From Omnitrophica bacterium GWA2_41_15 (lineage in GTDB: Bacteria > Omnitrophota > Gorgyraeia > Ghiorseimicrobiales > Ghiorseimicrobiaceae), in the NCBI GenBank assembly GCA_919902105.1, contig CAKKQO010000017.1, positions 3,305-67,304 on the forward strand: 64,000 nt of DNA, given 5' to 3'. Each line of letters starts with the position of its first letter. Position 1 is the stretch's first letter. The notes beneath the pieces were generated by a model. It saw only the letters and a list, made by a program, of their open reading frames with translations, ran no database searches and was not told the origin of the DNA. The position numbers were made by a program, and so were the translations under genes. This document shows positions 1-64,000 of this stretch, in pieces.

Positions 1-18
1 TGATTTTGGAAAGATAAT

Positions 19-2130
19 ATGCAGAATATAAAACTAAAAATAGAAAACCAGCTTGCCTTTATTGAGTTTGACCAGCCGGATTCTAAAGCTAATGTTCTCT
101 CCGCTCCGGTAATGGCCGAATTTAAAGAAATTATTTTACAGTTGGAAGAGAGAAAAGATTTAAAAGGGGCGATTATCTTAAGTGCCAAGCCTGATATCTT
201 TATTGCCGGAGCAGATATTAAGGAGATTGAAAATATAACCGCAGTAAGCGAGGCGTGTGCCAAAGCCAAAGCAGGACAATACATTTTAAATTCACTGGAA
301 AATTTGCCTTTTCCGACCCTTGCCTTAATTAACGGTGCCTGCCTCGGCGGTGGCTTAGAACTGGCGCTTTCCTGCGACTGGCGGCTGGCAGGTTTTAGCG
401 AAAAAGTAAAAATAGGGCTTCCCGAAGTAAAACTCGGAGTTATCCCCGGCTTTGGCGGCACAAAGCGCCTTGCGCGCCTGACAGGTTTGCGCAAAGGGCT
501 GGAGCTTATCTTATCCGGGGAAGCGGTTTCGGCGGAGAGCGCTTTTAAAATCGGTTTAGTAGACGGCTTAGTTTCTCAAAGCAGGATGTCTTCCGAAGGA
601 ATAGAATTTTTAAAGAATAAAAAGAAGCGCAAGATTTTTAGGCCGAAACTAAAAGGCTTTTTAAATAAATTTTTCGACAAAACGCCTCTCGGACGAGCTA
701 TCCTGGAAAATGAATCTAGGAAATTTATTTTAAAGACGACGCACGGCCAGTACCCGGCGGTTTTGGCGGCACTTGCGGCAGTTACGCAAAATTATACTGC
801 CTCGCTTAAGGCGGCCCTTGCAAGAGAAGCGCAAGTTTTTGCTAAATTATGCGTAGGGGAAGTGTCTAAAAACTTAATCAGTGTTTTTTATCTGGTTGAG
901 AAGTATAAAAAGGCAAGCTGGGTAGACGCACAGCCCAGAAAAATTAATAAATGCGCAGTATTAGGCGCAGGGGTAATGGGCGGAGGCATAGCGCAGCTTT
1001 TTAGTTTTTTTAGATTACCTGTGCGGATGAAAGATTTAAATTATTCCGCCTTAGGCCGCGGGTTAAAGCAGGCAAGAGAAGTTTTTAGCTACTCCCTTAA
1101 GAAAAGAAAGATTAGAGCCAGCCAGCTAAATTTAGGCATGGCGCTTATTTCACCGACTACCGATTACAGCGGCTTTAACAGCGCTGATTTAATTGTGGAA
1201 GCCGTGCTTGAAGATATGCAGATTAAAAAGAAAGTCTTTAGCGAATTAGGCAGTATCGCAAAACCCGATGCTATCCTTGCCTCTAATACATCCTGCCTTT
1301 CAATTAGAGAGATGGGCGAGGGTATAAAAAATAAGGCTCGGCTTATCGGGATGCACTTTTTTAATCCTGTGCACAGGATGCCGCTGATTGAATTTATCCG
1401 CACGCAAGAGACAAGCCCAGAAACAATCGCCACGATGGTTGAATTTTCCAAAAGATTAGGCAAGACCCCAATAGTCGTAAAAGATTCCTGCGGATTTCTC
1501 ATTAACCGAATCCTGCTTCCCTATCTTATTGAGGCAGTATTTATTTTAGAAGAGGGAGCGAGTTTTGAAAGGATAGATAAGATTTGTTTAGCTTTCGGCC
1601 TGCCCATGGGGCCGTTTAGCTTGGTAGATGAAATCGGCCTTGATGTCGGCTATAAAGTGGCTTTGCTTTTGGAGGAGAGCTTCGGTCCGCGTATGGCGGT
1701 GCCTGAGATTTTGAAGAAAGTTTATGAGAAAAAGTGGTTCGGTAAGAAAACGCAGAAGGGATTCTATGTTTATAAAGGGGAAAATAAAATTGCTAATAAA
1801 GAAATCTATAATTTTATCGCTAAGCCTGATTGCCGCTATCATAGCGATGAGGAAATTTTACAGCGTATGCTTTACCGCATGATAAATGAGGCGGCAATGT
1901 GCTTAGAGGAAAAAGTTTGCGATGAGCCGTCTTGCGTAGATATCGGAATGATTATGGGCACCGGCTTCCCGCCTTTCCGAGGCGGGCTCCTGCGTTACGC
2001 CGACTCTCTCGGCTGTGAAAATATCTTAGAAAAATTAGAGAAATTTAAAAAGGAAGTAAATGAGGCGCGATTTTCTCCTTCGGATTATTTAATTTCATTA
2101 GCTAAGGAGAAAAAGGGGTTTTATAAATGA
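19..2130 (+). CDS. Fatty-acid oxidation multifunctional protein: enoyl-CoA hydratase + 3-hydroxyacyl-CoA dehydrogenase (FadB/FadJ-like)
   Basis: 703-aa ORF. N-terminal crotonase motifs (FIAGADIKE, GACLGGGLELALSCD), central Rossmann GAGVMGGGIA, C-terminal 3HCDH-like region. Confidence 0.85.
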   Translation: MQNIKLKIENQLAFIEFDQPDSKANVLSAPVMAEFKEIILQLEERKDLKGAIILSAKPDIFIAGADIKEIENITAVSEACAKAKAGQYILNSLENLPFPTLALINGACLGGGLELALSCDWRLAGFSEKVKIGLPEVKLGVIPGFGGTKRLARLTGLRKGLELILSGEAVSAESAFKIGLVDGLVSQSRMSSEGIEFLKNKKKRKIFRPKLKGFLNKFFDKTPLGRAILENESRKFILKTTHGQYPAVLAALAAVTQNYTASLKAALAREAQVFAKLCVGEVSKNLISVFYLVEKYKKASWVDAQPRKINKCAVLGAGVMGGGIAQLFSFFRLPVRMKDLNYSALGRGLKQAREVFSYSLKKRKIRASQLNLGMALISPTTDYSGFNSADLIVEAVLEDMQIKKKVFSELGSIAKPDAILASNTSCLSIREMGEGIKNKARLIGMHFFNPVHRMPLIEFIRTQETSPETIATMVEFSKRLGKTPIVVKDSCGFLINRILLPYLIEAVFILEEGASFERIDKICLAFGLPMGPFSLVDEIGLDVGYKVALLLEESFGPRMAVPEILKKVYEKKWFGKKTQKGFYVYKGENKIANKEIYNFIAKPDCRYHSDEEILQRMLYRMINEAAMCLEEKVCDEPSCVDIGMIMGTGFPPFRGGLLRYADSLGCENILEKLEKFKKEVNEARFSPSDYLISLAKEKKGFYK

Positions 2131-2133
2131 GGG

Positions 2134-4005
2134 GTGTCTATGGAGATATTCGATAAAAAGATGAGCCAGGAAAAAAAGGCAGCGCTGGAATTAGCCGAGG
2201 CCTCACGCCAGGCACAGTGGGATTACCCCAGTTTTGTGCGCGAGATTTTTCACGGTAAAGTCCCTTGGCATTTAATCAGCCCTTTTCCGAGGCAGTCCGA
2301 AGAAGATAAAAAAATCGGGACTGAATACCTGAATAAACTCAAAAGTTTTTTAGAAAAGAACCTTAATCCCGACGAGGTGGATAAAACCGGTGAAATCCCA
2401 GAAGCCGTGGTTAAGGGTTTAGCGGATTTAGGGGCCTTTGCCATAAAAATCCCTAAGGAATACGACGGTTTGGGTTTTAGCCAGGTAAATTATAACCGGG
2501 CAATCCACTTGGTGGCAAGTTACTGCGGCTCAACCGCAGTATTGCTTTCGGCCCATCAGAGCATCGGCGTTCCCTACCCTTTGACTGTTTTTGGAAATGA
2601 GGAACAGAAGAAAAAATACCTCCCCCGTTTTAGGAAAGGGGCGATTTCCGGATTTGCGCTTACAGAGCCCTCGGCAGGCTCAGACCCGCATGAGATGAAG
2701 ACAACTGCTACGCCCACTGAAGACGGAAAATATTACTTGATTAACGGCGAAAAATTATGGATTTCAAACGGAAACATCGCCGATATCTTAATTGTGATGT
2801 GCCTGACGTCTCCTAAGATAGAGAGAGGCAAGGAAAGAAAGCAGATTACTGCTTTTATCGTTGAGACAAATACGCCGGGATTTGAGGCGGCATACCGTTG
2901 TAGTTTTATGGGATTACACGGGGTAAAACTCGGCCTTTTAAAATTCAATAATGTAAGAGTGCCTAAGGAAAATATTTTATGCGCTGAAGGCCAAGGGTTA
3001 AAGCAGGCCTTTGTCACGCTAAATACCGGCCGGCTTACCGTGCCTGCGGCTGTAACCGGAATGAGCAAGTGGTGCCTTTCGGTTGCGCGGCATTGGGCGA
3101 AGGAAAGAAGGCAGTGGGGTGCGCCTGTAGGTGAGCACGAAGCAGTAGCCGTAAAACTTGCCAATATCGCCGCAAGCACCTTTGCCATGGATGCGGTTAC
3201 TTGGCTTACCTCGCATATGGCAGACGAGAAAAAGTTAGATATCCGGCTTGAGGCGGCGATGGCAAAGTTATTCTGCACCGAAGAGAGCTGGAGGGTGATT
3301 GACGATACTCTTCAAATCCGCGGCGGGCGCGGTTTTGAGACGGGGCCTTCGCTAGCGGGGCGCGGTGAAAAGGGTTATGCGGTGGAGAGAACTTTTCGCG
3401 ATGCCCGGGTAAACTTGATTATTGAAGGGACGAGCCAGATTATGCGGCTTTTTATCGCCCGCGAGGCGTTAGACCCGCATTTAAGAAGGGTACAGTCGGT
3501 TTTAAATCCCAAGAGGGATATATTCAGCCGACTAAAGAATGCCTTTTCGCTAGGTTTTTATTATGCCTTTTGGTTTCCTAAATTGTGGTTTCCTTCTTTT
3601 GGGCTAGGCACAAGCCGAGATTTACCTATTATCCTAAGCAGGCACTTGCGTTTTGTGCGAGCTGCAAGCAAGAGATTGGCCCGCGAGTTATTTTTGCAGA
3701 TGATGATTTATCAGCAGCGTTTAGAATCAAAGCAGAATGTTTTACAAAGATTTGTCGATATCGGGACAGATTTATTTGTTATCTCGACCGTTTGTTCTTA
3801 CGCGGCAAGTTTAGAGAAGGGAAAAAGCGCCCAATATGACGGCTCAGCGATAGAATTAGCGGATTTATTTTCTCGTCAGGCAAGGACGCGTATTATGCGG
3901 AATTTTAAAGACGCATGGCGTAACCACGACAAGATGTTAAACCATGTCGCCAAGCAGATTGTAGCCGGAAAGTTTGAATGGTTAGAAAACGAGATTATTA
4001 AGTAA
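2134..4005 (+). CDS. Acyl-CoA dehydrogenase, long form with C-terminal extension
   Basis: 623-aa ORF. ACAD blocks GFALTEPSAGSDP, KLWISNG, LQIRGGRGF, IIEGTSQIMRLFIAREAL. Start is GTG 2134 or ATG 2140. Follows the FadB-like gene by 3 nt. Confidence 0.85.
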   Translation: MSMEIFDKKMSQEKKAALELAEASRQAQWDYPSFVREIFHGKVPWHLISPFPRQSEEDKKIGTEYLNKLKSFLEKNLNPDEVDKTGEIPEAVVKGLADLGAFAIKIPKEYDGLGFSQVNYNRAIHLVASYCGSTAVLLSAHQSIGVPYPLTVFGNEEQKKKYLPRFRKGAISGFALTEPSAGSDPHEMKTTATPTEDGKYYLINGEKLWISNGNIADILIVMCLTSPKIERGKERKQITAFIVETNTPGFEAAYRCSFMGLHGVKLGLLKFNNVRVPKENILCAEGQGLKQAFVTLNTGRLTVPAAVTGMSKWCLSVARHWAKERRQWGAPVGEHEAVAVKLANIAASTFAMDAVTWLTSHMADEKKLDIRLEAAMAKLFCTEESWRVIDDTLQIRGGRGFETGPSLAGRGEKGYAVERTFRDARVNLIIEGTSQIMRLFIAREALDPHLRRVQSVLNPKRDIFSRLKNAFSLGFYYAFWFPKLWFPSFGLGTSRDLPIILSRHLRFVRAASKRLARELFLQMMIYQQRLESKQNVLQRFVDIGTDLFVISTVCSYAASLEKGKSAQYDGSAIELADLFSRQARTRIMRNFKDAWRNHDKMLNHVAKQIVAGKFEWLENEIIK

Positions 4006-4135
4006 GCCCCGTTAGAGATGACGCTTTTCTTATAACAAGCGGGGTTTGGTAATTATAGAAGCAGAAATTTTATCAGCAGGATTACGAAGAGTAGACGGTC
4101 GTCGATGACGACCTATCTCTAACGGGGTAAGCCCC
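4002..4135. mobile_element. Candidate MITE-like palindromic element E0 filling the whole intergenic gap
   Basis: 13-bp inverted repeat CCCCGTTAGAGAT (4007-4019) / ATCTCTAACGGGG (4115-4127). Internal hairpin GTCGTC-gat-GACGAC. 9-bp direct repeat GTAAGCCCC at 4002-4010 and 4127-4135. Confidence 0.4.
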
Positions 4136-4137
4136 TT

Positions 4138-6192
4138 ATGGATATTCCTTTTCATATTTTTAAAAAAGACCCGGATAAATCTTTCATTGTTGATTACGCC
4201 CCGATTTTTTCCGGGCTCAATATTCTCGAGAAAAACCTTATCATTGAAAAAAGCAAAGTAGTGGAATATAAAAAAGACGATTTGATTTATAAAGAACTTG
4301 ACCCTCCGGACGGATTCTATTGCGTAATTACCGGCAGGATAAAAATTGCTACCGGAAAGAAAACACTGGAATACCTCCACTGCGGAAATTATTTCGGGAT
4401 TATCTCGCTTTTAACCGGGGATGCGCATTCGGTAAATGCCATAGCCGCCAACGACTCTAAAATCCTAAAAATAGAAAAAGATGATTTTGGCGAGATTTTA
4501 AAGCGCATTCCGCACTTAGCTATTGATTTAAGCAAGACCCTTTCGCGCCGTCTGCGCAAAAAAGAGGTTAAAGAAAAAAGGATTTTTGAAAGCAATATCA
4601 TTTCGGTCTTTAGCGCCGCAGGCGTTGGCGGGCGCACGATGTATGCGGCAGACTTGGCGGTTAATTTAAGGAAAGAAACCGAAAGGAACGTTATTTTAGT
4701 TGATATAAGCAAAAACCCGGTTGGCGTATGCCGGGCATTAGGGATTATCCCGCGGGATGACTTACAGCTTCCCGCGATTAAATTAGATACGCCGTTTTTT
4801 ACCGGAGGAATAATCCAAAAGGCAATTATTAAAGACGAGGCGAAAGGTGTAGATATTTTAAATGTGGCGCATGAAAGCGCTGAAGGGAAATTCGCAGCAA
4901 ACCTAAGCGCGCTACTAACCCACCTTGCCAGCGAATACCACTACATCATTGTTGACTTACCTTGCGAAGTTGACGCTGTGGTAAACCAAGCGCTGAGGCA
5001 ATCAGACAGCATTAATATAATTACTGATAATCTCAGCGCCAACCTTATAAAAACCGAGACGTTAATTTCCGAATTAGAGACGAAGATAAATTCTGCCTTT
5101 GACAAAATAAAAATAATTTTAAATGTCAGGGCTGGCGAGAACCGCGTTAATTACGAAGAAACCCTTAGTGCGCTTAAATATAAGATATATGCTACTCTGC
5201 CGGCATTTTGGGAGAAGGCTTTAGAAGGCGCATCGATGCCAGAGAGCCTCGAAGCTGAATATAAAAAAGCAATACGCCGGATTGCCAGGGAGGTCGGGGA
5301 TGTGCGCGTGGGTTTGGCTTTAAGCGGCGGGGCGGCTTTTGGCCTTGCGCATATCGGGGTAATCAGGGTATTAGAACGGGAGAATATTCCGGTGGATGTG
5401 GTAGTCGGCTCCAGTATGGGCGCTCTTATTGCCGCCTTCTGGGCGGTAGGATTGGATAATGATGAATTAGAGAAGGTCGCCTTGGAATTTAACAGCCGCA
5501 AAAAAGCATTTCATTTGATGATGGATTTTGGTTTTCCGAAGCTCTCTTTTGCCAAAGGAAGGAGAATAAAAAAATTGTTACATAAGGTTCTCGCAGATAA
5601 AACATTTGCCGATACAAAATTTCCGCTGAAAATCGTCGCCTGTAATATAAGCAAGCGCTCTAAATTTATCTTTGAGTCGGGCCCCCTTGTGGATGCGGTA
5701 ATGGCCAGTATTGCCATTCCCGGCCTATTTGCTCCAGTTAAAGTAAATGGGGATTTGTTGGTCGATGGCGGTATAATTGAGCCGGTCCCGGTGGGGACAT
5801 TAGTCAAAATGGGGATAAAAAAGATAATTGCGGTGGATACTTTGCCACGGCCGGAAAATATCTTAGAAAATTACGAATACTACTTGAAAATGGCAGAGGC
5901 GCAAAGTAAGCAGATGGAAGGGCGCAGTTTTTTAGACAGGATTATTTCCCGCATGAAAATGCGTTTTAATCAAATGTTTTTTCCTAATATCCTTGACATC
6001 ATCGTCAATAGCATACAGACATTAGAGTCTGCTGTTTCGGAGTCCGATTGCCAAATGGCTGATATCGTGTTGAGGCCTTTTGCCGTAGGAGTAGACTGGT
6101 TTGAGTTATATAAGTCGCAAGCATTAATAAAGAAAGGCATAGAAGAGGCAAGAAGGGCCATGCCTGATATTAAAAATCTCCTCAAAGAATAA
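4138..6192 (+). CDS. Three-domain protein: cyclic-nucleotide-binding domain + degenerate MinD/ParA-like domain + patatin-like phospholipase
   Basis: 684 aa. CAP_ED-like N-terminus (YFGIISLLTGDAHSVNAIA). Middle ISVFSAAGVGGRTM resembles a deviant Walker A lacking the Lys. Patatin motifs LSGGAAFG, GSSMG (GxSxG), DGG. Confidence 0.8.
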   Translation: MDIPFHIFKKDPDKSFIVDYAPIFSGLNILEKNLIIEKSKVVEYKKDDLIYKELDPPDGFYCVITGRIKIATGKKTLEYLHCGNYFGIISLLTGDAHSVNAIAANDSKILKIEKDDFGEILKRIPHLAIDLSKTLSRRLRKKEVKEKRIFESNIISVFSAAGVGGRTMYAADLAVNLRKETERNVILVDISKNPVGVCRALGIIPRDDLQLPAIKLDTPFFTGGIIQKAIIKDEAKGVDILNVAHESAEGKFAANLSALLTHLASEYHYIIVDLPCEVDAVVNQALRQSDSINIITDNLSANLIKTETLISELETKINSAFDKIKIILNVRAGENRVNYEETLSALKYKIYATLPAFWEKALEGASMPESLEAEYKKAIRRIAREVGDVRVGLALSGGAAFGLAHIGVIRVLERENIPVDVVVGSSMGALIAAFWAVGLDNDELEKVALEFNSRKKAFHLMMDFGFPKLSFAKGRRIKKLLHKVLADKTFADTKFPLKIVACNISKRSKFIFESGPLVDAVMASIAIPGLFAPVKVNGDLLVDGGIIEPVPVGTLVKMGIKKIIAVDTLPRPENILENYEYYLKMAEAQSKQMEGRSFLDRIISRMKMRFNQMFFPNILDIIVNSIQTLESAVSESDCQMADIVLRPFAVGVDWFELYKSQALIKKGIEEARRAMPDIKNLLKE

Positions 6193-6243
6193 CCCTACCT
6201 TTTTAATTTATTAACAGAGTTATAGCCCAGAATAGGGGGAGAA

Positions 6244-6834
6244 GTGGTTAAAGTTTTGAGAAAAATGTATGATTGGACAGTGCATTGGGCAAGGACAAAA
6301 AATGCCCCTTATGCGCTCTTCGGAGTGGCTTTTATAGAAAGTTCTGTTTTCCCTATTCCTCCGGATGTTTTATTAATTGCGATGGTAGTGGCGGATAATT
6401 CAAAATGGATACGCTATGCCTTTATCTGTACGCTCGGCTCAATTTTGGGCGCACTTTTCGGCTATTTTATCGGTTGGGGCCTGTATGAAACAGTAGGAAA
6501 AGTTATCGTAGATACTTATCATCTCCAGCAGATTGTAGAGTTAATCGGGCGCAACTATGCAGAGAATGCGTTCTTGACTATATTTACCGCCGCCTTTACC
6601 CCCATACCGTACAAGGCAATTACTATAACCGCCGGCCTTTTTAGAATATCGCTGACGGTGTTTATAGTTGCTTCAATCATCGGCCGTGCCGGGAGGTTTT
6701 TCTTAGTTGCCGGCTCATTACGTATATTCGGTAAAAAGATCGCTGACTCAATAGAAAAATATTTTGACATCCTTTCGCTTGTTCTTGCCGCGCTTTTAAT
6801 AATCGGGTTTTTATTCTTAAAGTACGTGTTTTAG
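6244..6834 (+). CDS. YqaA/DedA-family (SNARE-associated) inner-membrane protein
   Basis: 196 aa, multi-TM. N-terminal pattern FGVAFIESSVFPIPPDVLLIAM is typical of YqaA/DedA proteins. GTG start. Confidence 0.7.
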   Translation: MVKVLRKMYDWTVHWARTKNAPYALFGVAFIESSVFPIPPDVLLIAMVVADNSKWIRYAFICTLGSILGALFGYFIGWGLYETVGKVIVDTYHLQQIVELIGRNYAENAFLTIFTAAFTPIPYKAITITAGLFRISLTVFIVASIIGRAGRFFLVAGSLRIFGKKIADSIEKYFDILSLVLAALLIIGFLFLKYVF

Positions 6835-6837
6835 CTT

Positions 6838-7257
6838 ATGTTCTTAGTGTCCCCAGAGAAAGAAAAAAAGTTATTTGAGCGGATGAAGGCGTTGGGCGTG
6901 CGCCAGGTCGATATTGAGGAGAAATTTATCCGTTCATCCAGTCCCGGCGGCCAGAATGTCAATAAAACCTCGACCTGCGTCTATTTAAAACATATCCCTA
7001 CCGGATTGAGGGTTAAATGCCAAAGGGAACGCGCACAGAGCCTTAATCGATACTTAGCGCGCAGGCGGCTCCTCGATTTAATTGAGCAAAAAGAAAAAGG
7101 ATTTATCGCCGCCGAAAGAGAGCGCATTGAAAAAATCCGCAGGCAGAAGAAAAGGCGCTCACGGCGGGCAAAAGAGAAAATATTGCGCAATAAACATCTG
7201 TTGTCAGAGAAGAAAAGCCAGCGTATCGGTATTAAAGCGCATTTTATCGAGGACTAA
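6838..7257 (+). CDS. GGQ-motif peptidyl-tRNA hydrolase, ArfB-like ribosome rescue factor
   Basis: 139 aa. RF-1 domain core SPGGQNVNKTSTCVYLKHIPTG followed by a highly basic C-terminal tail, as in ArfB. Confidence 0.65.
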   Translation: MFLVSPEKEKKLFERMKALGVRQVDIEEKFIRSSSPGGQNVNKTSTCVYLKHIPTGLRVKCQRERAQSLNRYLARRRLLDLIEQKEKGFIAAERERIEKIRRQKKRRSRRAKEKILRNKHLLSEKKSQRIGIKAHFIED

Positions 7258-7261
7258 GTAT

Positions 7262-7582
7262 ATGATTACTTATGATGATTTTAGGAAGGTAGAGTTAAAA
7301 GTGGCGATAATTAAGGAAGTTACAATACATCCTGATGCCGATAAGCTCTATGTTTTAAAAATTGACGCAGGCGGCATAGAGAAACAGTTGGTTGCGGGTA
7401 TCCGTCCATATTATTTGCCTGATGAATTAATCGGACGCCAGGTTATTATCGTTGATAACTTAGAGCCCAGGGCCGTGCGCGGGATGATGAGCCAAGGCAT
7501 GCTTTTAGCCGCCTCCGATGACGAAGGCTTAAGCATTCTCACCTTAGACAAACCAAGAAAATCCGGAAGCATAGTAAAATAG
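7262..7582 (+). CDS. tRNA-binding domain protein (CsaA/Trbp111-like OB fold)
   Basis: ATG at 7262 inside the 7082 ORF. FRKVELKVAIIKEV...HPDADKLYVLKIDAG...QLVAGI matches the tRNA-binding OB domain. The upstream part of the track ORF overlaps the ArfB-like gene in another frame. Confidence 0.75.
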   Translation: MITYDDFRKVELKVAIIKEVTIHPDADKLYVLKIDAGGIEKQLVAGIRPYYLPDELIGRQVIIVDNLEPRAVRGMMSQGMLLAASDDEGLSILTLDKPRKSGSIVK

Positions 7583-8965
7583 ATGAATATCACGCAATTT
7601 ATCCCGCAGGATATATGTCTTAAATGCGACGGGTGTTGCCGCTTTAACTATCCAGACACCATCTGGGCGCCTTTGGGCAGAAAAACTGTTTCCTATCAAG
7701 ACTACTATATCTGTGAATGGTTTACCCCCAAGACACATAAATGTAAAGATTATAAAAATCGCCCGCTTGATTGTTTGTTCTATCCTTTCCTCCTGCCTAA
7801 AAAAAATGAAAAAATTTATCTTGCCGTACACTTAGCATGCCCATATATAAGCGAAAAAATAAATTCGCTGGAATTTAACAATTATGCAGAACATTTATCC
7901 AATTTTTTAAAGAGCAAAGACGGAAAAAAGTTACTAAAAGAAAACCTGCATATCTGTGCCGAATACGATGGAGACTTAAAGCTCATCGCGCGACTTGATA
8001 TTGAAGAAGAGCCGCTGGGTAAACCCCTTGAAGTTGAAGATAAAATAATCTTTGAAAAGTATCTTTCTAAAACAAGGCATGAACTTTCCATCTTTTCTTT
8101 TGCCAATATCCTTATCTGGCAGGCGCATTTTGATATCCGCTACAGGATTATAAAAGATAATCTCTGTGTATTTTTCAAAGACAGGATTGGTTGTTTTATG
8201 TGCCTTCCGCCATTAGGTAAAAATGTCGGCAAGGAAACGCTCGAAGGATGTTTTAAGATTATGAATAGCCAAAATGAAGACCAGCGCATTTCGCGCATAG
8301 AGAATATAGAAGAGGGACAAGCGGATTTTTACAAAAAGTTGGATTTTAAGCTTTACCCCAAAGATAAAGAATATATCTATGAAAGAAAAGATTTGGTTAC
8401 CTTAGCCGGAGATAAATTTAAAAGTAAAAGGGCAAATTATAATTATTTCATTAAGCATTATGATTATGAATTTTCTCTTTTAGAGAAGGCGGCGATTAAT
8501 GATTGCCTCAAGACTTTAGAAAATTGGAAAAAAGAACGCCTATCCCGCCCGAACGACCCGCCCGAACGACATCTGGTCGGGCGCGGCATTCAGTCGGGCG
8601 CGGCCCGCAATAAAGATGAATTATACCGAAATATTTTAGAAGATAATTTTTTGGCGCAGAAAGAAGCTCTTTTGAATTACGGTCATCTTGGTTTATCCGG
8701 GAGAGTTATTAGGATAGAGGGAGAGGTTAAGGCGTATACTTTGGGCTTTGAGTTAAATAAGGATATTTTCTGTATTTTAGCCGAAGTCTGCGACCTGAAG
8801 TTTAAAGGGATGCCTCAGTTTTTATTCCGTGAATTTTGCCGTATGTTAGATAAATATAAATATATAAATGTGATGGATGATTCAGGCCTCGTTAATTTAA
8901 GGACGGTAAAATTATCCTACCATCCTACAAAAGAGATAAATTCCTATATCGCTGAGTCACAATGA
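7583..8965 (+). CDS. Fusion of YkgJ-type Cys-cluster domain and DUF2156-like (phosphatidylglycerol lysyltransferase C-terminal-like) domain
   Basis: 460 aa. N-terminal CLKCDGCCRF...C...C cluster. The C-terminal 300 aa resemble the DUF2156/GNAT-like fold (tentative, by eye). Contains a GC-rich repeat insert at 8544-8608. Confidence 0.5.
   Translation: MNITQFIPQDICLKCDGCCRFNYPDTIWAPLGRKTVSYQDYYICEWFTPKTHKCKDYKNRPLDCLFYPFLLPKKNEKIYLAVHLACPYISEKINSLEFNNYAEHLSNFLKSKDGKKLLKENLHICAEYDGDLKLIARLDIEEEPLGKPLEVEDKIIFEKYLSKTRHELSIFSFANILIWQAHFDIRYRIIKDNLCVFFKDRIGCFMCLPPLGKNVGKETLEGCFKIMNSQNEDQRISRIENIEEGQADFYKKLDFKLYPKDKEYIYERKDLVTLAGDKFKSKRANYNYFIKHYDYEFSLLEKAAINDCLKTLENWKKERLSRPNDPPERHLVGRGIQSGAARNKDELYRNILEDNFLAQKEALLNYGHLGLSGRVIRIEGEVKAYTLGFELNKDIFCILAEVCDLKFKGMPQFLFREFCRMLDKYKYINVMDDSGLVNLRTVKLSYHPTKEINSYIAESQ
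8544..8608 (+). repeat. GC-rich repeat insert inside a CDS: 13-nt unit x2 followed by a partly complementary 17-nt-period unit x2
   Basis: CCCGCCCGAACGA at 8544 and 8557. GTCGGGCGCGGC at 8576 and 8593. Translated in-frame as RPNDPPERHLVGRGIQSGAAR. Confidence 0.7.
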
Positions 8966-9549
8966 GATTATCCGAATTAAAATTTGTGGTATTTGATGTA
9001 GAAACCACCGGCCTTGAACCGGAGTCCGGGGATAGGATTGTAGAAATCGCTGCTTTAAAGTCTAAGGGTGAAAAGGTCGTTGATAGATTCCATTCGTTAA
9101 TTAACCCAAAAGTTCCTGTATCGGCCGGGGCATTCGCAGTAAACGGGATAACCTTGGATATGCTTAAATCTGCGCCGAGGCCATCCGAGATTATTCCTAA
9201 ATTTGTTGATTTTATAAAGCGTGATGCGCTTTTTGCCTATAATGCCAATTTTGACGCGGCATTCCTTGCGCAGGAATTAAAATTATTGGGAGAAAATCTT
9301 CCGCAGGAATTAATCATTATTGATATTCTGGCAATGGCGCGCTCACTGGTCACAAATTTATTCAGTTATAAATTGGAGTCAGTGGCTAAGCATCTTGGCT
9401 ATGCGCAGGTACAAAAACACCGCGCCTTAGAAGATGTGAAAATGAGTTTCTTTATCCTGCAGAAATTATTCGCTATTTTAAAGACACGCGGCAGAGATGA
9501 TTTTTTACAGATTAAGAATTTATATGGAATATCTTTACAAAATATATAA
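8962..9549 (+). CDS. DnaQ-like 3'-5' exonuclease (DNA polymerase III epsilon family)
   Basis: 195 aa. Exo I FVVFDVETTGL, Exo II AYNANFDAAFL, Exo III HRALEDV. Confidence 0.8.
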   Translation: MRLSELKFVVFDVETTGLEPESGDRIVEIAALKSKGEKVVDRFHSLINPKVPVSAGAFAVNGITLDMLKSAPRPSEIIPKFVDFIKRDALFAYNANFDAAFLAQELKLLGENLPQELIIIDILAMARSLVTNLFSYKLESVAKHLGYAQVQKHRALEDVKMSFFILQKLFAILKTRGRDDFLQIKNLYGISLQNI

Positions 9550-10921
9550 GTACAATAAAGACCCTTTTAAGATTTTCTCTGCCTTGCGCGATAAAAAAAA
9601 TGTGTTTTTCCTCGATAGCGGGATTAACCTTGACGGTTTAGGCAGGTTTTCTTTTTTGGGGTTTGAGCCGGAATTTATTTTAAAAACAAAAGAAGAAGAA
9701 AGCCTTTTTTTGTTGTTGCGTCATAACTTAAATAAATTTAAACTTCCCGTTCAATTAAACAGACTTTCCCCTTTTTTAGGGGGGCTATGCGGCTACTTAT
9801 CTTACGATTTAGGTTTGTCCTTAGAGAAAATAAGAAGTAAAAATTTAAATGCTCTAGATGTTCCCGTTGCTTATCTTGGTTTTTATAATGCGGTGATAAT
9901 CATCGACCATTTAAAAAAGCGCTTAGCTATTTTTGCTTGCGGCTTTCCGGAGAAAAATTCAAGACTATCCAAGTTAAAGGCAAAAGAGCGCGTAAGAGAA
10001 ATCGAGGCATTGCTAGGGAAAAACCAACACCTAAAAGACCAAGCGCCTGAAATTAAAATTAGAGATTTAAAATCAAATTTTACGCACGAAAATTATATTA
10101 GAGCCATAAATAGGGCCAAAGAGTATATTGCCGCAGGAGAAATCTATCAGATTAACCTTTCTCAGCGTTTCGAGGCACAGTGTTCTGTGGGTGGCTTTTC
10201 CTTGTACCAGCGCCTGCGCCGGTTGTTTCCGGCGGCATTTTCGGCTTATTTTGACGCAGGCAGTTTTCAGATTATCAGTTCTTCCCCAGAAAGATTTTTA
10301 TCTTTAGAGAGAAATTTGGTAACAACGCGGCCGATGAAGGGCACGCGGCCGCGCGGCAGGATTGAGGATGAGGATTTATCTTTAAAGGAAGAATTATTGA
10401 ACTCGGAAAAAGATAAGGCAGAATTGTTAATGATTGTGGATTTAGAGCGTAATGATCTTGGACGGGTCTGTGAATATGAGAGTATCAAAGTAACTAAGCC
10501 GCGTATCTTGGAAACTTATACTACAGTATTTCAGACGACGGCCGAGATAGAAGGGAGATTACACAAAGATAAAGACAGAGTTGATTTATTACGCGCCTGT
10601 TTTCCCGGCGGCTCAATTACCGGCTGTCCCAAAATCCGGGCAATGCGGATAATTGATGAGCTTGAACCCACACGGCGCAATATCTATACCGGCGCGTTAG
10701 GGTATTTGGATTTAGCCGGCAATATGGATTTTAATATTTTAATCCGCACTCTTTTGTTAAAAGACGGTAAGGTTTATTTTCATGTTGGGGGCGGGATTGT
10801 CGCCGATTCTGATCCCGAGGCGGAATATCAAGAGACTTTGGTTAAAGCCAAGGCGATTTTTGAAGCGCTGGGAGTAGGAGATGAAAGTATTCTTGGACGG
10901 CAAGTGGCTTACGCTCGATAA
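9524..10921 (+). CDS. pabB: Aminodeoxychorismate synthase component I
   Basis: Chorismate-binding enzyme blocks (SSSPERFL, PMKGTRPRG, GGSITGCPKIRAM, ERNIYTGALGY). Adjacent overlapping pabC supports PabB over TrpE. Start is 9524 ATG, or 9497. Confidence 0.8.
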   Translation: MEYLYKIYKYNKDPFKIFSALRDKKNVFFLDSGINLDGLGRFSFLGFEPEFILKTKEEESLFLLLRHNLNKFKLPVQLNRLSPFLGGLCGYLSYDLGLSLEKIRSKNLNALDVPVAYLGFYNAVIIIDHLKKRLAIFACGFPEKNSRLSKLKAKERVREIEALLGKNQHLKDQAPEIKIRDLKSNFTHENYIRAINRAKEYIAAGEIYQINLSQRFEAQCSVGGFSLYQRLRRLFPAAFSAYFDAGSFQIISSSPERFLSLERNLVTTRPMKGTRPRGRIEDEDLSLKEELLNSEKDKAELLMIVDLERNDLGRVCEYESIKVTKPRILETYTTVFQTTAEIEGRLHKDKDRVDLLRACFPGGSITGCPKIRAMRIIDELEPTRRNIYTGALGYLDLAGNMDFNILIRTLLLKDGKVYFHVGGGIVADSDPEAEYQETLVKAKAIFEALGVGDESILGRQVAYAR

Positions 10922-11702
10922 GGCAAGGGCGCCTATTGATGAACCGGGGTTTTTATATGCCCAAGGCGTATTTGAGACAATGCGCGCGGATAATGAGAAA
11001 ATTTTCCGGCTGGAGGCGCATTTAGAGCGGCTGACAAACTCGTCTAAATTGGTAAAGATAAGTTTAGGCTATTCTAAAGCGCAATTAAAAGATATAATAG
11101 AAAGAACCGTTTCTTTAAACAACTATTCCTGTTTATGCCTGCGCCTGACAGTTTGGCAAGGGCTGAATAAGGCACATATATCTGTAATTAGCAGAAAATA
11201 TAGGCCTTATCCGCAGAAGAAATATATTTCAGGTTTTAAGGCCATCTTCAGCAGTATTACACAGAATGAAACCAATTTTTTAGCCAATATTAAGGCATCG
11301 GCGCGCCTGCATTTTTTATTGGCCGAAGAGGAAGCAAAAAGTAGAGGAATGGACGAGGCAATATTATTAAATACTAAAGGCGATATTGCCGAAGGCGCGC
11401 GCAGCAATATTTTTTTAGTAAAAGACGGCGCATTGCATACGCCGGATAAGGAATCGGGCCCCCTTTTGGGTATTACGCGTAACGCAGTCTTAGACATTGC
11501 CAAAGACCTTAAAATAAAAACTTACGAGAGAAAAATTAAACCCAGCGAACTATTTTCCGCAGATGAAGCATTCCTCACCAATTCTCTAATCGGCATTATG
11601 CCGCTCCCAGATGTAGAAAAGAAAAAAATCGGCAGCGGGAAAATAGGAAGATTAACAGCGGATTTTGCGAAAAGATATCAGGAAAACTTAAAGAAAGGCT
11701 AG
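10881..11702 (+). CDS. pabC: Aminodeoxychorismate lyase / class IV aminotransferase
   Basis: 273 aa. Fold-type IV PLP enzyme pattern (GFLYAQGVFETMR, EGARSNIFLVKDG, GITR). Overlaps the pabB end. Confidence 0.75.
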   Translation: MKVFLDGKWLTLDKARAPIDEPGFLYAQGVFETMRADNEKIFRLEAHLERLTNSSKLVKISLGYSKAQLKDIIERTVSLNNYSCLCLRLTVWQGLNKAHISVISRKYRPYPQKKYISGFKAIFSSITQNETNFLANIKASARLHFLLAEEEAKSRGMDEAILLNTKGDIAEGARSNIFLVKDGALHTPDKESGPLLGITRNAVLDIAKDLKIKTYERKIKPSELFSADEAFLTNSLIGIMPLPDVEKKKIGSGKIGRLTADFAKRYQENLKKG

Positions 11703-11704
11703 AA

Positions 11705-14041
11705 ATGAAAAAGAAAAAATTAATTATTGGGCTGTTGAGTTTGGTAATTATTGGTTTTTTAATTTTTCAACTTGCGCCTGCGGATTATTATGCCAAATTA
11801 GGCAGGGTTTTTTATAAAATAGCGCTAGAGAAATACAAAAAAGAAAATACCCAAATAAGCCGCATGAAATTAGGCAAATTGTATTTTGAGTTGGGCAAAT
11901 ACGAATTAGCATATGAGACACTTTCAGGGATAAATTCTCTGCCTGCCCAGAAGGCCAGCGCCTATGCTTTATTTAAATTGAATAAATTTACCGAAGCGCT
12001 CGCCATATTTAGCAAATTAGGCAGATTAAATGACCCCGAATACCTTTATTACTATGGTCTAACCTGCGAGAAGAGCAATCTCTATGATGAAGCAGAGAAA
12101 ATTTACCGCAAAATCAGCGCTGGCGCGTATAAGCTAAAAGCAGAGGAAAGACTTCTCGCTCTTTCTCATCTGGTGGAAGGTGAAGTAAGCGCGGATATCT
12201 TAACGCTCTTGGAAAGTTCTCCGGGGCAAGTTGATTATCCGGAAGCAGGGGCATTGATATTGTCTGTTAAAGAAGAATTAGAAATATTGCCGGATAATAC
12301 TTCAGTATCTACATCGCATATCTTGGTTAAAATTTTAAACGACCGCGGCAAAGACGCCTTTTCAGAGGTGGTTTTGGGGTATGATTCTACTTATGAAAGG
12401 GTAGAACTTGATTTTGCCCGCACGATTAAACCGGATGGTATGAGTATTTCGGTAGGAGATAAAAATATCCGTGATGTCTCAGTGTATTTAAACTTTCCGC
12501 TTTACAGTAATGCCCGGGCAAAGATTATTTCTATGCCGGAGGTCGTAAGCGGATGTGTTATCGAATATAAGGCGCGTGTTTATAATGGCAAATTAATGGC
12601 GGATAGGCATTTTTCTACTGCCTATTTTCTGCAGGAAGCCGAGCCGGTCGTTTATTCAAGTTTTAAGCTGGTTGTCCCGAAAGATAGAAAGCTAAATATA
12701 AAAGTTTTGAACAGCGGATACAACAAAATCGGCGCTGATCTTAATCCTAAGATTAGCCAAGAAAACGGAAAAACAATATATTTTTTAGAAATAAAAAACA
12801 TCCCGCAGATAATCCCTGAGCCAAGCATGCCGCCTAAAGCAGAAATAGATACGATTCTTTTGATTTCCAGCTTTACTTCCTGGGATGAGATGTTTAACTG
12901 GTGGAGCAAGTTATATAAAGATAAAATCATAGCCGATGAAAATATAAAAAACAAAGTTAAGGAGTTAACCAAAGGTCTTGTTTCGGATAAGGATAAAGCA
13001 GCGGCAATTTATAATTTTTGCGCTCAAGAAATAAGGTATGTAGCGGTAGAATACGGCGATGCCGGATATGAGCCGCATTATGCCTCAGAGATATTCTTAA
13101 ATAAATACGGCGACTGTAAAGATAAAGCCATGCTCTTGATTACAATGCTTAAAGAAGCGGGCCTTTTGGCATATCCGGTTTTAATCGGGACCGAAGGAAC
13201 CATTGTTTTGCAGGATGATTTTCCCATGTCGGTCTTTAATCACGCCATCGCTGTTTTAGAACTAAACGGAGAATATATCTTTCTTGATCCGACTGCCGAG
13301 ACAGTTTCCTTCGGGGATCTTCCTTCGGCCGACCAGGCAAGGAAAGTGCTGGTATTCTTTGAAGAGAAGTTTAAAATTATGACGACAGCGGATTTTGGGG
13401 TAGAGCGCAATTTCCTGCGGTCAGAGACAACGATTAAGATAAATAATGATGAATCTATATTGGCAGACCGCTCTGTTTCTGCATCAGGAATCTATGAGCA
13501 GGCGCAGAGATACTGGCTCATTTTTACTCCGCCGTCTTTAATCGAAGAGGCCATTAAGAATAAAGTGCAGGGTTTTTCGCCTAACGGCAGGCTGCTTGAT
13601 TATAAGATTGAAAACGCCCGGGATCTAAATAAAAAAGTAATCATTAATTATCGGTTTAGCGGAGACGATTTTTTGGCTAAGGCGGGGAAAGCCCGGATTT
13701 TATCAGAGTTTTCCGGAGGGGTTGATGTTTCTGCGATAGTAAAAGATGAGCGCGCCTACCCTATATATTTCGGCATACTCTCGCAGGGTGTCGATAGTAT
13801 AAAAATAAGCATACCCGAAAATTTGCGCTTTAAATACCTGCCGGATTCTGTGTATATCGATAATGAGTGGACGAAATTTTCCTCTGATTACATTGTTAAT
13901 GGCAGCACTCTAGAATATAGAAGCGAGTATTTACATAAGAAAAAATATATCCCTGTCAGCGAATATCAGCAGTATAAAAATTTTATAGAAGGTTTGGCGC
14001 GTAAGTTAAATCAGGCAATAATCTTAGAAGAGGTAAAATGA
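11705..14041 (+). CDS. TPR + DUF3857 + transglutaminase-like cysteine protease domain protein
   Basis: 778 aa. N-terminal TM and TPR-like repeats. Transglutaminase core YGDCKDKAMLL with downstream H and D. Confidence 0.7.
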   Translation: MKKKKLIIGLLSLVIIGFLIFQLAPADYYAKLGRVFYKIALEKYKKENTQISRMKLGKLYFELGKYELAYETLSGINSLPAQKASAYALFKLNKFTEALAIFSKLGRLNDPEYLYYYGLTCEKSNLYDEAEKIYRKISAGAYKLKAEERLLALSHLVEGEVSADILTLLESSPGQVDYPEAGALILSVKEELEILPDNTSVSTSHILVKILNDRGKDAFSEVVLGYDSTYERVELDFARTIKPDGMSISVGDKNIRDVSVYLNFPLYSNARAKIISMPEVVSGCVIEYKARVYNGKLMADRHFSTAYFLQEAEPVVYSSFKLVVPKDRKLNIKVLNSGYNKIGADLNPKISQENGKTIYFLEIKNIPQIIPEPSMPPKAEIDTILLISSFTSWDEMFNWWSKLYKDKIIADENIKNKVKELTKGLVSDKDKAAAIYNFCAQEIRYVAVEYGDAGYEPHYASEIFLNKYGDCKDKAMLLITMLKEAGLLAYPVLIGTEGTIVLQDDFPMSVFNHAIAVLELNGEYIFLDPTAETVSFGDLPSADQARKVLVFFEEKFKIMTTADFGVERNFLRSETTIKINNDESILADRSVSASGIYEQAQRYWLIFTPPSLIEEAIKNKVQGFSPNGRLLDYKIENARDLNKKVIINYRFSGDDFLAKAGKARILSEFSGGVDVSAIVKDERAYPIYFGILSQGVDSIKISIPENLRFKYLPDSVYIDNEWTKFSSDYIVNGSTLEYRSEYLHKKKYIPVSEYQQYKNFIEGLARKLNQAIILEEVK

Positions 14042-15147
14042 CTCCCGCAAAAAAATACCACCAGATAAAAAACTGGTTGTTTTTAGCGCATATTATTTTG
14101 TCTTTGGCCGGGCTGTCTTTGCTTTTATTTTCGGGGCTATCCTTATATCTAAAAGATAAAATTATATTATTCGCCCAAAGTAATTTTCTGGTTGTGGCAA
14201 TATATATTTTTATCGTCTACATTGTTTCTTTTTTATTGGGTTTTCCGCTGGCTTTTTACGAAGGCTATCGCCTTGAGCATAAGTTTAAGCTCTCCGTGCA
14301 AAAACTATCCGCATGGCTCAAAGACTTGTTTAAAAAACAATTTATCGAACTGATAGTCATTTTGGCGAGCTCCGAAGCCTTATACTTTTTTTTAAGAAAA
14401 GCTGGCAATAGCTGGTGGATATATGCGGCGCTATTCTGGATATTCTTAAGCATCGTTCTGGCAAAATTAACGCCGATTTTGCTTATTCCCTTGTTTTTTA
14501 AATCCTCGCCAGTTCAGGATGAAAATTTAAAACAAAAAATCATTTCTTTGGTAGATAAAGCCGGCGCCAATATCAAAAACATCTTTATCATCGATTTTTC
14601 CAAGAAGACTAAAAAGTCGAATGCTTGTGTCTGCGGTTTAGGCAGGAGCAGAAGGATTCTTTTAGCGGACAACTTAGTCAATGAATTTGATAGAGAAGAG
14701 GTTTGTTCCGTGGTTGCCCACGAATTAGGGCACGAAGTCCATAAAGATACCATAAGATTGCTTGTTGCCGCGAGTATATTTTCATTTTTCGCCTTTTATA
14801 TCTCCGATATATTTTTAAAAGGCAATTTAAAGTGGTTTGGCTTTAAAGAAGTTTATGATATCGCCGCATTTCCTTTAATCGCGCTAGGTATTTTTCTCGT
14901 AAGTTTCTTAATACTTCCTTTGCAGAACGGTTATACCAGGAGGCGTGAAAAATATGCGGATTTATTTGCCTTAGGCCTGACTAATGACCCGCTAAGTTTT
15001 ATTTCAATGATGAAAAAATTAGGCGAAAAAAACTTAGCTGATGTTGCGCCTAATAAGATAATTGAATTTTTATTATACGACCATCCGCCGATAGAGAAGA
15101 GAATTCAGGCGGCAGAAGGGTTTTACAATGGAGAAGAAGGATCTTAA
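14038..15147 (+). CDS. M48 family zinc metalloprotease (Ste24/HtpX-like), multi-TM
   Basis: 369 aa. Several TM helices, HELGHEVHKD (HExxH) and downstream EKYAD. Confidence 0.75.
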   Translation: MTPAKKYHQIKNWLFLAHIILSLAGLSLLLFSGLSLYLKDKIILFAQSNFLVVAIYIFIVYIVSFLLGFPLAFYEGYRLEHKFKLSVQKLSAWLKDLFKKQFIELIVILASSEALYFFLRKAGNSWWIYAALFWIFLSIVLAKLTPILLIPLFFKSSPVQDENLKQKIISLVDKAGANIKNIFIIDFSKKTKKSNACVCGLGRSRRILLADNLVNEFDREEVCSVVAHELGHEVHKDTIRLLVAASIFSFFAFYISDIFLKGNLKWFGFKEVYDIAAFPLIALGIFLVSFLILPLQNGYTRRREKYADLFALGLTNDPLSFISMMKKLGEKNLADVAPNKIIEFLLYDHPPIEKRIQAAEGFYNGEEGS

Positions 15148-15784
15148 AGCAATCTTTGATAAGCTTTTTAAGGCCTTTGGCCCGCAATACTGGTGGCCCG
15201 CGAATACTCCTTTTGAGGTTATAATAGGCACAATCCTTACGCAAAATACCAACTGGGGAAATGTAGAAAAGGCCATTAATAATTTAAGGGCCAGAGGCTG
15301 CCTTTCGGCGCATAAACTGCATCAGATGCCTGCTAAAGAAATAGCGCCCTTAATTAGGCCTAGCGGTTATTTTAATATCAAGGCTAAACGTTTAAAGAAC
15401 TTTATAAATTTTCTTTTTAACCACCATGGGGGGAGCCTTAAAAAAATGTTTAACCAGGATATAGATAGTTTACGCAGGGAGCTTCTTTCTGTAAATGGCA
15501 TAGGCAGGGAGACTGCTGACTCTATAATTTTATATGCGGCAGAGTTGCCTATTTTTGTTGTCGATGCCTATACCAAAAGAGCATTCAGCCGGCATAAATT
15601 TTTTGCTAAAGACTCCGATTATGACAACGTGCAAAAATTTTTTATGGAAAATCTAAGTAAAGATGTTAAAATATTTAATGAGTTTCATGCATTGCTCGTA
15701 AGATTGGGCAAAGACTTTTGCCTTAAAAATAAACCTAAATGCGAAGTTTGCCCTATTAAGCCCTTCCTAAAAGTAGATTTTTAG
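15128..15784 (+). CDS. Endonuclease III-related HhH-GPD DNA glycosylase-like protein
   Basis: 218 aa. HhH region LLSVNGIGRETADSIILYA and C-terminal FeS-type Cys loop CLKNKPKCEVCPI. Confidence 0.7.
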   Translation: MEKKDLKAIFDKLFKAFGPQYWWPANTPFEVIIGTILTQNTNWGNVEKAINNLRARGCLSAHKLHQMPAKEIAPLIRPSGYFNIKAKRLKNFINFLFNHHGGSLKKMFNQDIDSLRRELLSVNGIGRETADSIILYAAELPIFVVDAYTKRAFSRHKFFAKDSDYDNVQKFFMENLSKDVKIFNEFHALLVRLGKDFCLKNKPKCEVCPIKPFLKVDF

Positions 15785-15819
15785 GAAGCGGGGGGGTATG
15801 AATACGGAGGAAGGGCGGG

Positions 15820-16455
15820 GTGAAAATTATACCAGCAATATTAACGGAAGATAAAGTTGACTTTAATAATAAGCTCGCTCAATCAGAAAAATTTACCGAT
15901 TTCGCACAAATTGATATTATGGATGGAAAATTTGTCCCGTCTAAAAGCGTGGGCCTTGATGTTTTGTCTTCTATTAAGACGCATCTTGGCATAGAGTTCC
16001 ATTTAATGGTGGAAGACCCGCTTAAATATTTAGATGCGGCGCAGAAATCTAAGGTGAAGAGGGTGATTTTCCATTATGAAATAAAAGATGTTGAGCCAGG
16101 GAAAATAATCAAAGAAATCCGTGCTTTAGGCTTAGAGGCAGGTTTAGCCATTAATCCTGAAACAGGGCTTAGCGAGGTAAGGCATTTATTTAATTTGATA
16201 GATGTGTTATTATTACTTTCGGTTAACCCGGGATATTACGGCAGTCCTTTTATCCCCGGGGTATTGGAGAAGGCGAAAGAGCTTTCACAAGATAAACATA
16301 ATTTTATTATCGCCTTAGACGGCGGCGTAAAGCTCGATAATATTTTAGAGATTAAAAATTCCGGAGTTGAGCTTGCCTGTGTAGGCAGTAGCATCTTTAA
16401 AGGGAGCGCTTTAGAAAATTACCGCGCCCTGAATAAGAAGATATCTGAGAATTAA
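15820..16455 (+). CDS. rpe: Ribulose-phosphate 3-epimerase
   Basis: 211 aa. IIPAILT..., DIMDGKFVP, HLMV, SVNPGYYG, DGGV motifs of the Rpe TIM barrel. GTG start. Confidence 0.8.
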   Translation: MKIIPAILTEDKVDFNNKLAQSEKFTDFAQIDIMDGKFVPSKSVGLDVLSSIKTHLGIEFHLMVEDPLKYLDAAQKSKVKRVIFHYEIKDVEPGKIIKEIRALGLEAGLAINPETGLSEVRHLFNLIDVLLLLSVNPGYYGSPFIPGVLEKAKELSQDKHNFIIALDGGVKLDNILEIKNSGVELACVGSSIFKGSALENYRALNKKISEN

Positions 16456-16486
16456 TTAAACTTTAAAGGAGAAAAAATATAAAACA

Positions 16487-17209
16487 ATGGATATTGTCCC
16501 GCGCCAGAAAGATAATATAATAGTTTTATACTTAAGCGGAGATATAAATATTGACTCTGCCAATCTTATTGAATCCGTGGGTTACTATTTGGAAAATGGC
16601 ATAACCGATATACTCTGCGATTTTACTAATATAAATCTTGTGGATTATGCCGGCCTTTCGGTTTTAGCTATTGCCTATAAGGATGTAATGAATCATCACG
16701 GAAGGATGAAGTTTACGAACGTGCCTCTACACATCAGGAATATATTTTCGACAGTCTGTTTAGACAAGGTTTTTGAGCTCCATGAAAATGAGGATTTAGC
16801 ATTAAATAGTTTTAAGGAAGATAAAATTATAGAAGAAATAAAAAAGAAACAATTACGCCGCAGGTTCAAACGCCTGCCCATACTTATCCCGGCTTATTTT
16901 AAACTAAAAAGCTCCCTGGAAGATAAGATTCAAGACGGTAAGGTATATAACTTAAGCGCTATCGGCGCATACATTCTTTGCAAGAAGATATACGCCTTAG
17001 GCGATATTTTAGCGCTTACGATGAAACTTATGCCTAAGCCGGGCGAACTGGCCCTTGAGGGTAGGGTAATCTGGATCGCCCAAAAAGAACTTATGCCTCA
17101 GCTGTATCCGGGTATGGGAGTTGAGTTTTATAATATCAGCCCAAAAATGCAGGAGCAGGTGGTGCAATTTGTCGAGCGTAATCTGCCGCTTGAAAGCACG
17201 GCGGAATAA
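16487..17209 (+). CDS. STAS (anti-sigma-antagonist-like) domain fused to PilZ c-di-GMP-binding domain
   Basis: 240 aa. N-terminal STAS pattern (LVDYAGLSVL). C-terminal PilZ motifs RRRFKR (RxxxR) and NLSAIGA (D/NxSxxG). Confidence 0.7.
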   Translation: MDIVPRQKDNIIVLYLSGDINIDSANLIESVGYYLENGITDILCDFTNINLVDYAGLSVLAIAYKDVMNHHGRMKFTNVPLHIRNIFSTVCLDKVFELHENEDLALNSFKEDKIIEEIKKKQLRRRFKRLPILIPAYFKLKSSLEDKIQDGKVYNLSAIGAYILCKKIYALGDILALTMKLMPKPGELALEGRVIWIAQKELMPQLYPGMGVEFYNISPKMQEQVVQFVERNLPLESTAE

Positions 17210-17212
17210 ACT

Positions 17213-17230
17213 TGTCCCGCCGCAGGCGGA
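17213..17230 (+). repeat. GC-rich mini-hairpin of the CCGCC-GNA-GGCGG family (intergenic copy)
   Basis: GTCCCGCC-gca-GGCGGAC directly after the STAS-PilZ stop codon. Confidence 0.6.
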
Positions 17231-17253
17231 CTCTATTAGAGGAGATTCGTAAG

Positions 17254-17469
17254 ATGCCGAAAGCAAAAGAAAAGAATAAGAACAAACAATATAAATGCCA
17301 TATCTGCGGCAGGGGTATTGACGAAAAATGCGCGCTAATGCATGTTAAGACTGAAGAATACCTAATTGATTTAATCAAAAAAGACCATCCAAATTGGCGC
17401 AATGATTCTAGCGCTTGCAGCGAATGCATTGTTTATTACCGTAAATTGATAAAAGACGCCGAAATTTAA
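17254..17469 (+). CDS. Small Cys4 zinc-ribbon-like protein, function unknown
   Basis: ATG 17254 preceded by GAGGAG. CHIC...C...CSEC arrangement. The track ORF starts earlier at a TTG inside a hairpin. Confidence 0.4.
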   Translation: MPKAKEKNKNKQYKCHICGRGIDEKCALMHVKTEEYLIDLIKKDHPNWRNDSSACSECIVYYRKLIKDAEI

Positions 17470-17471
17470 TT

Positions 17472-17840
17472 ATGGATGATTTTATTCAGAAGCTGGATAT
17501 GATCGCCGATAAAGACAAACGTTATAAGCTCGACGCTTATGATTTTGTATTGGAGGCGCTTTCTTATATTCAGAAGAAAACCAAAAAGAAAGGCCACATC
17601 AGCGGCCAGGAATTGCTTTTAGGAATAAGGGAATATGCGCTTTCGCAATTCGGCGGCTTAAGCAAAGTGGTGTTTGAACACTGGGGAGTAAGATCGACGG
17701 AAGATTTCGGAGAAATAGTGTTTAATATGGTCAATGAGAATCTGTTGTATAAGACCGAAGGCGACTCTAAAGAAGATTTTAAGGGTTTCTATGATTTTGA
17801 AGAGGCCTTTAAGGTAAAATTCGACGCAGATCCCGTCTAA
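17472..17840 (+). CDS. Conserved hypothetical protein
   Basis: 122-aa ORF tightly coupled to the previous gene. No motif recognised. Confidence 0.4.
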   Translation: MDDFIQKLDMIADKDKRYKLDAYDFVLEALSYIQKKTKKKGHISGQELLLGIREYALSQFGGLSKVVFEHWGVRSTEDFGEIVFNMVNENLLYKTEGDSKEDFKGFYDFEEAFKVKFDADPV

Positions 17841-17879
17841 ATTAATTTTCTAAACTATCCTGCCTAAATTAGAAAATCT

Positions 17880-18977
17880 ATGAAGAGATATCTTACTGAG
17901 CCTCCGATAAATAATGGGCACATTGGAGGCTTAGGTTTGAGCCAGATGCAAGGCGCGACGACGAAGGCGTGCCCAATGTGGCACGCAGAGGAGGAGCAAC
18001 GAAGCAGCAGGCCAAAGATAAGCCTCCCCTTCGGGGCTGGCCGCTTTTGGGCTGCGACTGCGTCGTTCGTCCTTGGCGTAGTGCATAGACTACGCCGGCG
18101 TCCTCACTTCTTGTCTCGCTCCAAAATCGTCACAGCCAATGTACTCATTATTTATCGGAGGCTCAGTAGCATAATTATTACATTAGGTTTGCTGCTGGCA
18201 GGCCTAAGTAGTTATGCAACGGGCAAAACCCATAGCGTTATTTACGTTACTGCCAAATCCGCTGTGGTTGTTGATGCTCGGACGAATAAAATCTTATATG
18301 CAAAGAATATTAATTTGCATATACCGCCAGCATCTTGCGCAAAAATAATGACAGCGTTACTTGTTTTAGAAAAAATAGAGCTTGATAAACTAATAACCGT
18401 TTCTAAAAGGGCGGCAAGTATTGAGCCGAGTAAGGCGGGGCTTAGATGGGGTAGTCAATATCGCTCGGCTGACCTATTAGCTGCCTGCCTAATGTCCTCT
18501 GCTAATGATGCTTCTATCGCTCTTGCCGAAGAAATTTGCGGGTCAGAAAGCGAATTTGTGAAGCTGATGAATGAAAAGGCAAAAAAAATTGGGATGGAAA
18601 ACACCCGTTTCGCCAATGCTACGGGCCTGCCTTCTAAAAAAATAGAACAATATTCTACGGTTTACGATTTAGCGCGGATGATGCGCTATGCCTTAAATAA
18701 GCCGCAAATAGTCGAACTTATGAATAAAAAAGAGAAGTTCATTTCCGGCAGTGACGGCCGCAAGATTTATTTACGGAATCATAATAAAATGCTCTGGAAA
18801 AAACCCAAGTCTATAATCGGCAAAACCGGATATACCATAAAGTCTCGGCATTGCTTTACGGGCGCTGCTGGTTCTGGCAGCAGGCAGAAAGTCGTCTTTG
18901 CCATTCTTTCTTCAAGAAGACTCTGGCAGGACATAAGCATCCTTGTTAATCACGGATTGTATTTGAAAGGGGAATAG
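17880..18977 (+). CDS. Serine-type D-Ala-D-Ala carboxypeptidase (peptidase S11, PBP5/DacA-like) carrying a 93-codon in-frame insertion in its signal peptide
   Basis: SxxK (SCAK), SxN (SAND), KTG (KTGYT) motifs. Removing 17892-18170 gives MKRY-IIITLGLLLAGLSSYA, a canonical signal peptide. Confidence 0.75.
   Translation: MKRYLTEPPINNGHIGGLGLSQMQGATTKACPMWHAEEEQRSSRPKISLPFGAGRFWAATASFVLGVVHRLRRRPHFLSRSKIVTANVLIIYRRLSSIIITLGLLLAGLSSYATGKTHSVIYVTAKSAVVVDARTNKILYAKNINLHIPPASCAKIMTALLVLEKIELDKLITVSKRAASIEPSKAGLRWGSQYRSADLLAACLMSSANDASIALAEEICGSESEFVKLMNEKAKKIGMENTRFANATGLPSKKIEQYSTVYDLARMMRYALNKPQIVELMNKKEKFISGSDGRKIYLRNHNKMLWKKPKSIIGKTGYTIKSRHCFTGAAGSGSRQKVVFAILSSRRLWQDISILVNHGLYLKGE
17892..18170 (+). 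mobile_element. 279-bp GC-rich element E1 with about 34-bp terminal inverted repeats, inserted in-frame in the dac-like gene
   Basis: Arms 17893-17926 and 18136-18169 pair at 33 of 34 positions on the + strand (31 Watson-Crick, 2 G-U). Internal hairpins GGCGTAGT-gcatag-ACTACGCC, GCGTGCC/GGCACGC, CCCC-UUCG-GGG. Length is exactly 93 codons with no stop. Confidence 0.55.
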
Positions 18978-19006
18978 ATGTATAATATAAAAATAGGGGG
19001 GTGTCT

Positions 19007-19459
19007 ATGTTAGAAGAAAAGATTTTAGCTGATTATAAGCAGGCAATGAAAAATAGGGATAGATTGCGTTCCTCTGTGCTTAGTTTCTTACGTTCAAGCC
19101 TAAAAAATTTAGCTATAGATAAAAGAAAAGATATGCTCTCTGATGAAGAGGTTATTTCAGTCATAAAAAAACAGATTAAGCAGAGGGAAGATTCTATTGA
19201 ACAGTTTAAGCGGGGCGGCAGGACTGATTTATCCGAAAAAGAAACAAAAGAGAAAGAAATTTTGGAATCATACCTTCCGGAGCAGTTAGGCGAAGAGAAA
19301 ATCCGCGCCATCGTTGACGAGATAGTTGTCTCTTTGGGCGGTACTGCCTCAATGGTAGATATGGGCAAGGTAATGAAAGAAGTGATGGCCAAAGTCGGCG
19401 CCTCTAGCGACGGGAAAATTGTAAGTTCTATTGTCAAAGATCGCCTGCAGAAGAAGTAA
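19007..19459 (+). CDS. GatB/YqeY domain protein
   Basis: About 150 aa. LEEKILADYKQAMKNRD...LSDEEVISVIKKQIKQREDSIEQF...LPEQL pattern typical of YqeY. Confidence 0.8.
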   Translation: MLEEKILADYKQAMKNRDRLRSSVLSFLRSSLKNLAIDKRKDMLSDEEVISVIKKQIKQREDSIEQFKRGGRTDLSEKETKEKEILESYLPEQLGEEKIRAIVDEIVVSLGGTASMVDMGKVMKEVMAKVGASSDGKIVSSIVKDRLQKK

Positions 19460-19528
19460 TTAATAATAACTGCCTGCCGCGTGATATCAAAAAGGATAGC
19501 ATTTATCTAAAAAATATTGGAGGTGACA

Positions 19529-19918
19529 ATGGGCAATAGAATTTTGGTATTAATTTTGATAAGTTTTTTGTTAATGAATGTATGCGGTTGTGTGGCAATT
19601 TTAGCCGGCACTGCCGGAGGCGTAGGCACAGCGGCTTGGCTTTCGGGAAAATTGACGCAGGATGTAAATGCGCCGTTTGAGCACGTTATTAAAGCCGCCA
19701 AATCTGCCTTAGAGTCGCTTAAATTGACGGTTGAAAAAGAAACTGTTGAGAAAAACTCCGGCCAGATTATCAGTAAATATTCTGACGGGAAAAATATCTG
19801 GATTGATATACACCGTCTTACTCCTACCAGGTCAAGGATTGAAATCCGTGTAGGTGTAGTCAGCCCGGACAAAGAAGCCGCCGATAAAATACTAAAGGCA
19901 ATAATTAAATATTTATAA
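19529..19918 (+). CDS. Lipoprotein, DUF3568-like
   Basis: ATG 19529 after GGAGG. Signal peptide with lipobox-like NVCGC. C-terminal IEIRVG pattern. Confidence 0.55.
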   Translation: MGNRILVLILISFLLMNVCGCVAILAGTAGGVGTAAWLSGKLTQDVNAPFEHVIKAAKSALESLKLTVEKETVEKNSGQIISKYSDGKNIWIDIHRLTPTRSRIEIRVGVVSPDKEAADKILKAIIKYL

Positions 19919-19922
19919 TATT

Positions 19923-20108
19923 GAGAAACGTAAAACTAATGGAACTTCTTCGCACACGAAATTTTTTGCCGTCTATTTCGGTTTACGTCTTTAGGTGTTA
20001 CGCTCCATAGAAGATTGTCGCTACACCTTCGCCGTAATTCCTCATAGACTTTTGCCAAAAGATTTCTTATTGTGTGCTTTCAGAAATTCCATTAGTTTTG
20101 CGTACCTC
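19923..20108. mobile_element. 186-bp rod-like palindromic element E2 (MITE-like), intergenic
   Basis: Arms GAGAAACGTAAAACTAATGGAACTTCT...GCACAC (19923-19957) and GTGTGC...AGAAATTCCATTAGTTTTGCGTACCTC (20072-20108). Pairing continues inward (GTCTAT/ATAGAC, GGTGT/ACACC). Confidence 0.45.
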
Positions 20109-20127
20109 TATAGATAGTTTAATCAGC

Positions 20128-21252
20128 ATGATTAAAAAAGAAAGGTTAATTAAGCTCACGCGGGATTTAATCCGCATAAATTCCGAAAATCCGCCAGGAA
20201 ATGAAGTAATTATTGCTGAGTTTGTAAAGAGGCACTTAGAAAAATCTGGATTAAAAACCAAGGTTTACGAGTTTAAGAAAAACAGATCTAACGTGCTGGC
20301 AAATTTAGGCGGCAAGAGCGATAAAACCCTGCTGATTTCTCCGCATTTAGATACGGTCCCAGCAGGTAAAAATTGGAAACACGAGCCATTTTCTGCAACG
20401 ATAGAGAAAGGCAGAATTTATGGCCAGGGCGCGACAGATTGTAAATGCAACTTAGCTATTGCACTTGAGGCAATAAGAAGCCTTTGTGAAGAAAAAATAA
20501 AGCCGCAATGCAATCTACTTTTTGTGGCATCGGCTGACGAAGAAGCCGGCAGTAAATACGGCCTAATACCTTTATTAGAGAAAAAAATAATTAGCCCGGA
20601 TTTTGCCTTAGCATTGGATTCCGATGAATTTAATATTGTGGTTTCACAGAAAGGCCTGATGCATTTTAAGGTAAAGATATTTGGTAAAACTGCTCACGGC
20701 GCATATCCTGAAAGGGGCATAAATGCAATTGAAATTGCCAGCCGCATAATCTGCGCTTTAAAGGAAAACAAATTTAAGTACAAGGCATTCCCATTACTTA
20801 AAGGCCCGACGGTAAATATCGGTAAGATTTCCGGCGGGGAAAAGGTAAACATCGTCGCTGGCTTCTGTGAGTTTGAAGTGGACTTAAGGTATTTGCCCGG
20901 GATGAACAAGGATGAAATTATAGGCCAGATAGAAAAGATAATCGCAAAATTCGCAAAGAGGTTTCGTATTGAATTTGACGATATTCAAAATCCTTATACA
21001 ATAGATAAAAAACATCCTTTAGTGTATTCGTTAATCGCGGCGGCAGGAGAGATAGAAATCAAGCCGCAGATAAAGGGTTCAGCAGGGGCAACAGTTATTA
21101 CTTTTTTTCGCCAGCACAATATACCGGCAATCAGTTTTGGCTGCGGCAATTCCGGATGCGCGCATGCAAGCGATGAATATGTAAAAATCGATAATCTTTA
21201 CAAAGGAGCAAAAATATTGGAGGTTTTCCTAAAAAATGGTTTGCTGAGGTAA
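20128..21252 (+). CDS. M20 family metallopeptidase (ArgE/DapE-type deacylase)
   Basis: ATG 20128. LISPHLDTVPAG, GRIYGQGATDCKCNLA and ADEEAGS motifs. The upstream part of the track ORF lies on element E2. Confidence 0.8.
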   Translation: MIKKERLIKLTRDLIRINSENPPGNEVIIAEFVKRHLEKSGLKTKVYEFKKNRSNVLANLGGKSDKTLLISPHLDTVPAGKNWKHEPFSATIEKGRIYGQGATDCKCNLAIALEAIRSLCEEKIKPQCNLLFVASADEEAGSKYGLIPLLEKKIISPDFALALDSDEFNIVVSQKGLMHFKVKIFGKTAHGAYPERGINAIEIASRIICALKENKFKYKAFPLLKGPTVNIGKISGGEKVNIVAGFCEFEVDLRYLPGMNKDEIIGQIEKIIAKFAKRFRIEFDDIQNPYTIDKKHPLVYSLIAAAGEIEIKPQIKGSAGATVITFFRQHNIPAISFGCGNSGCAHASDEYVKIDNLYKGAKILEVFLKNGLLR

Positions 21253-21255
21253 GAA

Positions 21256-21933
21256 ATGAGAAAGACAATATTATTTTTATCCTGGTTAATTTTTTACGTA
21301 GGTTCTGCCTATGCCGTGCCGATGAAAGGGCCGTATTTTTTAAAACAAGGCCAAATTGAGGTAGGCGTTGAGGCAAATTTTGTCGCCAGGCGCGATATTG
21401 AGGATATTACTACAAACATCCAAAGCAGCCAATTTTTTTATTGCATGGCCTTTGGTTTGTTTGACTGGTTAAATATCGAGGCAAAGTATGGCTCAGGCGA
21501 TATTAAGAACGATCAATATAATGACCAGAAATTTTATTATAATTACAACTGGGGCGGCGGATACGGCTTAAGAATAAAGGCATATGAAAACCATAAAATG
21601 AAAATTATCTTAGGGGCTCATCATATTAGTATCCATCCTGACCCGAACAAAAATACGGATAATTCAACCCATCGCGTAATTTTAGACGAAACGCAGTCCG
21701 ATATAACTTTAAGCCTAAAAGGAGAAAGGTTTAGCCCATACGCAGGCGCAAAAGTCGGGCATACCCGCCTTATCCGGCGCATAAATTCTGAGCGCGCGAC
21801 ATTACGCTCGGAAGAAAATTACGGTTTTGCTTTAGGGTTTGATTATATGTTTAAGAAAAACGTGCGTTTTAATTTTGAAGGCCGCTTCGTCGATGAATAC
21901 GCTTTGACCTCGAGCGTAAGCTACATATTTTAA
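21256..21933 (+). CDS. Putative outer-membrane beta-barrel protein
   Basis: 225 aa. Signal peptide (..GSAYA), alternating amphipathic strands, C-terminal ...SVSYIF. Confidence 0.5.
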   Translation: MRKTILFLSWLIFYVGSAYAVPMKGPYFLKQGQIEVGVEANFVARRDIEDITTNIQSSQFFYCMAFGLFDWLNIEAKYGSGDIKNDQYNDQKFYYNYNWGGGYGLRIKAYENHKMKIILGAHHISIHPDPNKNTDNSTHRVILDETQSDITLSLKGERFSPYAGAKVGHTRLIRRINSERATLRSEENYGFALGFDYMFKKNVRFNFEGRFVDEYALTSSVSYIF

Positions 21934-22047
21934 ATGAAGCCACAAGTTAGGGAACGTAAGTCGACATAACTTGTCTGGCTGAATTTATCCCGCCGAATAC
22001 CATAAAATTCTCTATTGATAATTTTATGGTATCTTATGAGGCGGGAG
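21934..22047 (-). repeat. Nested-hairpin boundary element (BH family), copy G, stop-codon-abutting orientation
   Basis: TAAATGAAG + AGCCACAAGTTA...TAACTTGTCTGGCT hairpin + GAATTT + ATCCCGCC[ACCATAAAATT...AATTTTATGGT]GGCGGGA. Confidence 0.7.
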
Positions 22048-22076
22048 AGCGTTTTATGTTCCGCTAATCCTAAAAT

Positions 22077-22673
22077 ATGCAAATAATTATAATTTTAGGC
22101 ATCCTTCTGGCGTTAGTGAGCTTAGCTTTGCTGAAGCTATTGATGTTACGGCGCAGGTTCTGGATAGGAGTTTGTTTTATCCTTATTTTATTGCTTGGGT
22201 TAGTGTTAAGTTTTATCGGCTATTTGTTTAGCCCATACCGTATATTTGACGAAAATAAACCCGTAGCTTTAATTGAGTCAACGCCAGTCAAGGCCGAGAT
22301 TTATGACGCAGTGCTGGCAATAAAACACCTAACTAATCCTAAAAGCCGCAGGCCAGAAAAATTTCTGCTTACGGGGAATCGATGGATAATTGAGGGTAAT
22401 ATTCTAAAAGTAAAATTAAATAAAGGTGAGATTAATTTATATAGAATAGCGCGCATAAGAAGCGGCTATATTAATCCGGGAAACCTTAGGCCTTTTCCGG
22501 AATTAGCTTATAATTTATCTAAGCGCAGAGATATATTGGGGGATTTTTTAAATAAGCAAAAATTAGATTTTATAGAAGCATTTACCGGGACAGTTAGCTA
22601 TCGCAGCGGCGATGAAAAAGCCGAGTTTTATTTGTATGCTGCAGATAGCGGATTCAGGCTAGAGAAGGAATGA
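22077..22673 (+). CDS. Hypothetical membrane protein
   Basis: 198-aa ORF with two N-terminal TM helices. No motif recognised. Confidence 0.35.
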   Translation: MQIIIILGILLALVSLALLKLLMLRRRFWIGVCFILILLLGLVLSFIGYLFSPYRIFDENKPVALIESTPVKAEIYDAVLAIKHLTNPKSRRPEKFLLTGNRWIIEGNILKVKLNKGEINLYRIARIRSGYINPGNLRPFPELAYNLSKRRDILGDFLNKQKLDFIEAFTGTVSYRSGDEKAEFYLYAADSGFRLEKE

Positions 22674-23302
22674 TTACGCAAAAAACAGGAATAGAGATTA
22701 AGGCGATATTGTTTGATCTAGGTAATGTCACGGTAAATTTTAACCATTATTTAGCCGTTGAAAGGATAAAAAATTTTACGGATAAAAGCGGCGATGAAAT
22801 TTATCGGTTATTTTTTGATTCTGACCTTACCGGCTTATTTGAAGAAGGAAAACTTAAGCCTTATGAATTTTACCGTAAGGTAAAGGAACTTCTAAAAGTT
22901 AAAATTAGCTACGAAGAATTTGTGCCTATCTGGAATGAGATATTTTTTATTAGCGAAGATAACCTAAAAATGCACGCCCTGATTAAAAAATTCAGAGAAA
23001 AATTTACGGTGGTGTTAATTTCCAATATCAATAAGTTGCACTATGATTATTTGATAAAAAAATATGATATATTTGAAGAGTTTGATAAACATATACTTTC
23101 CTACGAAGTAGGTGCGCGTAAGCCGGCTACTTTAATTTATAAAGCAGCACTTAGGGATGCAGACGCAGATATTAAAGATGTGGTTTATATCGACGATAGG
23201 GAAGATTTAGTCAAGCAGGGTAACGCCTTGGGGATAAAGAGCATATGTTTTAAAAATTATCCGGCCCTTGTAGAAAGTTTAGGCGCCCTGGGGTTAATAT
23301 AA
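22670..23302 (+). CDS. HAD-superfamily hydrolase (subfamily IA-like)
   Basis: 210 aa. Motif I AILFDLGNV, motif II ISN, C-terminal YIDDRE. Confidence 0.7.
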   Translation: MITQKTGIEIKAILFDLGNVTVNFNHYLAVERIKNFTDKSGDEIYRLFFDSDLTGLFEEGKLKPYEFYRKVKELLKVKISYEEFVPIWNEIFFISEDNLKMHALIKKFREKFTVVLISNINKLHYDYLIKKYDIFEEFDKHILSYEVGARKPATLIYKAALRDADADIKDVVYIDDREDLVKQGNALGIKSICFKNYPALVESLGALGLI

Positions 23303-23304
23303 GG

Positions 23305-23440
23305 ATTTGCGGCATCGAGAAAAATCTAATCGCCAGCCGGCAGATTTTTCTTGCGTCGCAAAAGTATTTGCGACATCAAGCAAAAAATTTACGCCAGTTG
23401 GCATTTTTTGCTTGACAACAACTATATCTTGTGTTAACTT
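23305..23440 (+). promoter_or_regulatory. Promoter-carrying hairpin repeat (P family), copy P1 with duplicated unit; TTGACA-17-TAACTT
   Basis: GAAAAATCT-aatcgccagccggc-AGATTTTTC, TCGCAAA-agta-TTTGCGA, CATC, GCAAAAAAT-ttacgccagttggc-ATTTTTTGC, then TTGACA 23412-23417 and TAACTT 23435-23440. Confidence 0.55.
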
Positions 23441-23531
23441 TAAAGTATAAACGCAAGAAATAGTTGTGGAAAACTATAAGTATAAATAAACGGGGGTAAG
23501 AAGACAAAATTGAAAAACGAGTAAATTTTAA

Positions 23532-23562
23532 AGAGGCCAAAAAATAAAGGGCCTCTTTTTTT
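23532..23562 (+). terminator. Intrinsic terminator-like hairpin inside the leader between promoter P1 and the ATP-grasp gene
   Basis: AGAGGCC-aaaaaataaag-GGCCTCT followed by a T run. Confidence 0.7.
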
Positions 23563-23621
23563 GTGATACTTTGGCTTTAGTTAGAATGGTTTGCTACTAA
23601 GAAAGAGAGAATCTTGCAATT

Positions 23622-24620
23622 ATGGCTTTAAAAGTTGGCTTAACTTACGATTTAAGAATTGATCGTCCTGTCCAGAAGGGAGAGCCACAGGATATTAACG
23701 CGGAATTTGATTTCGAAGAAACAGTTAATAATATCGCCGCCTCCATCGAGACGGGCGGCCATAAAGTGATTAAGATAGGCGGAGTGAAAAACCTGCTGAA
23801 TATGTCCGATGGCATTAAAAATAAAGTCGATATAGTTTTTAATATTTGCGAAGGCTATCTTGGCAGAAACAGGGAAGCGCAGGTTCCGGTAATTTTAGAG
23901 ATGTTGGGCGTGCCTTTTGTGGGGTCGGATGGTTTGACCTTAAGTCTTGCTTTGGATAAAGTAATGACGAAAAAAGTGCTTATATCTGAAGGGATTCCTA
24001 CGCCTAAGTATTTTGTGGTAAACAGCTACGATAGTGCATATAATTTAGACCATCTAAACTTTCCATTGATTGCAAAATTAAGATATGAAGGGGCATCAAA
24101 AGGCATAACAGAAAAATCACGCGTAGAAGATACTAAAGAATTAAAAACGCAGATAGATTACCTTGTTTCTAATTATAAGCAGGCGGTATTGGTAGAAGAG
24201 TTTATCAGGGGCCTTGAATTTACGGTGCCGATTATCGGCAATGAAAAGGCGGAAGTTTTCCCGCCCGCGCAGGTGCATATCGATAACAATGTTGATTTGG
24301 GAGACCAGTTTTACACTTTTGATTTTATCGCCTCAGATAGGTTAGGCTATGTTTATCCGGCAAAGATTCCTAAAAAATTGCAAGAGAAGTTATGCAGTTT
24401 AGCGCTAGCGACCTATAAAGCAGTAGACTGCCGCGATTTCGGCAGGGTGGATTTCCGCCTAGACTATGAAGGCAATCCTTATGTTTTAGAGATTAACCCA
24501 TTACCATCGCTTGCATTGAAAGATGTGTATAAGTTGGTTGCGGATTATAAAAGAGTTCCATATCAAAAGATAATTAACCGTATATTGGATGCGGGGATTA
24601 AAAGATATAATTTAAATTAG
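23622..24620 (+). CDS. ATP-grasp ligase of the D-alanine--D-alanine ligase family
   Basis: 332 aa. Ddl-like layout (GVPFVGS, PLIAKLRYEGASKGI, LVEEFIRG.EF, DFGRVDFRLD, LEINPLP). Confidence 0.75.
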   Translation: MALKVGLTYDLRIDRPVQKGEPQDINAEFDFEETVNNIAASIETGGHKVIKIGGVKNLLNMSDGIKNKVDIVFNICEGYLGRNREAQVPVILEMLGVPFVGSDGLTLSLALDKVMTKKVLISEGIPTPKYFVVNSYDSAYNLDHLNFPLIAKLRYEGASKGITEKSRVEDTKELKTQIDYLVSNYKQAVLVEEFIRGLEFTVPIIGNEKAEVFPPAQVHIDNNVDLGDQFYTFDFIASDRLGYVYPAKIPKKLQEKLCSLALATYKAVDCRDFGRVDFRLDYEGNPYVLEINPLPSLALKDVYKLVADYKRVPYQKIINRILDAGIKRYNLN

Positions 24621-24626
24621 AATGTA

Positions 24627-24767
24627 CTCCGCCTCATAGGATGCCCTAAAATTTTCGTGCGATAATTTTAGGGCATTCGGCGGAGTTAATCCCGCGAGAA
24701 GCGGGATCAATTCCGGCATATAACTTATGAGCGCTTCGTTCCATAAGTTATGCCGTCATTGAGGAGG
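24627..24767 (+). repeat. Nested-hairpin boundary element (BH family), copy A, start-codon-abutting orientation
   Basis: CTCCGCC[ATGCCCTAAAATT...AATTTTAGGGCAT]GGCGGAG, ATCCCGC-gagaa-GCGGGAT, CAATTCC, GGCATATAACTTATG...CATAAGTTATGCC, GTCATTGAGGAGG, then TTG start 24773. Confidence 0.75.
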
Positions 24768-24772
24768 ATAAA

Positions 24773-25957
24773 TTGGCCAATAACCAGCAGGTTTTAGAAA
24801 AACCGCAGGCACAAACAGAAAATATTTCTGCGCTTCCTAGCCGGCGCAGGACTTTTCCCATCGATTATAGCGAGCTCAGCCTTTTTAAAGATGTCTCCCC
24901 TTTAGAATGGGAAGATTGGCATTGGCAGATAAAAAATAGTATTCATACCAAAGACCATCTTTCTCAGATTATTCAATTGACGCCACAGGAAGAAGAAGGT
25001 ATACGCCGCAGCCGCGGCCGCTTAGCGGTTTCCATTACTCCTTATTGGGCAACGTTGATAGATTCAGAAGATCCGCAGTGCCCAATAAGGCGCCAGGCCG
25101 TTCCTTTAGCCGATGAATTTAATATCGGCCCGCATGAGATGGCGGACCCTTGCGCAGAAGACAGGGATTCCCCTGTGCCCGGCTTAGTCCATCGTTATCC
25201 GGACAGAGTTCTATTGCTGGTAACTGAGCAGTGCGCAATGTATTGCCGGCATTGCACACGACGCAGGATTGTCGGCGAGAAAGAACACAGAGGCCTTGAT
25301 TTAAATAAGGCAGTAGAATATATCAAAGCAAACCATAAAATCCGCGATGTGCTTATTTCCGGCGGAGACCCTTTTATGCTTGAGGATGATGATTTGGAAA
25401 AAGTTATTCAAGCCGTCCGCGGCATCTCGCATGTGGAATTTTTGCGTATCGGAACACGTGTTCCGGTAACGCTTCCCCAGCGGATTAGCGAAAAATTAGT
25501 CATAATGCTTAAGAAATACTCGCCCCTATGGATAAGCCTGCATTTTAATCATCCCCGCGAAATCACTAAAAGAGTTAAGCAGGCAATGGCGATGCTGGCG
25601 GATTCCGGCTTTCCTTTAGGGTCGCAGACGGTGCTATTAAAAGGGATTAATGATAAACCGTATATTATGCGCAAGCTTATGCATGAATTGCTGAAAGTGA
25701 GGGTGCGGCCATATTATATTTATCAGTGTGACCCTGTCAAAGGCACTGCGCATTTTAGGACGCCCGTTGCCGTGGGCATAAACATAATTGAAAAGATGCG
25801 CGGCTATACCTCAGGATATGCAGTTCCTACCTATGTGGTAGACGCACCCGGCGGAGGCGGAAAAATACCCGTCGGGCCGAATTACCTTCTTTCTCAGGAT
25901 AAAGGGCGTTATACCCTAAGAAACTACAAAGGCAAAATATATACTTATATTGAATAA
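24773..25957 (+). CDS. kamA: Lysine 2,3-aminomutase (KamA-family radical SAM enzyme)
   Basis: 394 aa. CAMYCRHCTRR radical-SAM cluster, WEDWHWQ N-terminal block, ITPYWATL and SGGDPF blocks as in KamA. TTG start. Confidence 0.85.
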   Translation: MANNQQVLEKPQAQTENISALPSRRRTFPIDYSELSLFKDVSPLEWEDWHWQIKNSIHTKDHLSQIIQLTPQEEEGIRRSRGRLAVSITPYWATLIDSEDPQCPIRRQAVPLADEFNIGPHEMADPCAEDRDSPVPGLVHRYPDRVLLLVTEQCAMYCRHCTRRRIVGEKEHRGLDLNKAVEYIKANHKIRDVLISGGDPFMLEDDDLEKVIQAVRGISHVEFLRIGTRVPVTLPQRISEKLVIMLKKYSPLWISLHFNHPREITKRVKQAMAMLADSGFPLGSQTVLLKGINDKPYIMRKLMHELLKVRVRPYYIYQCDPVKGTAHFRTPVAVGINIIEKMRGYTSGYAVPTYVVDAPGGGGKIPVGPNYLLSQDKGRYTLRNYKGKIYTYIE

Positions 25958-26007
25958 ATCAAGATACTTTATAGGTGTATTTTTTGTTTTATAGCTACAT
26001 TTATTTA

Positions 26008-26036
26008 TTGACTCCTGCCAAGCTTTGTTTTATAAT
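26008..26036 (+). promoter_or_regulatory. Sigma-70-type promoter TTGACT-17-TATAAT upstream of the EF-G-like gene
   Basis: TTGACT 26008-26013, TATAAT 26031-26036. Confidence 0.6.
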
Positions 26037-26134
26037 ATTAACAGTTTCTTAGTAAGCTCATCATTGAATTAAATCCCGCATTGGACTAAATAAACACACC
26101 AAAAATTTTGGTTTAAAATGAGGGTTTAAGTAAA

Positions 26135-28090
26135 ATGGATGCGAAGCTAAAGCGAAACTTTATCTTGCTGGGTCATGCCTCCAGTGGTAAAACTACGCTT
26201 GCGGAAAGCATCCTTTTTCTTTGTCAGGCAACTGTGCGTAAGGGGGATGTGGCAGGAGGGACTACTGCCAGCGACTATAATCCCGACGAGATAGAAAGAA
26301 AAATATCGATTAACTTAAGCCTACTCTTTTGCAATTATAAAGGCGCGAGATTCCAGCTTATCGATACTCCCGGATATGCCGATTTTATCGGAGAAGTAAT
26401 CAGCGGTTTGCGAGCCGTAGACGGCGCAGTGGTAGTAGTAGATTCCTCAAGCGGCATAGAATTAGGCACGGAAAGGGCCTGGGAATTGTTAGATGAACAA
26501 AATATACCCCGGCTTATTTTCATCAATAAATTAGATAAAGAAAATACTAGCGAAGAAAAAATAATTCTTGAGTTTAAAGAGCGGTTTTCTAATAAATGTT
26601 TACCTCTCAAAGCAATAAATAGCCAAGAGATTATTGAAGCGGCGGCTGAGCTCGACGATGCTTTGTTGGAGAAATATCTGGAAGGCAAGGAGTTATCCAG
26701 CGAAGAGGTAAAAGGCGCATTGCATAAGGGGGTTTTATCCGGAAAGATTTTCCCGATAATCTCCGGCTCAGCCTTGCAAGATAAAGGGGTTAAGGAATTG
26801 CTGGATGCCATAATAGATTTCTTGCCCAATCCTTTAGAGCGAGCGCCAATTTTAGTTGCCAGAGCTGATAGCAAAGAAGAAAAAGAGCTTATTTTTGGCG
26901 AGGATAAAAGTTTTTCCGCTTTTGTTTTTAAGACAGTATCCGACCCTTATATCGGGCAACTGACGTTATTAAGGTTATTTTCCGGAAGGCTGGCAGCTAA
27001 TAGCGCTGTTTATAATGCCACTGCCAATATAAGAGAGAGGATAGGTTCTATTTACATGTTGAAAGGAAAAGACCAGACCCTCTTGGATTATGCATCCTGC
27101 GGAGATATCGTAGCGCTGGCAAAGCTTAAGAGTACCCATGCCTCAGACTCATTGACAGACGAGAAAGAAACTTACCTGTTTAAGCCGCTGGTATTGCCTG
27201 AGCCGGTGATGTCTGCATCGATTAAGCCGAAAACCAGGGCTGATGAAGAAAAGATTTCTCTGGCACTGGCAAAGTTGATGGCGGATGATAAAAGCCTAAA
27301 GGTCAGCCGTGATAACCAAACTAAGGAGGAAATTCTCTCCGGCGTAGGAAGCCTGCACTTAGAGGTAATGGTGGCGCGCTTGCGCAGCCGTTTCCATGTA
27401 GATTTAGAGTTAGGCAAGCCCAAAGTCCCTTATAAAGAAACTATTAAAGGCCGCGCTAAGGTTCAAGGAAGATATAAGAGGCAGTCGGGCGGCAGGGGCC
27501 AATACGGCGATGTTTGGATTGAGGTTGAGCCTTTGCCAAAGGGCACAGGAGATTTTGAATTTGTGAATAAGATTTTTGGCGGCGCTATCCCGCGCAATTA
27601 TATTCCGGCGGTAGAAAAAGGAGTGCGCCAAGCTTGTTCTGAGGGAGCAATTGCCGGTTACCCCTTGACGGGACTACGGGTTATTTTGTGCGATGGTTCA
27701 TATCATGCTGTAGATTCTTCAGACATGGCCTTTCAGATTGCCGGAGCAATGGCTTTAAGGAAAGCGGTGCACGAAGCAGCGCCAACTTTACTTGAGCCGA
27801 TTATGGACGTTGAGATCCTAGTTTGTGAAGAATTTATGGGGCAGATTTCAGGAGATGTTAATTCCCGCAGAGGTAAAGTTATGGGGATGGACACGAAAGG
27901 AAAATATCAGGTGATAAAAGCAAGGATTCCTTTGGCAGAGATGTTTCAATATGCTAATGACCTGCGTTCAATGACTGGCGGCCGAGGTACTTATACGATG
28001 CATCTTGCTGATTATGAAGAGGTCCCGCACAAAATCGCCTCAACAATAATTTCTCAATATAGCGCACAAAGACAACAACACGAGGAATAA
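26135..28090 (+). CDS. Elongation factor G paralogue (EF-G2-like)
   Basis: 651 aa. G1 GHASSGKTT (EF-G2-type rather than AHIDAGKTT), DTPGYADF, NKLD, and domain IV/V blocks. Confidence 0.8.
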   Translation: MDAKLKRNFILLGHASSGKTTLAESILFLCQATVRKGDVAGGTTASDYNPDEIERKISINLSLLFCNYKGARFQLIDTPGYADFIGEVISGLRAVDGAVVVVDSSSGIELGTERAWELLDEQNIPRLIFINKLDKENTSEEKIILEFKERFSNKCLPLKAINSQEIIEAAAELDDALLEKYLEGKELSSEEVKGALHKGVLSGKIFPIISGSALQDKGVKELLDAIIDFLPNPLERAPILVARADSKEEKELIFGEDKSFSAFVFKTVSDPYIGQLTLLRLFSGRLAANSAVYNATANIRERIGSIYMLKGKDQTLLDYASCGDIVALAKLKSTHASDSLTDEKETYLFKPLVLPEPVMSASIKPKTRADEEKISLALAKLMADDKSLKVSRDNQTKEEILSGVGSLHLEVMVARLRSRFHVDLELGKPKVPYKETIKGRAKVQGRYKRQSGGRGQYGDVWIEVEPLPKGTGDFEFVNKIFGGAIPRNYIPAVEKGVRQACSEGAIAGYPLTGLRVILCDGSYHAVDSSDMAFQIAGAMALRKAVHEAAPTLLEPIMDVEILVCEEFMGQISGDVNSRRGKVMGMDTKGKYQVIKARIPLAEMFQYANDLRSMTGGRGTYTMHLADYEEVPHKIASTIISQYSAQRQQHEE

Positions 28091-28112
28091 CACCACTCCC
28101 TAAAATAATCAA

Positions 28113-28823
28113 ATGGTAAAAATTGGAATATTCGGTTTAGAAAATATTTTTTCCGGCACAAAAGCCGCTGTCGCTGATAAACGCATCGATAAGCTAAAGG
28201 ATTTATTTAAATCCGCCAAAAAAGTCTATATAGAAACAGAGTTAATTTATGAACAAGCAAACCTATCTGAGGCAGACGGAATAATTATAAATAAGGATTC
28301 GAAACTGGATTTAATCTTATCCGACTTAGAGTTTGTCGAAACAAGGTTATCCCGGACAGAAGATAGAGGAGAAAAAGAATTACTCGCTAGATTTAAAATA
28401 AGCTTAGAAAAAGAAGAGTTTCTTTCTTTTGAGCCGTTAAACGATGCCGAGAAAAAGATTATTGCCCCATTCCAGTTGTTCACCATCAGGCCGATATATT
28501 TAGTAGATACAAGTAAAGAAGTGGATAAGGATGCCATTTTACTTAACGCTTATAATGAGTTTGGGTATATTTCTTTTTTTACCGTTGGCGATAAAGATTC
28601 GCATGGCTGGCCGCTAAAAAAAGGTTTGACTGCTTGGGATGCCGCAGGAGTAATCCATTCGGATATCCAGCGCGGCTTTATCCGCGCCGAAGTAGTGCAT
28701 TATGATGATTTAATTAAGGCGGGGCACTTAAACGAGGCGCGCAATAACGGGCTTTTAAAATTAGAAAATAAAGAATATGTAGTGCAAGACGGGGATTGGA
28801 TGCTCTTTAGGTTTAATAAATGA
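28113..28823 (+). CDS. YchF-like protein retaining the C-terminal DUF933/TGS-like domain but lacking a recognisable P-loop
   Basis: 236 aa. The C-terminus FFTVGDKDSHGWPLKKGLTAWDAAGVIHSDIQRGFIRAEV matches the YchF C-terminal domain. The N-terminus KIGIFGLENIFSGTKA replaces GxxGxGKST. Confidence 0.6.
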   Translation: MVKIGIFGLENIFSGTKAAVADKRIDKLKDLFKSAKKVYIETELIYEQANLSEADGIIINKDSKLDLILSDLEFVETRLSRTEDRGEKELLARFKISLEKEEFLSFEPLNDAEKKIIAPFQLFTIRPIYLVDTSKEVDKDAILLNAYNEFGYISFFTVGDKDSHGWPLKKGLTAWDAAGVIHSDIQRGFIRAEVVHYDDLIKAGHLNEARNNGLLKLENKEYVVQDGDWMLFRFNK

Positions 28824-28895
28824 CGGCACAACTTATAGAGCCGTAAGGCGATATAAGTTGTATGCCGGAATTTATCCCGACCGAAGCGTCGGGAT
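28821..28895 (-). repeat. BH family copy B1, stop-codon-abutting orientation
   Basis: AAATGAC (the TGA is the stop of the upstream gene) + GGCACAACTTATA...TATAAGTTGTATGCC + GGAATTT + ATCCCGAC-cgaagc-GTCGGGAT. Confidence 0.75.
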
Positions 28896-28952
28896 AAGTG
28901 AGGGTTCAGCCAAGAAGTATCAGTGGGATTGAACGTTGAGATTTATTAATAC

Positions 28953-29070
28953 TTGCTCCTTGCTTTAACGCTTGTAAATTTCTTCGAAATTTACTACGCA
29001 AGCTTCGGAGTCAATTCAGCCGGATAACTTATGGCATTCTGCGAATTCCATAAGTTATGGCTTCATTGAC
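28953..29070 (+). repeat. BH family copy B2: Q module + terminal hairpin, abutting the purH start
   Basis: The 65-nt Q module (28953-29017) is about 90 percent identical to 42711-42775. Then ATAACTTATGG...CCATAAGTTAT hairpin and TTCATTGAC before ATG 29071. Confidence 0.75.
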
Positions 29071-30633
29071 ATGATTAGAGTAAAACGCGCGCTTATAAGC
29101 GTATCAGATAAGCAGGGGATATTGGAATTTGCTAGAACACTCCAAAGTTTGGATGTTGAGATAATTTCAACCGGGGGGACAGCAAAGATATTATCCGACG
29201 GCGGAGTAAAAGTTATTGAGGTTTCGGATTATACTGGTTTTCCGGAAATGCTCGATGGCAGGGTTAAAACCTTGCATCCCAAGATACACGCAGGGCTTTT
29301 GGCTGTACGGGATAAGCCCGAGCATATGAAGCAATTAGCCGAACACAAGATAGGGCTGATTGATATGGTGGTAGTAAATTTATATCCTTTCGAGAAAACC
29401 ATACAAAAAAAAGGCGTGACACTTAGCACGGCAATTGAAAATATAGATATCGGCGGGCCTTCAATGTTAAGGTCTGCTGCGAAAAATTACCGTTCGGTAG
29501 CTGTGGTCTCTAATCCGGCCAGATACGAAGAGATTTTACGGGAATTAAAAAACAATAACGGCATATTATCAGATGCGGTTTTGACCCAGCTTGCTTTGGA
29601 TGTTTTTAATCTTACCTCTTATTATGACAAAGCAATTTTTAATTATTTAAAAGGCACTTTTTCTTTGGGGGAGCTTGAAAAAATCACCTTTCCAGAAACG
29701 ATAGAGCTTAGTTTTAAAAAGCTCCAGGACTTAAGATATGGCGAAAACCCGCATCAGAAGGCGGCATTTTATGCTAATAAAAATGGCGATTTAAGAGGGT
29801 TAGCGGGCGCCAAGCAATTAAGCGGCAAAGAGCTGTCTTTTAATAACATCTTAGATTTGAATTCTGCTTGGGGATTGGCTTGCGAGTTCGATAAACCTGC
29901 GGCAGTAATCGTTAAGCATAATAACCCTTGTGGCGCGGCCGAAGATGAAAATTTGCTTAAGGCATATCAGAATGCCTATAAGTGTGATCCGTTTTCTGCT
30001 TTTGGCGGGATTATCGCCTTAAACCGGCCGGTGGATAGGGCGGTAGCACAGGCATTGGAAAAGAGCGGGTTTATTGAATGTGTCCTTGCCCCGAGTTTTA
30101 GCAAAGATGTGCTTAAGATTCTAGAAAAAAAGAAAAATCTCAGGATTTTAGAGCTAAAAGATAATGAGATAAAAGAGAGCATAGACTTTAAGAAAGTGTC
30201 CGGCGGCATGCTCTTGCAGGATAAGGATTCAAAAATTTATGCCCCGGATAATTTAAAAACAGTGACAAAAAAGAAGCCTTCTAAGAAAGAAATTGAATCT
30301 TTACTTTTTGCTTTTAAAGTGGCAAAACACGTCAAATCCAATGCCATCATTTTAGCTAAGGCCACTATGACCGTTGGTGTCGGCGCAGGCCAGATGTCGC
30401 GCGTGGACAGCGCATATATTGCCATAAAAAAGGCTGGGAAGTTAGCCAAAGGTGCAGTTGCAGCAAGCGATGCCTTTTTCCCTAAAGAGGATGCCGTTAT
30501 CCAGCTGGCCAAGGCTGGGATAAAGTCAATAATTCAACCCGGCGGTTCCATCGCCGATGCGCAAATTATTAAAACTGCGTCTAAATTAGGCGTCTCTATG
30601 GTCTTCTGCGGGATGCGGCATTTTAGGCACTAA
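29071..30633 (+). CDS. purH: Bifunctional AICAR transformylase / IMP cyclohydrolase
   Basis: 520 aa. RALISVSDK, GGTA, DGRVKTLHP, NLYPF, NIDIGGPSMLR, VIVKHNNPCG and GGSI blocks. Confidence 0.9.
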   Translation: MIRVKRALISVSDKQGILEFARTLQSLDVEIISTGGTAKILSDGGVKVIEVSDYTGFPEMLDGRVKTLHPKIHAGLLAVRDKPEHMKQLAEHKIGLIDMVVVNLYPFEKTIQKKGVTLSTAIENIDIGGPSMLRSAAKNYRSVAVVSNPARYEEILRELKNNNGILSDAVLTQLALDVFNLTSYYDKAIFNYLKGTFSLGELEKITFPETIELSFKKLQDLRYGENPHQKAAFYANKNGDLRGLAGAKQLSGKELSFNNILDLNSAWGLACEFDKPAAVIVKHNNPCGAAEDENLLKAYQNAYKCDPFSAFGGIIALNRPVDRAVAQALEKSGFIECVLAPSFSKDVLKILEKKKNLRILELKDNEIKESIDFKKVSGGMLLQDKDSKIYAPDNLKTVTKKKPSKKEIESLLFAFKVAKHVKSNAIILAKATMTVGVGAGQMSRVDSAYIAIKKAGKLAKGAVAASDAFFPKEDAVIQLAKAGIKSIIQPGGSIADAQIIKTASKLGVSMVFCGMRHFRH

Positions 30634-32079
30634 ATGACCCACCCCCAAGCAATCCGCTATTTAGAATCCTTAGTAAACTACGAGAAGAAATCCTATTATC
30701 ATTATAAACACGCATTTAAATTAGAGGGCATAAAGAATTTTTTAGAAATCTTGGGCAATCCGCAGGATTCTCTACGCTGTATTCATATTGCCGGCACTAA
30801 AGGTAAGGGTTCAACCTGTGCCTTTATTGCTCATATCTTAAGAGAGGCCGGACTTTCCGTCGGACTTTATACCTCGCCGCATTTATCGGATTTCCGCGAG
30901 CGCATTAGGATTTTAACCATACCACCTACTACCTATCACCTATCACCTGAATTTGAGGGGATGATTTCAAAACAAGCGTTATCGCGCTTGGCTTGGCGCC
31001 TAAAGCCGACAATAGATAAATTTAACCACAATTCTAAATACGGCCCGCTGACATTTTTTGAAGTTTATACGGCACTCGCCTTTATTTATTTTAAAGAAAA
31101 AAAAGTGGATTTTGCGGTTTTAGAGACGGGTTTGGGCGGAAGATTAGATGCCACAAATGTGATTAATCCTTTAGTCTGCGTAATTACCCCGATAAGTTTA
31201 GAGCATACTCAACTTTTGGGCAATACATTAACGAAAATTGCCCGCGAGAAGGTGGGTATTATCAAGAAGTTTCGCCCCTCGCCCCTCGCCCCTCGCCCCT
31301 CGGTAGTAATCAGCGCGCCGCAGGAGGAAGCAGCAGCTAGGGTGATTAGGGATAGATGTAGAAAAGTTGGCGCTAGATTATATGAAGTAGGGAAGGATAT
31401 AAGATACAAAAAATCCGAAATCCGAAATCCGAAATCCGAAATAAATCTAAAATCCAAAATCAAAAAATTTAAAATCCGCGGAATTTTTAATGAATATAAT
31501 AATTTAAAAATAAAACTTTTAGGTAAGCATCAGCTGGTGAATGCCGCCACGGCAGTGGGGGCAGTTGAGGCGTTAAAAAAATACGGCATTAGTGTAAATA
31601 TCGATGCGATAAGAAAAGGGCTTTATAATACGTTTTGGCCGGGCAGATGCGAAATTGTATCTAAGAAACCGTTAATTGTTTTAGACGGTGCGCAGAATGT
31701 TGCTTCAGCTAAGGCATTAAAAGAAACGATTAAAGAAAATTTTTCCACCGAAGGCGGATCCGCCTCCGGCGGAAAGTATAAAAAGTTAATTCTGGTTTTA
31801 GGGGCTTGTTGCGATAAAGATATTAAGGGAATATGTAATGAGTTGTGCTTGATGGCAGACGAAATCATCTTAACCAAAGCCAAAAACCCGCGGGCGGCGG
31901 AGCCGGAGCATATCAGGGTTCAGGGTTCAGGGTTAAGGGTTAAGGAAAAAATACATTTAACAGAAAATGTAGAGGAAGCGATTCAAAAAGCAGAAGAGCT
32001 TACTAGCAAAGAAGATTTAATCCTGATTACGGGGTCGTTGTTTGTGGTGGCAGAGGCGAGGGAAGTGTTGCAGAAATGA
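30634..32079 (+). CDS. folC: Folylpolyglutamate synthase / dihydrofolate synthase, with several low-complexity in-frame inserts
   Basis: 481 aa. HIAGTKGKGST P-loop, LETGLGGRLDATN, GKHQLVNAATA, LDGAQNV blocks. Start abuts the purH stop. Confidence 0.85.
   Translation: MTHPQAIRYLESLVNYEKKSYYHYKHAFKLEGIKNFLEILGNPQDSLRCIHIAGTKGKGSTCAFIAHILREAGLSVGLYTSPHLSDFRERIRILTIPPTTYHLSPEFEGMISKQALSRLAWRLKPTIDKFNHNSKYGPLTFFEVYTALAFIYFKEKKVDFAVLETGLGGRLDATNVINPLVCVITPISLEHTQLLGNTLTKIAREKVGIIKKFRPSPLAPRPSVVISAPQEEAAARVIRDRCRKVGARLYEVGKDIRYKKSEIRNPKSEINLKSKIKKFKIRGIFNEYNNLKIKLLGKHQLVNAATAVGAVEALKKYGISVNIDAIRKGLYNTFWPGRCEIVSKKPLIVLDGAQNVASAKALKETIKENFSTEGGSASGGKYKKLILVLGACCDKDIKGICNELCLMADEIILTKAKNPRAAEPEHIRVQGSGLRVKEKIHLTENVEEAIQKAEELTSKEDLILITGSLFVVAEAREVLQK
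30923..30950 (+). repeat. Heptanucleotide tandem array in folC (CACCTAT-type, 4 units)
   Basis: CACCTAC TACCTAT CACCTAT CACCTGA. Translated as PTTYHLSP. Confidence 0.85.
31272..31302 (+). repeat. Heptanucleotide tandem array in folC (TCGCCCC x4)
   Basis: TCGCCCC x4 then TCGG. Translated as RPSPLAPRPS. Confidence 0.9.
31411..31480 (+). repeat. Heptanucleotide tandem array in folC (AAATCCG x4 plus degenerate AAAATCC-type units)
   Basis: AAATCCG x4, then AAATAAATCT AAAATCC AAAATCA AAAAATTT AAAATCCGCGG. Translated as KSEIRNPKSEINLKSKIKKFKIRG. Confidence 0.9.
31742..31775. repeat. 34-bp GC-rich palindrome, folC copy (31/34 identical to the mnmE copy)
   Basis: TTTCCACCGAAGGCGGATCCGCCTCCGGCGGAAA. 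Two A-C mismatches in the stem. Translated as STEGGSASGGK. Confidence 0.85.
31923..31957 (+). repeat. Heptanucleotide tandem array in folC (TCAGGGT x3, TAAGGGT, TAAGGAA)
   Basis: Direct reading. Translated as RVQGSGLRVKE. Confidence 0.9.
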
Positions 32080-32108
32080 ACCCGGTAATTTTCTTTAGTT
32101 AAATTTAT

Positions 32109-32323
32109 GAGAATATCTTATGCCGTTTTCGCTCCAAATTGCAATTTTTTACGTCAGCTTCTCGATATTTTAAGGTGCCTGCGGAACTCCCCCACACCCA
32201 GTATGCTGGGTGTGGGGTCAGACAGTCCTCGGCACGCTTCCTCTTATTCATCGGAAGTGACCTTAAAATACCTGCGACTCCTGACTAAATTGCAAAATCG
32301 CTCAAACGACACAAGATATCCTC
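32109..32323 (-). ncRNA. Candidate rod-like structured RNA or MITE (element E3); strand assignment from wobble pattern
   Basis: 20-position outer helix 32109-32128 / 32304-32323 with three A-C mismatches on + that become G-U on -. Arms are similar for about 75 nt. Perfect 12-bp hairpin CCCCACACCCAG-tatg-CTGGGTGTGGGG (32190-32217). TAAATT direct repeat 3 nt outside each end. Confidence 0.4.
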
Positions 32324-32410
32324 CAATAAATTAGTTTAAAAATTACCAGTTTCATTTCTAAACTATTGCGAGGAGATAGGCGCAAAACGCAAAACTTTAA
32401 CTGGGAGGGG

Positions 32411-32929
32411 ATGATGAGGAAGGTATTATTAAAAGTCAGCGGTGTAATACTTATAATTTGGGGCTTAAGTTGGATTATCCCCTTATGTTTTATGCATGCA
32501 GAAAAGCGTCTATTACATACCGAAACGCGTGTTGTACATGACGTTATGCTCGGCATACCTTTATTAGGGGAAAGAATGCCCGTTATCCTGAGAAGATCCT
32601 TAAGGGTGACTGAGGAAATTATGCTATTCTTAGGTGGTCCTATCTTAATATTCGCGGGTATAAGATTATTTTCTTTTAAAAGATTGGCGCGGAAACTAGC
32701 CATATTTTCCTATTTAATAGTTTTAGCATACACTGTTTTTCTAAATATTTCTTGGTATATGTGTTCTACAGCGATAGACAACAGCGATGAAAGCCCATTT
32801 AGTATCGTAAGCATTATAGAATACTTTCGTTATTGGCCGCCACGTTATCTTATTGAGTTACTTATTCTTATGCTTATTCCCACATTTTTTATTGTTATTT
32901 TATTTAGGTATAAGGAACAATTTAAATAA
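32411..32929 (+). CDS. Hypothetical multi-TM membrane protein
   Basis: ATG 32411 after GGGAGGGG. Four or five predicted TM helices. No motif recognised. Confidence 0.4.
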   Translation: MMRKVLLKVSGVILIIWGLSWIIPLCFMHAEKRLLHTETRVVHDVMLGIPLLGERMPVILRRSLRVTEEIMLFLGGPILIFAGIRLFSFKRLARKLAIFSYLIVLAYTVFLNISWYMCSTAIDNSDESPFSIVSIIEYFRYWPPRYLIELLILMLIPTFFIVILFRYKEQFK

Positions 32930-33043
32930 CTTTACCTGCCCCAAAGTAAAGGCGCAGTTTTCTTCTGGAGGCGGATACGACTGCAGCAGTAATTAGCGGA
33001 AAGATATTAAGTATACTAAAGTAAACTTTAGATAACTTTTTTC

Positions 33044-33072
33044 TTGACAACCGGTATTTTCTGTGGTATATT
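33044..33072 (+). promoter_or_regulatory. Promoter TTGACA-17-TATATT (with TGn extended -10) for the toxin-antitoxin operon
   Basis: TTGACA 33044-33049, TGG-TATATT 33064-33072, GGAGGTG SD, ATG 33093. Confidence 0.65.
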
Positions 33073-33092
33073 TTTGTTGGAGGTGAAAGATA

Positions 33093-33320
33093 ATGCATAG
33101 AATATCTTACGCAGTTAAAATCGAGCCTTCTTTGATAAAAAAAGTAAGGGAATTTTGCCTGCAGCACGGGGTAAAACAAGGGTTTTTTATTGAAAAAGCG
33201 CTCAGGGAACAATTAGCCAGAGAGGAATTGATTGAAGACCTGATAGATTTTAAAAATCTGCGTATTCAGGAGGGTTCCGCGATTAGCTTTGAGGATTATT
33301 TGAAAAAGAGGGCTTCGTAA
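33093..33320 (+). CDS. Type II antitoxin (small DNA-binding protein upstream of a RelE/ParE toxin)
   Basis: 75 aa. Stop overlaps the toxin start (TAATG). Acidic C-terminal half. Confidence 0.6.
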   Translation: MHRISYAVKIEPSLIKKVREFCLQHGVKQGFFIEKALREQLAREELIEDLIDFKNLRIQEGSAISFEDYLKKRAS

Positions 33321-33571
33321 TGTATCGCCTCAAAATAATCGCCCATGCCCAGAAAGATCTCGATACTTTCCACGGGAAAGATTTTGAAAGCATAAAAAAG
33401 AAAATATTGAGCCTTTCGACTAATCCCCGTCCTTTTGGTGCAATAAAACTGACGCAAGAAGAAAGTTATCGTATTAGGGCAGGTGATTGGCGTATTTTAT
33501 ATAGAATAGACGATAAACAGAAAGAAGTAATTATATATCGTATCAAACATAGAAAAGAAGCCTACCGCTAA
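33320..33571 (+). CDS. RelE/ParE-family type II toxin
   Basis: 83 aa. Pattern KDLD....I...I..L..NP.P.G..KL......YRIR.GDWRILY.I.D....V.I..I.HRKEAY is typical of RelE/ParE. Confidence 0.75.
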   Translation: MYRLKIIAHAQKDLDTFHGKDFESIKKKILSLSTNPRPFGAIKLTQEESYRIRAGDWRILYRIDDKQKEVIIYRIKHRKEAYR

Positions 33572-33611
33572 AACCATTCTTAATTTTTTCGTTATTTATA
33601 GATAGTATTAT

Positions 33612-35099
33612 ATGATTGATACAAGGTTTAATCTAACCGACACAATCGCGGCGATGGGGACGGGGCTAGGGGAAGCCGGTATCGGAATTGTGCGCATTAG
33701 TGGAAAAGATGCGCTAAAGATTGCCGATAAGATTTTTGTTGGTAAAGACGGTAACAAACCGTCGCAATTTAAAACATATACGCTGCATTATGGGTGGATT
33801 GTGAATAGTCCACAGTCCATAGTCCGTAGTCCACAGAAAAAAAAGAAGAAACTACCGACTACCGACTACCGACTACCGACTAATATTATCGATGAAGTGC
33901 TTTTGACGGTAATGCGCGCGCCCAAGAGTTATACTAAGGAAGATGTAGTGGAGATAAATTGCCATGGAGGGATTGTGGCAATGCGGGCGGTATTAGATTT
34001 GGTTTTGGCGAATGGGGCGCGCCTTGCCTCTGGCGGTGAATTTACCAAGCGTGCCTTTTTAAACGGAAGGATTGATTTAAATCAGGCAGAGGCAGTTCTG
34101 GATATAATTCGCGCCAAAACAGATAGTGCGCTTAAAATAGGGACAGAGCAGTTAAGAGGGATATTGTCTTTGCAAATAAATAAACTGCATAAGGATTTGT
34201 TAGGCGTACTTACGATATTAGAAGCAAATATTGATTTTCCCGATGAAGAAATTGGCGCGGTTAATTTAAAAGAGGTTAATAAAAAGCTCAAGACCACAAA
34301 GAATAAACTAAAAGATATTGTAGATTTGGCAAAGCGCGGGCAAGTGCTGCGCGATGGTATTGGCGCGGTTATCTGCGGCAGGCCCAATGTGGGCAAATCC
34401 TCGCTTTTGAATGCGCTCTTAAGAAGGGAGCGCTCTATCGTTAGCCCGGTTGCCGGCACTACCCGTGACACAATAGAGGAAATTATCGATATAAAAGGCA
34501 TTCCAATTAGGATTGTAGATACTGCAGGAATTATTGAGCCGCGGGATTTAGTGGAAAAAAAGGCGGTTTCGCGCTCTAAGCGCGTTATTGATCTGGCGGA
34601 TTTGGTGATTTTGCTTTTTGACGGCAGCCAAAAATTAAACAAAGAAGATAGTGCGCTGATTAAAAAATTTCCTCCGAAGGCGGATCCGCCTTCGGAGGAA
34701 AGCAAAAAGCAAGTTATCGCGGTTATAAATAAAATAGACCTAAGGCAAAAAATAAAAAAAGAGAAACTAAATAAAGTATTTGAATGTGTAATTGAGCTTT
34801 CAGCGAAGAAAATAAAGAATATAAATTTATTAGAAGATGCGATTGCGGGTTTGGTGTTTGGCGGAAAAATCAATAAATCCGAGTCTCTACTGGTGAGTAA
34901 TTTAAGGCATATTGAGTTGCTTAGGGGAGCGCAAAAAACTCTTGGCCAGGCCTGCGATTCGCTGGATAATAAAGTGTCTCTTGAATTCATTGCCCAGGAT
35001 ATTAAGGCGGCCTTAGGTTATTTTGATGATATTTTAGGTAAGAAATTTTCCGAAGACCTATTGGATAAGATATTTGGGGAGTTTTGTATCGGTAAATGA
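33612..35099 (+). CDS. mnmE: tRNA modification GTPase MnmE with in-frame repeat inserts
   Basis: 495 aa. DTIAA..T, SYTKEDVVEINCHGG, GRPNVGKSSLLNAL, VAGTTRD, DTAG, C-terminal FCIGK. Confidence 0.85.
   Translation: MIDTRFNLTDTIAAMGTGLGEAGIGIVRISGKDALKIADKIFVGKDGNKPSQFKTYTLHYGWIVNSPQSIVRSPQKKKKKLPTTDYRLPTNIIDEVLLTVMRAPKSYTKEDVVEINCHGGIVAMRAVLDLVLANGARLASGGEFTKRAFLNGRIDLNQAEAVLDIIRAKTDSALKIGTEQLRGILSLQINKLHKDLLGVLTILEANIDFPDEEIGAVNLKEVNKKLKTTKNKLKDIVDLAKRGQVLRDGIGAVICGRPNVGKSSLLNALLRRERSIVSPVAGTTRDTIEEIIDIKGIPIRIVDTAGIIEPRDLVEKKAVSRSKRVIDLADLVILLFDGSQKLNKEDSALIKKFPPKADPPSEESKKQVIAVINKIDLRQKIKKEKLNKVFECVIELSAKKIKNINLLEDAIAGLVFGGKINKSESLLVSNLRHIELLRGAQKTLGQACDSLDNKVSLEFIAQDIKAALGYFDDILGKKFSEDLLDKIFGEFCIGK
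33806..33880 (+). repeat. Two heptanucleotide arrays joined by an A-run inside mnmE (TAGTCCA-type x4, ACTACCG x4)
   Basis: TAGTCCA CAGTCCA TAGTCCG TAGTCCA (33806-33833), A-rich linker, ACTACCG x4 (33851-33878). Translated as SPQSIVRSPQKKKKKLPTTDYRLPTN. Confidence 0.9.
34668..34701. repeat. Perfect 34-bp GC-rich palindrome inside mnmE
   Basis: TTTCCTCCGAAGGCGGATCCGCCTTCGGAGGAAA. Translated as FPPKADPPSEE. Confidence 0.9.
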
Positions 35100-35204
35100 A
35101 GACATAACTTATGGAGCGATAGCGAACATAAGTTATCTGTCTGAATTTATCCCGAAGCGTGTGCAGGAAATTTCAAAGAAATTTCCAAACGCTTACGCAA
35201 GGGA
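35095..35204 (-). repeat. BH family copy F, stop-codon-abutting orientation
   Basis: AAATGAA (the TGA is the mnmE stop) + GACATAACTTATG...CATAAGTTATCTGTC + TGAATTT + ATCCCGAAGCGT[GGAAATTTC-aaa-GAAATTTCC]ACGCTT..GGGA. Confidence 0.7.
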
Positions 35205-35216
35205 AAATGAGGGTTT

Positions 35217-35777
35217 ATGGATAAAAAGAAAATAGAAAAAGCGGTAAGGGATATATTAGAGGCGATAGGGGAGGACCCAAAGAGAAAAGATTTAGAGGAG
35301 ACGCCGCGGCGGGTAGCTGAGATGTATGAGGAGATATTCTCCGGTATTAAGCAAAATGCCGAGAAGGAATTAGAGGTTATTTTAGAGCAGAAGCATGAGG
35401 AAATCGTGCTTTTAAAGAATATCCCGCTTTATTCCGTGTGCGAGCATCACCTTTTGCCTTTTATCGGAAAGGCGCACGTTGCCTATATTCCTAAGCAGGG
35501 CAGGGTTACCGGCTTAAGTAAGCTTGCGCGGGTGGTAGATATCCTATCCAAGCGGCCGCAGGTGCAGGAGCGCCTGACTACCCAGATTGCCGAGATAATT
35601 ATGCATAAGCTAAAACCTCAAGGGTGTATGGTAGTCATTGAGGCAGAGCATTTATGTATGACCTTTAGGGGAGTGAAGAAGCCCGGAGTGCTTACGGTTA
35701 CTTCCGCAGTGCGAGGCGTTTTCAAGGAAAACCAAAAAACCAGGGCCGAAACCCTGGCTTTGATTAACGCTAGATAA
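35217..35777 (+). CDS. folE: GTP cyclohydrolase I
   Basis: 186 aa. [29 protein letters not shown] blocks. Confidence 0.9.
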
Positions 35778-35782
35778 TAAAA

Positions 35783-35813
35783 AACCCGCGCCAGATTCAC
35801 TTCGGCGCGGGTT
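35783..35813 (+). terminator. Terminator-like hairpin after folE
   Basis: AACCCGCGCC-agattcacttc-GGCGCGGGTT. A-run upstream and a weak T-run downstream. Confidence 0.55.
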
Positions 35814-35972
35814 AAATGTTTATTATTCTGTTAACAGCCACACGGTTTTTAGGTCCTCTTTACAGCTTTGGCAGGTTGCTTCATCTAACTTTAACTCCGG
35901 CAGTTTTTTATGTAACTTGTTGATTAGCAAATAGTTAAGTAAATAAACACTTAAAAGACGGAAATAGCGCGA

Positions 35973-36018
35973 ATATATATATATATATATTGACAAAAAT
36001 ACCCCTAACTACTACAAT
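35973..36018 (+). promoter_or_regulatory. (AT)9 tract + promoter TTGACA-17-TACAAT giving a probably leaderless transcript
   Basis: (AT)9 35973-35990, TTGACA 35990-35995, TACAAT 36013-36018, ATG at 36024 (5 nt after the -10, no SD). Confidence 0.6.
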
Positions 36019-36023
36019 AAATC

Positions 36024-36368
36024 ATGGAGCATTCTAAAATACAATTAGCCGACAAACAAGCCGACGGCTATTGTATTAACTTACGCCCTTCCTCTAAAGG
36101 TATAAGGAAGGCGTATCCTACTGGATTAGGCGCGGTTAATTTAGTCTTTATGGTTACGAATAAGGGAATGTTAGGGTGCGGCGCCTTTAATGTAGCGGTG
36201 CTGGATAAATTTAACTACCCTACCGCTGTTGTGCGTTCAACTTCCGGCTCGCCTATTGCAACCATTGACGAACTTCTCTCTGGCGTAGTCAAAGAGGCAA
36301 ATGCCTCTGCCATCAAACTTGGCGTAAAAGCCGGTATGCCGGCTAAAAATGCCTTGGAAAAATTATAA
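36024..36368 (+). CDS. DUF1805 (YunC-like) family protein
   Basis: 114 aa. NLVFMVTNKGMLGCGAF pattern resembles DUF1805. Tentative. Confidence 0.5.
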   Translation: MEHSKIQLADKQADGYCINLRPSSKGIRKAYPTGLGAVNLVFMVTNKGMLGCGAFNVAVLDKFNYPTAVVRSTSGSPIATIDELLSGVVKEANASAIKLGVKAGMPAKNALEKL

Positions 36369-36371
36369 CCT

Positions 36372-36902
36372 ATGCGGATATTTAAAATTATAATTATTCC
36401 CCTATTTATTTTTTCTTCTGTTTATCTCCATGCCCTCTATGCCGAGGAAGACAGGGCGCTTTATACGCAGGCAATGAGGGCGGTAAAAGAGAAAAATTTT
36501 AATTCTGCCTTTATGGATTTTAAGATTTTTTTAGAAGAAAACCCGGAATCGAAACTGGCGGAAGGCGCACTTTTTGCTGTCGCCGAATATTATTTTGAAA
36601 ATTCAGATTATTATGACGCTTTTTATGCATTTAATCGTTTTCTTAAAGAACATCCGCAGTCAAAAGCAAGGATTTTTGCGCTTGTTTATCTTTCAGAGAT
36701 TGCCCGTAAGCAGAATAACCAAGAGCTCGCAGAAAAATTAGAAAAGGCCATCATTTCCTCAGAGCAAATAGCCCTCTTATTCCGTGAGTCTAAGGAGTTC
36801 CGCTTCCGCTCGCCTTTTTTAAAGAAATACCTGGCCGTTTATTTTATAGACCGGGTAGAATTTTATATCGATGGCACGCCCTTTGCGCAAATACATTATT
36901 AG
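36372..36902 (+). CDS. Secreted TPR-repeat protein (YbgF/BamD-like, tentative)
   Basis: 176 aa. Signal peptide, then two or three TPR-like repeats (AEGALFAVAEYYFENSDYYDAFYAFNRFLKEHP). Confidence 0.45.
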   Translation: MRIFKIIIIPLFIFSSVYLHALYAEEDRALYTQAMRAVKEKNFNSAFMDFKIFLEENPESKLAEGALFAVAEYYFENSDYYDAFYAFNRFLKEHPQSKARIFALVYLSEIARKQNNQELAEKLEKAIISSEQIALLFRESKEFRFRSPFLKKYLAVYFIDRVEFYIDGTPFAQIHY

Positions 36903-38871
36903 GTTTTTATTATCCGTAGTTTTCCTTTTCCTGATTGCCTCAGTTGCTTTTAATAGAATAAATAATTTCTTAGAAGATAAAAAGAGAGATATAGAAAATG
37001 CGGTTTCCTCATATCTTAATTGCCAGGCTAAAATTGACGACATAAAATATATATTCCCCGCCTCCCTGCGTATTAATAATTTCCATATTCTCCAAAACAA
37101 TTATTTTAAAAAAAAGCAAGTTCTTTACTTCAAAAAAGTAAAGCTCACATTTTCAATTCTTGCCGTGGCTAGCCGAAGCAATGCATTCATCAGCCGTGTC
37201 AACGTAGAAGACGCCTCTTTTGATTATGCAGAATGTTTTTCCTTAGCTAAAGAACATTATGCAGACATCGTTAGTTTTATAAGCAGCCTTCCCAAGGATG
37301 CTGTTTTTTCATTATTATTTAAAGAGGCCTCCTTAACTTTTTCATCAAAGGATAGTTGTAGTCTATCCTTTGGTTTAAAAATAAAAAGGGGCACATTCTT
37401 TAGTTGCGGGTTGATTAAAATCGGCCCTCTAAAAGAGCATGGTTTAAATCTTTGGCGGTATAACCTTAAGGGCTATCTTACTAACGAGGGCTTAGCCATA
37501 GATAATTTGGAAATAAGGCGAAAAAATTTCTATTCACTGATCCGGGGAGTGGCAGAAGATAATGCGTTGCGTTTTAATGGCTTTTTGTCTTTAAGCAGCC
37601 ATTGGAAAGAGCTCGCGGAAAATTTTGAAGATTTTAATATTCCCCATGCTCTTAATTCATTGATAAAACGAAAAAAGACCGAATACGAATATATAATCAG
37701 GAATACAATTAGCGGGTTGAATTTATATGAATTAAGCGCAACGGTAAAGTTTAATTTGCCGCAGATAGATATTGAGAGGTCAAGGTTTATATTAAATAAC
37801 GTTCCAATCTCTTTGCAGGGGAAGGTTGTTTTTGGGCCTAAGATTTCAGTTGATGCCAGCGCAAATAGTTATCCAGATAAATCACCTGATGAGCGCCAAA
37901 AGAATCCGTTAAGTTTTGATTTATCAATAATGGGCAGGTTAGAAAAGTCTGAGTTTAACGGCGAAATGGGTTTGAATTTCAGCCGAAACATAAAAAATAA
38001 AATTGTGCAGCAAAAATTAAATTTACGCCTTAGTGATGCCTATTTTGATTTAAGCTGTCCGGAATACTTAAAGATTGATGCAGGTGAGATGAAAACAGAA
38101 TACCACTCAGGAGAAAACCAGCATAAAATTTTGCTTAGAGACGCAAATATTTTATTCTTCGTCAAAGATAATTTTCTGCGTTTAGTCAATTTAAATTGTA
38201 AAGTATACGACGGAAATCTATCGGGCACCGGCCAGATTAATCTGGCAAATATGCCTCCTAAATGCGATTTTAATTTTCTCATAAGCAATGCAGGCGCCGG
38301 AAAATTTAAAGATTTATTAGAGTATTTTTCAAAAGTGGAAGGCACATTAGAGAGCAGCATTCGTTATAAAAATTACCCGTATTCGACTTTAAGCGGAAGA
38401 ATGGATATCTCTAACGGATACTTAAATAATTTCGAGTTTTTTAAATGGCTGGCAGATTTTTTTGTGCTTCCGTCATTAAGGCGCATAGATTTTGATAAAG
38501 TTTCATTTGATTTTTTCGTAAATGGTGATGCAGCAAAAATGGAGAATATTAAATTAGTTGCTAAGGACGTTGCGGCAGGCGGTTATTTCGGAATTTATAG
38601 CGGCGATTTAGTTAAAAGCGCCGTCTCCCTAACTTTATCTAAGGATATTGTAAATCAATCCGAAAAACTTAAACCTTTAATTCGGCTTTTAAGGGAAAAT
38701 TTTACGAGTCTGGACTTTGATTTTCAGCTTTCGGGAATATTTAAGGCGATGAATTTTCAGTGGTTAAAATCTGATTTTAAGAATAAAGTCCAGGATGCCC
38801 TGCCCGGTTTTATCGAAAGAGGTATTGAGAGAAAAGTAGAAGAGGCAATAGAAGCTATTGGCGAGGAGTGA
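36871..38871 (+). CDS. Large membrane-anchored hypothetical protein (AsmA-like, tentative)
   Basis: 666-aa ORF with an N-terminal TM helix and beta-rich repetitive body. No catalytic motif. Confidence 0.35.
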   Translation: MARPLRKYIIRFLLSVVFLFLIASVAFNRINNFLEDKKRDIENAVSSYLNCQAKIDDIKYIFPASLRINNFHILQNNYFKKKQVLYFKKVKLTFSILAVASRSNAFISRVNVEDASFDYAECFSLAKEHYADIVSFISSLPKDAVFSLLFKEASLTFSSKDSCSLSFGLKIKRGTFFSCGLIKIGPLKEHGLNLWRYNLKGYLTNEGLAIDNLEIRRKNFYSLIRGVAEDNALRFNGFLSLSSHWKELAENFEDFNIPHALNSLIKRKKTEYEYIIRNTISGLNLYELSATVKFNLPQIDIERSRFILNNVPISLQGKVVFGPKISVDASANSYPDKSPDERQKNPLSFDLSIMGRLEKSEFNGEMGLNFSRNIKNKIVQQKLNLRLSDAYFDLSCPEYLKIDAGEMKTEYHSGENQHKILLRDANILFFVKDNFLRLVNLNCKVYDGNLSGTGQINLANMPPKCDFNFLISNAGAGKFKDLLEYFSKVEGTLESSIRYKNYPYSTLSGRMDISNGYLNNFEFFKWLADFFVLPSLRRIDFDKVSFDFFVNGDAAKMENIKLVAKDVAAGGYFGIYSGDLVKSAVSLTLSKDIVNQSEKLKPLIRLLRENFTSLDFDFQLSGIFKAMNFQWLKSDFKNKVQDALPGFIERGIERKVEEAIEAIGEE

Positions 38872-38877
38872 ATTTAA

Positions 38878-40443
38878 ATGTTGGCAAAGGTATTTTCTTC
38901 TTGTGTTTTTGGTTTAGAGGTCTATCCAATAGATATTGAAGTAGATATTGCGCAAGGGCTGCCGTCAGTAACGGTGGTCGGGCTTCCGGATACGGCAGTT
39001 AAGGAAAGCAAAGACCGCGTCAAATCCGCTATAAAAAATTCCGGCTACCATTATCCAGCAGAACGCATTACCGTTAATCTTGCTCCCGCAGATATAAAAA
39101 AAGAAGGCCCTTGTTTTGATTTGCCCATTGCTTTAGGGGTATTAGCCGCTTCTGGGCAGCTCAATAATGAGAAACTAAACGAGTATGTTATCTTAGGCGA
39201 ACTTGCTTTAGAGGGAAAAGTAAGGCCGATAAAGGGGGCGTTGCCTGTCGCCCTAAGCCTTAGGAAAAATAAAAAAAGAAAATTCCTTCTGCCGCAAGAA
39301 AATGCTCAAGAAGCAGCGGCAGTTACGGATATAGAAGTTTATGCAATAGAGAATTTAGCCCAGGCAGTGGGTTTTATCAGCGGCGATGTTAATCTTTCGG
39401 CTTATAAGGTAGACCTAAAGGCATTATTAGAAGGGGCCGTAAGATATGATGTGGATTTTTGCGATGTCAAGGGCCAGATTTTAGTAAAGAGGGCTTTAGA
39501 AATTGCCGCAAGCGGCGCCCACAACATCCTAATGATTGGTCCGCCCGGTGCGGGCAAGACTATGTTGGCGAAAAGGTTTACCTCTATACTTCCGGATATG
39601 ACATTTGAGGAGATATTAGAGGTAACCAAGCTTTATAGTGTCAGCGGCCTGCTTTGCGCTCATCAGGCTTTGGTGGTAACACGTCCATATCGCTCCCCGC
39701 ATCATACGGCAAGCGACATCGCCCTTGTCGGCGGGGGAACTTTCGCCCGCCCCGGAGAAATAAGCCTGGCTCATAACGGAGTGTTATTCCTGGATGAATT
39801 GCCGGAGTTCCATCGCGATGTATTAGAGGTATTGAGGCAGCCCTTAGAAGACGGTTATATTAATATCTCACGTATTGCTAAATCAACGCGTTATCCCAGC
39901 CGTTTTTTATTGATAGCGGCGATGAACCCCTGCCCCTGCGGCTATTTTGGCGGCGGCTCGCATTCCCGGAGTTGTCATTGCAGCCCCGCGTCAATTCAGC
40001 GCTACCGGGCTAAAATCTCAGGGCCTCTGTTAGATAGGATTGATATACATATTGAAGTCCCGGTATTAAAATCAGAGGTGTTAATGGGAGAGGCCAGAGC
40101 CGAGACCTCAAAACAAGTTAAACAAAGGGTAAATAAAGCAAGGAAAATCCAGCTTGAAAGATTTTCCGCTGAAGGCGCAGGCGTTGGCGGAAAAAATGAG
40201 AGCACTTTCTTTAACTCTCAGATGAATCATAAGCAGATTAAGAAATATTGCGCATTAGGCAAAGAGGCAGAGGAATTATTGAAAGCAGCCATAAATGAGC
40301 TAGGATTTAGCGCCCGGGCATATGATAAGATATTGAAAGTTTCAAGGACCATAGCGGATTTAGCCGATTCAGGCGAAATCCTTGCTGAGCATGTATCGGA
40401 GGCAATACAATACCGCTCTCTGGATAGGCAGTTATGGGTCTAA
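38878..40443 (+). CDS. YifB/ComM-family Mg-chelatase-like AAA+ ATPase
   Basis: 521 aa. Lon-like N-domain, Walker A GPPGAGKTMLA, LFLDELPEF, CPCGY zinc motif, C-terminal ARAYDKILKVSRTIADL. Confidence 0.85.
   Translation: MLAKVFSSCVFGLEVYPIDIEVDIAQGLPSVTVVGLPDTAVKESKDRVKSAIKNSGYHYPAERITVNLAPADIKKEGPCFDLPIALGVLAASGQLNNEKLNEYVILGELALEGKVRPIKGALPVALSLRKNKKRKFLLPQENAQEAAAVTDIEVYAIENLAQAVGFISGDVNLSAYKVDLKALLEGAVRYDVDFCDVKGQILVKRALEIAASGAHNILMIGPPGAGKTMLAKRFTSILPDMTFEEILEVTKLYSVSGLLCAHQALVVTRPYRSPHHTASDIALVGGGTFARPGEISLAHNGVLFLDELPEFHRDVLEVLRQPLEDGYINISRIAKSTRYPSRFLLIAAMNPCPCGYFGGGSHSRSCHCSPASIQRYRAKISGPLLDRIDIHIEVPVLKSEVLMGEARAETSKQVKQRVNKARKIQLERFSAEGAGVGGKNESTFFNSQMNHKQIKKYCALGKEAEELLKAAINELGFSARAYDKILKVSRTIADLADSGEILAEHVSEAIQYRSLDRQLWV
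40163..40194 (+). repeat. GC-rich hairpin of the TTTCCGC...GCGGAAA family inside the ComM-like gene
   Basis: TTTTCCGC-tgaaggcgcaggcgttg-GCGGAAAA. Translated as FSAEGAGVGGKN. Confidence 0.6.
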
Positions 40444-40497
40444 TTTTCTTGCTTTTTTGTGATTTTATAATATAATAAGGTTAATTTGAAGTGAGAA

Positions 40498-41130
40498 ATG
40501 GCGGAAATTGGGAGGGCGAGCAAAATGAAAGGGAAGACGGAAATATTTGTTTTAATCATAATCTTCCTCTGCGGCTTGGCAGGCTTTTCTTTATATAAGT
40601 ACGCAGGGATAAATATAGATTTAGGCCGCGAGAAGAAGCAGTTGATAGAGTTAGAAGCAAGAAATAATGCAATAACTCAAGAATTAGGAGAACAGAAAGT
40701 GCGCCTTAGCCAAGTAAACGAGGAGAAGAAAAACCTTGAAGAAGAAGTAACTCTCGGCAGGCAAAATTTAGGCCAGCTGAAGCTAGAATTAGCGGATAGC
40801 CGCAAGTCACTGGCAAGTTTACAAAGGACGGTCGAAGAATTAACTGCCGTTAATCAGAATTTAAATCAGGAACAGGCTGCTCTAAAGGCAAAAATCGAAG
40901 AATTAACCAGCCGAAAAAATACTTTAGAGGCGAAGATAAGTTCTGTAGAAGAACTTAAACAGATGTTGAAAGATTTAATAAAGTCAAAAAGAACCCAGCG
41001 CCACAGGAAGGCGAGAGCAAAGATAAACACAGAACAAGAATCAAAAGATAAAAACCATGGTTATATCATTTATCAGGGAAAACCTACCTTTAAGCCTAAG
41101 ATTTCTATACAGGTAAGACCCGTCCTTTAA
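40498..41130 (+). CDS. Membrane-anchored coiled-coil protein
   Basis: 210 aa. One TM helix, then a long heptad-rich segment (LEEEV..LKLELADSRKSLASLQ..). The start could be ATG 40525. Confidence 0.4.
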   Translation: MAEIGRASKMKGKTEIFVLIIIFLCGLAGFSLYKYAGINIDLGREKKQLIELEARNNAITQELGEQKVRLSQVNEEKKNLEEEVTLGRQNLGQLKLELADSRKSLASLQRTVEELTAVNQNLNQEQAALKAKIEELTSRKNTLEAKISSVEELKQMLKDLIKSKRTQRHRKARAKINTEQESKDKNHGYIIYQGKPTFKPKISIQVRPVL

Positions 41131-41216
41131 AGGTATCAGGACGGTCTACCCTTGTAGGGTAAGACCCGTCCTTTAAAGGTATCAGGACGGTCTACCCTTG
41201 TAGGGTAATACCCGCC
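41112..41216 (+). repeat. 46-nt tandem duplication (2.3 copies) spanning the gene end; each unit forms a hairpin
   Basis: GGTAAGACCCGTCCTTTAAAGGTATCAGGACGGTCTACCCTTGTAG at 41112 and 41158, with a partial third copy. Contains AGACC(C)GTCCT/AGGACGGTCT and TACCC/GGGTA stems and a GTAG motif. Confidence 0.85.
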
Positions 41217-41234
41217 CAATAAAAAGGATAAACA

Positions 41235-41684
41235 GTGCAGGAATTTTTTACCGCTGTCTTTAACAATAAGGTGTTAGTTACAACTATCTGGGGATGGTTT
41301 ATCGCCCAGAGTATTAAGGTTTTTATCGGCGTTATTGTAAAAAGGAAATTTGATTTCCGCTGGTTCGTAGGCACAGGAGGAATGCCTTCTGCCCATGCTT
41401 CAGGGGCAAGCGCTTTAGCTACGGCTACCGGTATGCATTTTGGTTTCGATTCGCCTTTATTTGCTTTAGCGGTGATGTTTGCCTTGGTGACAATGTTTGA
41501 TGCCCAAGGGGTAAGGCGTTCTACTGGCAAGCAGGCAGAGATTCTTAATAAAATAATGGAAGACCACTGGTCAGGCAAAGCAGGAGAAGATAGGCTCAAG
41601 GAACTTATTGGGCATACGCCGTTACAGGTGATCATTGGTTCTATCTTAGGGATAACTATTGCGCTTTTGATGAGTGCAAGATAA
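41235..41684 (+). CDS. Divergent PAP2 family membrane protein (DUF212)
   Basis: 149 aa. GGMPSAHAS and FDAQGVRR motifs of DUF212. GTG start. Confidence 0.7.
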   Translation: MQEFFTAVFNNKVLVTTIWGWFIAQSIKVFIGVIVKRKFDFRWFVGTGGMPSAHASGASALATATGMHFGFDSPLFALAVMFALVTMFDAQGVRRSTGKQAEILNKIMEDHWSGKAGEDRLKELIGHTPLQVIIGSILGITIALLMSAR

Positions 41685-41694
41685 TGTTTACTTT

Positions 41695-41815
41695 ATCCCG
41701 TTTCGTAAGATGCGTCAAAATTCTATTCTACAATTTTGACGCACTCAACGGGATCAATTCCGACATATAATTTACGTAAACTTTGTTTACGTAAATTATG
41801 TCGTCATTTAGGAGC
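41695..41815 (+). repeat. BH family copy D, start-codon-abutting orientation
   Basis: ATCCCGTT[GCGTCAAAATT...AATTTTGACGC]AACGGGAT, CAATTCC, GACATATAATTTACGTAAA...TTTACGTAAATTATGTC, GTCATTTAGGAGC, then ATG 41820. Confidence 0.75.
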
Positions 41816-41819
41816 AGAT

Positions 41820-42641
41820 ATGAATAAAAAATTAATTTTCATTATTTCCATCTCTATACTTATTACGGCAGGCCTTTATATACTTATAAAGAATGTTTCG
41901 TTTAAATCTAATAAATCAGCGCCTAATGCAGCATCCGCCCGTCAACTTTTTGAGTTAGCCAAGGGCCAAGAATTAAATAATGAATTGCTTCTTGCAAAAG
42001 CCACGTATCGAGAAATTATTAATAATTATCCTGATTATCGAGAAATACAAGATGTCGAGAAAAAAATAGAAGATTTGAATACAAGGATTATTTTTTTACC
42101 TACGCTTATTGCGCCTACAAGCATATTCTACTTCGTCGCACCCGGAGATAGCCTAAACAAGATTGCCAGAGAATTTAATACTACCGTCGAATTAATCTCG
42201 AAAATAAATATGCTTAAGTCTGGGATAATCCGGCCGGGAATAAAGCTTAAGATTTGGACGGGTAAGTTTAGCGTATTGGTGGATAAATCTCAGAATATAC
42301 TAATGCTTAAGTCTGATAATGAGATAATCAAGGTCTATACGGTTTCAACGGGTATAAATAACTCTACCCCGGTCGGGGCTTTTAAGATTAAGGATAGAAT
42401 TGTTAACCCTCCTTGGTTTAAGCCGGGGGCGCCTAAGCCTATTCCGGCAGGGAACCCGGAAAATATTTTGGGCACGCGCTGGCTGGGTTTTGATTTACCT
42501 AGTTATGGAATACACGGGACTATTGATCCCAAAACGCTGGGTCAGCAGGTTACTAATGGCTGCGTCAGGATGAAGAACGAAGATGTGGAGGAGCTATTCT
42601 CTTTGTTGCCGCCAGATACGGAAGTAACGATTATCGATTAA
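41820..42641 (+). CDS. LysM domain + YkuD-type L,D-transpeptidase
   Basis: ATG 41820 (MNKKLIF, TM/signal). LysM YFVAPGDSLNKIAREF. YkuD catalytic HGT...GCVRM. Confidence 0.8.
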   Translation: MNKKLIFIISISILITAGLYILIKNVSFKSNKSAPNAASARQLFELAKGQELNNELLLAKATYREIINNYPDYREIQDVEKKIEDLNTRIIFLPTLIAPTSIFYFVAPGDSLNKIAREFNTTVELISKINMLKSGIIRPGIKLKIWTGKFSVLVDKSQNILMLKSDNEIIKVYTVSTGINNSTPVGAFKIKDRIVNPPWFKPGAPKPIPAGNPENILGTRWLGFDLPSYGIHGTIDPKTLGQQVTNGCVRMKNEDVEELFSLLPPDTEVTIID

Positions 42642-42710
42642 GGCATATCCCACCTCAGAAGGCATAGTAAGTCCTATCCTTATTATTAGGATTAGGCGAG
42701 AACAGAAATC

Positions 42711-42826
42711 TGCTCCTTGCTTGAGCGCTAGTAAATTTCTTACGAAATTTACTACGCAAGCTGCGGAGTCAATTCGCGCAAAATAATTTACATCAGCTTC
42801 GCTTCTGTAAATTATGCGCTCATTGA
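42711..42826 (+). repeat. BH family copy C: Q module + terminal hairpin, abutting the accA start
   Basis: Q module 42711-42775, GCGCAAAATAATTTACA...TGTAAATTATGCGC hairpin, then TCATTGA directly fused to ATG 42827. Confidence 0.75.
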
Positions 42827-43792
42827 ATGGCTAATTTAGATTTTGAACGGCCTATAAAAGAATTAGAAAAAAAAATAGAAGAGTTAAAGCATTTTTCTTC
42901 CGAGCGCAAGGTTGATTTATCTACAGAGATTAAAACCTTAGAAGAGAAGTTATTAAAATTACGTAAAGAAACCTACCAGAATCTAACTGCTTGGCAGAGG
43001 GTGCAGATTGCCCGCCATCCTAGGCGGCCATATACTATAGATTATATAAAACTCATTACTACAGATTTTATTGAACTGCACGGTGACAGGCTTTTTGGCG
43101 ACGATAAAGCTATAATTTCTGGCTTTGCAAAGATAGAACCGTATAAAGTTTTGATTATCGGCCAGCAAAAAGGCCGCGATATCAAGGAAAATATTTTACG
43201 TAACTTTGGCTGCGCGCATCCAGAGGGTTTTAGAAAAAGTATGCGCCTGATGAAGCTTGCCGCACAGTTTAATCTGCCTATTGTGGTTTTTATTGATACG
43301 CCAGGCGCCTATCCGGGAATCGGCGCAGAAGAAAGAGGCCAGGCGCAGGCAATTGCAGAAAACCTGCGCGATATGACAAAAATAAATGTGCCGATAGTGG
43401 TGATTGTAATCGGCGAGGGGGGCTCAGGCGGTGCACTCGGTATAGGCGTTGGGGACAGGGTCTGTATTTTAGAAAACGCCTACTATTCGGTTATCTCTCC
43501 TGAGGGGTGCGCGGCTATCCTCTGGAAAGATAGCGCAAAGGCGCCACTTGCGGCTGAGGCGCTTAAGCTGACCTCAGAAGATTTGTTTAAGGCAGGTTTA
43601 ATCGACGAAATTATCCCTGAGCCGTTAGGGGGGGCGCATAACAATCCCCAAGAGACAGCTCGGAGTATCAGACAAACCATCCTTAAATATCTAAAAGAGC
43701 TAAACTTGATTCCTGAAGATAAACTGCTGGAATTAAGATACGAAAAGTTTAGAAAAGTAGGCAGAATTAGCCCTTCGACTCCTTCGGGGTAA
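42827..43792 (+). CDS. accA: Acetyl-CoA carboxylase carboxyltransferase alpha subunit
   Basis: 321 aa. [41 protein letters not shown] blocks. Short GC-rich C-terminal tail ISPSTPSG. Confidence 0.9.
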
Positions 43793-43821
43793 CCCCCCTT
43801 CCTAAAAACCGCTTTAACAAA

Positions 43822-44844
43822 ATGGAAAAACAAGATATAAAAAATCTGTCTTTGGCAGAATTAAAGGCAGATTTACTTGCCTTATCTTTTGCTCCTTATG
43901 TAGCAGAGCAAATTTTCACTTGGCTCTATAAAAAGAGAATAAGTAGTTTTTCTGGAATGTCCAATATCTCTAAGGGCAATATTTCTAAATTAAAAAATAA
44001 ATTTTATATCGGTGATATAGCCTTGAAAGATAAGTTGATATCCAAAGACGGAACAATAAAATTTCTCTTTGGATTAATAGATAAAGAGGCGGTAGAGACC
44101 GTATTTATTCCCGCCAAAAACAGGAATACCCTTTGCCTTTCTTCACAGGTAGGCTGTAAATTCAGGTGTTTATTTTGCGCCAGCGGCAAGAGTTTTGTCA
44201 GAAATTTATCCGTTTCTGAAATCACTTCGCAGTTATCCAGAATAATTGAGATTACAGGCGCCGCGGTAAGCCACCTCGTATTTATGGGAATAGGCGAGCC
44301 GTTGGATAATTATGATAATGTATTTAAAGCCGTACGGATTTTTAACGCTCCTTCGGCTTTTAATATCGGCGCGCGCCGCATTACCATTTCTACCTGCGGC
44401 ATAATCCCTGCGATTGAAAATTTAGCACGGCAAGGCCTGCAGGTAGAATTATCCATATCTTTACATGCGGCAGATAATGAGCTAAGGAATAAGCTTATGC
44501 CCGTGAATAAAAGGTACCCTTTGGATAAATTAATTTCCTGCGTGCGCGAGTATATAAAACAAACTAACCGCCAGATTACCTTCGAGTATATTTTAATAAA
44601 AGGATTAAATGATAGTTTATCTTGCGCCGATAAATTGTCTAAGCTTTTATCCGGGCTAAATTTTAAAGTTAACCTTATTCTATTTAATCTGCAGGAAGGG
44701 TCTTGTTTTCAGCCGCCAGACAAAAAACTTGTCTTAGGTTTTAAAGAGCGGCTGATAAAAAATGGCACTCATGCAACTACAAGAGCATCACGCGGCCAGG
44801 ATATTCGTGCTGCCTGCGGGCAATTAAGAATAGCGCATAATTAG
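43822..44844 (+). CDS. rlmN: 23S rRNA/tRNA (adenine-C2)-methyltransferase RlmN (radical SAM)
   Basis: 340 aa. CLSSQVGCKFRCLFCASG, MGIGEPLDN, C-terminal IRAACGQL. Confidence 0.85.
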   Translation: MEKQDIKNLSLAELKADLLALSFAPYVAEQIFTWLYKKRISSFSGMSNISKGNISKLKNKFYIGDIALKDKLISKDGTIKFLFGLIDKEAVETVFIPAKNRNTLCLSSQVGCKFRCLFCASGKSFVRNLSVSEITSQLSRIIEITGAAVSHLVFMGIGEPLDNYDNVFKAVRIFNAPSAFNIGARRITISTCGIIPAIENLARQGLQVELSISLHAADNELRNKLMPVNKRYPLDKLISCVREYIKQTNRQITFEYILIKGLNDSLSCADKLSKLLSGLNFKVNLILFNLQEGSCFQPPDKKLVLGFKERLIKNGTHATTRASRGQDIRAACGQLRIAHN

Positions 44845-44880
44845 GGACACATCCCATTTTTAAAAAATGGGATGTGTCCC
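44844..44880. repeat. Perfect 18-bp-arm palindrome between rlmN and the deacetylase gene
   Basis: GGGACACATCCCATTTTT / AAAAATGGGATGTGTCCC with no spacer. Overlaps the last base of the rlmN stop codon. Confidence 0.85.
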
Positions 44881-44891
44881 TAATAAATAAT

Positions 44892-45797
44892 ATGCACATA
44901 ATTTACTCTCCCAAATACGAAGTGGATATTGGCGGTCATGTTTTTCCGACGGCAAAATACCGCCTGATAAAAGAAAGGTTGGCCAAGGAAGGCATAGCGG
45001 CTAAGCAAGATTTTATCCAACCGCAAAAGGCAACGGATGACGAGGTGGGCTTGGCACATACTTCCGCCTATATTGAGAAGTTAAAAACAGGAACGTTAAC
45101 TTACGTTGAGATGTTAAAACTAGAACTACCGTATTCTAAAGATTTGGTTGATGCATCATATCTTTGCGCCGGAGGGACTATTTTAGCTGCGCGCCAGGCG
45201 CTCAAAGAAAAAATAGCCGTGCATTTAGGCGGGGGATTTCATCATGCGTATGCCGACCACGGCGAAGGATTTTGTGTTTTTAATGATGCAGCCATTGCGA
45301 TAAAGGTTTTACAAAGTGAACATTTGATTAAAAAAGCAGTAGTTATTGATGTGGATTTACATCAGGGAAACGGAACGGCAAAAATTTTTCAGGGAGATAA
45401 AAACGTTTTTACTTTTTCTATCCATCAGGAAAATCTTTATCCCTACCCTAAGGGAAAAAGCAATTGGGATATCGGCCTTGAAGATGGATGTGGCGATAAA
45501 GAGTATTTAGGGTTTTTGAAGGAAGCAGTCGAAAAAATAATTAGAGAGTTTAAGCCTGATTTTGCTATCTATTTGGCCGGAGCTGACCCCTATCAAGATG
45601 ACCAATTGGGTAGTTTGGATATTTCACTTGCAGGATTAAAAGAAAGGGATGAATTTACCTTAAGGTCCCTATATAAAAACAATGTCCCTGTGGCAATTGT
45701 CTTAGGCGGAGGGTATGCCTGTGACATAGAAGATACGGTTACAATACATGCCAATACCGTAAAATCCGCTTTAAATTTGCCCAAAATTACACCTTAA
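44892..45797 (+). CDS. Histone deacetylase-family (class II/AcuC-like) zinc deacetylase
   Basis: ATG 44892. GGGFHHA, GFCVFND, DVDLHQGNGT, GADPY motifs. Confidence 0.8.
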   Translation: MHIIYSPKYEVDIGGHVFPTAKYRLIKERLAKEGIAAKQDFIQPQKATDDEVGLAHTSAYIEKLKTGTLTYVEMLKLELPYSKDLVDASYLCAGGTILAARQALKEKIAVHLGGGFHHAYADHGEGFCVFNDAAIAIKVLQSEHLIKKAVVIDVDLHQGNGTAKIFQGDKNVFTFSIHQENLYPYPKGKSNWDIGLEDGCGDKEYLGFLKEAVEKIIREFKPDFAIYLAGADPYQDDQLGSLDISLAGLKERDEFTLRSLYKNNVPVAIVLGGGYACDIEDTVTIHANTVKSALNLPKITP

Positions 45798-45806
45798 CAT
45801 GGGCAA

Positions 45807-45836
45807 ATTTACCCTGAGCGTATTCGAAGGGTAAAT
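45807..45836. terminator. Hairpin between convergent genes (possible bidirectional terminator)
   Basis: ATTTACCCT-gagcgtattcga-AGGGTAAAT. Confidence 0.55.
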
Positions 45837-45851
45837 ATCGCAATAAATAAC

Positions 45852-46139
45852 TTATTTTGTTTTTTTCGCTTTACTTGAAGACTTGGCAGGTTTTTCTGGT
45901 TTTATATTGATAAGGGTGTGTATGTTACTTTTTCTGTAGGCGCTTCTTTTCTTGGTAAAATAGACTGTCCCGTCTGCCTTAGCAAAAAGCGTGCCTTCGC
46001 CCGCAACATTTAGGCCCCTTTTCCACTTGTCGCCTTGACGGGTTAGAATTGAGCCGCTTCTCACAAATTGTCCCGCATTGACTTTTAAACCCCGCGTTTC
46101 TTTATAATGTATATGGGATAACCCCCCGCGTTGTGCCAT
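45852..46139 (-). CDS. rpmA: Ribosomal protein L27, divergent N-terminus and extended basic C-terminus
   Basis: 95 aa. GSILTRQ.....G.NV..G.GTLFAKADGTVYF aligns by eye with the E. coli L27 core. The canonical N-terminal AHKKAGGSTRNG is replaced by AQRGGLSHIHYK. Confidence 0.7.
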   Translation of the reverse strand: MAQRGGLSHIHYKETRGLKVNAGQFVRSGSILTRQGDKWKRGLNVAGEGTLFAKADGTVYFTKKRSAYRKSNIHTLINIKPEKPAKSSSKAKKTK

Positions 46140-46147
46140 AGTAAAAT

Positions 46148-46269
46148 CCTCCTCAATGACGACACGACTTATGGAAATCGTAGATTGATATAAGTCGTAT
46201 GTCGGAATTGATACCGAAAGCTGCGATAAAAATTTGGAACAAATTTTTGAAGCGTTTTACTTTCGGTAT
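46148..46269 (-). repeat. BH family copy E (minus orientation), abutting the rpmA start
   Basis: On the - strand: ATACCGAAAG[...AAAAATTT..AAATTTTT...]CTTTCGGTAT, CAATTCC, GACATACGACTTAT...ATAAGTCGTGTC, GTCATTGAGGAGG, 8 nt, ATG. Confidence 0.75.
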
Positions 46270-46348
46270 TAATGCTAAAAATTTCTAATTTTATTCACTG
46301 ATTCAAAGCGCCATATTATATGTAATTTGAGCCATTTTGTCAATGGGC

Positions 46349-46377
46349 TTGACATTTAATGTTTCTTAGGTTATACT
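46349..46377 (+). promoter_or_regulatory. Promoter TTGACA-17-TATACT for the marR-efflux operon
   Basis: TTGACA 46349-46354, TATACT 46372-46377. Confidence 0.65.
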
Positions 46378-46426
46378 TCTTAATAGAGTTAATAGTTAAT
46401 ATACTTAAATATTATGGGGATTAAAT

Positions 46427-46882
46427 ATGCCAGAGATTTCACTCTCGGAATTTGCCGATAAATTAAACCAGCTTATGCCAGCTATTATCAAGGAATTTGC
46501 CCGCAGGCAGACAAATGAATTATATAAAGGAAAGATTACCCTGCCGCAATTTTTGATTCTTGGTTTTTTAGAGAGAGGGGGCGAGTCTAGGATGACCGAT
46601 ATTGCCCGTTTTATGGGGATAACTACTGCCGCTTCAACCGGTATCGTAGATAGATTAGTAAGGGCAGGTTATACTGTAAGAAGCTATGATATTAATGACC
46701 GGCGGATTATCCGGATGAAACTGACTCAATCAGGCAGTATCTTGGTAAAAAAGGTAAATAAAGAGCGTAGAGCGATGATTATCGATATCTTTGGAAAAAT
46801 CTCACAAGCTGAACGCGAGAAATACTTAGAGATATTGACGCATATTTATAGTATTTTAACAGCGCATCAAACAAGGGCGTAA
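46427..46882 (+). CDS. MarR-family transcriptional regulator
   Basis: 151 aa. Winged-helix pattern LPQFLILGFL...MTDIARFMGITTAASTGIVDRLV..GY..R.....DRR. Confidence 0.8.
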   Translation: MPEISLSEFADKLNQLMPAIIKEFARRQTNELYKGKITLPQFLILGFLERGGESRMTDIARFMGITTAASTGIVDRLVRAGYTVRSYDINDRRIIRMKLTQSGSILVKKVNKERRAMIIDIFGKISQAEREKYLEILTHIYSILTAHQTRA

Positions 46883-46888
46883 GGTTAG

Positions 46889-48154
46889 ATGAATAAAATA
46901 GGCCTGTGTCTAATAATTTTTACCCTTTTTGCTTCTCGGTTAGCTTTGGCGGAAGAAGTGACTCTTTCTTTGGAGGAGGCAGTGGTTTTGGCTTTAAGGG
47001 ACAACAGCGATATTTTACTAAAAGCCGAAGAAATAGAAAAAGCAAAGGCAAAAATTGCCGAGGCCAATGCCGCGCTTTTTCCGACACTGAATTTTACCAG
47101 CACTTATTCTCAAACCCTAGGGTTATACTCAAATAATTTAAGCCAAGACAGCTTCCAACTTACGCTGAAAGAATATTTATATAAGGGCGGCAAGATTATT
47201 AATACTATTGAGCAGAATAAACAAAAATTAGTTGTCGCATCTCTCTTATTGGAAAAAGCGAGATTAGAGACGGTTTTAAAAGTAAAGAAGGCGTTTCTTA
47301 CGCTTTTATTATCGCAAGAATTTACAAAGTTAAACAAGGAGATATTGGATAATACAGAAAAACACCTCGATTCGTTAAAAGAACGTTACAAAAAAGGTGA
47401 GGCATCGGAATCAGATATTTTACGCATTGAGTCACCTTTTGCTGCAGCAAAGGAGGCTTTTGAAGCGGCGCTTAGCGATGTAGATGCAACTCGCGAATTA
47501 TTACGTAATTTATTGTATTTGAGTGAAGAGGTAAATATCAAGCCCAAAGGCGAATTTATCTATTCCGGCCGGCAGATTGCCTTAAGCGAAGCCTTTTTAA
47601 AGGCGCTTAAGGAGCGCCCTGAGATAAAACAGTACGCAGCGCAAGAAGAGGCGGATAAAAAAGCCATCGAGATTGCAAAAGCGGATGCGCGGCCGTCTAT
47701 TTATGTCTCAGGAGATTATTATAATCGTTCGCATCTTAGTGCGACAGAGGCGCGTAACCGCAACGATTATGCTGTCGCGGGTATAACTTTGTCTTGGCCG
47801 ATATTCGACGGATGGCTGACTAAGGCAAAGATAGAGCAGGCTATTTCTGATTTAAGACAGACTCAACTGACAAAAGAAAAAATAATTAAAGATATTGCTT
47901 TAGAATTAAGGCAGGCCTATTTGGGATTAAAGGATGCGCTTGCTAAAATTAGGACTAAATTTTCAGAATTATTATTTTTTAAAGATAATTTTTCTGTAGT
48001 AAAACAAAAGTATGAAGAAGGGTTGGCGAGCTCTTTAGATTTAGAGGATACCGCTTTAAAATATAACCTATCATTATTTAATCAAAAGCAGGCAATTTAT
48101 GATTATTTATTGGCAAGCGCCGACTTTGAAAAGGCAAGCGGCGAATCGAGGTGA
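46889..48154 (+). CDS. TolC-family outer-membrane efflux channel
   Basis: 421 aa. Signal peptide and two-repeat OEP architecture (LSLEEAVVLAL..N.D.., repeated coiled segments). Confidence 0.8.
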   Translation: MNKIGLCLIIFTLFASRLALAEEVTLSLEEAVVLALRDNSDILLKAEEIEKAKAKIAEANAALFPTLNFTSTYSQTLGLYSNNLSQDSFQLTLKEYLYKGGKIINTIEQNKQKLVVASLLLEKARLETVLKVKKAFLTLLLSQEFTKLNKEILDNTEKHLDSLKERYKKGEASESDILRIESPFAAAKEAFEAALSDVDATRELLRNLLYLSEEVNIKPKGEFIYSGRQIALSEAFLKALKERPEIKQYAAQEEADKKAIEIAKADARPSIYVSGDYYNRSHLSATEARNRNDYAVAGITLSWPIFDGWLTKAKIEQAISDLRQTQLTKEKIIKDIALELRQAYLGLKDALAKIRTKFSELLFFKDNFSVVKQKYEEGLASSLDLEDTALKYNLSLFNQKQAIYDYLLASADFEKASGESR

Positions 48155-49074
48155 AGAAAATGAAAAAAATAACCATATTTATAGGGTTGCTTTTGGCCGG
48201 CTTTATTCTTTTTAAGCTGTTTTATCAGAGGCCTGCTTTAAAAGAAGAGGCTTTGCCTAAGGGCCTAACCCAAAGTATAGCAGTTAAGGCCACGCAAGTT
48301 AAAAAAGAGGATTTGAATCTTATGCTCTCCTATGCCGGGACCATTAAGGCAAAAGAAGAGGTCAGGGTTTATTCAAAAGTTACGGGTAAATTAGCAGAAT
48401 ATCTGGTCAGAGAGGGCGAGCATATAGAAAAAGGCCAGACGATTGCCCTTGTCGACAGGGATGAAACCGGCCTTAAATATGAATTGGCTAAAGTAGAATC
48501 CCCCATATCCGGTATTGTCGGAGAAACCATGCTGGATAAGGGGGCTGTGGTTTTACCTACTTCAGGGATAGTCCCCGGAACCACCTTAGCTATAGTTGTA
48601 GACATGGATAAGATGACTGTAAAATTAGACATCCCGGAAGTGGACGTGCCTTATTTTAAGAATGGCCTAAAGGCAAAGGTGCAGGCAGACGCCTATCCGA
48701 ATGAAGATTTTTTAGGCGAGGTTTCTAAGGTGAGCGAGGTAGTGGATACGGCGACGCGTACGCTACCCGTGGAAATAACTATTTCTAATGATGAACATCG
48801 CCTTAAGTCCGGGATGTTTGCCCGGATAAAAATATACGCCGCAGAGTTAAAAGACAGGTTGGTCCTGCCGCAGGACGCCCTGATTCAGGAATTAGGGCAG
48901 AATTATGTTTTTCTGGTAGAGGATAACACTGCCAAGAAGAAAAAAGTAACTTTAGGCGTGCACGATGATGGCAATGTGGAAATAACCGAAGGCGTAAGTT
49001 TCGGCGACAAGATAATTGTCTTTGGGCAGCAGGGTTTAAAAGACGGCACACCTGTGGAACTAAGAGAGGAATAG
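48151..49074 (+). CDS. RND efflux periplasmic adaptor (HlyD/MFP family)
   Basis: 307 aa. TM anchor, then lipoyl and beta-barrel segments (SPISGIV, LPQDALI, VFLVEDN.AKKK.V.LG). Confidence 0.8.
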   Translation: MKKMKKITIFIGLLLAGFILFKLFYQRPALKEEALPKGLTQSIAVKATQVKKEDLNLMLSYAGTIKAKEEVRVYSKVTGKLAEYLVREGEHIEKGQTIALVDRDETGLKYELAKVESPISGIVGETMLDKGAVVLPTSGIVPGTTLAIVVDMDKMTVKLDIPEVDVPYFKNGLKAKVQADAYPNEDFLGEVSKVSEVVDTATRTLPVEITISNDEHRLKSGMFARIKIYAAELKDRLVLPQDALIQELGQNYVFLVEDNTAKKKKVTLGVHDDGNVEITEGVSFGDKIIVFGQQGLKDGTPVELREE

Positions 49075-49076
49075 GT

Positions 49077-52000
49077 ATGAAATTACCCCAATTTGGCGTA
49101 AAATTTCCGGTTACTAATATTATGATTTTCTTCGCGGTGTTAGTATTGGGGCTGGTAGCGTTGTCTAAACTGCATATCGATCTTATGCCTGAGATTGAGC
49201 CGCCGGTGATCTCGGTAATTACCGTTTATGAAGGGGCGGGCGCCGAAGACGTTGAGACAAAGGTCACGGAAATTATCGAGAATAATTTAGCCACCGTTTC
49301 AAACTTAGATAAGATAACATCGCGTTCGCTGGAAGGCCTTTCTGTTGTCAGCTGCCGTTTTAATTGGGGGACAAACCTTGATGAGGCATCCAACGATGTG
49401 CGCGATAAATTAGAATTTGCCAAGCGGCTCTTACCCGAAGAGATAGAAACGCCCATAGTATTTAAGTTTAATACCGCGATGATTCCGATATTATTTGTCG
49501 GGGTAAGTTCTCCAGCTGAAAAATACCCCCAGCTGTATCATTTAGTAGATAAAGAGGTTAGCGACGAACTAAAAAGAATCCCGGGAGTGGGCGCAGTACA
49601 GATGTACGGAGGCCTGGAGCGCCAGATTAACGTTAAGCTCGACCGCGCGCGCATGGAAGCATATAACCTCTCTACCCAAAAAATAATAGAAAGGCTATCG
49701 CAGGAAAATATCACCCTGCCGGCGGGTAATCTAAAAACCGGATATCTCGATTATACTTTAAGGCTTATCGGAGAATTCCGCAGCCCCGCGCAATTAAGAG
49801 ATGTTATTTTGGCGCAGGCAGGCGAGAAGAAGGTCTATTTAAAAGACGTAGCGGAAATAGAGGATTCCTACAAAGAAGAAACCATGGTCCTAAGGACCAA
49901 CGGTAAGCCAGGTGTAATGATGATGGTGCAGAAGCGCTCCGGAGCAAATACCGTAGATATAGCCCGGAAAATAAAAGCCGAGCTGAAAAAAATAGAAAAA
50001 CGTCTTCCACAAGACATAAAATTTTCTATTCTTATGGACAGCTCAGAGCATATTATTCAGTCTATCAGGGATTTAACACAGACACTTTACTGGGGCGGCA
50101 TATTCGTTGTTTTGGTAGTGTATATATTTTTACGCCAAATCCGCCCGAGCTTGATTATCGCCCTGACTATACCGTTTTCCCTGATTATTTCTTTTATCTT
50201 TATGTATTTTTTCGGCTACACGCTTAATATTCTTTCACTTTCCAGTCTTGCCATTGCTATCGGTATGGTGGTAGATAATGCTATTGTTATTGTAGATAAC
50301 GCCTATCGCCATCGTGAGCGCGGGGAAAGCCCGCATGATGCGGCGATAAACGGCGCCTCCGAGGTAGGGCTGGCAGTTTCCGCCTCAACATTTACCACGG
50401 TAGTCGTATTTCTTCCTATGATTTTTTTAAGCGGTATTACCGGCATAATGTTTAAACAGCTGGCGATAGTTATTACGGTAACGCTTCTGGCGTCACTTTT
50501 TACTGCTTTAACTTTTAGCGCAATGCTCTGCTCAAAATTATTAACCGTTCCTCCGCCCGAGAGATTTAACAATAAAAATAAATCATTATATCAGCGGTTT
50601 TACGCAATAAGCGGCAAGTTATTTACTTCTTTAGAGAGCGCCTATGGAAGGCTTTTAAACTGGGCGCTAAAACATAAAAAAACTACTGTTTTTATTGCTC
50701 TCGGAGTTTTTGTCTTGAGCCTAGCTTTGGTGCCGAAAATAGGCACGGAATTTATCCCTGAGGAAGATACAGGCGACTTAAATATCCAGATAGAGCTTCC
50801 TGTCGGGACTCGGGTTGAGGAGACGGATAAAATCGCAAAACAAGTAGAGGGAATTTTTAAAGAAGATGTTCCCGAGACAAGGACGATTTTTTCCCGGGTC
50901 GGCTATTCCAGCACCTCGCGTTTCGGCTCTGCTTTTGGGCAGAAATTAGGCTCTAATATTATTACGGTGGGAGCAAAGTTATCTTCCTTAACCGAGCGTA
51001 AGCGCACGGTGAAAGAAATCGCCGAAAATATCCGCCCTAAGATCCGTTCTCTTTTAGGTGTAAAGAAAATAAATATACAGGCAGGCAGCCCATTTTCTAG
51101 GATTTTATTCGGAGGAGGAAAGCCGATTTTAATAGAAATCTTAGGCCATGATTTAGAGATTACCGATAACATCGCCTATAAATTAAGGGATGAAATATCT
51201 CAAATAAAAGGCGTAACCGATGCGACCATTTCGCGCGAATTGGGTAAGCCGGAATTACAGGTAGATGTAGACAGGCTAAAGGCCGCGTCTTTGGGCCTGA
51301 ATATGGATTTGATTACAGATACACTGCGGACTTATTTTTACGGCAAAGCCGCTACCAAATACCGGGAGGCAGGCGATGAATACGATATCTTCGTGCGCTT
51401 AAAAGATTCCGACCGCAGGACTGTCAAAGATATAGAAGATATCCCGATAATCTCGGCAGGCGGTAAGATTGTCCGTTTAAATAACGTTGCCCAAGTGATA
51501 CACCGCACCGGCCCTATTGAAATTGAACGCCAGAACCAGGATAGAATTGTTAGGGTGGAAGCAAATACTTTCAAACGTTCTTTAGGCCAGATTACCAAAG
51601 ACATAAAAGAAGTTATCGTAAAAACCAATATCCCGTATGATGTCAGGATTAATTTAGGGGGCGATATAGAAGAGCAGGCTAAATCATTCCGCGATTTATT
51701 CGTGCTTTTTATTTTAGGCGGGATTTTGGTTTATATGGTAATGGCATCACAATTTGAGTCAATGCTTGACCCTTTTGTCGTAATATTCTCTGTGCCTTTC
51801 GCCTTCTGCGGCACTGCCTTCGGGCTTTTTTTAACCGGTATCCCCTTAAGCATAAATGCCTTTATCGGGCTGATTATGCTCGTCGGTATCGTAGTCAATA
51901 ACGCCATTGTTTTGGTGGACTATATTAATATCTTACGTAAGCGCGGCCTTTCAATACAAGAGGCAGTTACCATCGGCGGAGCAAATCGCCTGCGCCCCAT

Positions 52001-52196
52001 CCTCATGACTACCATCACTACTATATTCGGTATGCTTCCCTTGGCTTTATCCCGCGGCGAGGGTTCAGAACTCTGGCGGCCATTAGGTATCAGCATGCTC
52101 AGCGGACTAAGTCTATCAACCTTGGTTACTCTGGTGCTTGTGCCTGTAATTTACACACTTTTTAAACAGAAATCACAATTGCAGAAAATAAAATAG
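49077..52196 (+). CDS. RND-family efflux permease (AcrB/HAE1-like)
   Basis: 1039 aa with 12-TM two-lobe architecture and the conserved AIGMVVDNAIVIVDN and LVGIVVNNAIVLVDY motifs. Confidence 0.9.
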   Translation: MKLPQFGVKFPVTNIMIFFAVLVLGLVALSKLHIDLMPEIEPPVISVITVYEGAGAEDVETKVTEIIENNLATVSNLDKITSRSLEGLSVVSCRFNWGTNLDEASNDVRDKLEFAKRLLPEEIETPIVFKFNTAMIPILFVGVSSPAEKYPQLYHLVDKEVSDELKRIPGVGAVQMYGGLERQINVKLDRARMEAYNLSTQKIIERLSQENITLPAGNLKTGYLDYTLRLIGEFRSPAQLRDVILAQAGEKKVYLKDVAEIEDSYKEETMVLRTNGKPGVMMMVQKRSGANTVDIARKIKAELKKIEKRLPQDIKFSILMDSSEHIIQSIRDLTQTLYWGGIFVVLVVYIFLRQIRPSLIIALTIPFSLIISFIFMYFFGYTLNILSLSSLAIAIGMVVDNAIVIVDNAYRHRERGESPHDAAINGASEVGLAVSASTFTTVVVFLPMIFLSGITGIMFKQLAIVITVTLLASLFTALTFSAMLCSKLLTVPPPERFNNKNKSLYQRFYAISGKLFTSLESAYGRLLNWALKHKKTTVFIALGVFVLSLALVPKIGTEFIPEEDTGDLNIQIELPVGTRVEETDKIAKQVEGIFKEDVPETRTIFSRVGYSSTSRFGSAFGQKLGSNIITVGAKLSSLTERKRTVKEIAENIRPKIRSLLGVKKINIQAGSPFSRILFGGGKPILIEILGHDLEITDNIAYKLRDEISQIKGVTDATISRELGKPELQVDVDRLKAASLGLNMDLITDTLRTYFYGKAATKYREAGDEYDIFVRLKDSDRRTVKDIEDIPIISAGGKIVRLNNVAQVIHRTGPIEIERQNQDRIVRVEANTFKRSLGQITKDIKEVIVKTNIPYDVRINLGGDIEEQAKSFRDLFVLFILGGILVYMVMASQFESMLDPFVVIFSVPFAFCGTAFGLFLTGIPLSINAFIGLIMLVGIVVNNAIVLVDYINILRKRGLSIQEAVTIGGANRLRPILMTTITTIFGMLPLALSRGEGSELWRPLGISMLSGLSLSTLVTLVLVPVIYTLFKQKSQLQKIK

Positions 52197-52227
52197 CCTA
52201 ACTTTCAACAACGAGTTAGGCTATTTT
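52194..52227 (+). terminator. Intrinsic terminator after the RND gene
   Basis: TAGCCTAAC-tttcaacaacga-GTTAGGCTA + TTTT. Confidence 0.8.
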
Positions 52228-52231
52228 AGAT

Positions 52232-52317
52232 TGGTGCCGAAGAAGGGAGTTGAACCCTTACGAGCTTACGCTCATCGGTTTTTGAGACCGACGTGTATGC
52301 CATTCCACCACTTCGGC
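52232..52317 (-). tRNA. tRNA-Leu (anticodon CAA), class II with long variable arm, CCA encoded
   Basis: Reverse complement GCCGAAG-TG-...TCGGT-CTCAAAA-ACCGA...AAGGGTTCAACTCCCTT-CTTCGGC-ACCA folds as a cloverleaf with anticodon loop CU-CAA-AA. Confidence 0.9.
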
Positions 52318-52322
52318 AGTAT

Positions 52323-52736
52323 TTATTTAAATTTTTCTTTTACGCGATTACGCGTAAAGTAGAGTATAATGATGCTGTGGTAGATTATAGAAATTATATG
52401 TTTTACCGGGCTAGGTATAGTTGTTTCCAGCGCGCCGTTGATACTAATAATTTTAGCAAAGATCAAGATTTTACTTAAAACAATTATACTGGAAAAGTAA
52501 AGTAATAACCTGTAACAATTTAAGTTATGCCTTAGTATGCCGATGCCTATGCCTAATGAGGTTAAGGCAGTAAATAAGACAAATAAAAGCACATTCAGCG
52601 GTTTTGCGGATTTGCCTTGGATAAGGCTTAAAACCACCGCAAAAAGTGTAACCGCGCCGATAAAAATTTCTATCAAGCCAAATAGTCTTATGCCCAAATT
52701 ACGTTTCATTCTCAAATAAGATTTAGTTGACGCCAC
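52323..52736 (-). CDS. Hypothetical four-TM membrane protein
   Basis: 137-aa ORF, hydrophobic throughout, directly upstream of tRNA-Leu on the same strand. Confidence 0.35.
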   Translation of the reverse strand: MASTKSYLRMKRNLGIRLFGLIEIFIGAVTLFAVVLSLIQGKSAKPLNVLLFVLFTALTSLGIGIGILRHNLNCYRLLLYFSSIIVLSKILIFAKIISINGALETTIPSPVKHIISIIYHSIIILYFTRNRVKEKFK

Positions 52737-52893
52737 CTATTTTATATTCTAAAATATCAAAGGTCAAGAGGTTAATTTGTCATTGGGGCTTGGTCATTAG
52801 AATTTTTAAGATGGGGCTGTCCCGAATGTTGTAAACTGATAATGTTTAACTTCGGGACGCCCCGAAGAGACACTTGGATAGCAAACTACATTC

Positions 52894-52969
<76 letters not shown>

Positions 52970-52973
52970 TTAC

Positions 52974-53005
52974 AGGGCGCTGAATAAGTAAAGCAGCGCC
53001 TTTTT
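52974..53005 (+). terminator. Intrinsic terminator after tRNA-Ala
   Basis: GGCGCTG-aataagtaaag-CAGCGCC + TTTTT. Confidence 0.8.
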
Positions 53006-53040
53006 AATTCTACGATAAATTTTTCGTCGGGAGGCCGCCC

Positions 53041-53069
53041 TTGAAAGAAGCCAGATTCTGTGTTATACT
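53041..53069 (+). promoter_or_regulatory. Promoter TTGAAA-17-TATACT with extended -10 TG, driving the candidate sRNA
   Basis: TTGAAA 53041-53046, TGT-TATACT 53061-53069. Shares the TTGAAA...TTCTGTGTTA core with the promoter at 53266. Confidence 0.6.
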
Positions 53070-53075
53070 ATAAGT

Positions 53076-53240
53076 AGCCGATAAAGGTAGGCCGTCAAAA
53101 AGTGCGGAGAAGAAGGTGAGGCACAACTCCTAAAGCACATGTAACTTAAGGAACGGCCGGAAGTTAGATGAAGGTGAGTTGTAAAGTTATCGCCTTTGTC
53201 GGCGTTTCTTATTAATCCCAACAGATTGTTGGGATTTTTT
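53076..53240 (+). ncRNA. Candidate structured small RNA or cis-regulatory leader of about 165 nt with its own promoter and terminator
   Basis: Closing helix GCCGAUAAAGG (53077-53087) / CCUUUGUCGGC (53192-53202). Internal GGCCGU/ACGGCC and ACAACUC/GAGUUGU pairings. Duplicated GAAGGUGAG motif. Terminator AATCCCAACA-gat-TGTTGGGATT + T run (53214-53240). Confidence 0.5.
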
Positions 53241-53265
53241 GTTGGCTTGGAACGCAAAATCTGGA

Positions 53266-53293
53266 TTGAAAATATTCGTTTCTGTGTTAAAAT
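53266..53293 (+). promoter_or_regulatory. Promoter TTGAAA-16-TAAAAT with extended -10 TG for the ybjQ-like operon
   Basis: TTGAAA 53266-53271, TGT-TAAAAT 53285-53293, SD AAGGAGG, ATG 53319. Confidence 0.6.
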
Positions 53294-53318
53294 AGTCTAA
53301 AAAGAAAGGAGGCAAAGT

Positions 53319-53633
53319 ATGCTGCTTACGAATATTGAGTCAATACCGGGTAAAAGAATTGTGGAGCATTTTGGCTTGGTTGCCGGTAGTACAGTAAGGG
53401 CTAAAAATGCTTTTAAGGATTTCGGCGCTGGCCTAAAAAATATTTTTGGCGGTGAACTGAAGAGCTACACTGCGTTATTAGAAGAATCCCGTAATCAGGC
53501 CATTGAGCGCATGGTAAAACAGGCAGAGCAATTGGGGGCAAATACGGTGGTAAATGTGCGTTTTGCTACTTCCAATATTGCCCAAGGCGCTTCAGAATTA
53601 TACGTCTATGGCACGGCAGTAAGAATAGAATAA
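53319..53633 (+). CDS. YbjQ/UPF0145 family protein
   Basis: 104 aa. IPGK.I....G.V.G..VRAKN.F.D..AG.KNIFGGEL..Y...L...R..A..RM...A...GANTVVNVRF....I..G..E...YGTAV. Confidence 0.75.
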   Translation: MLLTNIESIPGKRIVEHFGLVAGSTVRAKNAFKDFGAGLKNIFGGELKSYTALLEESRNQAIERMVKQAEQLGANTVVNVRFATSNIAQGASELYVYGTAVRIE

Positions 53634-53644
53634 AAGGGGGAATA

Positions 53645-54073
53645 ATGGGTGAATTAATATACCTTATTATTTTAATCGCGTTGGGCTATTTTGTGGGAAC
53701 AAGGGTTGAAAGGCGGCACTACCGGTTGATAGAAGAGCGCGAGAGGAACTTATTGCATCTTCCTGCTGTCTGCGGCAAGGATTTTTTAGAAGATAGAGCC
53801 ATAAGCGAGAGCCGGTTAGTTTATGGAAGCGTAGTGGTTTCTACTGATTATTTTAAATTGATTCTGGCAGGGTTAAGGAATCTGTTGGGAGGAGAAATTT
53901 CTGCCTATGAGAGTATTCTTGACCGCGGCAGAAGGGAATCAGTCCTGCGCATGAAAGAAAAGGCCGTTGGTGCAGACATAATACTGAACCTGCGCATTGA
54001 AACTTCACGGATTACCGAAATGGGCTCTATGGAAGTTTTTGCCTACGGCACAGCGGTTTATTACAACAGATAA
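53645..54073 (+). CDS. YbjQ/UPF0145-like protein with N-terminal TM anchor
   Basis: 142 aa. One TM helix, then a second, more divergent YbjQ-like domain (LLGGEISAYE...FAYGTAV). Confidence 0.6.
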   Translation: MGELIYLIILIALGYFVGTRVERRHYRLIEERERNLLHLPAVCGKDFLEDRAISESRLVYGSVVVSTDYFKLILAGLRNLLGGEISAYESILDRGRRESVLRMKEKAVGADIILNLRIETSRITEMGSMEVFAYGTAVYYNR

Positions 54074-54888
54074 TGAAATATACCGCCCGGGAAATCAAGG
54101 GTAATGATAATATATCGGCCAGTTCGCCTGTTAAAGATTTTTTTGAGCTGATATTTAAGATTCTGGGAATCCTTTTGGCTGTATATATAGGGTTAGGATT
54201 TTTAGTTGATTATCTTGCCCCGCGGATTTCCTCAAGTTTAGAATTAAAATTAGGCAGGGCCTTTTCTAAAAAATTCGACGAAAAGCCGCTTTCAAAGGAA
54301 GAAAAAGAACTACAAAGAATTTTGGAAAATCTGCTAAAACACGCCGATTCCCTGCCGAAATTTGATTATAAAGTAAATATAGAGGAGTCTAAACAAGTTA
54401 ACGCCTTCGTTCTTCCGGGAGGCCGTATTGTCGTCTTAAACGCTTTATTAAAAAAAGTAGGTTCCGAAAATGAAATTGCTATGGTCCTCGGGCATGAATT
54501 GGGGCATTTTGCCTACCGTGACCATTTGCGCGGCCTCGGTCGTAACCTAATAGCTCTATTAATTTCTTCTTTCTTATTCGGCTCAGACAGCTCTATCAGC
54601 CAAGCCGTAAGTAATTCTATCACCAATGCCGAAATGAGATTTTCGCAAAGCCGGGAAAGGGCCGCAGACATTTATGGTTTAGAGTTATTAAATAAAGCCT
54701 ACGGGAATGTTTCCGGGGCAACGGATTTTTTTGAAAAGATGGGTGCAGAGGAAAAAGCGGGATGGTTTTTTTATATTTTTGCCAGCCATCCTTATCCGAA
54801 AAGCCGGGTAGCGGCGCTAAAGGAAGCGATTAAGACAAAAAGATACAGCATAGCCCAGAAGATACCTTGGCCCGGCTCAGGAGAATAA
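54073..54888 (+). CDS. M48 family zinc metallopeptidase
   Basis: 271 aa. TM helix, HELGHFAYRDH (HExxH), downstream ERAAD. Start overlaps the previous stop (ATAATG). Confidence 0.75.
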   Translation: MKYTAREIKGNDNISASSPVKDFFELIFKILGILLAVYIGLGFLVDYLAPRISSSLELKLGRAFSKKFDEKPLSKEEKELQRILENLLKHADSLPKFDYKVNIEESKQVNAFVLPGGRIVVLNALLKKVGSENEIAMVLGHELGHFAYRDHLRGLGRNLIALLISSFLFGSDSSISQAVSNSITNAEMRFSQSRERAADIYGLELLNKAYGNVSGATDFFEKMGAEEKAGWFFYIFASHPYPKSRVAALKEAIKTKRYSIAQKIPWPGSGE

Positions 54889-54898
54889 TTGAGGAAAA

Positions 54899-55393
54899 AT
54901 GGCGAATTTTTCTTTTGATATTGTTTCAGAAGTAGATATGCAGGAAGTGGATAACGCCATAAATCAGGCCAAAAAAGAGCTTGTCCAGCGCTATGATTTT
55001 AAGGGCAGTAAGTCTTCGATTGAATTTGACCGTAGCGAAAAAAAATTGACCCTAATCGGAGATGATGATTTTAAACTGCGCGCCTTAAGGGATATTTTAG
55101 CAGGGCGCCTTGCCAAAAGAGGAGTCTCGTTTAAATTTCTTACTTTTAAAGAGCCGGAAAAGGCATTTGAGGGGACCTTGCGCCAGCAGGTGGAAATTGT
55201 AAGCGGCATAGACAAAGAAAAAGCCAGAGATTTAAATAAGATTATAAAGGAGTTAGGGCTAAAGGTGCAGACGCAGATTGAGGGAGAAAAAATCCGGGTA
55301 ATATCAGCAAAAAAAGACGACTTGCAGACAGTGATTGCGCATTTAAGAAGCATTGATTTTCCGCTCCCGCTTTCCTTTTGTAATTATAGGTAA
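54899..55393 (+). CDS. YajQ family nucleotide-binding protein (UPF0234)
   Basis: 164 aa. SFDIVSEVDMQEVDNAINQAKKE...RYDFKGS pattern is diagnostic of YajQ. Confidence 0.8.
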   Translation: MANFSFDIVSEVDMQEVDNAINQAKKELVQRYDFKGSKSSIEFDRSEKKLTLIGDDDFKLRALRDILAGRLAKRGVSFKFLTFKEPEKAFEGTLRQQVEIVSGIDKEKARDLNKIIKELGLKVQTQIEGEKIRVISAKKDDLQTVIAHLRSIDFPLPLSFCNYR

Positions 55394-55397
55394 GCCT

Positions 55398-57833
55398 ATG
55401 CAATACGATTTTTCCCAAATAGAAGCTAAATGGCAGAAGTTCTGGCAGAAAAACAAGAGCTTTCGCGCCGCCATCGATAAAACCCGCAAAAAGTTTTACT
55501 GCCTTGAGATGTTTCCTTATCCCTCAGGTAGGATACATATGGGCCATGTGCGTAATTATACTATCGGTGATGTAATTGCCCGCTATAAGTGGATGCAGGG
55601 TTTTAATGTGCTGCATCCAATGGGCTTTGACGCCTTTGGCCAGCCGGCAGAAAACGCCGCGATAAAGAATAATTCCGACCCCAAAGAATGGACCTATAAA
55701 TGCATAGATTGGATGAAGGCTCAACTTAAGAAGATGGGGTTTTCCTATGATTGGGAAAGGGAAGTTGTGACCTGTGGCCCCGCATATTATCGCTTCAACC
55801 AGTGGATATTTTTAAAGATGCTCGAGCGCGGGCTTGCTTATAAGAAGGCATCAACCGTTAACTGGTGCCCGAGCTGCGAGACAACGCTCGCCAATGAAGA
55901 AGTTATTGACGGCGCATGCTGGCGCTGCAAGAACGCTGTAGCCCAAAAAGATTTAGAGCAGTGGTACCTTAAAATTACCGCCTATCAGGAAAGGTTATTG
56001 GAAGATTTAAAGCAATTAGCGCATTGGCCCGAACAAGTAATTGCGATGCAAGAGAATTGGATAGGCAAGAGCTCCGGGTGCGAAATTTATTTTAAGCTTC
56101 GCGATAGCGGGGAGATTATCCCGGTTTTTACCACCCGCGCAGACACTATTTTTGGCGTAACTTATATCGTGCTGGCGCCGGAGCATACAATAATATCAAA
56201 AATTTCTGCCGAAGGCGGAAAAGGCCATATATCAAACCTCAAAGAAGTTGAGCAATATATTGAAGCAGCGAAAAAGAAAACAAAATTAGAAAGAATTGAA
56301 AGAGATAAAACCGGCATACAGTTAAAAGGTATTACAGCCATAAACCTGGTAAACAACGAAGAAATACCTGTTTTTATTGCCGACTATGTGCTTATGGAAT
56401 ATGGCACCGGCGCAATTATGGCTGTCCCTACGCACGACCAGCGGGATTTTCTCTTTGCCAAAGAGCATAATCTGCCGATGCGGATTGTAATTCAGGCTCC
56501 AGGCTCCAGGCTGCAAGCTCCAAGCGAAATGAAAGAAGCATACGAGGGCGATGGGGTGCAAGTTAATTCTGGAGAATTTGACGGTTTACCTAACCAAGAA
56601 GCGAAGATAAAGATTGCGCAGTGGATAGAAGATAAGGGTATGGGAAAAATCTCCACCCAATGGCGCCTAAAGGATTGGCTGATTTCCCGCCAGCGTTATT
56701 GGGGGACACCCATTCCGGTGATTTACTGTCCAAAGTGCGGTATTGTCGGTGTGCCTTACGAAGACCTGCCGGTTGAGTTACCTGAAAAAGTAAAGATTAC
56801 AGGCGTTGGCGGAAGCCCGCTTTCTAAGGTAAAGGAATTTGTTGTGGTAAAATGCCCGAAATGTAGCGGCCGCGCCCTTCGGGAAACTGATACTATGGCG
56901 ACTTTTATTGATTCTTCGTGGTATTTCTTAAGATACTGCTCGCCGGATTTTGACAAGGCGCCGTTTGATAAAGACGAGGCGGCCTATTGGATGAAGGTGG
57001 ATCAGTATATCGGCGGCATTGAGCATGCGGTCCTGCATTTATTATATTCGCGTTTTTTTACCAAATTTTTTAAGGATTTAGGGATGCTTGATTTTTCCGC
57101 CGAAGGCGGAGATGAGCCGTTTGATAAATTGCTTACCCAGGGGATGGTGCTTAAAGACGGCGAGGTAATGTCAAAATCACGCGGCAATATAGTGGATCCG
57201 GATGAGATTATTAATAAATATGGCGCAGACACCCTGCGGCTTTTTATTCTTTTTGCCGCACCACCCGAAGCGGAACTTGAATGGAACGATACAGCCATAG
57301 ACGGCTCTTTTAAATTTTTAATGCGCATCTTTCGCCTTTTAGAAAAAGCCGCTGATAAAACTCCGAGCGCCGAACTCTTGCGCCGCCTGCATAGTACGAT
57401 TAAAAAAGTTACTGAAGATATGGAGGGCGGTTTTAAGTTTAACACTGCGATTAGCGCAATTATGGAATTAGTCAACGAAATCTATAAAAGTGATTCCGTA
57501 AACAAGGAAATTCTAAAGACGCTTACGATTTTAATCTCGCCGTTTGTCCCGCATATGGCAGAAGAGATGTGGCAGGCACTCGGTGCAAAAGAAAGCATCT
57601 TAAAAGTCCGCTGGCCTGAGTTTAAGCCTGAGTTTTTAAAATTAGACAAAGTTACGCTGGTTGTGCAGATTAACGGCAAGGTGCGCGAAAAAATAGAAGC
57701 AGAAGTTGATATAGATAAAGAAAGCCTAAAAGAATTAGTTTTAGCCAGCAATACTGTAAAGAAATGGATTGAAAATAAGCCGGTCAAAAATTTTGTAATT
57801 GTGCCGAATAAATTAGTAAATATCGTAGTTTAA
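55398..57833 (+). CDS. leuS: Leucyl-tRNA synthetase
   Basis: ATG 55398. FPYPSGRIHMGHVRNY (HIGH), KMSKSRGN-type VMSKSRGN (KMSKS), and CP1/zinc motifs. Confidence 0.9.
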   Translation: MQYDFSQIEAKWQKFWQKNKSFRAAIDKTRKKFYCLEMFPYPSGRIHMGHVRNYTIGDVIARYKWMQGFNVLHPMGFDAFGQPAENAAIKNNSDPKEWTYKCIDWMKAQLKKMGFSYDWEREVVTCGPAYYRFNQWIFLKMLERGLAYKKASTVNWCPSCETTLANEEVIDGACWRCKNAVAQKDLEQWYLKITAYQERLLEDLKQLAHWPEQVIAMQENWIGKSSGCEIYFKLRDSGEIIPVFTTRADTIFGVTYIVLAPEHTIISKISAEGGKGHISNLKEVEQYIEAAKKKTKLERIERDKTGIQLKGITAINLVNNEEIPVFIADYVLMEYGTGAIMAVPTHDQRDFLFAKEHNLPMRIVIQAPGSRLQAPSEMKEAYEGDGVQVNSGEFDGLPNQEAKIKIAQWIEDKGMGKISTQWRLKDWLISRQRYWGTPIPVIYCPKCGIVGVPYEDLPVELPEKVKITGVGGSPLSKVKEFVVVKCPKCSGRALRETDTMATFIDSSWYFLRYCSPDFDKAPFDKDEAAYWMKVDQYIGGIEHAVLHLLYSRFFTKFFKDLGMLDFSAEGGDEPFDKLLTQGMVLKDGEVMSKSRGNIVDPDEIINKYGADTLRLFILFAAPPEAELEWNDTAIDGSFKFLMRIFRLLEKAADKTPSAELLRRLHSTIKKVTEDMEGGFKFNTAISAIMELVNEIYKSDSVNKEILKTLTILISPFVPHMAEEMWQALGAKESILKVRWPEFKPEFLKLDKVTLVVQINGKVREKIEAEVDIDKESLKELVLASNTVKKWIENKPVKNFVIVPNKLVNIVV
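56203..56221 (+). repeat. GC-rich mini-hairpin TTTCTGCC-GAA-GGCGGAAA inside leuS
   Basis: Direct reading. Translated as SAEGGK. Confidence 0.6.
56493..56527 (+). repeat. Heptanucleotide tandem array in leuS (CAGGCTC-type, 5 units)
   Basis: CAGGCTC CAGGCTC CAGGCTG CAAGCTC CAAGCGA. Translated as QAPGSRLQAPSE. Confidence 0.85.
57094..57110 (+). repeat. GC-rich mini-hairpin TTTCCGCC-GAA-GGCGGA inside leuS
   Basis: Direct reading. Translated as FSAEGGD. Confidence 0.6.
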
Positions 57834-57861
57834 TATAAATTAATAGCTATACGCTGTATAT

Positions 57862-58209
57862 ATGTTTCAGCTTAACCTTACCCGTCAGGAAAAGAATGTA
57901 ATTTTAGTGGTTATTCTTGCAGCACTTGTTGGCATCGGCATAAGTTATTTATTTAAAGCAATACCTAAGGCAGACGAGGCATATAATGCCTCTTTTGATA
58001 AGCCGTTAAAGGTAAATATCAACACCGCCTCGTTCGATGAGTTAATTAAGCTTCCTGAAATCGGCCCTAAGACCGCAGAAAGAATCATAAACTTCCGCGG
58101 CAAAAACGGAAAATTTTCTGAAATAGACCAATTAAAACAAATCCAAGGCATTACAGATAAAAAATTAACGCGCATAAAAGAATTCCTTGTTCTTGAAGAG
58201 CCAAAATAA
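57862..58209 (+). CDS. comEA: ComEA-family helix-hairpin-helix DNA-binding protein
   Basis: 115 aa. TM anchor, then VNINTASFDELIKLPEIGPKTAERII..R...G.F..I..L..I.GI. Confidence 0.75.
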   Translation: MFQLNLTRQEKNVILVVILAALVGIGISYLFKAIPKADEAYNASFDKPLKVNINTASFDELIKLPEIGPKTAERIINFRGKNGKFSEIDQLKQIQGITDKKLTRIKEFLVLEEPK

Positions 58210-59632
58210 AAAAATAAATTTTGTTCTTGTCCCTATCGCTGTTTGCTTTTCTTTGGGGATATCGGCGGCGAGTTTCACTAATATCCCTTTTTTTATTTGT
58301 TATCCGCTTTCTGCCATTCTGCTCATTGTTTGTTTATTCCTAAGAGATGATGAGGCGTTTAGCATAAATTTATTGGGCCTGGCTTTTTTTATCGGGGCAG
58401 CGCATTTATCCTCTTATCAGACCCTACCTAAAAATCACATTGCTGATGCTAATAATCGCTGGATATTTTGGCAGGATGGTATTTTGGCAAGGGGTCTTAT
58501 TATCGATGAGCCGCAAATTAAAGAGGGAAGAGCTAAGTTTATATTATATTTGTCAGAGATAAAGGTTGGGGGTGGGGAACAAAAAGCAACAGTAAGGGGA
58601 AAAATTTTAGTTACGGTTTTTGACGGAGAAGTATTGCCAAAAATATCTTACGGCGATGAGGTAATTTTGGAGGGAAAATTTTTCAGGCCGCATAATTTTG
58701 GTAAAAAAAGCAATTTCGACTATCGCCGTTATTTAACGCGCCGAGGCATATACGGTGCATTAAATGTCAGAAAAGGCGCGCCTTTTAAAATAACCGCGCA
58801 TAATAGAGGGAATTTTATTAAGCAATTGGCGATTAAATTTAAAAATAAAATAGAGTCTGGCTTTTACGCTAATATGCCTGAAAGCTACGCGGCGGTCTTA
58901 TCAACAATGTTATTAGGGGATAGGTCGAGTTTACCTAAAGGGATTTTAGAAGTATTTGTCAGGACCGGCACCGCCCATATTCTGGCTATAAGCGGCATGA
59001 ATATCGCGATAACCGCTTTTATTCTGCTTGTATTTCTAAAAGTAATGCGCATTCCCAGAAAGCCGCGTTATATTTTAACCATCCTGCTCCTTGTATTTTA
59101 TAATTTTATTACCGGCGCACAGCCGTCTGTAAGCCGAGCAGTGATTATGGGCTCGGTTTTGTTAGTCGGATTGTTGCTTGAGAGGGAGGTAAATATCTAT
59201 AATTCTCTGGCTTTGGCAGCGTTAATCCTACTGGCACAAAATCCCTTGCAAATACAAGAGATAGGGTTTCAACTGTCTTTTGTCAGCGTTATCTCAATAG
59301 TTTATCTTTCCCCAAAGATAGAAAGGTTTTTACGCCTGAATAATTTTATTCTAAAATCTTTTTCTGTATCGCTGGCGGCGTGGCTTGGCACATTCCTATT
59401 CATAATTTATTACTTTAAGATTATTTCGCCGGTGACTATTTTGGCTAATTTAGTTATTGTGCCTTTGGTAACGGTGCTTACGGTGGCAGGGTTTATTTTG
59501 ATGTTGGGGATATTTATTCTACCGGCTTTTGTTCACGTATTTGGCCTGACTGCGGGTGCAAGCGTTTATCTCTTGATTAAATCCGCTGAACTTTTCTCCC
59601 TCATCCCCGGCGCATATTTTTATTTAAAATAA
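58187..59632 (+). CDS. comEC: ComEC/Rec2 DNA internalisation channel (DUF4131 + competence domain; no metallo-beta-lactamase domain)
   Basis: 481 aa, multi-TM. Conserved GTAHILAISGMNI and SRAVIMG blocks. TTG start uncertain. Confidence 0.7.
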   Translation: MFLKSQNKKINFVLVPIAVCFSLGISAASFTNIPFFICYPLSAILLIVCLFLRDDEAFSINLLGLAFFIGAAHLSSYQTLPKNHIADANNRWIFWQDGILARGLIIDEPQIKEGRAKFILYLSEIKVGGGEQKATVRGKILVTVFDGEVLPKISYGDEVILEGKFFRPHNFGKKSNFDYRRYLTRRGIYGALNVRKGAPFKITAHNRGNFIKQLAIKFKNKIESGFYANMPESYAAVLSTMLLGDRSSLPKGILEVFVRTGTAHILAISGMNIAITAFILLVFLKVMRIPRKPRYILTILLLVFYNFITGAQPSVSRAVIMGSVLLVGLLLEREVNIYNSLALAALILLAQNPLQIQEIGFQLSFVSVISIVYLSPKIERFLRLNNFILKSFSVSLAAWLGTFLFIIYYFKIISPVTILANLVIVPLVTVLTVAGFILMLGIFILPAFVHVFGLTAGASVYLLIKSAELFSLIPGAYFYLK

Positions 59633-59633
59633 A

Positions 59634-59729
59634 TTTTTCTTGCGCCACAAAAGTCTTTGCGGCATCGCGCAAAAAATTTACGCCAGAAGGCATTTTTTGC
59701 TTGACAAACAAAATCGGATTGATTAAAAT
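59634..59729 (+). promoter_or_regulatory. P-family hairpin repeat copy P2 with TTGACA-17-TAAAAT; leaderless start
   Basis: CTTGCG, CCACAAA-agtc-TTTGCGG, CATC, GCGCAAAAAAT-ttacgccagaaggc-ATTTTTTGC, TTGACA 59701-59706, TAAAAT 59724-59729, ATG 59737. Confidence 0.6.
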
Positions 59730-59736
59730 ATTGCAT

Positions 59737-60651
59737 ATGGTCAAAAAGAGCTTAATCATCTTAGCTATTTTTAATTGTTTTGTATTTCCTGCCTTTGCGT
59801 TAGACTCCGAAGAGTCCTCAGATAAACAAACTACTTCACAAGCGCTAGATAATCAACAAGACATACCTGACTGGCTAACGCGCACGAGCTTCGGCCTAGA
59901 GGGCGGATCGGACAAGAAACTAAAATATTTCATTGAAACCGTTCAGCCGCTTTTAGGCACAGAGGAAGAAATTATCACATTATTTAACCACACCCGTCTT
60001 TCACTGCAAGACGAAAGGCAAATCTTTAACACCGGTTTTGGCATAAGAAAAATATTTAACGAAAGTTACCTCTTGGGTATCAATGCCTTTTACGACTACC
60101 AGGATTTAAACAAGCATAGCCGGGGAGGAATTGGCTTTGAAGCAGTAAATGACTTTGGCCTTGAAGCGCGCCTAAATACGTATTTTAGAATTTCCCATGA
60201 ACAGATTGTAGAAGACGCAGGCGCTAGCCAGTTTTATGAAAAAGTGGCAAATGGCTTTGATTGGGAAGTAGGCTGTCCCATTCCTTATTTATCAGCCATA
60301 CGCCTTTATGGAGGCGGCTATCTCTACGACTTTGAGCATTTCCGGAATAAAGCGGGATGGAAGTCAAGAATGGAATACACCCCTATTAAGAATTCTCGTC
60401 TCGTCCTTGAGATGTTCGATGATAACAAGCGCGATGATATCGGCTTCCGCGTAGAAGGCGTAATTACCTTGGCATTTACGTCGTTTAATTGGAAGGATAT
60501 CTTAAAAGACTTGAAATTAGCAAAAGAGCCTTTCTCTAAAATTGATCTAAATAATAGAAAATTAGACAGGGTAGTCAGGGATTTTGATATTACGGTAATA
60601 AAGTCTACTAAATCCGGCGGTTTGGTAATAGAGGGCGGCAGGAGCAATTAA
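59737..60651 (+). CDS. Stand-alone inverse-autotransporter (intimin/invasin-type) beta-barrel domain protein
   Basis: ATG 59737 with signal peptide. Blocks VQPLLG, TLFNHTRLS, NTGFGIRK, LLGINAFYDYQ, HSRGGIGFE, NTYFRIS, ANGFDWE and EYTP match the IAT_beta pattern as I remember it. Confidence 0.7.
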   Translation: MVKKSLIILAIFNCFVFPAFALDSEESSDKQTTSQALDNQQDIPDWLTRTSFGLEGGSDKKLKYFIETVQPLLGTEEEIITLFNHTRLSLQDERQIFNTGFGIRKIFNESYLLGINAFYDYQDLNKHSRGGIGFEAVNDFGLEARLNTYFRISHEQIVEDAGASQFYEKVANGFDWEVGCPIPYLSAIRLYGGGYLYDFEHFRNKAGWKSRMEYTPIKNSRLVLEMFDDNKRDDIGFRVEGVITLAFTSFNWKDILKDLKLAKEPFSKIDLNNRKLDRVVRDFDITVIKSTKSGGLVIEGGRSN

Positions 60652-61256
60652 TGAAAAATAGACATATTATCTCTATTATTTTAGCAATTTTAGCATTTTT
60701 TACATCTTCAGCTTTTGCCGATACGAGCGTTACAAACAAATACCAGGTATCTCTTACTAAATTTGAGCTTTTTAACAGCGGCACAAATCAATGGGTTACC
60801 TTATATGAGGGTAACAGTGTCACGTTAGACATTGCTTCGGTTTCAGTAAATCAGGCCGTGGGTAATTTTATGTCCGGCTTAAGCGTTCCAGACGGAACAT
60901 ACACAAAGGCGAGGGCGACACCATCTACAACTTTCGTAATAAAAGGGAGCGTGACATCCGGCGGAACCACCTATTATACTACCGCCACAACTCTGGCTAG
61001 CGGCGGCAGGACAGTTTCCTCTGCTTCGACCACCGCGTCTGATGAGGCCGACTGCACCATAGCGATACTTACCACGGATGTAGCCCCAAACACTGACGGC
61101 GTGAGCTTTAGCTCGCCGCTTACAATTACCGATGGAAACCCAAATAAAAAAATACGTGTTAAATTTGATTTAAGCAACACCTTGGTTTATGTAGCAGCCG
61201 GGCCGAATAATCTAGTCTATCCCGGGCCACCGACCGTAACAATGACATTGGAGTAG
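60651..61256 (+). CDS. Secreted Thr/Ser-rich beta-sandwich-like protein (DUF4382-like, tentative)
   Basis: 201 aa. Signal peptide ..SSAFA. Motifs VPDGTYTKAR and IRVKFDLSNTL. ATG overlaps the upstream TAA by 1 nt. Confidence 0.45.
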   Translation: MKNRHIISIILAILAFFTSSAFADTSVTNKYQVSLTKFELFNSGTNQWVTLYEGNSVTLDIASVSVNQAVGNFMSGLSVPDGTYTKARATPSTTFVIKGSVTSGGTTYYTTATTLASGGRTVSSASTTASDEADCTIAILTTDVAPNTDGVSFSSPLTITDGNPNKKIRVKFDLSNTLVYVAAGPNNLVYPGPPTVTMTLE

Positions 61257-61273
61257 GCGTCAAAAGATTTTAT

Positions 61274-61301
61274 TTGACTTTTTTTATTTTTGTGGTATAA
61301 T
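61274..61301 (+). promoter_or_regulatory. Promoter TTGACT-16-TATAAT with extended -10 TG
   Basis: TTGACT 61274-61279, TGG-TATAAT 61293-61301. Confidence 0.55.
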
Positions 61302-61341
61302 TAAAATGTAAGCGCGAAGCAGCGCTTAAAAGACAAGGCAG

Positions 61342-61369
61342 TCCGCAAAAGATAATTTTGCGGATTTTT
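61342..61369 (+). terminator. Intrinsic terminator-like hairpin
   Basis: TCCGCAAAA-gataa-TTTTGCGGA + TTTTT. Confidence 0.7.
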
Positions 61370-61370
61370 A

Positions 61371-61451
61371 TTGAGGCCACAACTTATGGAGCGAATGCGC
61401 TCATAAGTTGTATGGCCGAAATAATCCCGCGGATAGTTTACGAAGCGGGAT
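61371..61451 (-). repeat. BH family copy H
   Basis: TTATTGAG + GGCCACAACTTATG...CATAAGTTGTATGGCC + GAAATAA + TCCCGC-ggatagtttacgaa-GCGGGA. Confidence 0.7.
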
Positions 61452-61469
61452 AGAAGAATGAAGGGAGTA

Positions 61470-61506
61470 AAGGCGCTCCGGTAAAACGGAGCGCCTTTTT
61501 ATTTTT
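61470..61506 (+). terminator. Strong intrinsic terminator
   Basis: AAGGCGCTCCG-gtaaaa-CGGAGCGCCTT + TTTATTTTT. Confidence 0.85.
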
Positions 61507-61556
61507 AATGAGTGCATAACTTAGAGAGCTCGATAGAGCGATATAAGTTATATACA
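61507..61556 (-). repeat. Solo BH-type terminal hairpin (copy I)
   Basis: TAATGAG + GTGCATAACTTA-gagagctcgatagagcgata-TAAGTTATATACAC. Confidence 0.55.
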
Positions 61557-61627
61557 CGAATTAACTTCGAAGTTTACCGTGAAAATATCGTAAGAAATTT
61601 TCATGGTGTTTAAACGAGGAGTAGATC

Positions 61628-62152
61628 ATGGAATTTAGTGAATTTATCAGCCAATTTAAATCCGGGATTAGGGCTATAGCCAATAAGCATATGCCGCAAT
61701 GCGGGTTTCTTGACGCAGACGACCTTGTGCAGGAGGCACTGCTTTCCATCTGGCTTAAATGGAAGAAAGACGGCCTTAAAGACAAGAATAAAAGCTATGT
61801 CCTTAAAGGCTGTTACTTTGAAATGAAGAATTTCCTGCGCAAGTCTCTGGATAGGGTTACGCCGGTAAGTTTAGATATGCCAATAGATGAAGAAGGCGCA
61901 ACTTTAGAAGAAGTTATTCCGGATGCACGTTTCTATAGCAATAGTCGGGATATGGAGGCAAATCATTTGATAGATACGATTAGGAATGACGGTTTAACTC
62001 TGCGTGAAAAAGATGTATTTGAATACTTTCTACAAGGTTTGAATACCCGCCAGATAGGGAAAAAATTAGGCATTTCACATGTGCGGGTGGTAAAGATAGA
62101 GAAGAGCATCTGGACTAAGACGCGCGCTAAAATAGGACAGAATGATCGATAA
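61628..62152 (+). CDS. Sigma-70 family (ECF-like) RNA polymerase sigma factor
   Basis: 174 aa. Region 2 DADDLVQEALLSIWLKW. Region 4 HTH LTLREKDVFEYFLQGLNTRQIGKKLGISHVRV. Confidence 0.7.
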   Translation: MEFSEFISQFKSGIRAIANKHMPQCGFLDADDLVQEALLSIWLKWKKDGLKDKNKSYVLKGCYFEMKNFLRKSLDRVTPVSLDMPIDEEGATLEEVIPDARFYSNSRDMEANHLIDTIRNDGLTLREKDVFEYFLQGLNTRQIGKKLGISHVRVVKIEKSIWTKTRAKIGQNDR

Positions 62153-62252
62153 TATTTTAGTCTTACAGCATATTGAATGTGAACCGCTTGGCATCTTGGA
62201 AGACCTAGATTCAAAAGGCGCCCTATTCTTTAACAAATTCCTTAACCTCTAA
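62142..62252 (+). pseudogene. Possible truncated remnant of a class I glutamine amidotransferase gene
   Basis: The 36-codon ORF MIDNILVLQHIECEPLGILEDLDSKGA... looks like the first beta-alpha unit of GATase1 proteins and stops just before the P3 repeat. Confidence 0.3.
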
Positions 62253-62274
62253 GCATGTAAGGATAGGCCTTTTT

Positions 62275-62376
62275 CCTTGCGTCGTAAAAGTTTTTACGAC
62301 ATCAGCAAAATCTAATCGCAAGTTTGTAGATTTTGTTTGACAGAACAAGTCTAATAAAGTATATTAGTGTATACTT
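62275..62376 (+). promoter_or_regulatory. P-family hairpin repeat copy P3 with TTGACA-17-TATATT and an overlapping 7-6-7 inverted repeat (candidate ArsR operator)
   Basis: CTTGCG, TCGTAAA-agtt-TTTACGA, CATC, CAAAATCT-aatcgcaagtttgt-AGATTTTG, TTGACA 62337-62342, TATATT 62360-62365, AAGTATA-ttagtg-TATACTT 62357-62376. Confidence 0.55.
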
Positions 62377-62401
62377 AATTAGTTTAATTCTTGAGATAAT
62401 T

Positions 62402-62728
62402 ATGCAAGAGACAGCGGAATTATTTAAAATACTATCGGTTGATAAAAGAATAGGGATTCTGGAATTGCTTAAAAAAGGAGTGATGAGCGTTAATGCTATA
62501 GCTAAGGCTTTGGCAGTAACACAATCGGCAGTATCTCAGCATTTAAGAGTGCTTAAAAACGCCGGCTTTGTAAATGGCCAGAGGCGGGGATATTGGATAT
62601 ATTATTCATTAGACCGCAATACGCTTGAAAAATGCCGCCAAAGGCTTAATCGTATCTGTGTCTGCGGATGCTTGAATAAAGAGGCAGGCATGGGAATAAA
62701 CCAGAAAGAGCGGCTGCGAGCAAAGTAG
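62402..62728 (+). CDS. ArsR/SmtB-family metalloregulator with C-terminal Cys cluster
   Basis: ATG 62402. HTH LFKILSVDKRIGILELL...VNAIAKALAVTQSAVSQHLRVLKNAGFV. C-terminal CVCGC. Confidence 0.75.
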   Translation: MQETAELFKILSVDKRIGILELLKKGVMSVNAIAKALAVTQSAVSQHLRVLKNAGFVNGQRRGYWIYYSLDRNTLEKCRQRLNRICVCGCLNKEAGMGINQKERLRAK

Positions 62729-62793
62729 CGTTTTTTAAAACCTATTTATTTAAGTAAATACGCATATACTTAAACAGAAAGGAGATGATAACA

Positions 62794-62907
62794 ATGACAA
62801 GAGGAAAAAGAAAGATAGGCAAGGGTTTTCTGAAACAGCCGCAAGGTAAAAATAAAGCAAAGAACTTCTGCGGTTGCGGCTGTGTTCCGCATGGAAAAAA
62901 GAAATAA
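62794..62907 (+). CDS. Small basic Cys-rich peptide (37 aa), not in the ORF track
   Basis: AAAGGAG SD 8-9 nt upstream. MTRGKRKIGKGFLKQPQGKNKAKNFCGCGCVPHGKKK. Lies between arsR and the membrane gene on the same strand. Confidence 0.35.
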   Translation: MTRGKRKIGKGFLKQPQGKNKAKNFCGCGCVPHGKKK

Positions 62908-62934
62908 GAATCGGTTTAAACAAGGGGAGGGGAA

Positions 62935-63408
62935 GTGAGAGGATTAATATTGATAGTGTCGTATTGGATACATCTTGTTGCTTCGGTTATCTGGATCGGC
63001 GGAATTGCCTTTGTCCTTTTTATCGCAATACCGAAAGCAAAACAAGTCTTAGGAGCAGAGGCGTCCAAACTAATGGTTGAATTTGGGAAAAGGTTTACTC
63101 TATTGGTAAATTACAGCATTGCCTTTCTAGCGCTTACCGGAATTGCCCTGATATCGTTAAACAGGGCTCCTTTGGCCGGTGAGATTTTTGAAAAGAGGTG
63201 GATGATTATAGCCATAAAGCATATTGTATTTCTGGCAATGATTATTATTCATTTCTACAGGGGCCTTGTTTTGGCGCCGAAGATTGGCAAAGCCGCCTCT
63301 AGCGCGGAAAAGGCAAATTTGCAGAAATTATCCCTTAGTTTGGTTAAGGTAAATTTTGGATTGGGATTAATCACACTATTATTAAGCGGAATTTTACATA
63401 TTGCCTGA
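62935..63408 (+). CDS. Four-TM membrane protein, CopD-like (tentative)
   Basis: 157 aa. GTG start after GGGGAGGGG. WIHLVASVIWIGG pattern resembles the CopD/DUF2269-type helix 1. Confidence 0.4.
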   Translation: MRGLILIVSYWIHLVASVIWIGGIAFVLFIAIPKAKQVLGAEASKLMVEFGKRFTLLVNYSIAFLALTGIALISLNRAPLAGEIFEKRWMIIAIKHIVFLAMIIIHFYRGLVLAPKIGKAASSAEKANLQKLSLSLVKVNFGLGLITLLLSGILHIA

Positions 63409-63456
63409 AATTTTTAAAGCACAGCCGAGAGGAAGGAAAAAACATCAATTAAAAAC

Positions 63457-63506
63457 TTGACAAATGACGCTTGGCTTGCTATGTTTATAATTGAGCAACT
63501 GTTCAA
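63457..63506 (+). promoter_or_regulatory. Promoter TTGACA-17-TATGTT followed by imperfect palindrome TTGAGCAACTGTTCAA (candidate ArsR/SmtB operator)
   Basis: TTGACA 63457-63462, TATGTT 63480-63485, palindromic skeleton TTGAnCAnnTGnTCAA 63491-63506. Confidence 0.4.
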
Positions 63507-63528
63507 GTGAATAAAGGGAGTTTTTATT

Positions 63529-63891
63529 ATGTTGGGAAAGCATACCGATGTATGTGAATTATTTTGCTACAATAAAGCAAAGGTAAATATTCTTAAGAAG
63601 TTCCTACCTTCGGCTAATAAACTTACTAAACTTGCAGAAATATTTAAGGTGTTGGGTGATACAACGCGTGCAAAGATATTGCTTTCTCTATCAAAAGGCG
63701 AGCTCTGCGTATGTGATATAGCCCATGTCTTGGGCTTAAGTATTTCTGCGGTTTCTCATCAGCTCAGACTATTGCGCAGTTTGGGATTGGTAAAATATCG
63801 CAGCGAAGGCAGGATGGCTTTTTATACTTTAGATAATGAGCATGTTATGAGATTGATCGATGAAGGCATAAGGCATATCGGAAAGGAATAA
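63529..63891 (+). CDS. ArsR/SmtB-family metal-sensing repressor (CadC/SmtB-like)
   Basis: 120 aa. LAEIFKVLGDTTRAKILLSL..GELCVCDIAHVLGLSISAVSHQLRLLR. The ELCVCD metal site is present. Confidence 0.8.
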   Translation: MLGKHTDVCELFCYNKAKVNILKKFLPSANKLTKLAEIFKVLGDTTRAKILLSLSKGELCVCDIAHVLGLSISAVSHQLRLLRSLGLVKYRSEGRMAFYTLDNEHVMRLIDEGIRHIGKE

Positions 63892-64000
63892 TTCTATAGT
63901 GAAGGATAAATTTAGAAAAGCACTAATAACTCTATCAACATTCATAATAGTCTTTATTCTGCATATTTTCTATTTTAAAGTTACCGAGGGAGGATGTGGA

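Follow-up and report, generated by a model that had tools for sequence, protein, structure and literature searches.

Repeats of the REP/BIME/REPIN type often lie within a few nucleotides of stop codons, stabilise the upstream mRNA and affect translation. The Correia elements of Neisseria (CREE/NEMIS) and the ERIC elements of Enterobacteria are MITE-like, with RNA hairpins that are processed and alter mRNA stability, and the ends of mycobacterial MIRU repeats reportedly overlap the stop and start codons of flanking operon genes. Structured elements placed exactly between cistrons and defining RNA ends are represented by the intercistronic RNase III sites of the phage T7 type and by mitochondrial tRNA punctuation. 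No Omnitrophota have been cultured; these bacteria are often ultra-small, and their genomes are very compact. Tagged super-families of REP elements have been described (PMC3733652).

Analysis of a 64-kb Omnitrophota window (the whole stretch of DNA considered here) with a covariance model detected exactly 10 copies of a conserved hairpin of roughly 60 bases, termed HP1, six on the plus strand and four on the minus strand (57-79 bits); up to about 2% of the window is made up of one hairpin family despite the compactness of these genomes. We put the probability at about 50% that HP1 is the core of a REP/REPIN-like duplicative intergenic hairpin family specific to Candidatus Omnitrophota, the resident copies of which serve as gene-boundary hairpins. 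HP1 has apparently not been reported in earlier work, and no description of Omnitrophota repeats was found in the literature searched.

Like REP and REPIN elements, HP1 is a short imperfect palindrome that is intergenic, present in many copies and organised as singlets, inverted doublets and arrays; the stems of both have conserved mismatches or bulges suggesting recognition of a single-stranded hairpin, and both show long inheritance. HP1 differs from REPs in several ways. At about 60 nt it has roughly double their length, it contains two tandem G.A loops, it is joined to a second hairpin whose loop is conserved in its own right, it is preserved throughout an entire phylum, and it is found mostly at gene starts, flush with the Shine-Dalgarno (SD) sequence or ATG, whereas REPs avoid promoter-proximal positions. 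Two further features speak against a REP-like reading. The REP-type tetranucleotide tag (GTAG or CGTC) is missing, the ends reading TNAATGA and GAATTNA instead, and there is no target-site duplication, the flanking T-N-A of doublets matching in only 8 of 23. The REP/REPIN systems of Enterobacteria and Pseudomonas have a cognate RAYT (Y1-HUH, PF01797), while no ORF with a HUH...Y motif of a RAYT or similar transposase was detected in the window and 117 HP1 loci (about 0.9 Mb, >100 genomes); between inverted HP1 copies no relevant ORF was present, the sole case being a probable rpoA.

Correia and ERIC elements resemble HP1 in being 100-200 nt long with inverted ends, in being co-transcribed with their neighbours, in strain-variable insertion, and in that their ends can create or adjoin gene signals. 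In them, however, the terminal inverted repeats are simple and a TA target is duplicated; HP1 has no duplication, each "repeat" is itself a covarying hairpin, and most copies are one-ended singlets. A MITE of the terminal-inverted-repeat type is also not indicated by the singlets, in which an inverted heptamer occurs in only 17 of 127, mostly as decayed partners, and a direct AATGA repeat after the second hairpin, suggested by copies 3, 5 and 9, occurs in only 2 of 55. The MIRU repeats share with HP1 the position between operon genes and the overlap with flanking stops and starts, but they are direct tandem units of 46-53 bp with small ORFs, in one orientation and without a conserved hairpin; HP1 is a hairpin that occurs in either orientation, and its unit is not spanned by any ORF. 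The ATG within the heptamer opens only 3-codon or other short ORFs (ATG AAG ACA TAA in copy 5). The T7-type sites and tRNA punctuation offer an analogy for the punctuation reading considered below; they differ from HP1, which is placed in both orientations and has the stop codon inside it.

Regarding structure, T-N-AATGA is the 5' strand of a basal stem plus a tandem G.A loop of HP1. The unit consists of one long imperfect hairpin (HP1 itself, ~58-66 nt) and then a second, variable hairpin (P2) dissimilar to it. From the base upwards, HP1 comprises P0, a 5-bp stem of TNAAT paired with ATTN'A, beyond which pairing ends sharply; the tandem G.A loop; P1a, of 4 bp and free sequence; a 2-nt bulge carrying a conserved T; P1b of ~10 bp; a second G.A loop; and a variable tip. 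The pairing of TNAATGA as the base of a hairpin had been missed by the earlier note. In the main helix 96.5% of cells are paired and both-side changes occur in 10 of 19 pairs, with a covariation score of 0.421 vs 0.141 for shuffles and ~0.05 for slid partners, and 125 of 146 copies have a Watson-Crick pair at the N:N' position of P0. The two arms covary base for base, one C/G swap included, and are spaced 13-24 nt apart. Only 12 G:T and 18 A:C were counted among ~2,900 stem pairs, so wobble is not favoured, as expected for pairing at the DNA level or on two strands. The element is strand-asymmetric: the F strand, defined as that reading the heptamer as TNAATGA, scores 57-79 bits with covariance model R1, the opposite strand at the same sites 11-23 bits. 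HP1 is followed by GAATTNA-WCCC in place of the T-tract of an intrinsic (Rho-independent) terminator, and a K-turn reading is at odds with its loops, both of which are symmetric 2x2 G.A without a 3-nt bulge; K-turn-like asymmetry was confined to P2, in the loop of a single sub-family (22 of 117 copies). About a third of the copies (73 of 200) belong to inverted doublets of HP1, a central hairpin and a reversed HP1.

The family extends well beyond the window, with >200 further copies in >100 Omnitrophota genomes and very strong covariation; across 692 kb from other genomes the model scored 178 hits. The 21.5 kb examined of the 1.27-Mb contig Ga0209310_1000003 contain no copy. An IUPAC pattern for the repeat has 8 matches in the window vs 0 expected from shuffles. 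The public-genome scan yielded no fewer than 117 matches, and Omnitrophota MAGs account for nearly all of them; the few matching contigs filed under other phyla are probably mis-binned, and no copy was found in the viral contigs searched. HP1 keeps its sequence throughout the phylum, for which the covariance model is a clean marker. At the gathering threshold, Rfam detected only two tRNAs in the window and no family for HP1, and in E-value mode it returned only chance matches over 28700-29200.

The stop codons of a YchF-like gene, mnmE and an OMP gene had been proposed to lie within the element, and all of these coordinates check out. Copy 3 (plus strand; HP1 28817-28874, 75.4 bits with R1, RNA fold -28.7 kcal/mol, z = -7.3) has P0 TAAAT/ATTTA, a G.A/G.A loop, P1a CGGC/GCCG, the 2-nt bulge AT, P1b, a second GA/GA loop and an apical GCC-GTAA-GGC; its distal hairpin P2 (28875-28895), read from the sequence and folded, is TCCCGAC-CGAAGC-GTCGGGA, then T. 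The YchF-like ORF (28113-28823) ends AAT AAA TGA, and bases 28818-28823 of copy 3 double as its last Lys codon and TGA (28821-28823). Similarly, mnmE (33612-35099) ends GGT AAA TGA (TGA 35097-35099), and its last Lys codon and stop are hairpin bases 2-7 of copy 5 (35093-35199, plus strand; HP1 35093-35149, complex P2, 78.8 bits). The OMP gene (21256-21933) ends TTT TAA (21931-21933), then ATGAAGCCAC, its stop being hairpin bases 1-3 of copy 1 (21931-22048, plus strand; HP1 21931-21988, P2 to about 22048, 73.5 bits). All three window copies behind a co-directional gene have the stop within hairpin bases 1-7 (3/3). The same applies to 38 of the 42 copies that follow a co-directional ORF among 210 copies in the window and 117 Omnitrophota loci, with TAA at bases 1-3 in 24, TAA at 2-4 in 6 and TGA at or close to 5-7 in the others, whereas on the distal side of single units a gene stop is ≤2 nt away in only 4 of 47 (Fisher p = 4.5e-16); the contact of element and gene ends that had been noted is far beyond chance. 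The public-genome scan required AATGA, and pentamer conservation in the fetched loci is therefore partly ascertained; the window copies, found without this requirement, have AATGA in 9/10 and ATTGA in 1/10.

Since the heptamer T-N-A-A-T-G-A carries TAA and/or TGA, the hairpin can overlap the last codon and the stop and leave the protein unchanged. The YchF-like and MnmE proteins retain the native ends of their relatives (a final K, then the stop), and the YchF-GTPase_C profile is matched up to its last position; comparison of C-termini with relatives showed neither the truncation nor the extension that the earlier note had considered. Its alternative, that the element is recruited as the gene end, finds some support in genes bearing HP1 ending T-AAA-TGA and relatives without it ending AAG-TAA or AAA-TAA. 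In a hybrid stop codon test the right flank starts AA, AG or GA in 3 of 5 (five cases only).

Regarding gene starts, the HP1 base is followed at 0 nt by the host SD in 61 of 75 cases, and in the remaining classes it adjoins a start codon without an SD, the end of a tRNA or the T-tract of a terminator. The base TCATTGA of copy 2 (24629-24762, minus strand; two distal hairpins and HP1 24702-24762, 72.4 bits) adjoins the SD GGAGGA of a radical-SAM gene (TTG start 24773), and TCATTTA of copy 6 (41690-41810, minus strand; HP1 41749-41810, 70.0 bits) adjoins GGAGC upstream of an L,D-transpeptidase ATG at 41820. Copy 8 (46153-46262, plus strand; HP1 46153-46216, 66.0 bits) adjoins the SD (CCTCC on the plus strand) of a minus-strand L27 gene (45852-46139, Pfam Ribosomal_L27). 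SD-less contacts are seen at copy 4 (28958-29069, minus strand; P2 28958-29005, HP1 29006-29069, 65.5 bits), whose base TCATTGA stops 1 nt short of the purH ATG (29071), and at copy 7 (42733-42826, minus strand; HP1 42764-42826, 65.2 bits), where TCATTGA is followed at once by the accA ATG (42827). The proposal that the terminus reads as an RBS in reverse orientation is unsupported on two counts: about a quarter of the start-adjacent copies are without any SD, and at the Ddl/radical-SAM junction of copy 2 the empty site of locus L199 has exactly the same string, GGAGGATAAATTGGCC, with SD and start alike, so that GGAGG is host sequence adjoining the hairpin. Copies 9 (61368-61455, plus strand; HP1 61368-61429, heptamer TTATTGA, 71.3 bits; TTATTGAGG at 61368) and 10 (61505-61620, plus strand; HP1 61505-61569, 57.4 bits; TTAATGAGT at 61505) have no gene end on their left, as had been noted, and each lies directly 3' of a terminator-like hairpin and T-tract (61340-61366 and 61469-61498). 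Mature tRNA ends are flush with the base in L006, L109 (three times) and L030; about 20% of HP1 copies come after stop codons or tRNAs. A juxtaposition survey of the window and the 117 loci showed a strong preference for exact contact with stops and starts. General genome compaction is probably not the sole cause of the flush ends, as singlets are not flush on their distal side, where the median distance is 41 nt to an opposite-strand stop and 22 nt to a start, but the tail of copy 1 is also missing from the empty site, which makes this asymmetry a weaker argument than it appears at first sight.

The presence of HP1 is polymorphic among relatives with 74-91% identical PurH (91, 83, 80 and about 75% for those from the protein search, in which the protein of the window itself had no exact entry; the best metagenome relative by PurH is only 65% identical), and filled and empty orthologous junctions occur both among distant species and among close relatives. 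Over the part syntenic with L199, the window has five copies vs one in L199. Copy 4 is absent from L198 (PurH 91% identical), where the site reads TTGGAGATTTAATCA and then ATG with an intact SD-ATG, the empty site of copy 1 in L199 and L200 reads TTTTAGCCATG, and the junction orthologous to that of copy 7 is empty in L104, with a 5-nt spacer. At the purH-folC junction a doublet lies exactly between TAA and ATG in L204, and the window has no spacer there. The position of copy 4, the intact SD-ATG in L198 and the L204 doublet provide some evidence for insertion at gene boundaries, as had been suggested. Three different configurations were seen at the ychF-purH junction. In L204 a duplicate of the ychF 3' end flanks the element, a sign of spread by recombination. 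Near-identical copies occur at unlinked loci within a single MAG, and tandem arrays are present in L014 and L061. The SD is lost where HP1 adjoins ATG in secY (L014 vs L033), in the gene of L116 (vs L091) and in purH (window vs L198).

Between genomes, copies at the same junction have changed far less than the synonymous sites beside them. Copy 3 and its counterpart in L198 are identical at 79 of 81 positions, P2 being fully identical, vs 82.7% identity at synonymous third positions of the flanking genes (p = 3e-5). For copy 5 and L201, HP1 is identical at 59 of 63 positions, with one compensatory change of A:T to G:C, and the P2 fold is preserved through many double changes, vs 44% at the adjacent mnmE synonymous sites; at this copy, repeated insertion of consensus-like copies at one site may be an alternative to constraint. 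Such conservation is more in line with a host function than with an element that is purely selfish.

Among the other explanations, a rather unlikely one holds that HP1 is a host-encoded "gene punctuation" hairpin read by a conserved Omnitrophota protein or RNase, which sets transcript cut sites and ribosome stop and start, including SD-less starts 0-4 nt from the hairpin, with copying a by-product of duplication or recombination. The same-junction conservation and compensatory evolution of P2, the phylum-wide sequence, the base flush with SDs, starts, stops and mature tRNA ends, the loss of SDs at ATG contacts and the duplicated ychF end at the L204 element all argue for it, as does an enrichment of copies 5' of ribosomal-protein and other highly expressed genes: rpmE (three times), rplT, rplR, secY, rpsH, rpsP, rplQ, rpmI, rpsB, rpsT, rplJ, tuf, dnaK, eno, acpP, frr and tig, all judged from N-termini. 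That downstream genes are often of this kind also counts for the favoured reading. Against it, both orientations are found inside single-strand gene arrays with the G.A loops on one strand only, G:U is nearly absent, which is unusual for selected RNA, cleavage at the 5' hairpin base would take away the stop codon lying within, and close relatives thrive without HP1 at corresponding junctions. The G.A loops are strand-specific and yet antisense to the local genes in 122 of 193 copies, so that a simple RNA role for them is unlikely, a point that also weighs against the favoured reading. The stricter version, in which HP1 is no selfish repeat but a punctuation device of the host, its G.A-loop hairpin recognised by a conserved Omnitrophota protein and its base the defined end of each expression unit, we consider doubtful; it is compatible with purifying selection on resident copies and with the SD loss. 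If true, it would bring together embedded stops, SD-less or leaderless-like initiation at a hairpin base and the definition of tRNA ends, as a bacterial counterpart to the tRNA punctuation of mitochondria.

The covariation of TNAAT with the internal ATTN'A and the conserved bulged T would also suit the left end of a non-autonomous element of the IS200/IS605 type (PATE), with TNAAT as host target, ATTN'A as internal guide and insertion just 3'. AT-rich pentanucleotide targets are typical of that family; the targets of IS608 and ISDra2 are TTAC and TTGAT. Native gene ends such as AATAAATAA do look like the heptamer, but the empty site of copy 4 in L198 reads CAT and then TGATTAAAT on the strand of the element. 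TCAAT is missing where the insertion lies; the pentamer therefore arrived with copy 4, and a fixed host target is rejected for it. HP1 and P2 are unlike each other while IS608-type ends carry similar hairpins, the doublets are inverted and not direct, a strand bias of the expected sign is absent and no Y1 transposase was found in the 117 loci and the window, all of which makes such an origin improbable. A palindromic operator bound by a dimeric transcription factor on double-stranded DNA, or part of a promoter, would account for the many copies just upstream of genes and for TTGACA inside some central hairpins. This reading is contradicted by the variable arm spacing (13 to 24 nt) and by the base-for-base covariation, C/G swap included, which is unlike half-sites of a single factor, and sits poorly with the copies after stops or tRNAs; TTGACA is one arm of the central palindrome without a consistently spaced -10 box, and we regard the idea as very improbable. 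Least credible of all are mere coincidence between AT-rich gene ends and the repeat, in keeping with TAA being the commonest stop, and integron attC sites behind cassettes, which are structured, often overlap cassette stops and would match the AAC...GTT in HP1. The stop-overlap statistics contradict the former; the latter is contradicted by an unmatched R''/R' consensus (RYYYAAC/GTTRRRY), by elements in both directions and by flanking housekeeping genes in conserved operons.

Under the favoured REP/REPIN-like reading, HP1 would spread as DNA within and between related genomes, possibly by a trans-acting enzyme that recognises the hairpin in single-stranded form, much as REPs are recognised by RAYT or Y1/HUH enzymes, and would land, or survive, nowhere but precisely at gene edges, since intergenic spacer is almost absent from these genomes; in reverse orientation its base meets the host SD or the start codon itself. 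Resident copies may then be retained as boundary hairpins in transcripts, protecting the upstream message at its 3' end or the downstream one at its 5' end and insulating translation, an RNA-level function suggested by analogy with REP elements. Such a family would extend long-term host-associated hairpin elements to a distant phylum and add phylum-wide conservation, flush placement and tolerated insertion between SD and ATG as unusual features. A functional boundary element would show how a streamlined genome marks gene ends and how translation starts beside a stable hairpin without an SD. In the annotation of Omnitrophota MAGs, gene callers and annotators should expect stops, starts and tRNA ends adjoining HP1. 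The distal part of the unit also meets translation signals in the window: the folE SD sits after P2 of copy 5, and the 3' strand of P2 in copy 10 (GAGGAG) acts as the SD of a sigma-factor gene at 61628.

HP1 is a strand-asymmetric, strongly covarying hairpin family that is copied within genomes and varies in presence among relatives. Repeat finding and alignment revealed ten copies in the window. One repeat unit occupies 28817-28895 (copy #3), at the end of the forward-strand YchF-like ORF (28113-28823), which closes with AAT AAA TGA and aligns to Pfam YchF-GTPase_C through the last profile position. From T28817, the sequence TAAATGA-CGGC-ACAACTTATA-GA-GCCGTAAGGC-GA-TATAAGTTGT-AT-GCCG-GA-ATTTA folds into a single long hairpin, after which comes a small second one (TCCCGAC-CGAAGC-GTCGGGA). 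The other sites listed in the earlier note, namely the mnmE TGA (35097-35099), the OMP gene TAA (21931-21933) and the copies at 61368 and 61505, were also correct. The YchF-like product has 236 residues, with the C-terminal YchF-GTPase_C (residues 153-235) as its sole Pfam match and no GTPase domain detected by Pfam in the window protein; this short form lies upstream of purH in every relative examined.

Regarding the extent of the family, a degenerate pattern gave eight matches in the window and none in shuffled sequences, and matched at least 117 stretches in GTDB (one genome per species), nearly all from Candidatus Omnitrophota MAGs or SAGs; the few matching contigs filed under other phyla are short and probably mis-binned. 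Canonical copies occur on contigs filed as Neomarinimicrobiota, Nitrospirota and a Methanobacteriota archaeon (L062, L103 and L113), which are probably Omnitrophota contigs in the wrong bins, and HP1 could therefore act as a contamination marker. Rfam has no family matching HP1, the pattern is absent from viral contigs, and literature searches gave nothing on Omnitrophota repeats.

The heptamer TNAATGA belongs to the hairpin, TNAAT being paired with ATTN'A of the conserved GAATTN'A opposite. Among 146 copies, N:N' is T:A in 54, A:T in 43 and C:G in 28, and heptamer position 1 covaries too (T:A 112, C:G 11), while pairing outside this basal stem amounts to 39% at position 0 and 8-17% beyond. 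The G-A after TNAAT faces another G-A in a tandem G.A loop, followed by stem P1a (three free base pairs and a C:G pair), a 2-nt bulge of the 3' arm with a conserved T, stem P1b (A:T plus YAAYTTA and its partner), a second GA/GA(A) loop and a variable tip, often with a GNRA-like closing loop. In a 75-sequence alignment, 96.5% of main-helix cells are paired, 10 of 19 pairs show change on both sides, and the covariation score is 0.421, against 0.141 for shuffles and 0.04-0.09 for slid partners. The covariance model R1 recovered exactly the ten window copies at 57-79 bits, whereas the reverse strand of the same sites scored 11-23 bits, and the element thus has a defined strand. If the strand with TNAATGA as its heptamer is termed F and the opposite orientation R, F is the more stable on folding (F/other strand, -28.7/-22.6, -20.3/-14.7 and -25.4/-23.0 kcal/mol). 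Just 12 G:T and 18 A:C occur among approximately 2,900 stem pairs; wobble pairs are favoured on neither strand, a pattern that a selected RNA would not usually show and that accords with base pairing important in DNA or on both strands.

The hairpin base lies exactly at gene edges, where it overlaps stops with the proteins unchanged, and resident copies are constrained. Neighbours were classified for 206 usable copies from the window and 117 loci. The SD of a gene reading away from the hairpin adjoins 75 copies, its core starting 0 nt from the hairpin in 61 and at most 2 nt away in 70; a start codon without an SD lies directly at the hairpin (-1 to +9 nt) in about 26, and a co-directional ORF precedes 42, with the stop inside hairpin bases 1-7 in 38. 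The preference for exact juxtaposition with stops and starts implied by the earlier note was thereby confirmed. On the distal side of singlets, an opposite-strand stop lies within 2 nt in only 4 of 47 (median gap 41 nt; Fisher p = 4.5e-16 for stops at the base versus the distal side). The variable base N tracks the neighbour, being A beside stops (TAAATGA 15, TAAGTGA 10) and T or C beside SDs (TTAATGA 33, TCAATGA 27), with N' maintaining the pair. Mature tRNA ends adjoin five copies (four 3' ends, one in L006 and three in L109, and one 5' end, in L030), and a terminator T-tract precedes at least six, as it does window copies #9 (61368) and #10 (61505). At L109 5951-6610, the Thr, Tyr and Gly tRNA genes are each followed by HP1 at 0 to -1 nt, so that the hairpin element makes up the spacers in this tRNA cluster.

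As judged from N-termini, genes downstream of the hairpin base are often of highly expressed kinds, including rpmE (three times), rplT, rplR, secY, rpsH, rpsP, rplQ, rpmI, rpsB, rpsT, rplJ, tuf, dnaK, eno, acpP, frr and tig, and in the window L27, accA and purH. For genes such as purH, accA and secY (L014), an SD-less ATG lies 0-1 nt from a hairpin of -15 to -23 kcal/mol on the mRNA strand. Relative to local genes, the F strand runs antisense in 122 copies and in the sense direction in 71.

Inverted doublets, in which HP1 and a reversed HP1 enclose a central palindrome, account for 73 of 200 copies, about a third, and the window pair 28817-29069 is one, but with a long spacer. The central palindromes are of few types common to several species, e.g., CCCTTGACAT... 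and CCCAGCACTAATTTT..., and tandem arrays occur in L014 and L061. Other copies are singlets with a variable second hairpin, P2; under a strict test, 22 of 117 belong to a P2 sub-family with a conserved asymmetric loop (stem-GA-RK...YUUAYGA-stem) around an AAAUU/AAUUU helix. The distal tail of copy #1 (21931) is also insert-derived, and distal ends given for units are therefore provisional.

A PurH protein search identified relatives at 91% (L198), 80% (L199/L200, which share a MAG with L016) and about 75% (L201, L203 and L204), syntenic with the window over 21-36 kb. At the junction of the OMP gene and the next gene, copy #1 (143 nt) is present in the window, L199 having TTTTAG-CC-ATG, and at the Ddl/radical-SAM junction copy #2 (24702-24762, reverse strand) stands where L199 reads ...TAATAACAGA|GGAGGATAAATTGGCC. 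The SD-start string is identical in both, so the SD belongs to the host and A|GGAGGA marks the precise end of the element; the suggestion that the element terminus supplies the RBS was thus not upheld. Between ychF and purH, L198 has copy #3, lacks #4 and retains TTGGAGATTTAATCA|ATG, while window copy #4 (29006-29069, reverse strand) lies between a decayed copy of the L198-type SD and the purH ATG, 1 nt from the latter. At this junction L199 carries a different reversed singlet flush with its SD, L201 has lost the HP1 core, which leaves just TAAATGAGGA fused to P2, L204 carries a reversed singlet next to a second, 36-nt copy of the ychF 3' end, and L118, L122, L124, L127 and L128 have no element. 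In L204 (2786-3001; PurH 74% identical), the duplicate on the far side of HP1 reads GAC GGT GAT TGG ATG TTG TTT CGG TTT AAT AAG TAA and differs from the functional ychF end only synonymously, which suggests that recombination brought in the element along with a foreign 3' end of ychF. No spacer separates purH and folC in the window (CAC TAA ATG ACC), and L204 has a doublet exactly between TAA and ATG. Among distant species, the L15-secY junction holds three tandem units in L014 versus 7 nt in L033, and the element upstream of accA (42764-42826) corresponds to 5 nt in L104. In L199, 21.5 kb contain one HP1 versus five in the window. In MAG CAZDNS01, near-identical copies occur at unlinked loci beside unrelated genes. 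Together with the filled and empty junctions, these indicate that gain, loss and copying of the element proceed over the time in which species diverge.

Truncation or extension of proteins by the element, a possibility raised in the earlier note, was not observed, the window C-termini closing on Lys like those at the compared loci. For the YchF-like protein the final residues are ...FRFNK* in the window, L198, L118 and L123, ...IRTNK* in L124 and ...FRFSK* in L122, and the window and L199 share the MnmE terminus ...FCIGK*. In the DNA, these genes end T-AAA-TGA with the element and AAG-TAA or AAA-TAA without it; the final Lys codon and the stop thus fall within the hairpin base, which effectively encodes both. 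TGA accounts for 10 of 59 stops in the window, so codon usage by itself proves nothing.

Copy #3 and its L198 counterpart at the shared junction match except at 2 of 81 positions, of which one lies in the apical loop and the other in the bulge, compared with 82.7% identity at synonymous third positions in ychF and purH (binomial p = 3e-5 for copy #3). Copy #5 (35093) and its counterpart in L201, likewise at the mnmE stop, are identical at 59 of 63 HP1 positions, the differences including one compensatory A:T to G:C change in P1a, while the last 120 mnmE codons are 42% identical and synonymous sites 44% (p ~3e-18); their P2 hairpins retain the same fold despite many double substitutions and have a common flank, GGGAAAATGA. 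Either such copies are old and strongly constrained by purifying selection, or insertion of consensus-like copies recurred at one site. The former is more likely for copy #3, because its copy-specific stems are preserved.

Regarding the origin of this distribution, HP1 may have been spread by an enzyme reading the folded single strand, as its conserved bulged T, G.A loops and absence of wobble pairs resemble REP/RAYT and IS608-type substrates. With spacers of 0-10 nt, only insertions at the exact gene edge would survive, and copies would be retained since a stable hairpin against an ORF, transcribed in either sense, could guard the message end and insulate translation; reversed copies would favour the downstream, often highly expressed gene and forward copies the upstream gene. 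We give this combination of hairpin-enzyme spread, edge survival and retention as boundary hairpins a probability of about 0.5. No mobilising gene was found in the window or the 117 loci, nor any target duplication at HP1 elements. That HP1 is mainly a host-functional "punctuation" element seems rather unlikely, and other readings are minor.

Regarding other elements, the stretch 61274-61366, just upstream of copy #9, has a near-perfect sigma-70-type promoter (TTGACT, 16 nt, TG-TATAAT; 11/12 matches), followed by some 65 nt that include two hairpins, of which the second is terminator-like and bears a T-tract, and contains no ORF; it could be a small RNA gene. The GC-rich palindrome CCTCCGAAGGCGGATCCGCCTTCGGAGG lies in frame in mnmE (34662-34708) and in the FolC-like gene (31736-31782), resembling the in-frame palindromic insertions (RPEs) of Rickettsia. 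In mnmE it codes for a 10-residue insertion, FPPKADPPSE, missing from the L199 ortholog, while the window and L199 alike have the FolC-like counterpart STEGGSASGG; mnmE has a second insertion of 13 residues near residue 78. A second dispersed repeat family unrelated to HP1, with units of about 53-75 nt (AAGnnTTTGCGnCATC...TTTTTGCTTGACAA), is found at 23301-23414, 59633-59707 and 62287-62339, the first site comprising two adjacent units and the copy at 59633 being 89% identical to part of that pair. Finally, a hairpin-forming 46-nt unit, GGTAAGACCCGTCCTTTAAAGGTATCAGGACGGTCTACCCTTGTAG, is repeated in tandem as two identical copies at 41112-41203, at the end of the gene at 40498-41130, and a 67% identical copy of the unit occurs at 36079-36124.

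Follow-up and report, generated by a model that had tools for sequence, protein, structure and literature searches.

How can a housekeeping gene stay open when it holds several tandem arrays of a 7-nt unit, each of which breaks the reading frame by gaining or losing one copy? The question is raised by a folC gene on the 64-kb stretch of DNA analyzed here (the window), which belongs to a Candidatus Omnitrophota MAG and not to a cyanobacterium. The FolC protein is 100% identical to a Candidatus Omnitrophota MAG protein, and is the same on 4 contigs. We asked where these arrays lie, how they differ among relatives, and what process might write them.

Heptanucleotide arrays in folC, mnmE, and leuS

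The folC gene (481 aa; 30634..32079, forward strand, as are all features below; TIGR01499, E 5.2e-109) is an open ORF that hosts five arrays and one palindrome. Period-7 arrays had been reported in a preliminary description, and Tandem Repeats Finder recovers them. The five arrays occupy four sites. At site 1, CACCTAT/TCACCTA (3.7 copies, 84% matches; 30923..30948) encodes part of the peptide TIPPTTYHLSP (aa 95-105). At site 2, a perfect array of TCGCCCC (4.4 copies, 100%; 31272..31302) yields FRPSPLAPRPS, flanked by GIIK and VVISAPQ. Site 3 holds a perfect AAATCCG array (4.6 copies, 100%; 31411..31442) and degenerate AAATCTA/AAAATCC units (4.7 copies, 75%; 31443..31476). At site 4, three copies of TCAGGGT and then TTAAGGG-type units (4.7 copies in all, 96%; 31913..31945) encode IRVQGSGLRVK. 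Most of the positions first described were right; the fourth array starts at 31913 rather than 31923 and ends near 31945-31950, and the first array is imperfect. The 481-codon frame and the peptides quoted earlier are reproduced by translation.

Recurrence in two further genes, also claimed from the first reading, was borne out. The mnmE gene (495 aa; 33612..35099; TIGR00450, E 3.6e-114) contains one palindrome and two arrays. The first array is AGTCCAC-type (14-mer ATAGTCCACAGTCC, 2.1 copies; 33805..33836; Tandem Repeats Finder) and the second is a perfect ACTACCG array (4.6 copies; 33851..33882; Tandem Repeats Finder and exact-run scan). In leuS (826 aa; 55353..57833; TIGR00396, E 0), a single CAGGCTC array (4.3 copies, 86%; 56493..56522; Tandem Repeats Finder) encodes QAPGSRLQAP in the editing-domain region.

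Overall, Tandem Repeats Finder detects eight period-7 arrays in the 64-kb window (five in folC, two in mnmE, one in leuS), all within coding sequence, and they are not due to chance. Exact periodic runs number seven for period 7, one for period 6, and none for periods 8-12. Four-unit windows with at least 80% lag matches occur seven times at lag 7 and never at lags 8-12, and the same scan returned none in 20 first-order Markov simulations. Clustering in folC is strong, with five of the eight arrays within 1.45 kb of the 64 kb (binomial P about 3e-7 by our own arithmetic). Seven different unit sequences are present, and none is reused.

Two structural explanations were set aside. G-quadruplex formation (PMC4692102) would suit only TCGCCCC, on its antisense strand, and TCAGGGT, with its GGG runs; the other units lack G runs. 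Hairpins or terminators do not fit direct repeats, and an inverted-repeat scan gave only separate 34-nt palindromes. Rfam matches across the window comprise two tRNAs, neither at an array.

Array loops and palindromes

The arrays had been placed in frame between conserved FolC blocks, and comparison with orthologs and solved structures agrees: the segments are variable loops and not conserved FolC sequence. An AlphaFold model of the window FolC (pLDDT 84.5) matched FolC/FPGS structures at target-normalised TM-scores of 0.84-0.89, and in it the array peptides are coil with lowered pLDDT. The site 2 loop is coil at pLDDT 65, and the site 3 region falls below 50 at aa 264-272. The array peptides fall in gaps of Thermotoga maritima FolC (1o5z), where the site 1 loop is absent and site 2 is a gap, and the arrays are insertions relative to solved FolC structures. 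The best reading is that the array loops are structurally dispensable, lineage-specific surface loops.

The other hosts vary in how much length an array adds. The mnmE loop between HYG and IIDEV measures 30 aa in the window versus 7 aa in the five shortest, array-free relatives (L002, L003, L088, L094, and L096), and mnmE of relatives has the same kind of array site. The leuS array aligns with a loop of Thermus thermophilus LeuS and exceeds it by just 2 residues; it thus comes nearer to overwriting the loop than to inserting a long segment. An array site is also present in purH, in three loci. The known hosts (FolC, MnmE, LeuS, and PurH) are housekeeping proteins and not of the surface, restriction-modification, or host-interaction class.

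A second kind of mini-insert, distinct from the heptamer arrays, is found in the same genes. In folC, a 34-nt in-frame palindrome, TTTCCACCGAAGGCGGA/TCCGCCTCCGGCGGAAA (FSTEGGSASGGK; 31742..31775), is 88% complementary. The region is about 10 aa longer than in 21 orthologs that lack the palindrome, and pLDDT drops below 50 at aa 372-380. In mnmE, a perfect 34-nt palindrome, TTTCCTCCGAAGGCGGA/TCCGCCTTCGGAGGAAA (FPPKADPPSEES; 34668..34701), is likewise in frame; mnmE of L082 and of L083 lacks it. Small palindromic elements are present or absent between near-identical alleles, share the array sites, and often lie inside arrays.

Array sites in related genomes

The first reading had spoken of colonization of housekeeping genes by many different heptamers. 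The arrays in folC are not four independent colonizations: four variable sites are common to most of the related folC genes examined (36 orthologs; about 40 related genes), and the arrays at them have been repeatedly replaced. The units are unrelated from one genome to another, each array has about 4.5 copies, and 8-nt as well as 7-nt units occupy the folC sites. Many orthologs carry no array insert. Site 1 is missing in L008 and L113, the most distant of the Omnitrophota loci, and elsewhere holds CCGAGCC, AGGCGCA, AGTACCG, or AACCGAC, as well as 8/16-mers. At site 4, the unit is GCAGGCT in L081 and GCTGCAA in L082. Matches listed in a scan with universal FolC motifs, mostly from other phyla, were used as outgroup controls; among them, 103 folC genes contain three arrays between them.

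Loop lengths follow a simple rule at site 2. The loop has 5 aa in array-free orthologs (n = 13), 12 aa in eight of the ten with 7- or 14-mers (13 aa in the other two, the window and L082), and 13 aa in four of the five with 8-mers. The site 2 array is a net gain of three units over the array-free loop. At site 3, the loop spans 35 aa in the window, with two arrays, versus 21 aa in 22 orthologs (+14 aa), and in L085 an array replaces the loop without lengthening it. The site 4 loop has 27 aa in the window versus 23 aa in most orthologs.

Array replacement is much faster than divergence of the backbone. Between the window and L081 the folC backbone is 85% identical, versus only 34-45% at sites 1-3, where random expectation is 47 +/- 5%, and BLAST alignments of the two are interrupted at sites 2 and 3. 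Likewise, L093 and L095 have backbones 91% identical and unrelated arrays at sites 1 and 2. Gradual drift with concerted evolution was rejected as the full account because array identity is at the random level between backbones that are 85-91% identical. It does fit some pairs, such as TCGCCCC/TCGTCCC and GCAGGCT/GCAAGCT. At site 2, AAGTGTC of L083 and AAAGTGTC of L088 resemble 7- and 8-nt windows of one amplified seed.

Arrays across the clade

A wider sample of 537 kb from the clade (Tandem Repeats Finder, score 40 or more) has the same preference as the window, giving the period-7 excess anticipated in the preliminary description. Period 7 accounts for 62 arrays and period 14 for 19, while period 8 accounts for 21 and period 16 for 12. 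Period 9 was found 11 times and period 6 never. The 7-mer arrays have a median of 4.6 copies, and the 8-mer arrays a median of 4.1. Perfect lag-7 runs form two size groups, 16-23 nt and 30-37 nt, and no run exceeds the second. Location was assigned for 114 arrays, with 94 within ORFs (82%). The other 20 lie between genes, so the process is not restricted to coding sequence. Density is 0.98 arrays per kb in folC versus 0.11 per kb in its neighbors, a gap that tolerance alone may not explain.

Composition differs between coding and noncoding copies. T makes up 17% of the coding strand of arrays versus 34% of intergenic arrays, and hydrophobic residues account for 18% of array peptides versus 33% elsewhere. 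The array peptides are rich in Q, S, P, R, T, and H. These polar peptides, with their P, S, Q, and R residues at conserved loop positions, might suggest selection on the protein, in which the 7-aa periodic peptides would work as linkers or as surfaces for interaction and the period of the DNA would be a by-product. We regard this as very improbable. Perfection at the DNA level extends to synonymous positions, and peptides are unrelated even between close relatives. Octamers give 8-aa periods at the same folC sites, the insert is wholly missing in many orthologs, and like arrays lie between genes. No conserved peptide motif or structure of the array segments was found across orthologs.

Frame-broken folC alleles

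The preliminary description held that gain or loss of one unit would shift the frame and asked whether only frame-preserving variants occur. The first point is confirmed by natural alleles one unit shorter, which split folC into two ORFs, and these same alleles show that other variants occur too. Three loci (L146, L147, and L148) equal L092 minus one 14-nt unit, and L149 equals L089 minus one 7-nt unit; in each, the split is at site 1. These are two independent alleles. Each is the consensus sequence where it occurs, four assemblies and two lineages in total, folC is otherwise intact, and they are the only out-of-frame alleles among roughly 60 examined. In both, the upstream ORF stops 0-12 nt before the conserved ATG of a clade-specific FEGM motif, and in L149 the upstream stop and downstream start overlap as ATGA. 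A tblastn search of the clade loci for further frame-shifted purH, folC, and mnmE genes returned only the four known loci. Among near-identical alleles in 20 protein clusters, we found no in-frame variants three units apart. Replicate samples of one population had no unit-number polymorphism, and all differences between them were at a contig end.

Errors of assembly or sequencing could in principle produce such arrays, given that short repeats can be miscounted and that L081 is a low-coverage contig. This account of the arrays is close to refuted. The arrays (26-52 nt) are shorter than the reads and than the assembly k-mer (contigs named k141). Over 40 contigs, produced by many projects with different assemblers, contain them, and they are in frame except in the four frame-broken loci. 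Replicate samples agree on the arrays, and the 14-nt deletion is identical in three samples.

Alternatively, the arrays may be contingency loci, selected as reversible switches in which slippage turns folC, mnmE, and other genes off, or splits them, and then on again. Populations of a host-dependent nanobacterium would in this way vary in their core metabolism. A hallmark of phase variation is a non-triplet repeat within coding sequence, and the heptanucleotide repeat of neuO is ON only at multiples of three (PMC13001214). The consensus status of the frame-broken alleles, their otherwise intact folC, and the position of both split points just before the FEGM ATG also fit. Nevertheless, we consider switching improbable. 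The tracts are short, with 4-5 units as against 3-53 in neuO (PMC13001214), and the hosts are housekeeping enzymes rather than surface or host-interaction genes. Four to five independent switches in one gene would make little sense. The arrays are the same across replicate samples and in the window FolC on its 4 contigs, intergenic arrays of like kind exist, and few alleles are out of frame.

Origin of the arrays

We suggest that the arrays are slippage-prone non-triplet microsatellites that form anew time after time in loops the enzyme can spare, with selection on the reading frame as the filter, and give this a probability of roughly 55%. They would be microsatellites of 7-nt units (7- or 8-nt in relatives), with some 4.5 copies and a length of about 30-36 nt, in housekeeping enzymes of one Candidatus Omnitrophota clade. 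The loop sites would be inherited, and the DNA at them repeatedly rebuilt. Potentially, a local 7- or 8-nt seed bounded by microhomology of a few bases is amplified by slipped-strand (reiterative) DNA synthesis. Later collapse and re-expansion could change the unit fully and keep the site, and now and then a unit may be copied from another array in the same genome.

The enzyme may then act as the filter, passing arrays under three conditions. The net length change would have to be divisible by three, and one resident copy plus three new ones would give the observed 4.3-5.3 copies. The unit would have to be free of stops in all three reading phases, and the peptide polar enough for a loop. Single-unit slips presumably persist as a process and would produce the frame-broken folC alleles. 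The sequences themselves show the arrays, their shared sites and loop location, the rapid replacement, the three-unit length rule, the polar bias, and the broken frames. That slippage generates the arrays, that selection filters them, and that units are copied from site to site is inferred.

Slippage in place does not account for cases in which several sites of a genome share the same unit. AACTCCC occurs in L109 at sites 1 and 2 of folC and in mnmE, and its relatives L094 and L096 carry this unit at site 1 only. In L085, GGTTCA-type units are found at four sites. Unit pairs within one mismatch make up 8 of 60 within-genome comparisons versus 43 of 1425 between genomes (permutation p 0.0014). 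Such sharing points to a degree of copying as well. Also difficult for slippage are arrays that overwrite a loop with no gain in length, as at site 3 of L085 and in leuS of the window.

Such observations could instead indicate mobile or templated cassettes, in which ready-made arrays of about 30 nt are copied into permissive sites via a trans-acting template, ectopic conversion, or an enzyme, and slippage is secondary. (GGGACCG)4 of Geobacter and (GGGAATC)4 of Xanthomonas may spread in the same way. Besides the sharing of units within genomes, the three identical arrays of L109, and the overwritten loops, cassettes would fit the narrow array size regardless of period or location. They would also fit the palindromes, present or absent, that use array sites and are often nested in arrays, as well as the finding that intergenic repeats elsewhere among bacteria also favor about four units (PMC4692102, PMC2700814). 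Still, we find copying of cassettes doubtful. The seven units of the window genome include no repeats. Many arrays share bases with their flanks, as local amplification predicts: GTTAGCCC arrays end in the flanking GTTAATT, and CCGAGCC continues into CCCGAG. The exact +7 aa / +8 aa rule matches one resident copy plus three, and the arrays compared have no terminal motif in common. Nor do the 30 window ORFs scanned include a transposase, reverse transcriptase, or other candidate repeat-writing enzyme; they encode ordinary metabolism, a DnaQ-like exonuclease, and a DNA glycosylase.

A more far-reaching and in our estimate unlikely scenario is an active, clade-specific process that rewrites small cassettes (the four-copy 7/8-nt arrays and the mini-palindromes nested inside them) at fixed permissive sites in core genes and copies units between sites. 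Such a process might generate diversity of protein surfaces or serve the reversible on/off/split switching of folate metabolism and tRNA modification. If switching does occur, translation would stop and then restart at the conserved FEGM methionine, and FolC would be made in two pieces.

Implications

These genes provide a natural case of a strong mutational bias, 7-8-nt tandem duplication, set against the triplet code within housekeeping genes. If frame filtering operates as suggested, frame constraint can shape repeat copy number as one copy plus three, and sequence never selected to code may provide a route to new protein loops. The arrays reveal positions in FolC, MnmE, PurH, and LeuS that tolerate arbitrary insertions, and they are strain markers that change extremely fast. 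The phylum is putatively host-dependent, and the occurrence of frame-broken folC alleles in its wild populations raises the question of whether core functions are switched, split, or lost. Since orthologous sites allow many independent origins to be set side by side, the puzzle of the bacterial preference for 7-nt units and about four copies can be addressed here.

Comparison with known repeat systems

The preliminary description knew of no account of in-gene colonization by many heptamers, and this holds in part. A literature search on Omnitrophota tandem repeats and on heptamer repeats in coding genes found no description of such a case, and the in-gene, many-unit, site-conserved form of the array appears to be undescribed. 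Already reported are an excess of heptanucleotide repeats, array sizes that favor about four units, and occasional copies within genes in Xanthomonas/Nostoc, Geobacter, and Beggiatoaceae (PMC4692102, PMC2700814, PMC4679880), as is the coding repeat of neuO. Heptanucleotides are the most abundant class of long simple-sequence repeats in many bacteria, with polymerase slippage proposed, according to the account of Mrazek 2007 given in PMC4679880. In Geobacter, 'four tandem repeats' occur at 49 inter- and intragenic places (PMC2700814).

We compared the arrays with the STRR-type families: cyanobacterial STRR, (GGGAATC)n of Xanthomonas, (GGGGAYT)n of Nostoc, (GGGACCG)4 of Geobacter metallireducens, and TAACTGA of Beggiatoaceae. 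Like these, the present arrays consist of head-to-tail 7-nt units. Period 7 is similarly over-represented (81 period-7 or -14 arrays in the 537 kb), at about four copies (median 4.6, perfect arrays 30-37 nt). Unlike these families, which have one or few units per genome and are mainly intergenic, the window has seven units, with reuse only in some relatives (L109 and L085), and 94 of 114 arrays are inside ORFs. STRR families are under-represented on the coding strand (PMC4692102), and TAACTGA is untranslatable in its forward orientation (PMC4679880). Here, in contrast, 8-nt units use the same sites as 7-nt units, and the sites are orthologous across the clade, although the units are not.

A coding counterpart is neuO of the Escherichia coli K1 phage CUS-3 (unit AAGACTC), which also contains a translated, non-triplet 7-nt repeat. 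Its repeat gives full-length protein only at copy numbers divisible by three, and has natural out-of-frame alleles (PMC13001214), as do the relatives L146-L148 and L149. The neuO system consists of one tract of 3-53 copies with a fixed unit at the 5' end of a phage-borne accessory surface-modification gene, and its switch is demonstrated. The present arrays differ in being several tracts of 4-5 copies, in internal loops of housekeeping genes, with units that vary between relatives, and any switch that they form would be putative.

Conserved proteins of Plasmodium falciparum carry species-specific, fast-evolving, low-complexity inserts in surface loops of housekeeping proteins, which are attributed to replication slippage and considered tolerated rather than functional. 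Those inserts are eukaryotic, made of triplet repeats, and have a strong AT bias, whereas the units here are non-triplet and change in threes.

Finally, the arrays resemble Rickettsia palindromic elements (RPEs) and intragenic MITEs in being small, in-frame, fold-compatible inserts in housekeeping genes (PMC10969869). RPEs are palindromes of about 150 bp in conserved families, while the arrays span about 30 nt, repeat in direct orientation, and lack a conserved sequence. The conserved multicopy sequence of RPEs and MITEs has no counterpart in the window, where units differ at every site. Their inverted-repeat structure is found only in the 34-nt palindromes at 31742-31775 and 34668-34701, and not in the heptamer arrays. 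The 34-nt and roughly 21-nt palindromes in array loops are the closer analogue of RPEs, at a far smaller size.

Heptanucleotide arrays in housekeeping genes

The folC gene (30634-32079, 481 codons; TIGR01499, E 5e-109) holds five period-7 arrays within a single open reading frame. Tandem Repeats Finder places them at four sites: CACCTAT x3.7 at site 1 (30923-30948, 84% matches), TCGCCCC x4.4 at site 2 (31272-31302, 100%), AAATCCG x4.6 at site 3 (31411-31442, 100%) with a degenerate continuation of 4.7 copies (31443-31476, 75%), and TCAGGGT x4.7 at site 4 (31913-31945, 96%). A preliminary description based on sequence alone had reported these arrays, the open 481-codon frame and its peptides, and all were recovered; its coordinates held except that the last array starts at 31913, not 31923, and the first array is imperfect. 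The similar arrays it noted in mnmE and leuS were also found, two in the MnmE coding region (33612-35099; arrays 33805-33836 and 33851-33882) and one in LeuS (55353-57833; array 56493-56522). The window contains seven exact periodic runs of period 7, one of period 6, and none of periods 8-12, and seven four-unit windows have at least 80% matches at lag 7 versus none in simulated sequence. Chance origin of the arrays is thus excluded.

The window FolC is 100% identical to a Candidatus Omnitrophota MAG protein and occurs on four contigs of the protein collection. The window has a G+C content of 41%, carries all its large genes on one strand, and also encodes pabB, pabC, folE, and purH. Given the FolC match and this context, the source organism is not a cyanobacterium. 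The YchF homologue (28113-28823) is short, at 236 aa, and aligns with the C-terminal part of its family model alone; EF-G (26135-28090) aligns with its model in two stretches that leave some of that model's N-terminal third uncovered. A 46-nt tandem repeat (41112-41214; 2.2 copies, 98% identical) lies just past the ORF at 40498-41130. Dispersed intergenic hairpin-type repeats, terminator- or MITE-like and 75-92% identical, occur in both orientations (21937-21997, 24702-24755, 28954-29017, 35092-35202, 42711-42775, 46153-46256, and 61378-61429).

Sites are shared among relatives, units are not

We gathered about 45 clade folC loci, including three syntenic contigs (L081-L083), five genome contigs among the matches listed, and 34 metagenome contigs. 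Orthologous FolC proteins range from 442 to 515 aa, and protein and codon alignments place the differences mainly at window residues 94-106, 211-223, 257-283, and 427-440. Tandem Repeats Finder detected 39 period-7, 9 period-14, 11 period-8, and 2 period-16 arrays in 36 orthologs, nearly all of them at these four places. Alignment with orthologs, proposed in the preliminary description, therefore locates the arrays at variable positions and not in conserved sequence. The units change between genomes; site 1 alone has CACCTAT, CCGAGCC, AGGCGCA, AGTACCG, AACCGAC, GTCACAA, AGGTGTC, and the 16-mer AAAGAGTCAGAGAGTC. The loop of mnmE that separates HYG from IIDEV shows the same pattern, and three loci have a purH loop of this kind. 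At site 1 of relative L100, where other genomes have heptamers, a 39-nt unit with an internal hairpin (TCCCCGAAGGGGA) is repeated three times, forming a 44-codon insert.

An AlphaFold model of FolC built from 37 orthologs (pLDDT 84.5, pTM 0.88) matches FolC/FPGS crystal structures with target-normalised TM-scores of 0.84-0.89. Every array peptide is modeled as coil of lowered confidence (pLDDT 69, 65, 53, and 68 for residues 101-110, 211-220, 261-270, and 431-440), and Thermotoga maritima FolC (1o5z) has an alignment gap at every site. Compared with the Pfam model, the MnmE N-domain has about 26 additional residues; the LeuS array takes the place of an existing loop, with just two residues extra. 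Q, S, P, R, T, and H are over-represented in array peptides, in which 18% of residues are hydrophobic versus 33% in the remainder of the host proteins. T content is 17% on the coding strand of genic arrays versus 34% in intergenic arrays.

Array density is 0.98 per kb in folC versus 0.11 in its flanks, and 0.023 across the 103 folC genes from other phyla among the matches listed. Arrays are absent from the more distant Omnitrophota loci L002, L003, L008, and L113. Inside ORFs we counted 94 of 114 arrays; the other 20 lie between genes, so array formation does not require coding sequence. Several relatives share octamer arrays of the GTTAGCCN/GTTATCCN type in the purH-folC spacer (L084 326-353, L085 5314-5345, L106 910-941, and L112 2981-3018). 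Because their unit, unlike those of coding arrays, stays similar across genomes, they may be a binding site. In-gene arrays also extend beyond Omnitrophota, as three Chloroflexota folC genes each have a 7- or 8-nt array at a common gene position, about nt 720-760 (L058 10719-10758, L062 10723-10746, and L065 10738-10766).

Array size, turnover, and frame-broken alleles

Across 537 kb of clade sequence, arrays have median sizes of 4.6 copies and 32 nt at period 7, 4.1 copies and 33 nt (mode 35-36) at period 8, and 2.2 copies and 31 nt at period 14. Perfect lag-7 runs peak at 16-23 and 30-37 nt, with none longer. An array-free state survives at site 2, whose loop (K211-V225) is 4-5 aa in 13 orthologs lacking an array. 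With 7- or 14-mers it is 12 aa in 8 of 10 orthologs and 13 aa in the other two, the window and L082; with 8-mers it is 13 aa in 4 of 5. Judged from these lengths, arrays equal resident sequence plus exactly three units, the smallest frame-neutral gain. The last, incomplete unit of many arrays matches conserved flanking sequence, and two site 2 units, AAGTGTC (L083) and AAAGTGTC (L088), resemble amplification products of 7- and 8-nt windows on a common seed.

The syntenic contig L081 is about 86-94% identical to the window over the shared region, with BLAST alignments interrupted at sites 2 and 3. With the sites left out, the two folC genes are 85% identical; identity drops to 34-45% at sites 1-3, the level of unrelated 36-mers (47 +/- 5%). 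Similarly, L093 and L095 have 91% identical backbones and unrelated sites 1 and 2. Some pairs retain a recognizable unit with one substitution in every copy (TCGCCCC/TCGTCCC and GCAGGCT/GCAAGCT), so homogenisation also happens. Perfect arrays make up about 40% of those with period 7, which fits recent formation.

Unit number was compared within 20 FolC protein clusters (at least 90% identity). The preliminary description had asked whether only frame-preserving variants occur; split, out-of-frame folC genes were found in 2 of the 20. As it anticipated, unit loss shifts the frame. L146, L147, and L148, from three ENA samples, match intact L092 over 1482 nt minus one 14-nt unit at site 1, leaving ORFs of 107 and 368 aa; L148 has a single further base difference. 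L149 differs from L089 by the loss of one 7-nt unit, and its ORFs of 108 and 373 aa overlap as ATGA where the conserved FEGM motif has its methionine. In both frame-broken alleles, the stop of the upstream ORF lies 0-12 nt ahead of the ATG in this clade-specific motif. Reinitiation and a two-piece FolC could be possible in such alleles, which may also be dead or transient. No further frame-broken cases were found in a tblastn frame check of the clade loci searched, and arrays were identical in replicate samples of the L081 population. Single-unit slips thus occur and can reach consensus frequency, yet are uncommon. We consider it unlikely that adaptive switching is the primary cause of the arrays.

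Mini-palindromes were also observed. A 34-nt palindrome with core GGCGGATCCGCC has two in-frame copies in the window (31742-31775 in folC and 34668-34701 in mnmE), each lengthening the protein by about 10 aa compared with orthologs without it. The same type occurs at folC site 1 of protein P0155 and is missing from near-identical P0051 of the same 90%-identity cluster, so it looks recently mobile. Another, about 21 nt (core GCCTGCCGGCAGGC, peptide C/LPAGRQA), varies in presence among near-identical alleles (L093 folC site 2; P0118 versus P0144; the mnmE loop of L104, L107, and L149). Both kinds are repeatedly nested inside heptamer or octamer arrays, as if these were a preferred target.

Origin of the arrays

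As the simplest account we favor, at somewhat better than even odds (about 0.55), slippage followed by a filter as the primary cause. Seeds of 7-8 nt in constraint-free segments would be amplified and collapsed by strand slippage, and selection would then act on reading frame, lack of stop codons, and polar peptides. Period bias would be a mutational property, sites would be shared because the protein tolerates anything there, and the one-plus-three copy number, fast turnover, intergenic arrays, and frame-broken alleles would follow. Slippage and filtering do not account for the 7-8 nt preference, nor for the recurrence of units at different sites of one genome. AACTCCC occurs three times in L109 and solely at site 1 in relatives, GGTTCA-type units occur four times in L085, and units are shared by 8 of 60 pairs within genomes versus 43 of 1425 pairs from different genomes (p 0.0014). 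From this we infer that arrays are, to some extent, copied from one another. This recurrence favors a cassette-copying process, which as the primary cause seems improbable.

Comparison with known repeat systems

Among long simple-sequence repeats, the heptanucleotide kind is the most frequent in many bacteria (Mrazek 2007, summarized in PMC4679880). In Xanthomonas and Nostoc, such repeats favor four units and are avoided on coding strands (PMC4692102); in Geobacter metallireducens, a four-unit GGGACCG array occurs 49 times, in genes as well as in intergenic sequence (PMC2700814). The neuO gene carries a translated heptanucleotide repeat and is ON only when the copy number is divisible by three (PMC13001214), and palindromic elements of Rickettsia are found inserted in metabolic genes with the frame preserved (PMC10969869). 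We found no account in the literature of arrays of diverse units in orthologous loops of housekeeping genes, nor of such arrays in Omnitrophota. Site-conserved, many-unit in-gene arrays thus appear undescribed, whereas heptamer repeats themselves are known. The Omnitrophota arrays depart from STRR-like families in two defining habits, having neither a characteristic unit nor an intergenic location, and from contingency loci in having neither a long tract nor an accessory-gene context. They resemble known repeats in unit length, copy number, and triplet arithmetic.

Follow-up and report, generated by a model that had tools for sequence, protein, structure and literature searches.

The window analysed here, a stretch of 64,000 nucleotides from Omnitrophica bacterium GWA2_41_15, holds a long imperfect palindrome, termed E3, between folC (30634-32079, plus strand) and a gene for a 171-aa membrane protein (32414-32929, plus strand) that protein searches left as an ORFan. 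Further downstream come the genes of a toxin-antitoxin pair, an RHH antitoxin with a ParE-family toxin (33093-33571), followed by mnmE and folE. A preliminary description of the sequence had delimited E3 as an element of 215 nt. The full rod is larger, about 290 nt, as an outer inverted repeat with 90% complementary arms lengthens it on either side (Table 1), and its paired span starts at the stop codon of folC (TGA, 32077-32079). The two TAAATT copies that had been noted 3 nt beyond each end of E3 are indeed present (32100-32105 and 32327-32332); they sit within the continued stem and are not a target-site duplication. A 75-aa ORF on the plus strand (32107-32334) is spurious, a by-product of the palindrome. 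E3 is not an assembly artefact, because four Logan contigs from five sequencing runs carry sequence 100% identical to the window, and exact sequence look-ups matched only contigs identical with the window.

Table 1. Features of the E3 rod and further repeats, in window positions (a point in the strand column: no strand assigned).
Feature	Position	Strand	Basis or remark
Full rod-like element, ~290 nt	32071-32360	-	RNA and DNA folds
E3, inner 215 nt of the rod	32109-32323	-	Span of the preliminary description; folds
Outer inverted-repeat arm, left, 21 nt	32072-32092	.	Overlaps the last folC codons and stop; similar outer arm in L087
Outer inverted-repeat arm, right	32339-32359	.	Inverted-repeat search
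20-bp helix, left arm	32109-32128	.	3 mismatches: A.C on plus, G.U on minus
20-bp helix, right arm	32304-32323	.	Complementarity to left arm
Stem a (inner variable stem), left arm	32164-32176	.	Pairs with 32260-32272 in folds
Stem a, right arm	32260-32272	.	Folds
Side hairpin CTTCC...GGAAG	32237-32257	-	Between stem a and core; L087 has a different hairpin in the same place
Apical module (conserved core and closing helix)	32171-32238	-	R1 covariance model, 56.9 bits, E 5.7e-13; E3 is among the 104 sequences that built the model
Core 5' strand on minus, C-GAGGACUGUCUGA (plus strand: TCAGACAGTCCTCG)	32218-32231	-	Identical in L087
P2, variable apical hairpin, 12 bp with 4-nt loop in E3	32190-32217	-	In the family 15-45 nt; sequence varies and covaries
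Core 3' strand on minus, GAGUUCCGCAG (plus strand: CTGCGGAACTC)	32179-32189	-	Identical in L087
Modular hairpin repeats	21925-22110, 24695-24775, 28815-29072, 35090-35216, 41700-41815, 42728-42830, 46140-46265, 61365-61605
Third repeat family	23295-23420, 59630-59710, 62287-62339		Tandem pair 23301-23414

The minus strand folds better than the plus strand, as had been proposed. As RNA, the full rod reaches -125.3 kcal/mol on minus (z -11.0) and -98.8 on plus, and as DNA -66.0 against -55.1; for the inner 215 nt the RNA values are -98.4 kcal/mol (z -10.8) and -78.1 (z -7.6), and no shuffled sequence matched them on either strand. All internal loops in the predicted E3 folds are small. The arms of the 20-bp helix are complementary at 17 of 20 positions, and in a fold restricted to Watson-Crick pairs the three exceptions (32112/32320, 32120/32312 and 32123/32309) are A-C on plus and G.U on minus, just as first described. 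That fold contains four isolated mismatches, all G.U on the minus strand and none A.C, the fourth (32083/32348) lying outside the helix. The apical hairpin of 12 bp with a 4-nt loop is perfect, again in line with the preliminary description.

Through FolC homologues we reached four syntenic loci (L085-L088), all with the gene order ychF-purH-folC-(variable)-mnmE-folE. What fills the slot differs: the ORFan membrane gene with ParE/RHH in the window (32080-33611), a small ORF with MNT/HEPN in L086 and L088, a DUF2007 gene in L085, and a 121-aa ORF in L087. Because the genes differ among relatives, we regard the folC-mnmE interval as a variable accessory slot. In L087 a rod of 216 nt lies directly 3' of the folC stop. 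Its arms differ from those of E3 and its centre is identical, reading CTGCGGAACTC, then a different hairpin, then TCAGACAGTCCTCG; the E3 layer formed by the 20-bp helix seems to be missing there in a two-sequence alignment that is ambiguous. The core is identical at 25 of 25 positions between the window and L087, and since the FolC proteins are 70% identical, this indicates selection on a function in place. The core rod is absent from L085, L086 and L088, the first two being the relatives whose FolC is most similar overall (75% and 71% identity). L088 has only 41 nt at the rod site, and we set it aside as an empty-site control: homology between its 170-aa ORF and the window's ORFan could not be demonstrated, the likeness upstream of the two ORFs is limited to about 34 nt, and the comparison is weak. 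No pair of empty and filled sites was found in near-identical genomes. L085 (6530-6680) and L086 (11460-11610) carry an unrelated palindrome of about 140 nt (GAAAACTTTCGCCGACC ... GCCGAAAGTTTTC) that starts at the folC stop codon, and so the site after folC seems to attract hairpin elements repeatedly.

A scan of JGI metagenomes with the pattern GCGGAACTC-N(15-45)-TCAGACAGTCCTC returned at least 120 stretches, and among the stretches listed, together with the window and L087, there are 127 exact instances of the core, on contigs of 33-68% GC. A tolerant search gave 140 instances in 786 kb of family loci, where 590 kb of unrelated control loci gave 1; about 8% of these copies differ at one to three core positions, and the invariance of the core is partly a result of the search, because an exact pattern was used. 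Every member is a long imperfect palindrome of about 200-300 nt whose arms differ from copy to copy, and the equivalent of stem a has a different sequence in other members with its pairing kept. On the strand that corresponds to the window's minus strand, hereafter F, the sequence of the conserved module is (G)C-GAGGACUGUCUGA-(P2, 15-45 nt)-GAGUUCCGC-AG(C). Folded, it gives a near-invariant asymmetric apex, on the window's minus strand C-GAGGA / CUGUCUGA / variable hairpin / GAGU / UCCGC-AG, with an invariant core of about 24 nt. The conserved bases left unpaired in it make up a loop of 8 x 4 nt next to the apical hairpin. What is conserved in the predicted structure is a small internal loop at the apex and no bubble at the centre.

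The preliminary description had seen in E3 more than a palindrome of duplex DNA and had named covariation among relatives as a check. We aligned 104 distinct apical domains after removing the interior of P2 to reach a common length (alignment A2), and the helices on both flanks of the core covary, which bears this view out: 75.7% of cells are paired under the proposed structure against 58.2% in shuffles, and the covariation score reaches 0.418, where shuffles give 0.146 (0 of 500 reached the observed value) and slid registers 0.10-0.13. Two loci, L182 and L199, carry a compensatory change from G:C to C:G inside the core (GAGCA.../GAGUUGCGC). The R1 covariance model gave no second match in the 64-kb window at E<=10, so that E3 is a single copy there. 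Core and P2 are shared between L091 and L103, from the same sample, and by copies on the same contig in L171, with inner stems that are wholly different yet complementary. In high-GC members the two arms carry boxes that repeat in direct and not in inverted orientation. P2 loops are mostly of 3 nt, and neither GNRA nor UNCG loops are enriched in P2 on either strand, which makes them uninformative as a test of strand.

Two smaller units were seen beside the rods. L092 (1643-1739) contains two complete apical modules, core and P2, in tandem and 14 nt apart, the second being a CUGUUUGA variant, which suggests that the module of about 55 nt can duplicate alone. Module B, GGGG.CGCCTTCTTTGGTTACTTT(C)TCTTGGCGAAGCAAGAGAAAGTAAC...GCCGGGCTACCCCCGGC with two hairpins, follows the rod in high-GC members (L125, L133, L150, L160, L171, L185, L200 and others) at about +60 to +130 nt 3' of the core on F, and E3 does not have it. 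Among plasmids, BLAST of a high-GC member matched the Ilyobacter polytropus megaplasmid only, and there no more than part of module B; among phages it matched nothing. Module B matches this megaplasmid partially at six places (NC_014633.1 around 223998), and it may therefore be an independent module.

The strand preference of E3 recurs throughout the family, where F is the more stable of the two strands in 93 of 109 members, the mean difference being 6.9 kcal/mol. Wobble pairs point the same way: on F, G.U outnumbers A.C in P2 (41:15, p=7e-4) and among isolated arm mismatches of Watson-Crick-only folds (60:35, p=0.013), although a cruder arm alignment gave no bias (250 vs 228). This strand evidence supports an element that works as one folded strand, always of the same polarity. 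G.T is the best-tolerated mismatch in DNA, and for this reason the bias cannot separate RNA from single-stranded DNA; strand-biased cytosine deamination could add to it. A U-rich tract follows the rod on F in many members (57 vs 29, p=8e-5), and this T-rich tract arises because module B follows the rod in high-GC members. Canonical terminator-like sites are not enriched on F (28 vs 22 of 97). In L160 the conserved unit ends with a GC-rich hairpin and then a run of T.

Two or three copies are held by 17 of 122 loci. The preliminary description had taken dispersed copies with target-site duplications as the mark of a MITE: the multiple copies are found in these other loci, whereas the window has one copy in 64 kb and no duplication was seen at L160, L167 or L146, nor do the outer ends of conserved units share a terminal inverted repeat. 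The arrangement of the copies is strongly polar. Adjacent inverted copies stand head-to-head, with the 5' ends of F facing, in 15 cases and tail-to-tail in none (p=6e-5), besides five tandem pairs; an inverted partner within 400 nt occurs on the 5' side of 19 of 123 copies and on the 3' side of 0 of 114. Ten pairs lie 108-273 nt apart from core to core. In the closest, at L210, the 108-nt sequence between the cores reads as two rods about 12 nt apart, which leaves no room for separate promoters. The other five pairs enclose 1.1-3.7 kb, and four of them were examined: at L160 a protein with a RelA_SpoT domain (GC 0.42 in the cargo against 0.56 in the rest of the locus), at L146 a GNAT acetyltransferase and a small ORF (0.60 against 0.70), at L209 a DUF2971 protein (0.44 against 0.64), and at L167 a native-looking operon that includes folD (0.49 against 0.50). 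Three of the four wide pairs examined thus enclose foreign genes of lower GC.

The surroundings of the copies are otherwise ordinary. There is no preferred orientation relative to flanking genes, and BLAST clustering over the 122 loci revealed no shared neighbour gene family, the neighbours being ordinary housekeeping genes. Among the 150 nearest ORFs no Pfam family has more than three members within the best 25 of 226 families, and the same 25 include no Y1 transposase and show no enrichment of integrases; in the window itself, Y1 transposase is absent among the best 25 of 95 Pfam families.

The module is apparently unannotated, in that we found no description of it in Rfam 15 or the searchable literature, which falls short of proof. 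At gathering thresholds Rfam 15 returned only two tRNAs elsewhere in the 64-kb window, and on 25 family loci only tRNAs reached threshold. Near E3 (31900-32550) the sole match at E<=10 was Hammerhead_1, at 14 bits against a cut-off of 34, which is chance level. The likeness to 6S or other rod RNAs that had been suggested for E3 did not hold at gathering thresholds, and RF00013 (6S RNA) gave no match in the window at this threshold nor at E<=10 in 31900-32550. Likenesses to hammerhead and hairpin ribozyme cores, SRP RNA, 5S rRNA, the sarcin-ricin loop, a type I-E CRISPR repeat and the ops element were considered and dropped, being without computed support. Full-text literature searches with core strings matched primers only as 9-mers and nothing as 12-mers, and keyword searches yielded nothing relevant to the element. 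Scanning the genome contigs with a terminal-repeat consensus gave 80 single chance matches with no likeness beyond the pattern. Among viral contigs, the core occurs in two only. In a protein search, the translation of a spurious ORF in a high-GC member found three unnamed weak matches, and no Pfam family matched the spurious ORFs.

The window is rich in other repeats. A modular hairpin-repeat family, distinct from E3, occupies at least eight intergenic regions (Table 1) and its shared blocks include TCAATGA-N-GNCATAACTTATGG ... CCATAAGTTATGNC-N-TCATTGA and CGGGATAAATTC; several copies directly adjoin a start codon or ribosome-binding site, as just before purH at 29071, and the larger ones fold at about -90 kcal/mol on both strands. 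A third family consists of units of 53-75 nt with a hairpin of the AAAAATCT/AGATTTTT type ending ...TTGCTTGACAA, and a 46-nt hairpin unit (GGTAAGACCCGTCCTTTAAAGGTATCAGGACGGTCTACCCTTGTAG) is perfectly duplicated in tandem at 41112-41203, with a diverged third copy at 36079-36124. A palindrome of about 34 nt, TTTCCNCCGAAGGCGGATCCGCCTNCGGNGGAAA, lies within folC (31736-31782) and mnmE (34662-34708) with both frames intact, translated as ...STEGGSASGGK... in FolC and ...PPKADPPSEES... in MnmE; it recalls the Rickettsia palindromic elements, which insert into genes. Short-read contigs end at about 31418, 31748, 33880 and 34697, two of these points being close to the 34-nt palindromes. The 3' end of folC has a heptamer-like tandem repeat (31913-31940, TCAGGGT TCAGGGT TAAGGGT TAAGG) translated as ...RVQGSGLRVKEK..., and there are further low-complexity insertions in FolC and MnmE (PRPSPLAPRPS, SPQSIVRSPQ, TTDYRLPT), which suggest frequent insertion of repeats into coding sequence in the source genome.

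We consider E3 to be a solo copy of a widespread family of non-autonomous hairpin DNA elements that are recognised as a folded single strand and are related in kind to foldback, REP or MITE elements, a joint reading to which we give a probability of about 0.5. One strand, the window's minus strand, would fold into a hairpin when single-stranded, for instance during replication, transfer or cruciform extrusion, and the conserved unpaired bases between two helices would serve as the recognition site for a protein encoded elsewhere. By analogy with attC/IntI and REP/RAYT, this protein is likely a recombinase or HUH-type nuclease, and it would copy or move the element. Head-to-head copies could bracket, and probably carry, short accessory genes; E3 would lie where the variable folC-mnmE slot begins on the left, with its 5' end towards the cargo, which is also how paired copies are oriented. 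E3 stands without a partner and is probably immobile, and the only effect it is likely to have locally is to give the folC transcript a very stable terminal hairpin. This DNA-element reading is favoured because of the head-to-head polarity, the foreign cargo, the multiplicity and patchy presence of the copies, and the lack of room for promoters. It also agrees with a core that is identical in the syntenic L087 rod between different arms and that recurs across the metagenome stretches far above the control loci, with covariation on both sides, the compensatory core change and the strand-specific excess of G.U/G.T, with minimal apical loops in which GNRA and UNCG are not enriched, and with unbiased flanking-gene orientation and unshared neighbour families. 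Against it stand the absence of a partner enzyme among the neighbour families listed, outer ends without terminal inverted repeat or target-site duplication, the want of an empty/filled pair in near-identical genomes and the single copy in the 64-kb window. The same core and apical hairpin also occur with wholly different yet complementary arms, for which simple copy-and-paste does not account. The core match to L087 at that FolC identity points to a function in place, part of the core's invariance comes from the exact-pattern search, and the G.U bias and possible tandem G.A pairs suit RNA equally well.

These last points lead to a minus-strand gene for a non-coding RNA, in which a rod-shaped transcript would present the invariant apical loop to a conserved protein while the arms need only pair; we hold this possible but less probable. 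The preliminary description had argued for such a transcript, and the strand preference it relied on stands, at E3 and family-wide, while a sigma-70-type promoter or canonical terminator was not found on the minus strand beside E3. Strong covariation around an invariant asymmetric loop would be expected of such an RNA, as would the core kept in syntenic position in L087 between diverged arms; the U-rich tract after the rod on F and the hairpin with T run at the end of the L160 unit fit it too, and the U.G, G.A and A.G pairs next to P2 make a candidate K-turn-like motif that could include tandem sheared G.A. The reading suffers from the missing Rfam family, from terminator-like sites that are not enriched on F, from pairs that are always head-to-head and in some cases almost abut, from multiple and patchy copies, and from minimal apical loops with no enrichment of RNA-type tetraloops; at E3 the transcript would moreover be antisense to the folC stop region. 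Within neighbouring transcripts, the rod could be a cis-acting RNA element that stabilises the folC 3' end or acts as transcription barrier or as an insulator separating folC from the downstream accessory genes, as for REP and ERIC, and a rod that starts at the folC stop codon in both the window and L087 and still reaches -98.8 kcal/mol on plus would serve this well; head-to-head pairs with outward U-rich tracts could likewise stop transcription leaving the cargo. We think this unlikely, as the better-folding strand is antisense to folC, a hairpin followed by a U tract (intrinsic terminator) is absent at E3 on both strands, the family shows no orientation bias against flanking genes, and the invariance of the 24-nt core across phyla would be left unexplained.

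The preliminary description had also pointed to a likeness between the first 18 nt of E3 and the start of the antitoxin gene, and 16 of 18 positions do match (32110-32127 vs 33096-33113). A minus-strand RNA would thus have a 3' arm complementary to codons 3-8 of the RHH antitoxin and might regulate it as an antisense. Both differences fall at third codon positions, and a 14-mer with two degenerate positions occurs exactly only at these two sites in the window, yet the matching segment is buried in the 20-bp helix, it seems absent from the L087 rod in the ambiguous two-sequence alignment, and the arms of the 59 members whose flanks are long enough match nearby sequence no better than controls once other element copies are excluded; antisense regulation is therefore very improbable. 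The spurious 75-aa ORF starts MRISYAV and the antitoxin (33093-33320) MHRISYAV, the remainder of the ORF being without similarity, and judged from these sequences the likeness is probably a chance or relic match. That E3 is nothing but a palindrome arisen by chance or in decay, functionless and belonging to no family, might be thought in a genome where other hairpin repeats abound; with z-scores of -10.8 and -11.0 and a fold that no shuffle equals, and with the exact core and covarying helices recurring in at least 120 unrelated metagenome stretches, its probability is negligible.

Going beyond the hairpin-element reading, we tentatively propose, in the knowledge that the odds are against it, a hitherto undescribed cross-phylum system in which the invariant apical loop of a folded single strand, possibly K-turn-like, would be shown to a conserved protein acting in trans, head-to-head pairs would capture and move short accessory or defence genes, and the arms would be regenerated by hairpin-templated copying. 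If true, one conserved nucleic-acid module missed by annotation would span from Omnitrophota (~40% GC) to bacteria of nearly 70% GC, and the R1 model would offer a searchable signature leading, through co-occurrence across genomes, towards the recognising protein. The head-to-head polarity and the enclosed foreign genes suggest a route by which small accessory genes, toxin-antitoxin and defence genes among them, might enter conserved housekeeping neighbourhoods, and the hypervariable yet complementary arms pose the puzzle of how long palindromes arise and persist. On a practical level, such rods break short-read assemblies and spawn spurious ORFs, of which the 75-aa ORF is one.

Among known systems, 6S RNA resembles E3 in its length of about 200 nt and its rod shape, but its gene is single-copy, its sequence is little conserved, and a large bubble at its centre imitates an open promoter. 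The E3 family, in contrast, has multiple copies, inverted pairs that are always head-to-head, and an invariant loop of small size at the apex. MITEs such as Correia/NEMIS, ERIC, RUP, Tn3-derived TIMEs and TIME-COMPs are likewise palindromic and intergenic, measure 100-300 nt, fold as RNA when co-transcribed, and can bracket cargo between two copies. Their copies, however, have terminal inverted repeats in common and carry target-site duplications. In the E3 family it is the centre that stays constant while the ends change, and target-site duplications were not seen. Each known MITE family is restricted to one genus or one taxonomic family.

The REP and REPIN elements served by RAYT, a Y1 HUH enzyme, resemble the E3 family in several ways, being intergenic, multi-copy, hairpin-forming and non-autonomous, with a presumed action as folded single strands, inverted copies that can flank a gene and no target-site duplication. 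Yet a REP is a species-specific unit of 20-40 nt with a conserved 5' GTAG, of which the E3 family showed none, while E3 members carry their conserved part, an asymmetric loop of 24 nt, at the tip of a rod of 200-300 nt with hypervariable arms, over 33-68% GC. A REPIN consists of two inverted REPs, unlike the direct-repeat arm boxes of the high-GC members. The RAYT gene is usually flanked by REPs; none was seen near the copies by neighbour clustering or among the best 25 of 226 Pfam families. The ends of IS200/IS605 elements and PATEs also do without terminal inverted repeats and target duplication and rely on strand-specific hairpins of single-stranded DNA, but at both ends such an element carries its hairpin in a subterminal position, on one and the same strand and directly oriented, unlike the E3 family, and no TnpA or TnpB was seen near the copies.

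The attC sites of integrons, recognised on their folded bottom strand by IntI, share general traits with the family: imperfect palindromes of variable length and sequence, recognition by structure through conserved unpaired bases, strand specificity, and a link to short accessory-gene cassettes. They conserve basal R''/L''-L'/R' boxes (RYYYAAC / GTTRRRY), whereas in the E3 family the apex is conserved and the rod ends vary; and attC sites form arrays in direct orientation by intI, whereas E3 members are mostly solo, with 15 inverted pairs against 5 tandem ones and no adjacent integrase. Should the cross-phylum system exist, it would be comparable to integrons in mobilising cassettes, but would be built on inverted pairs of hairpins.
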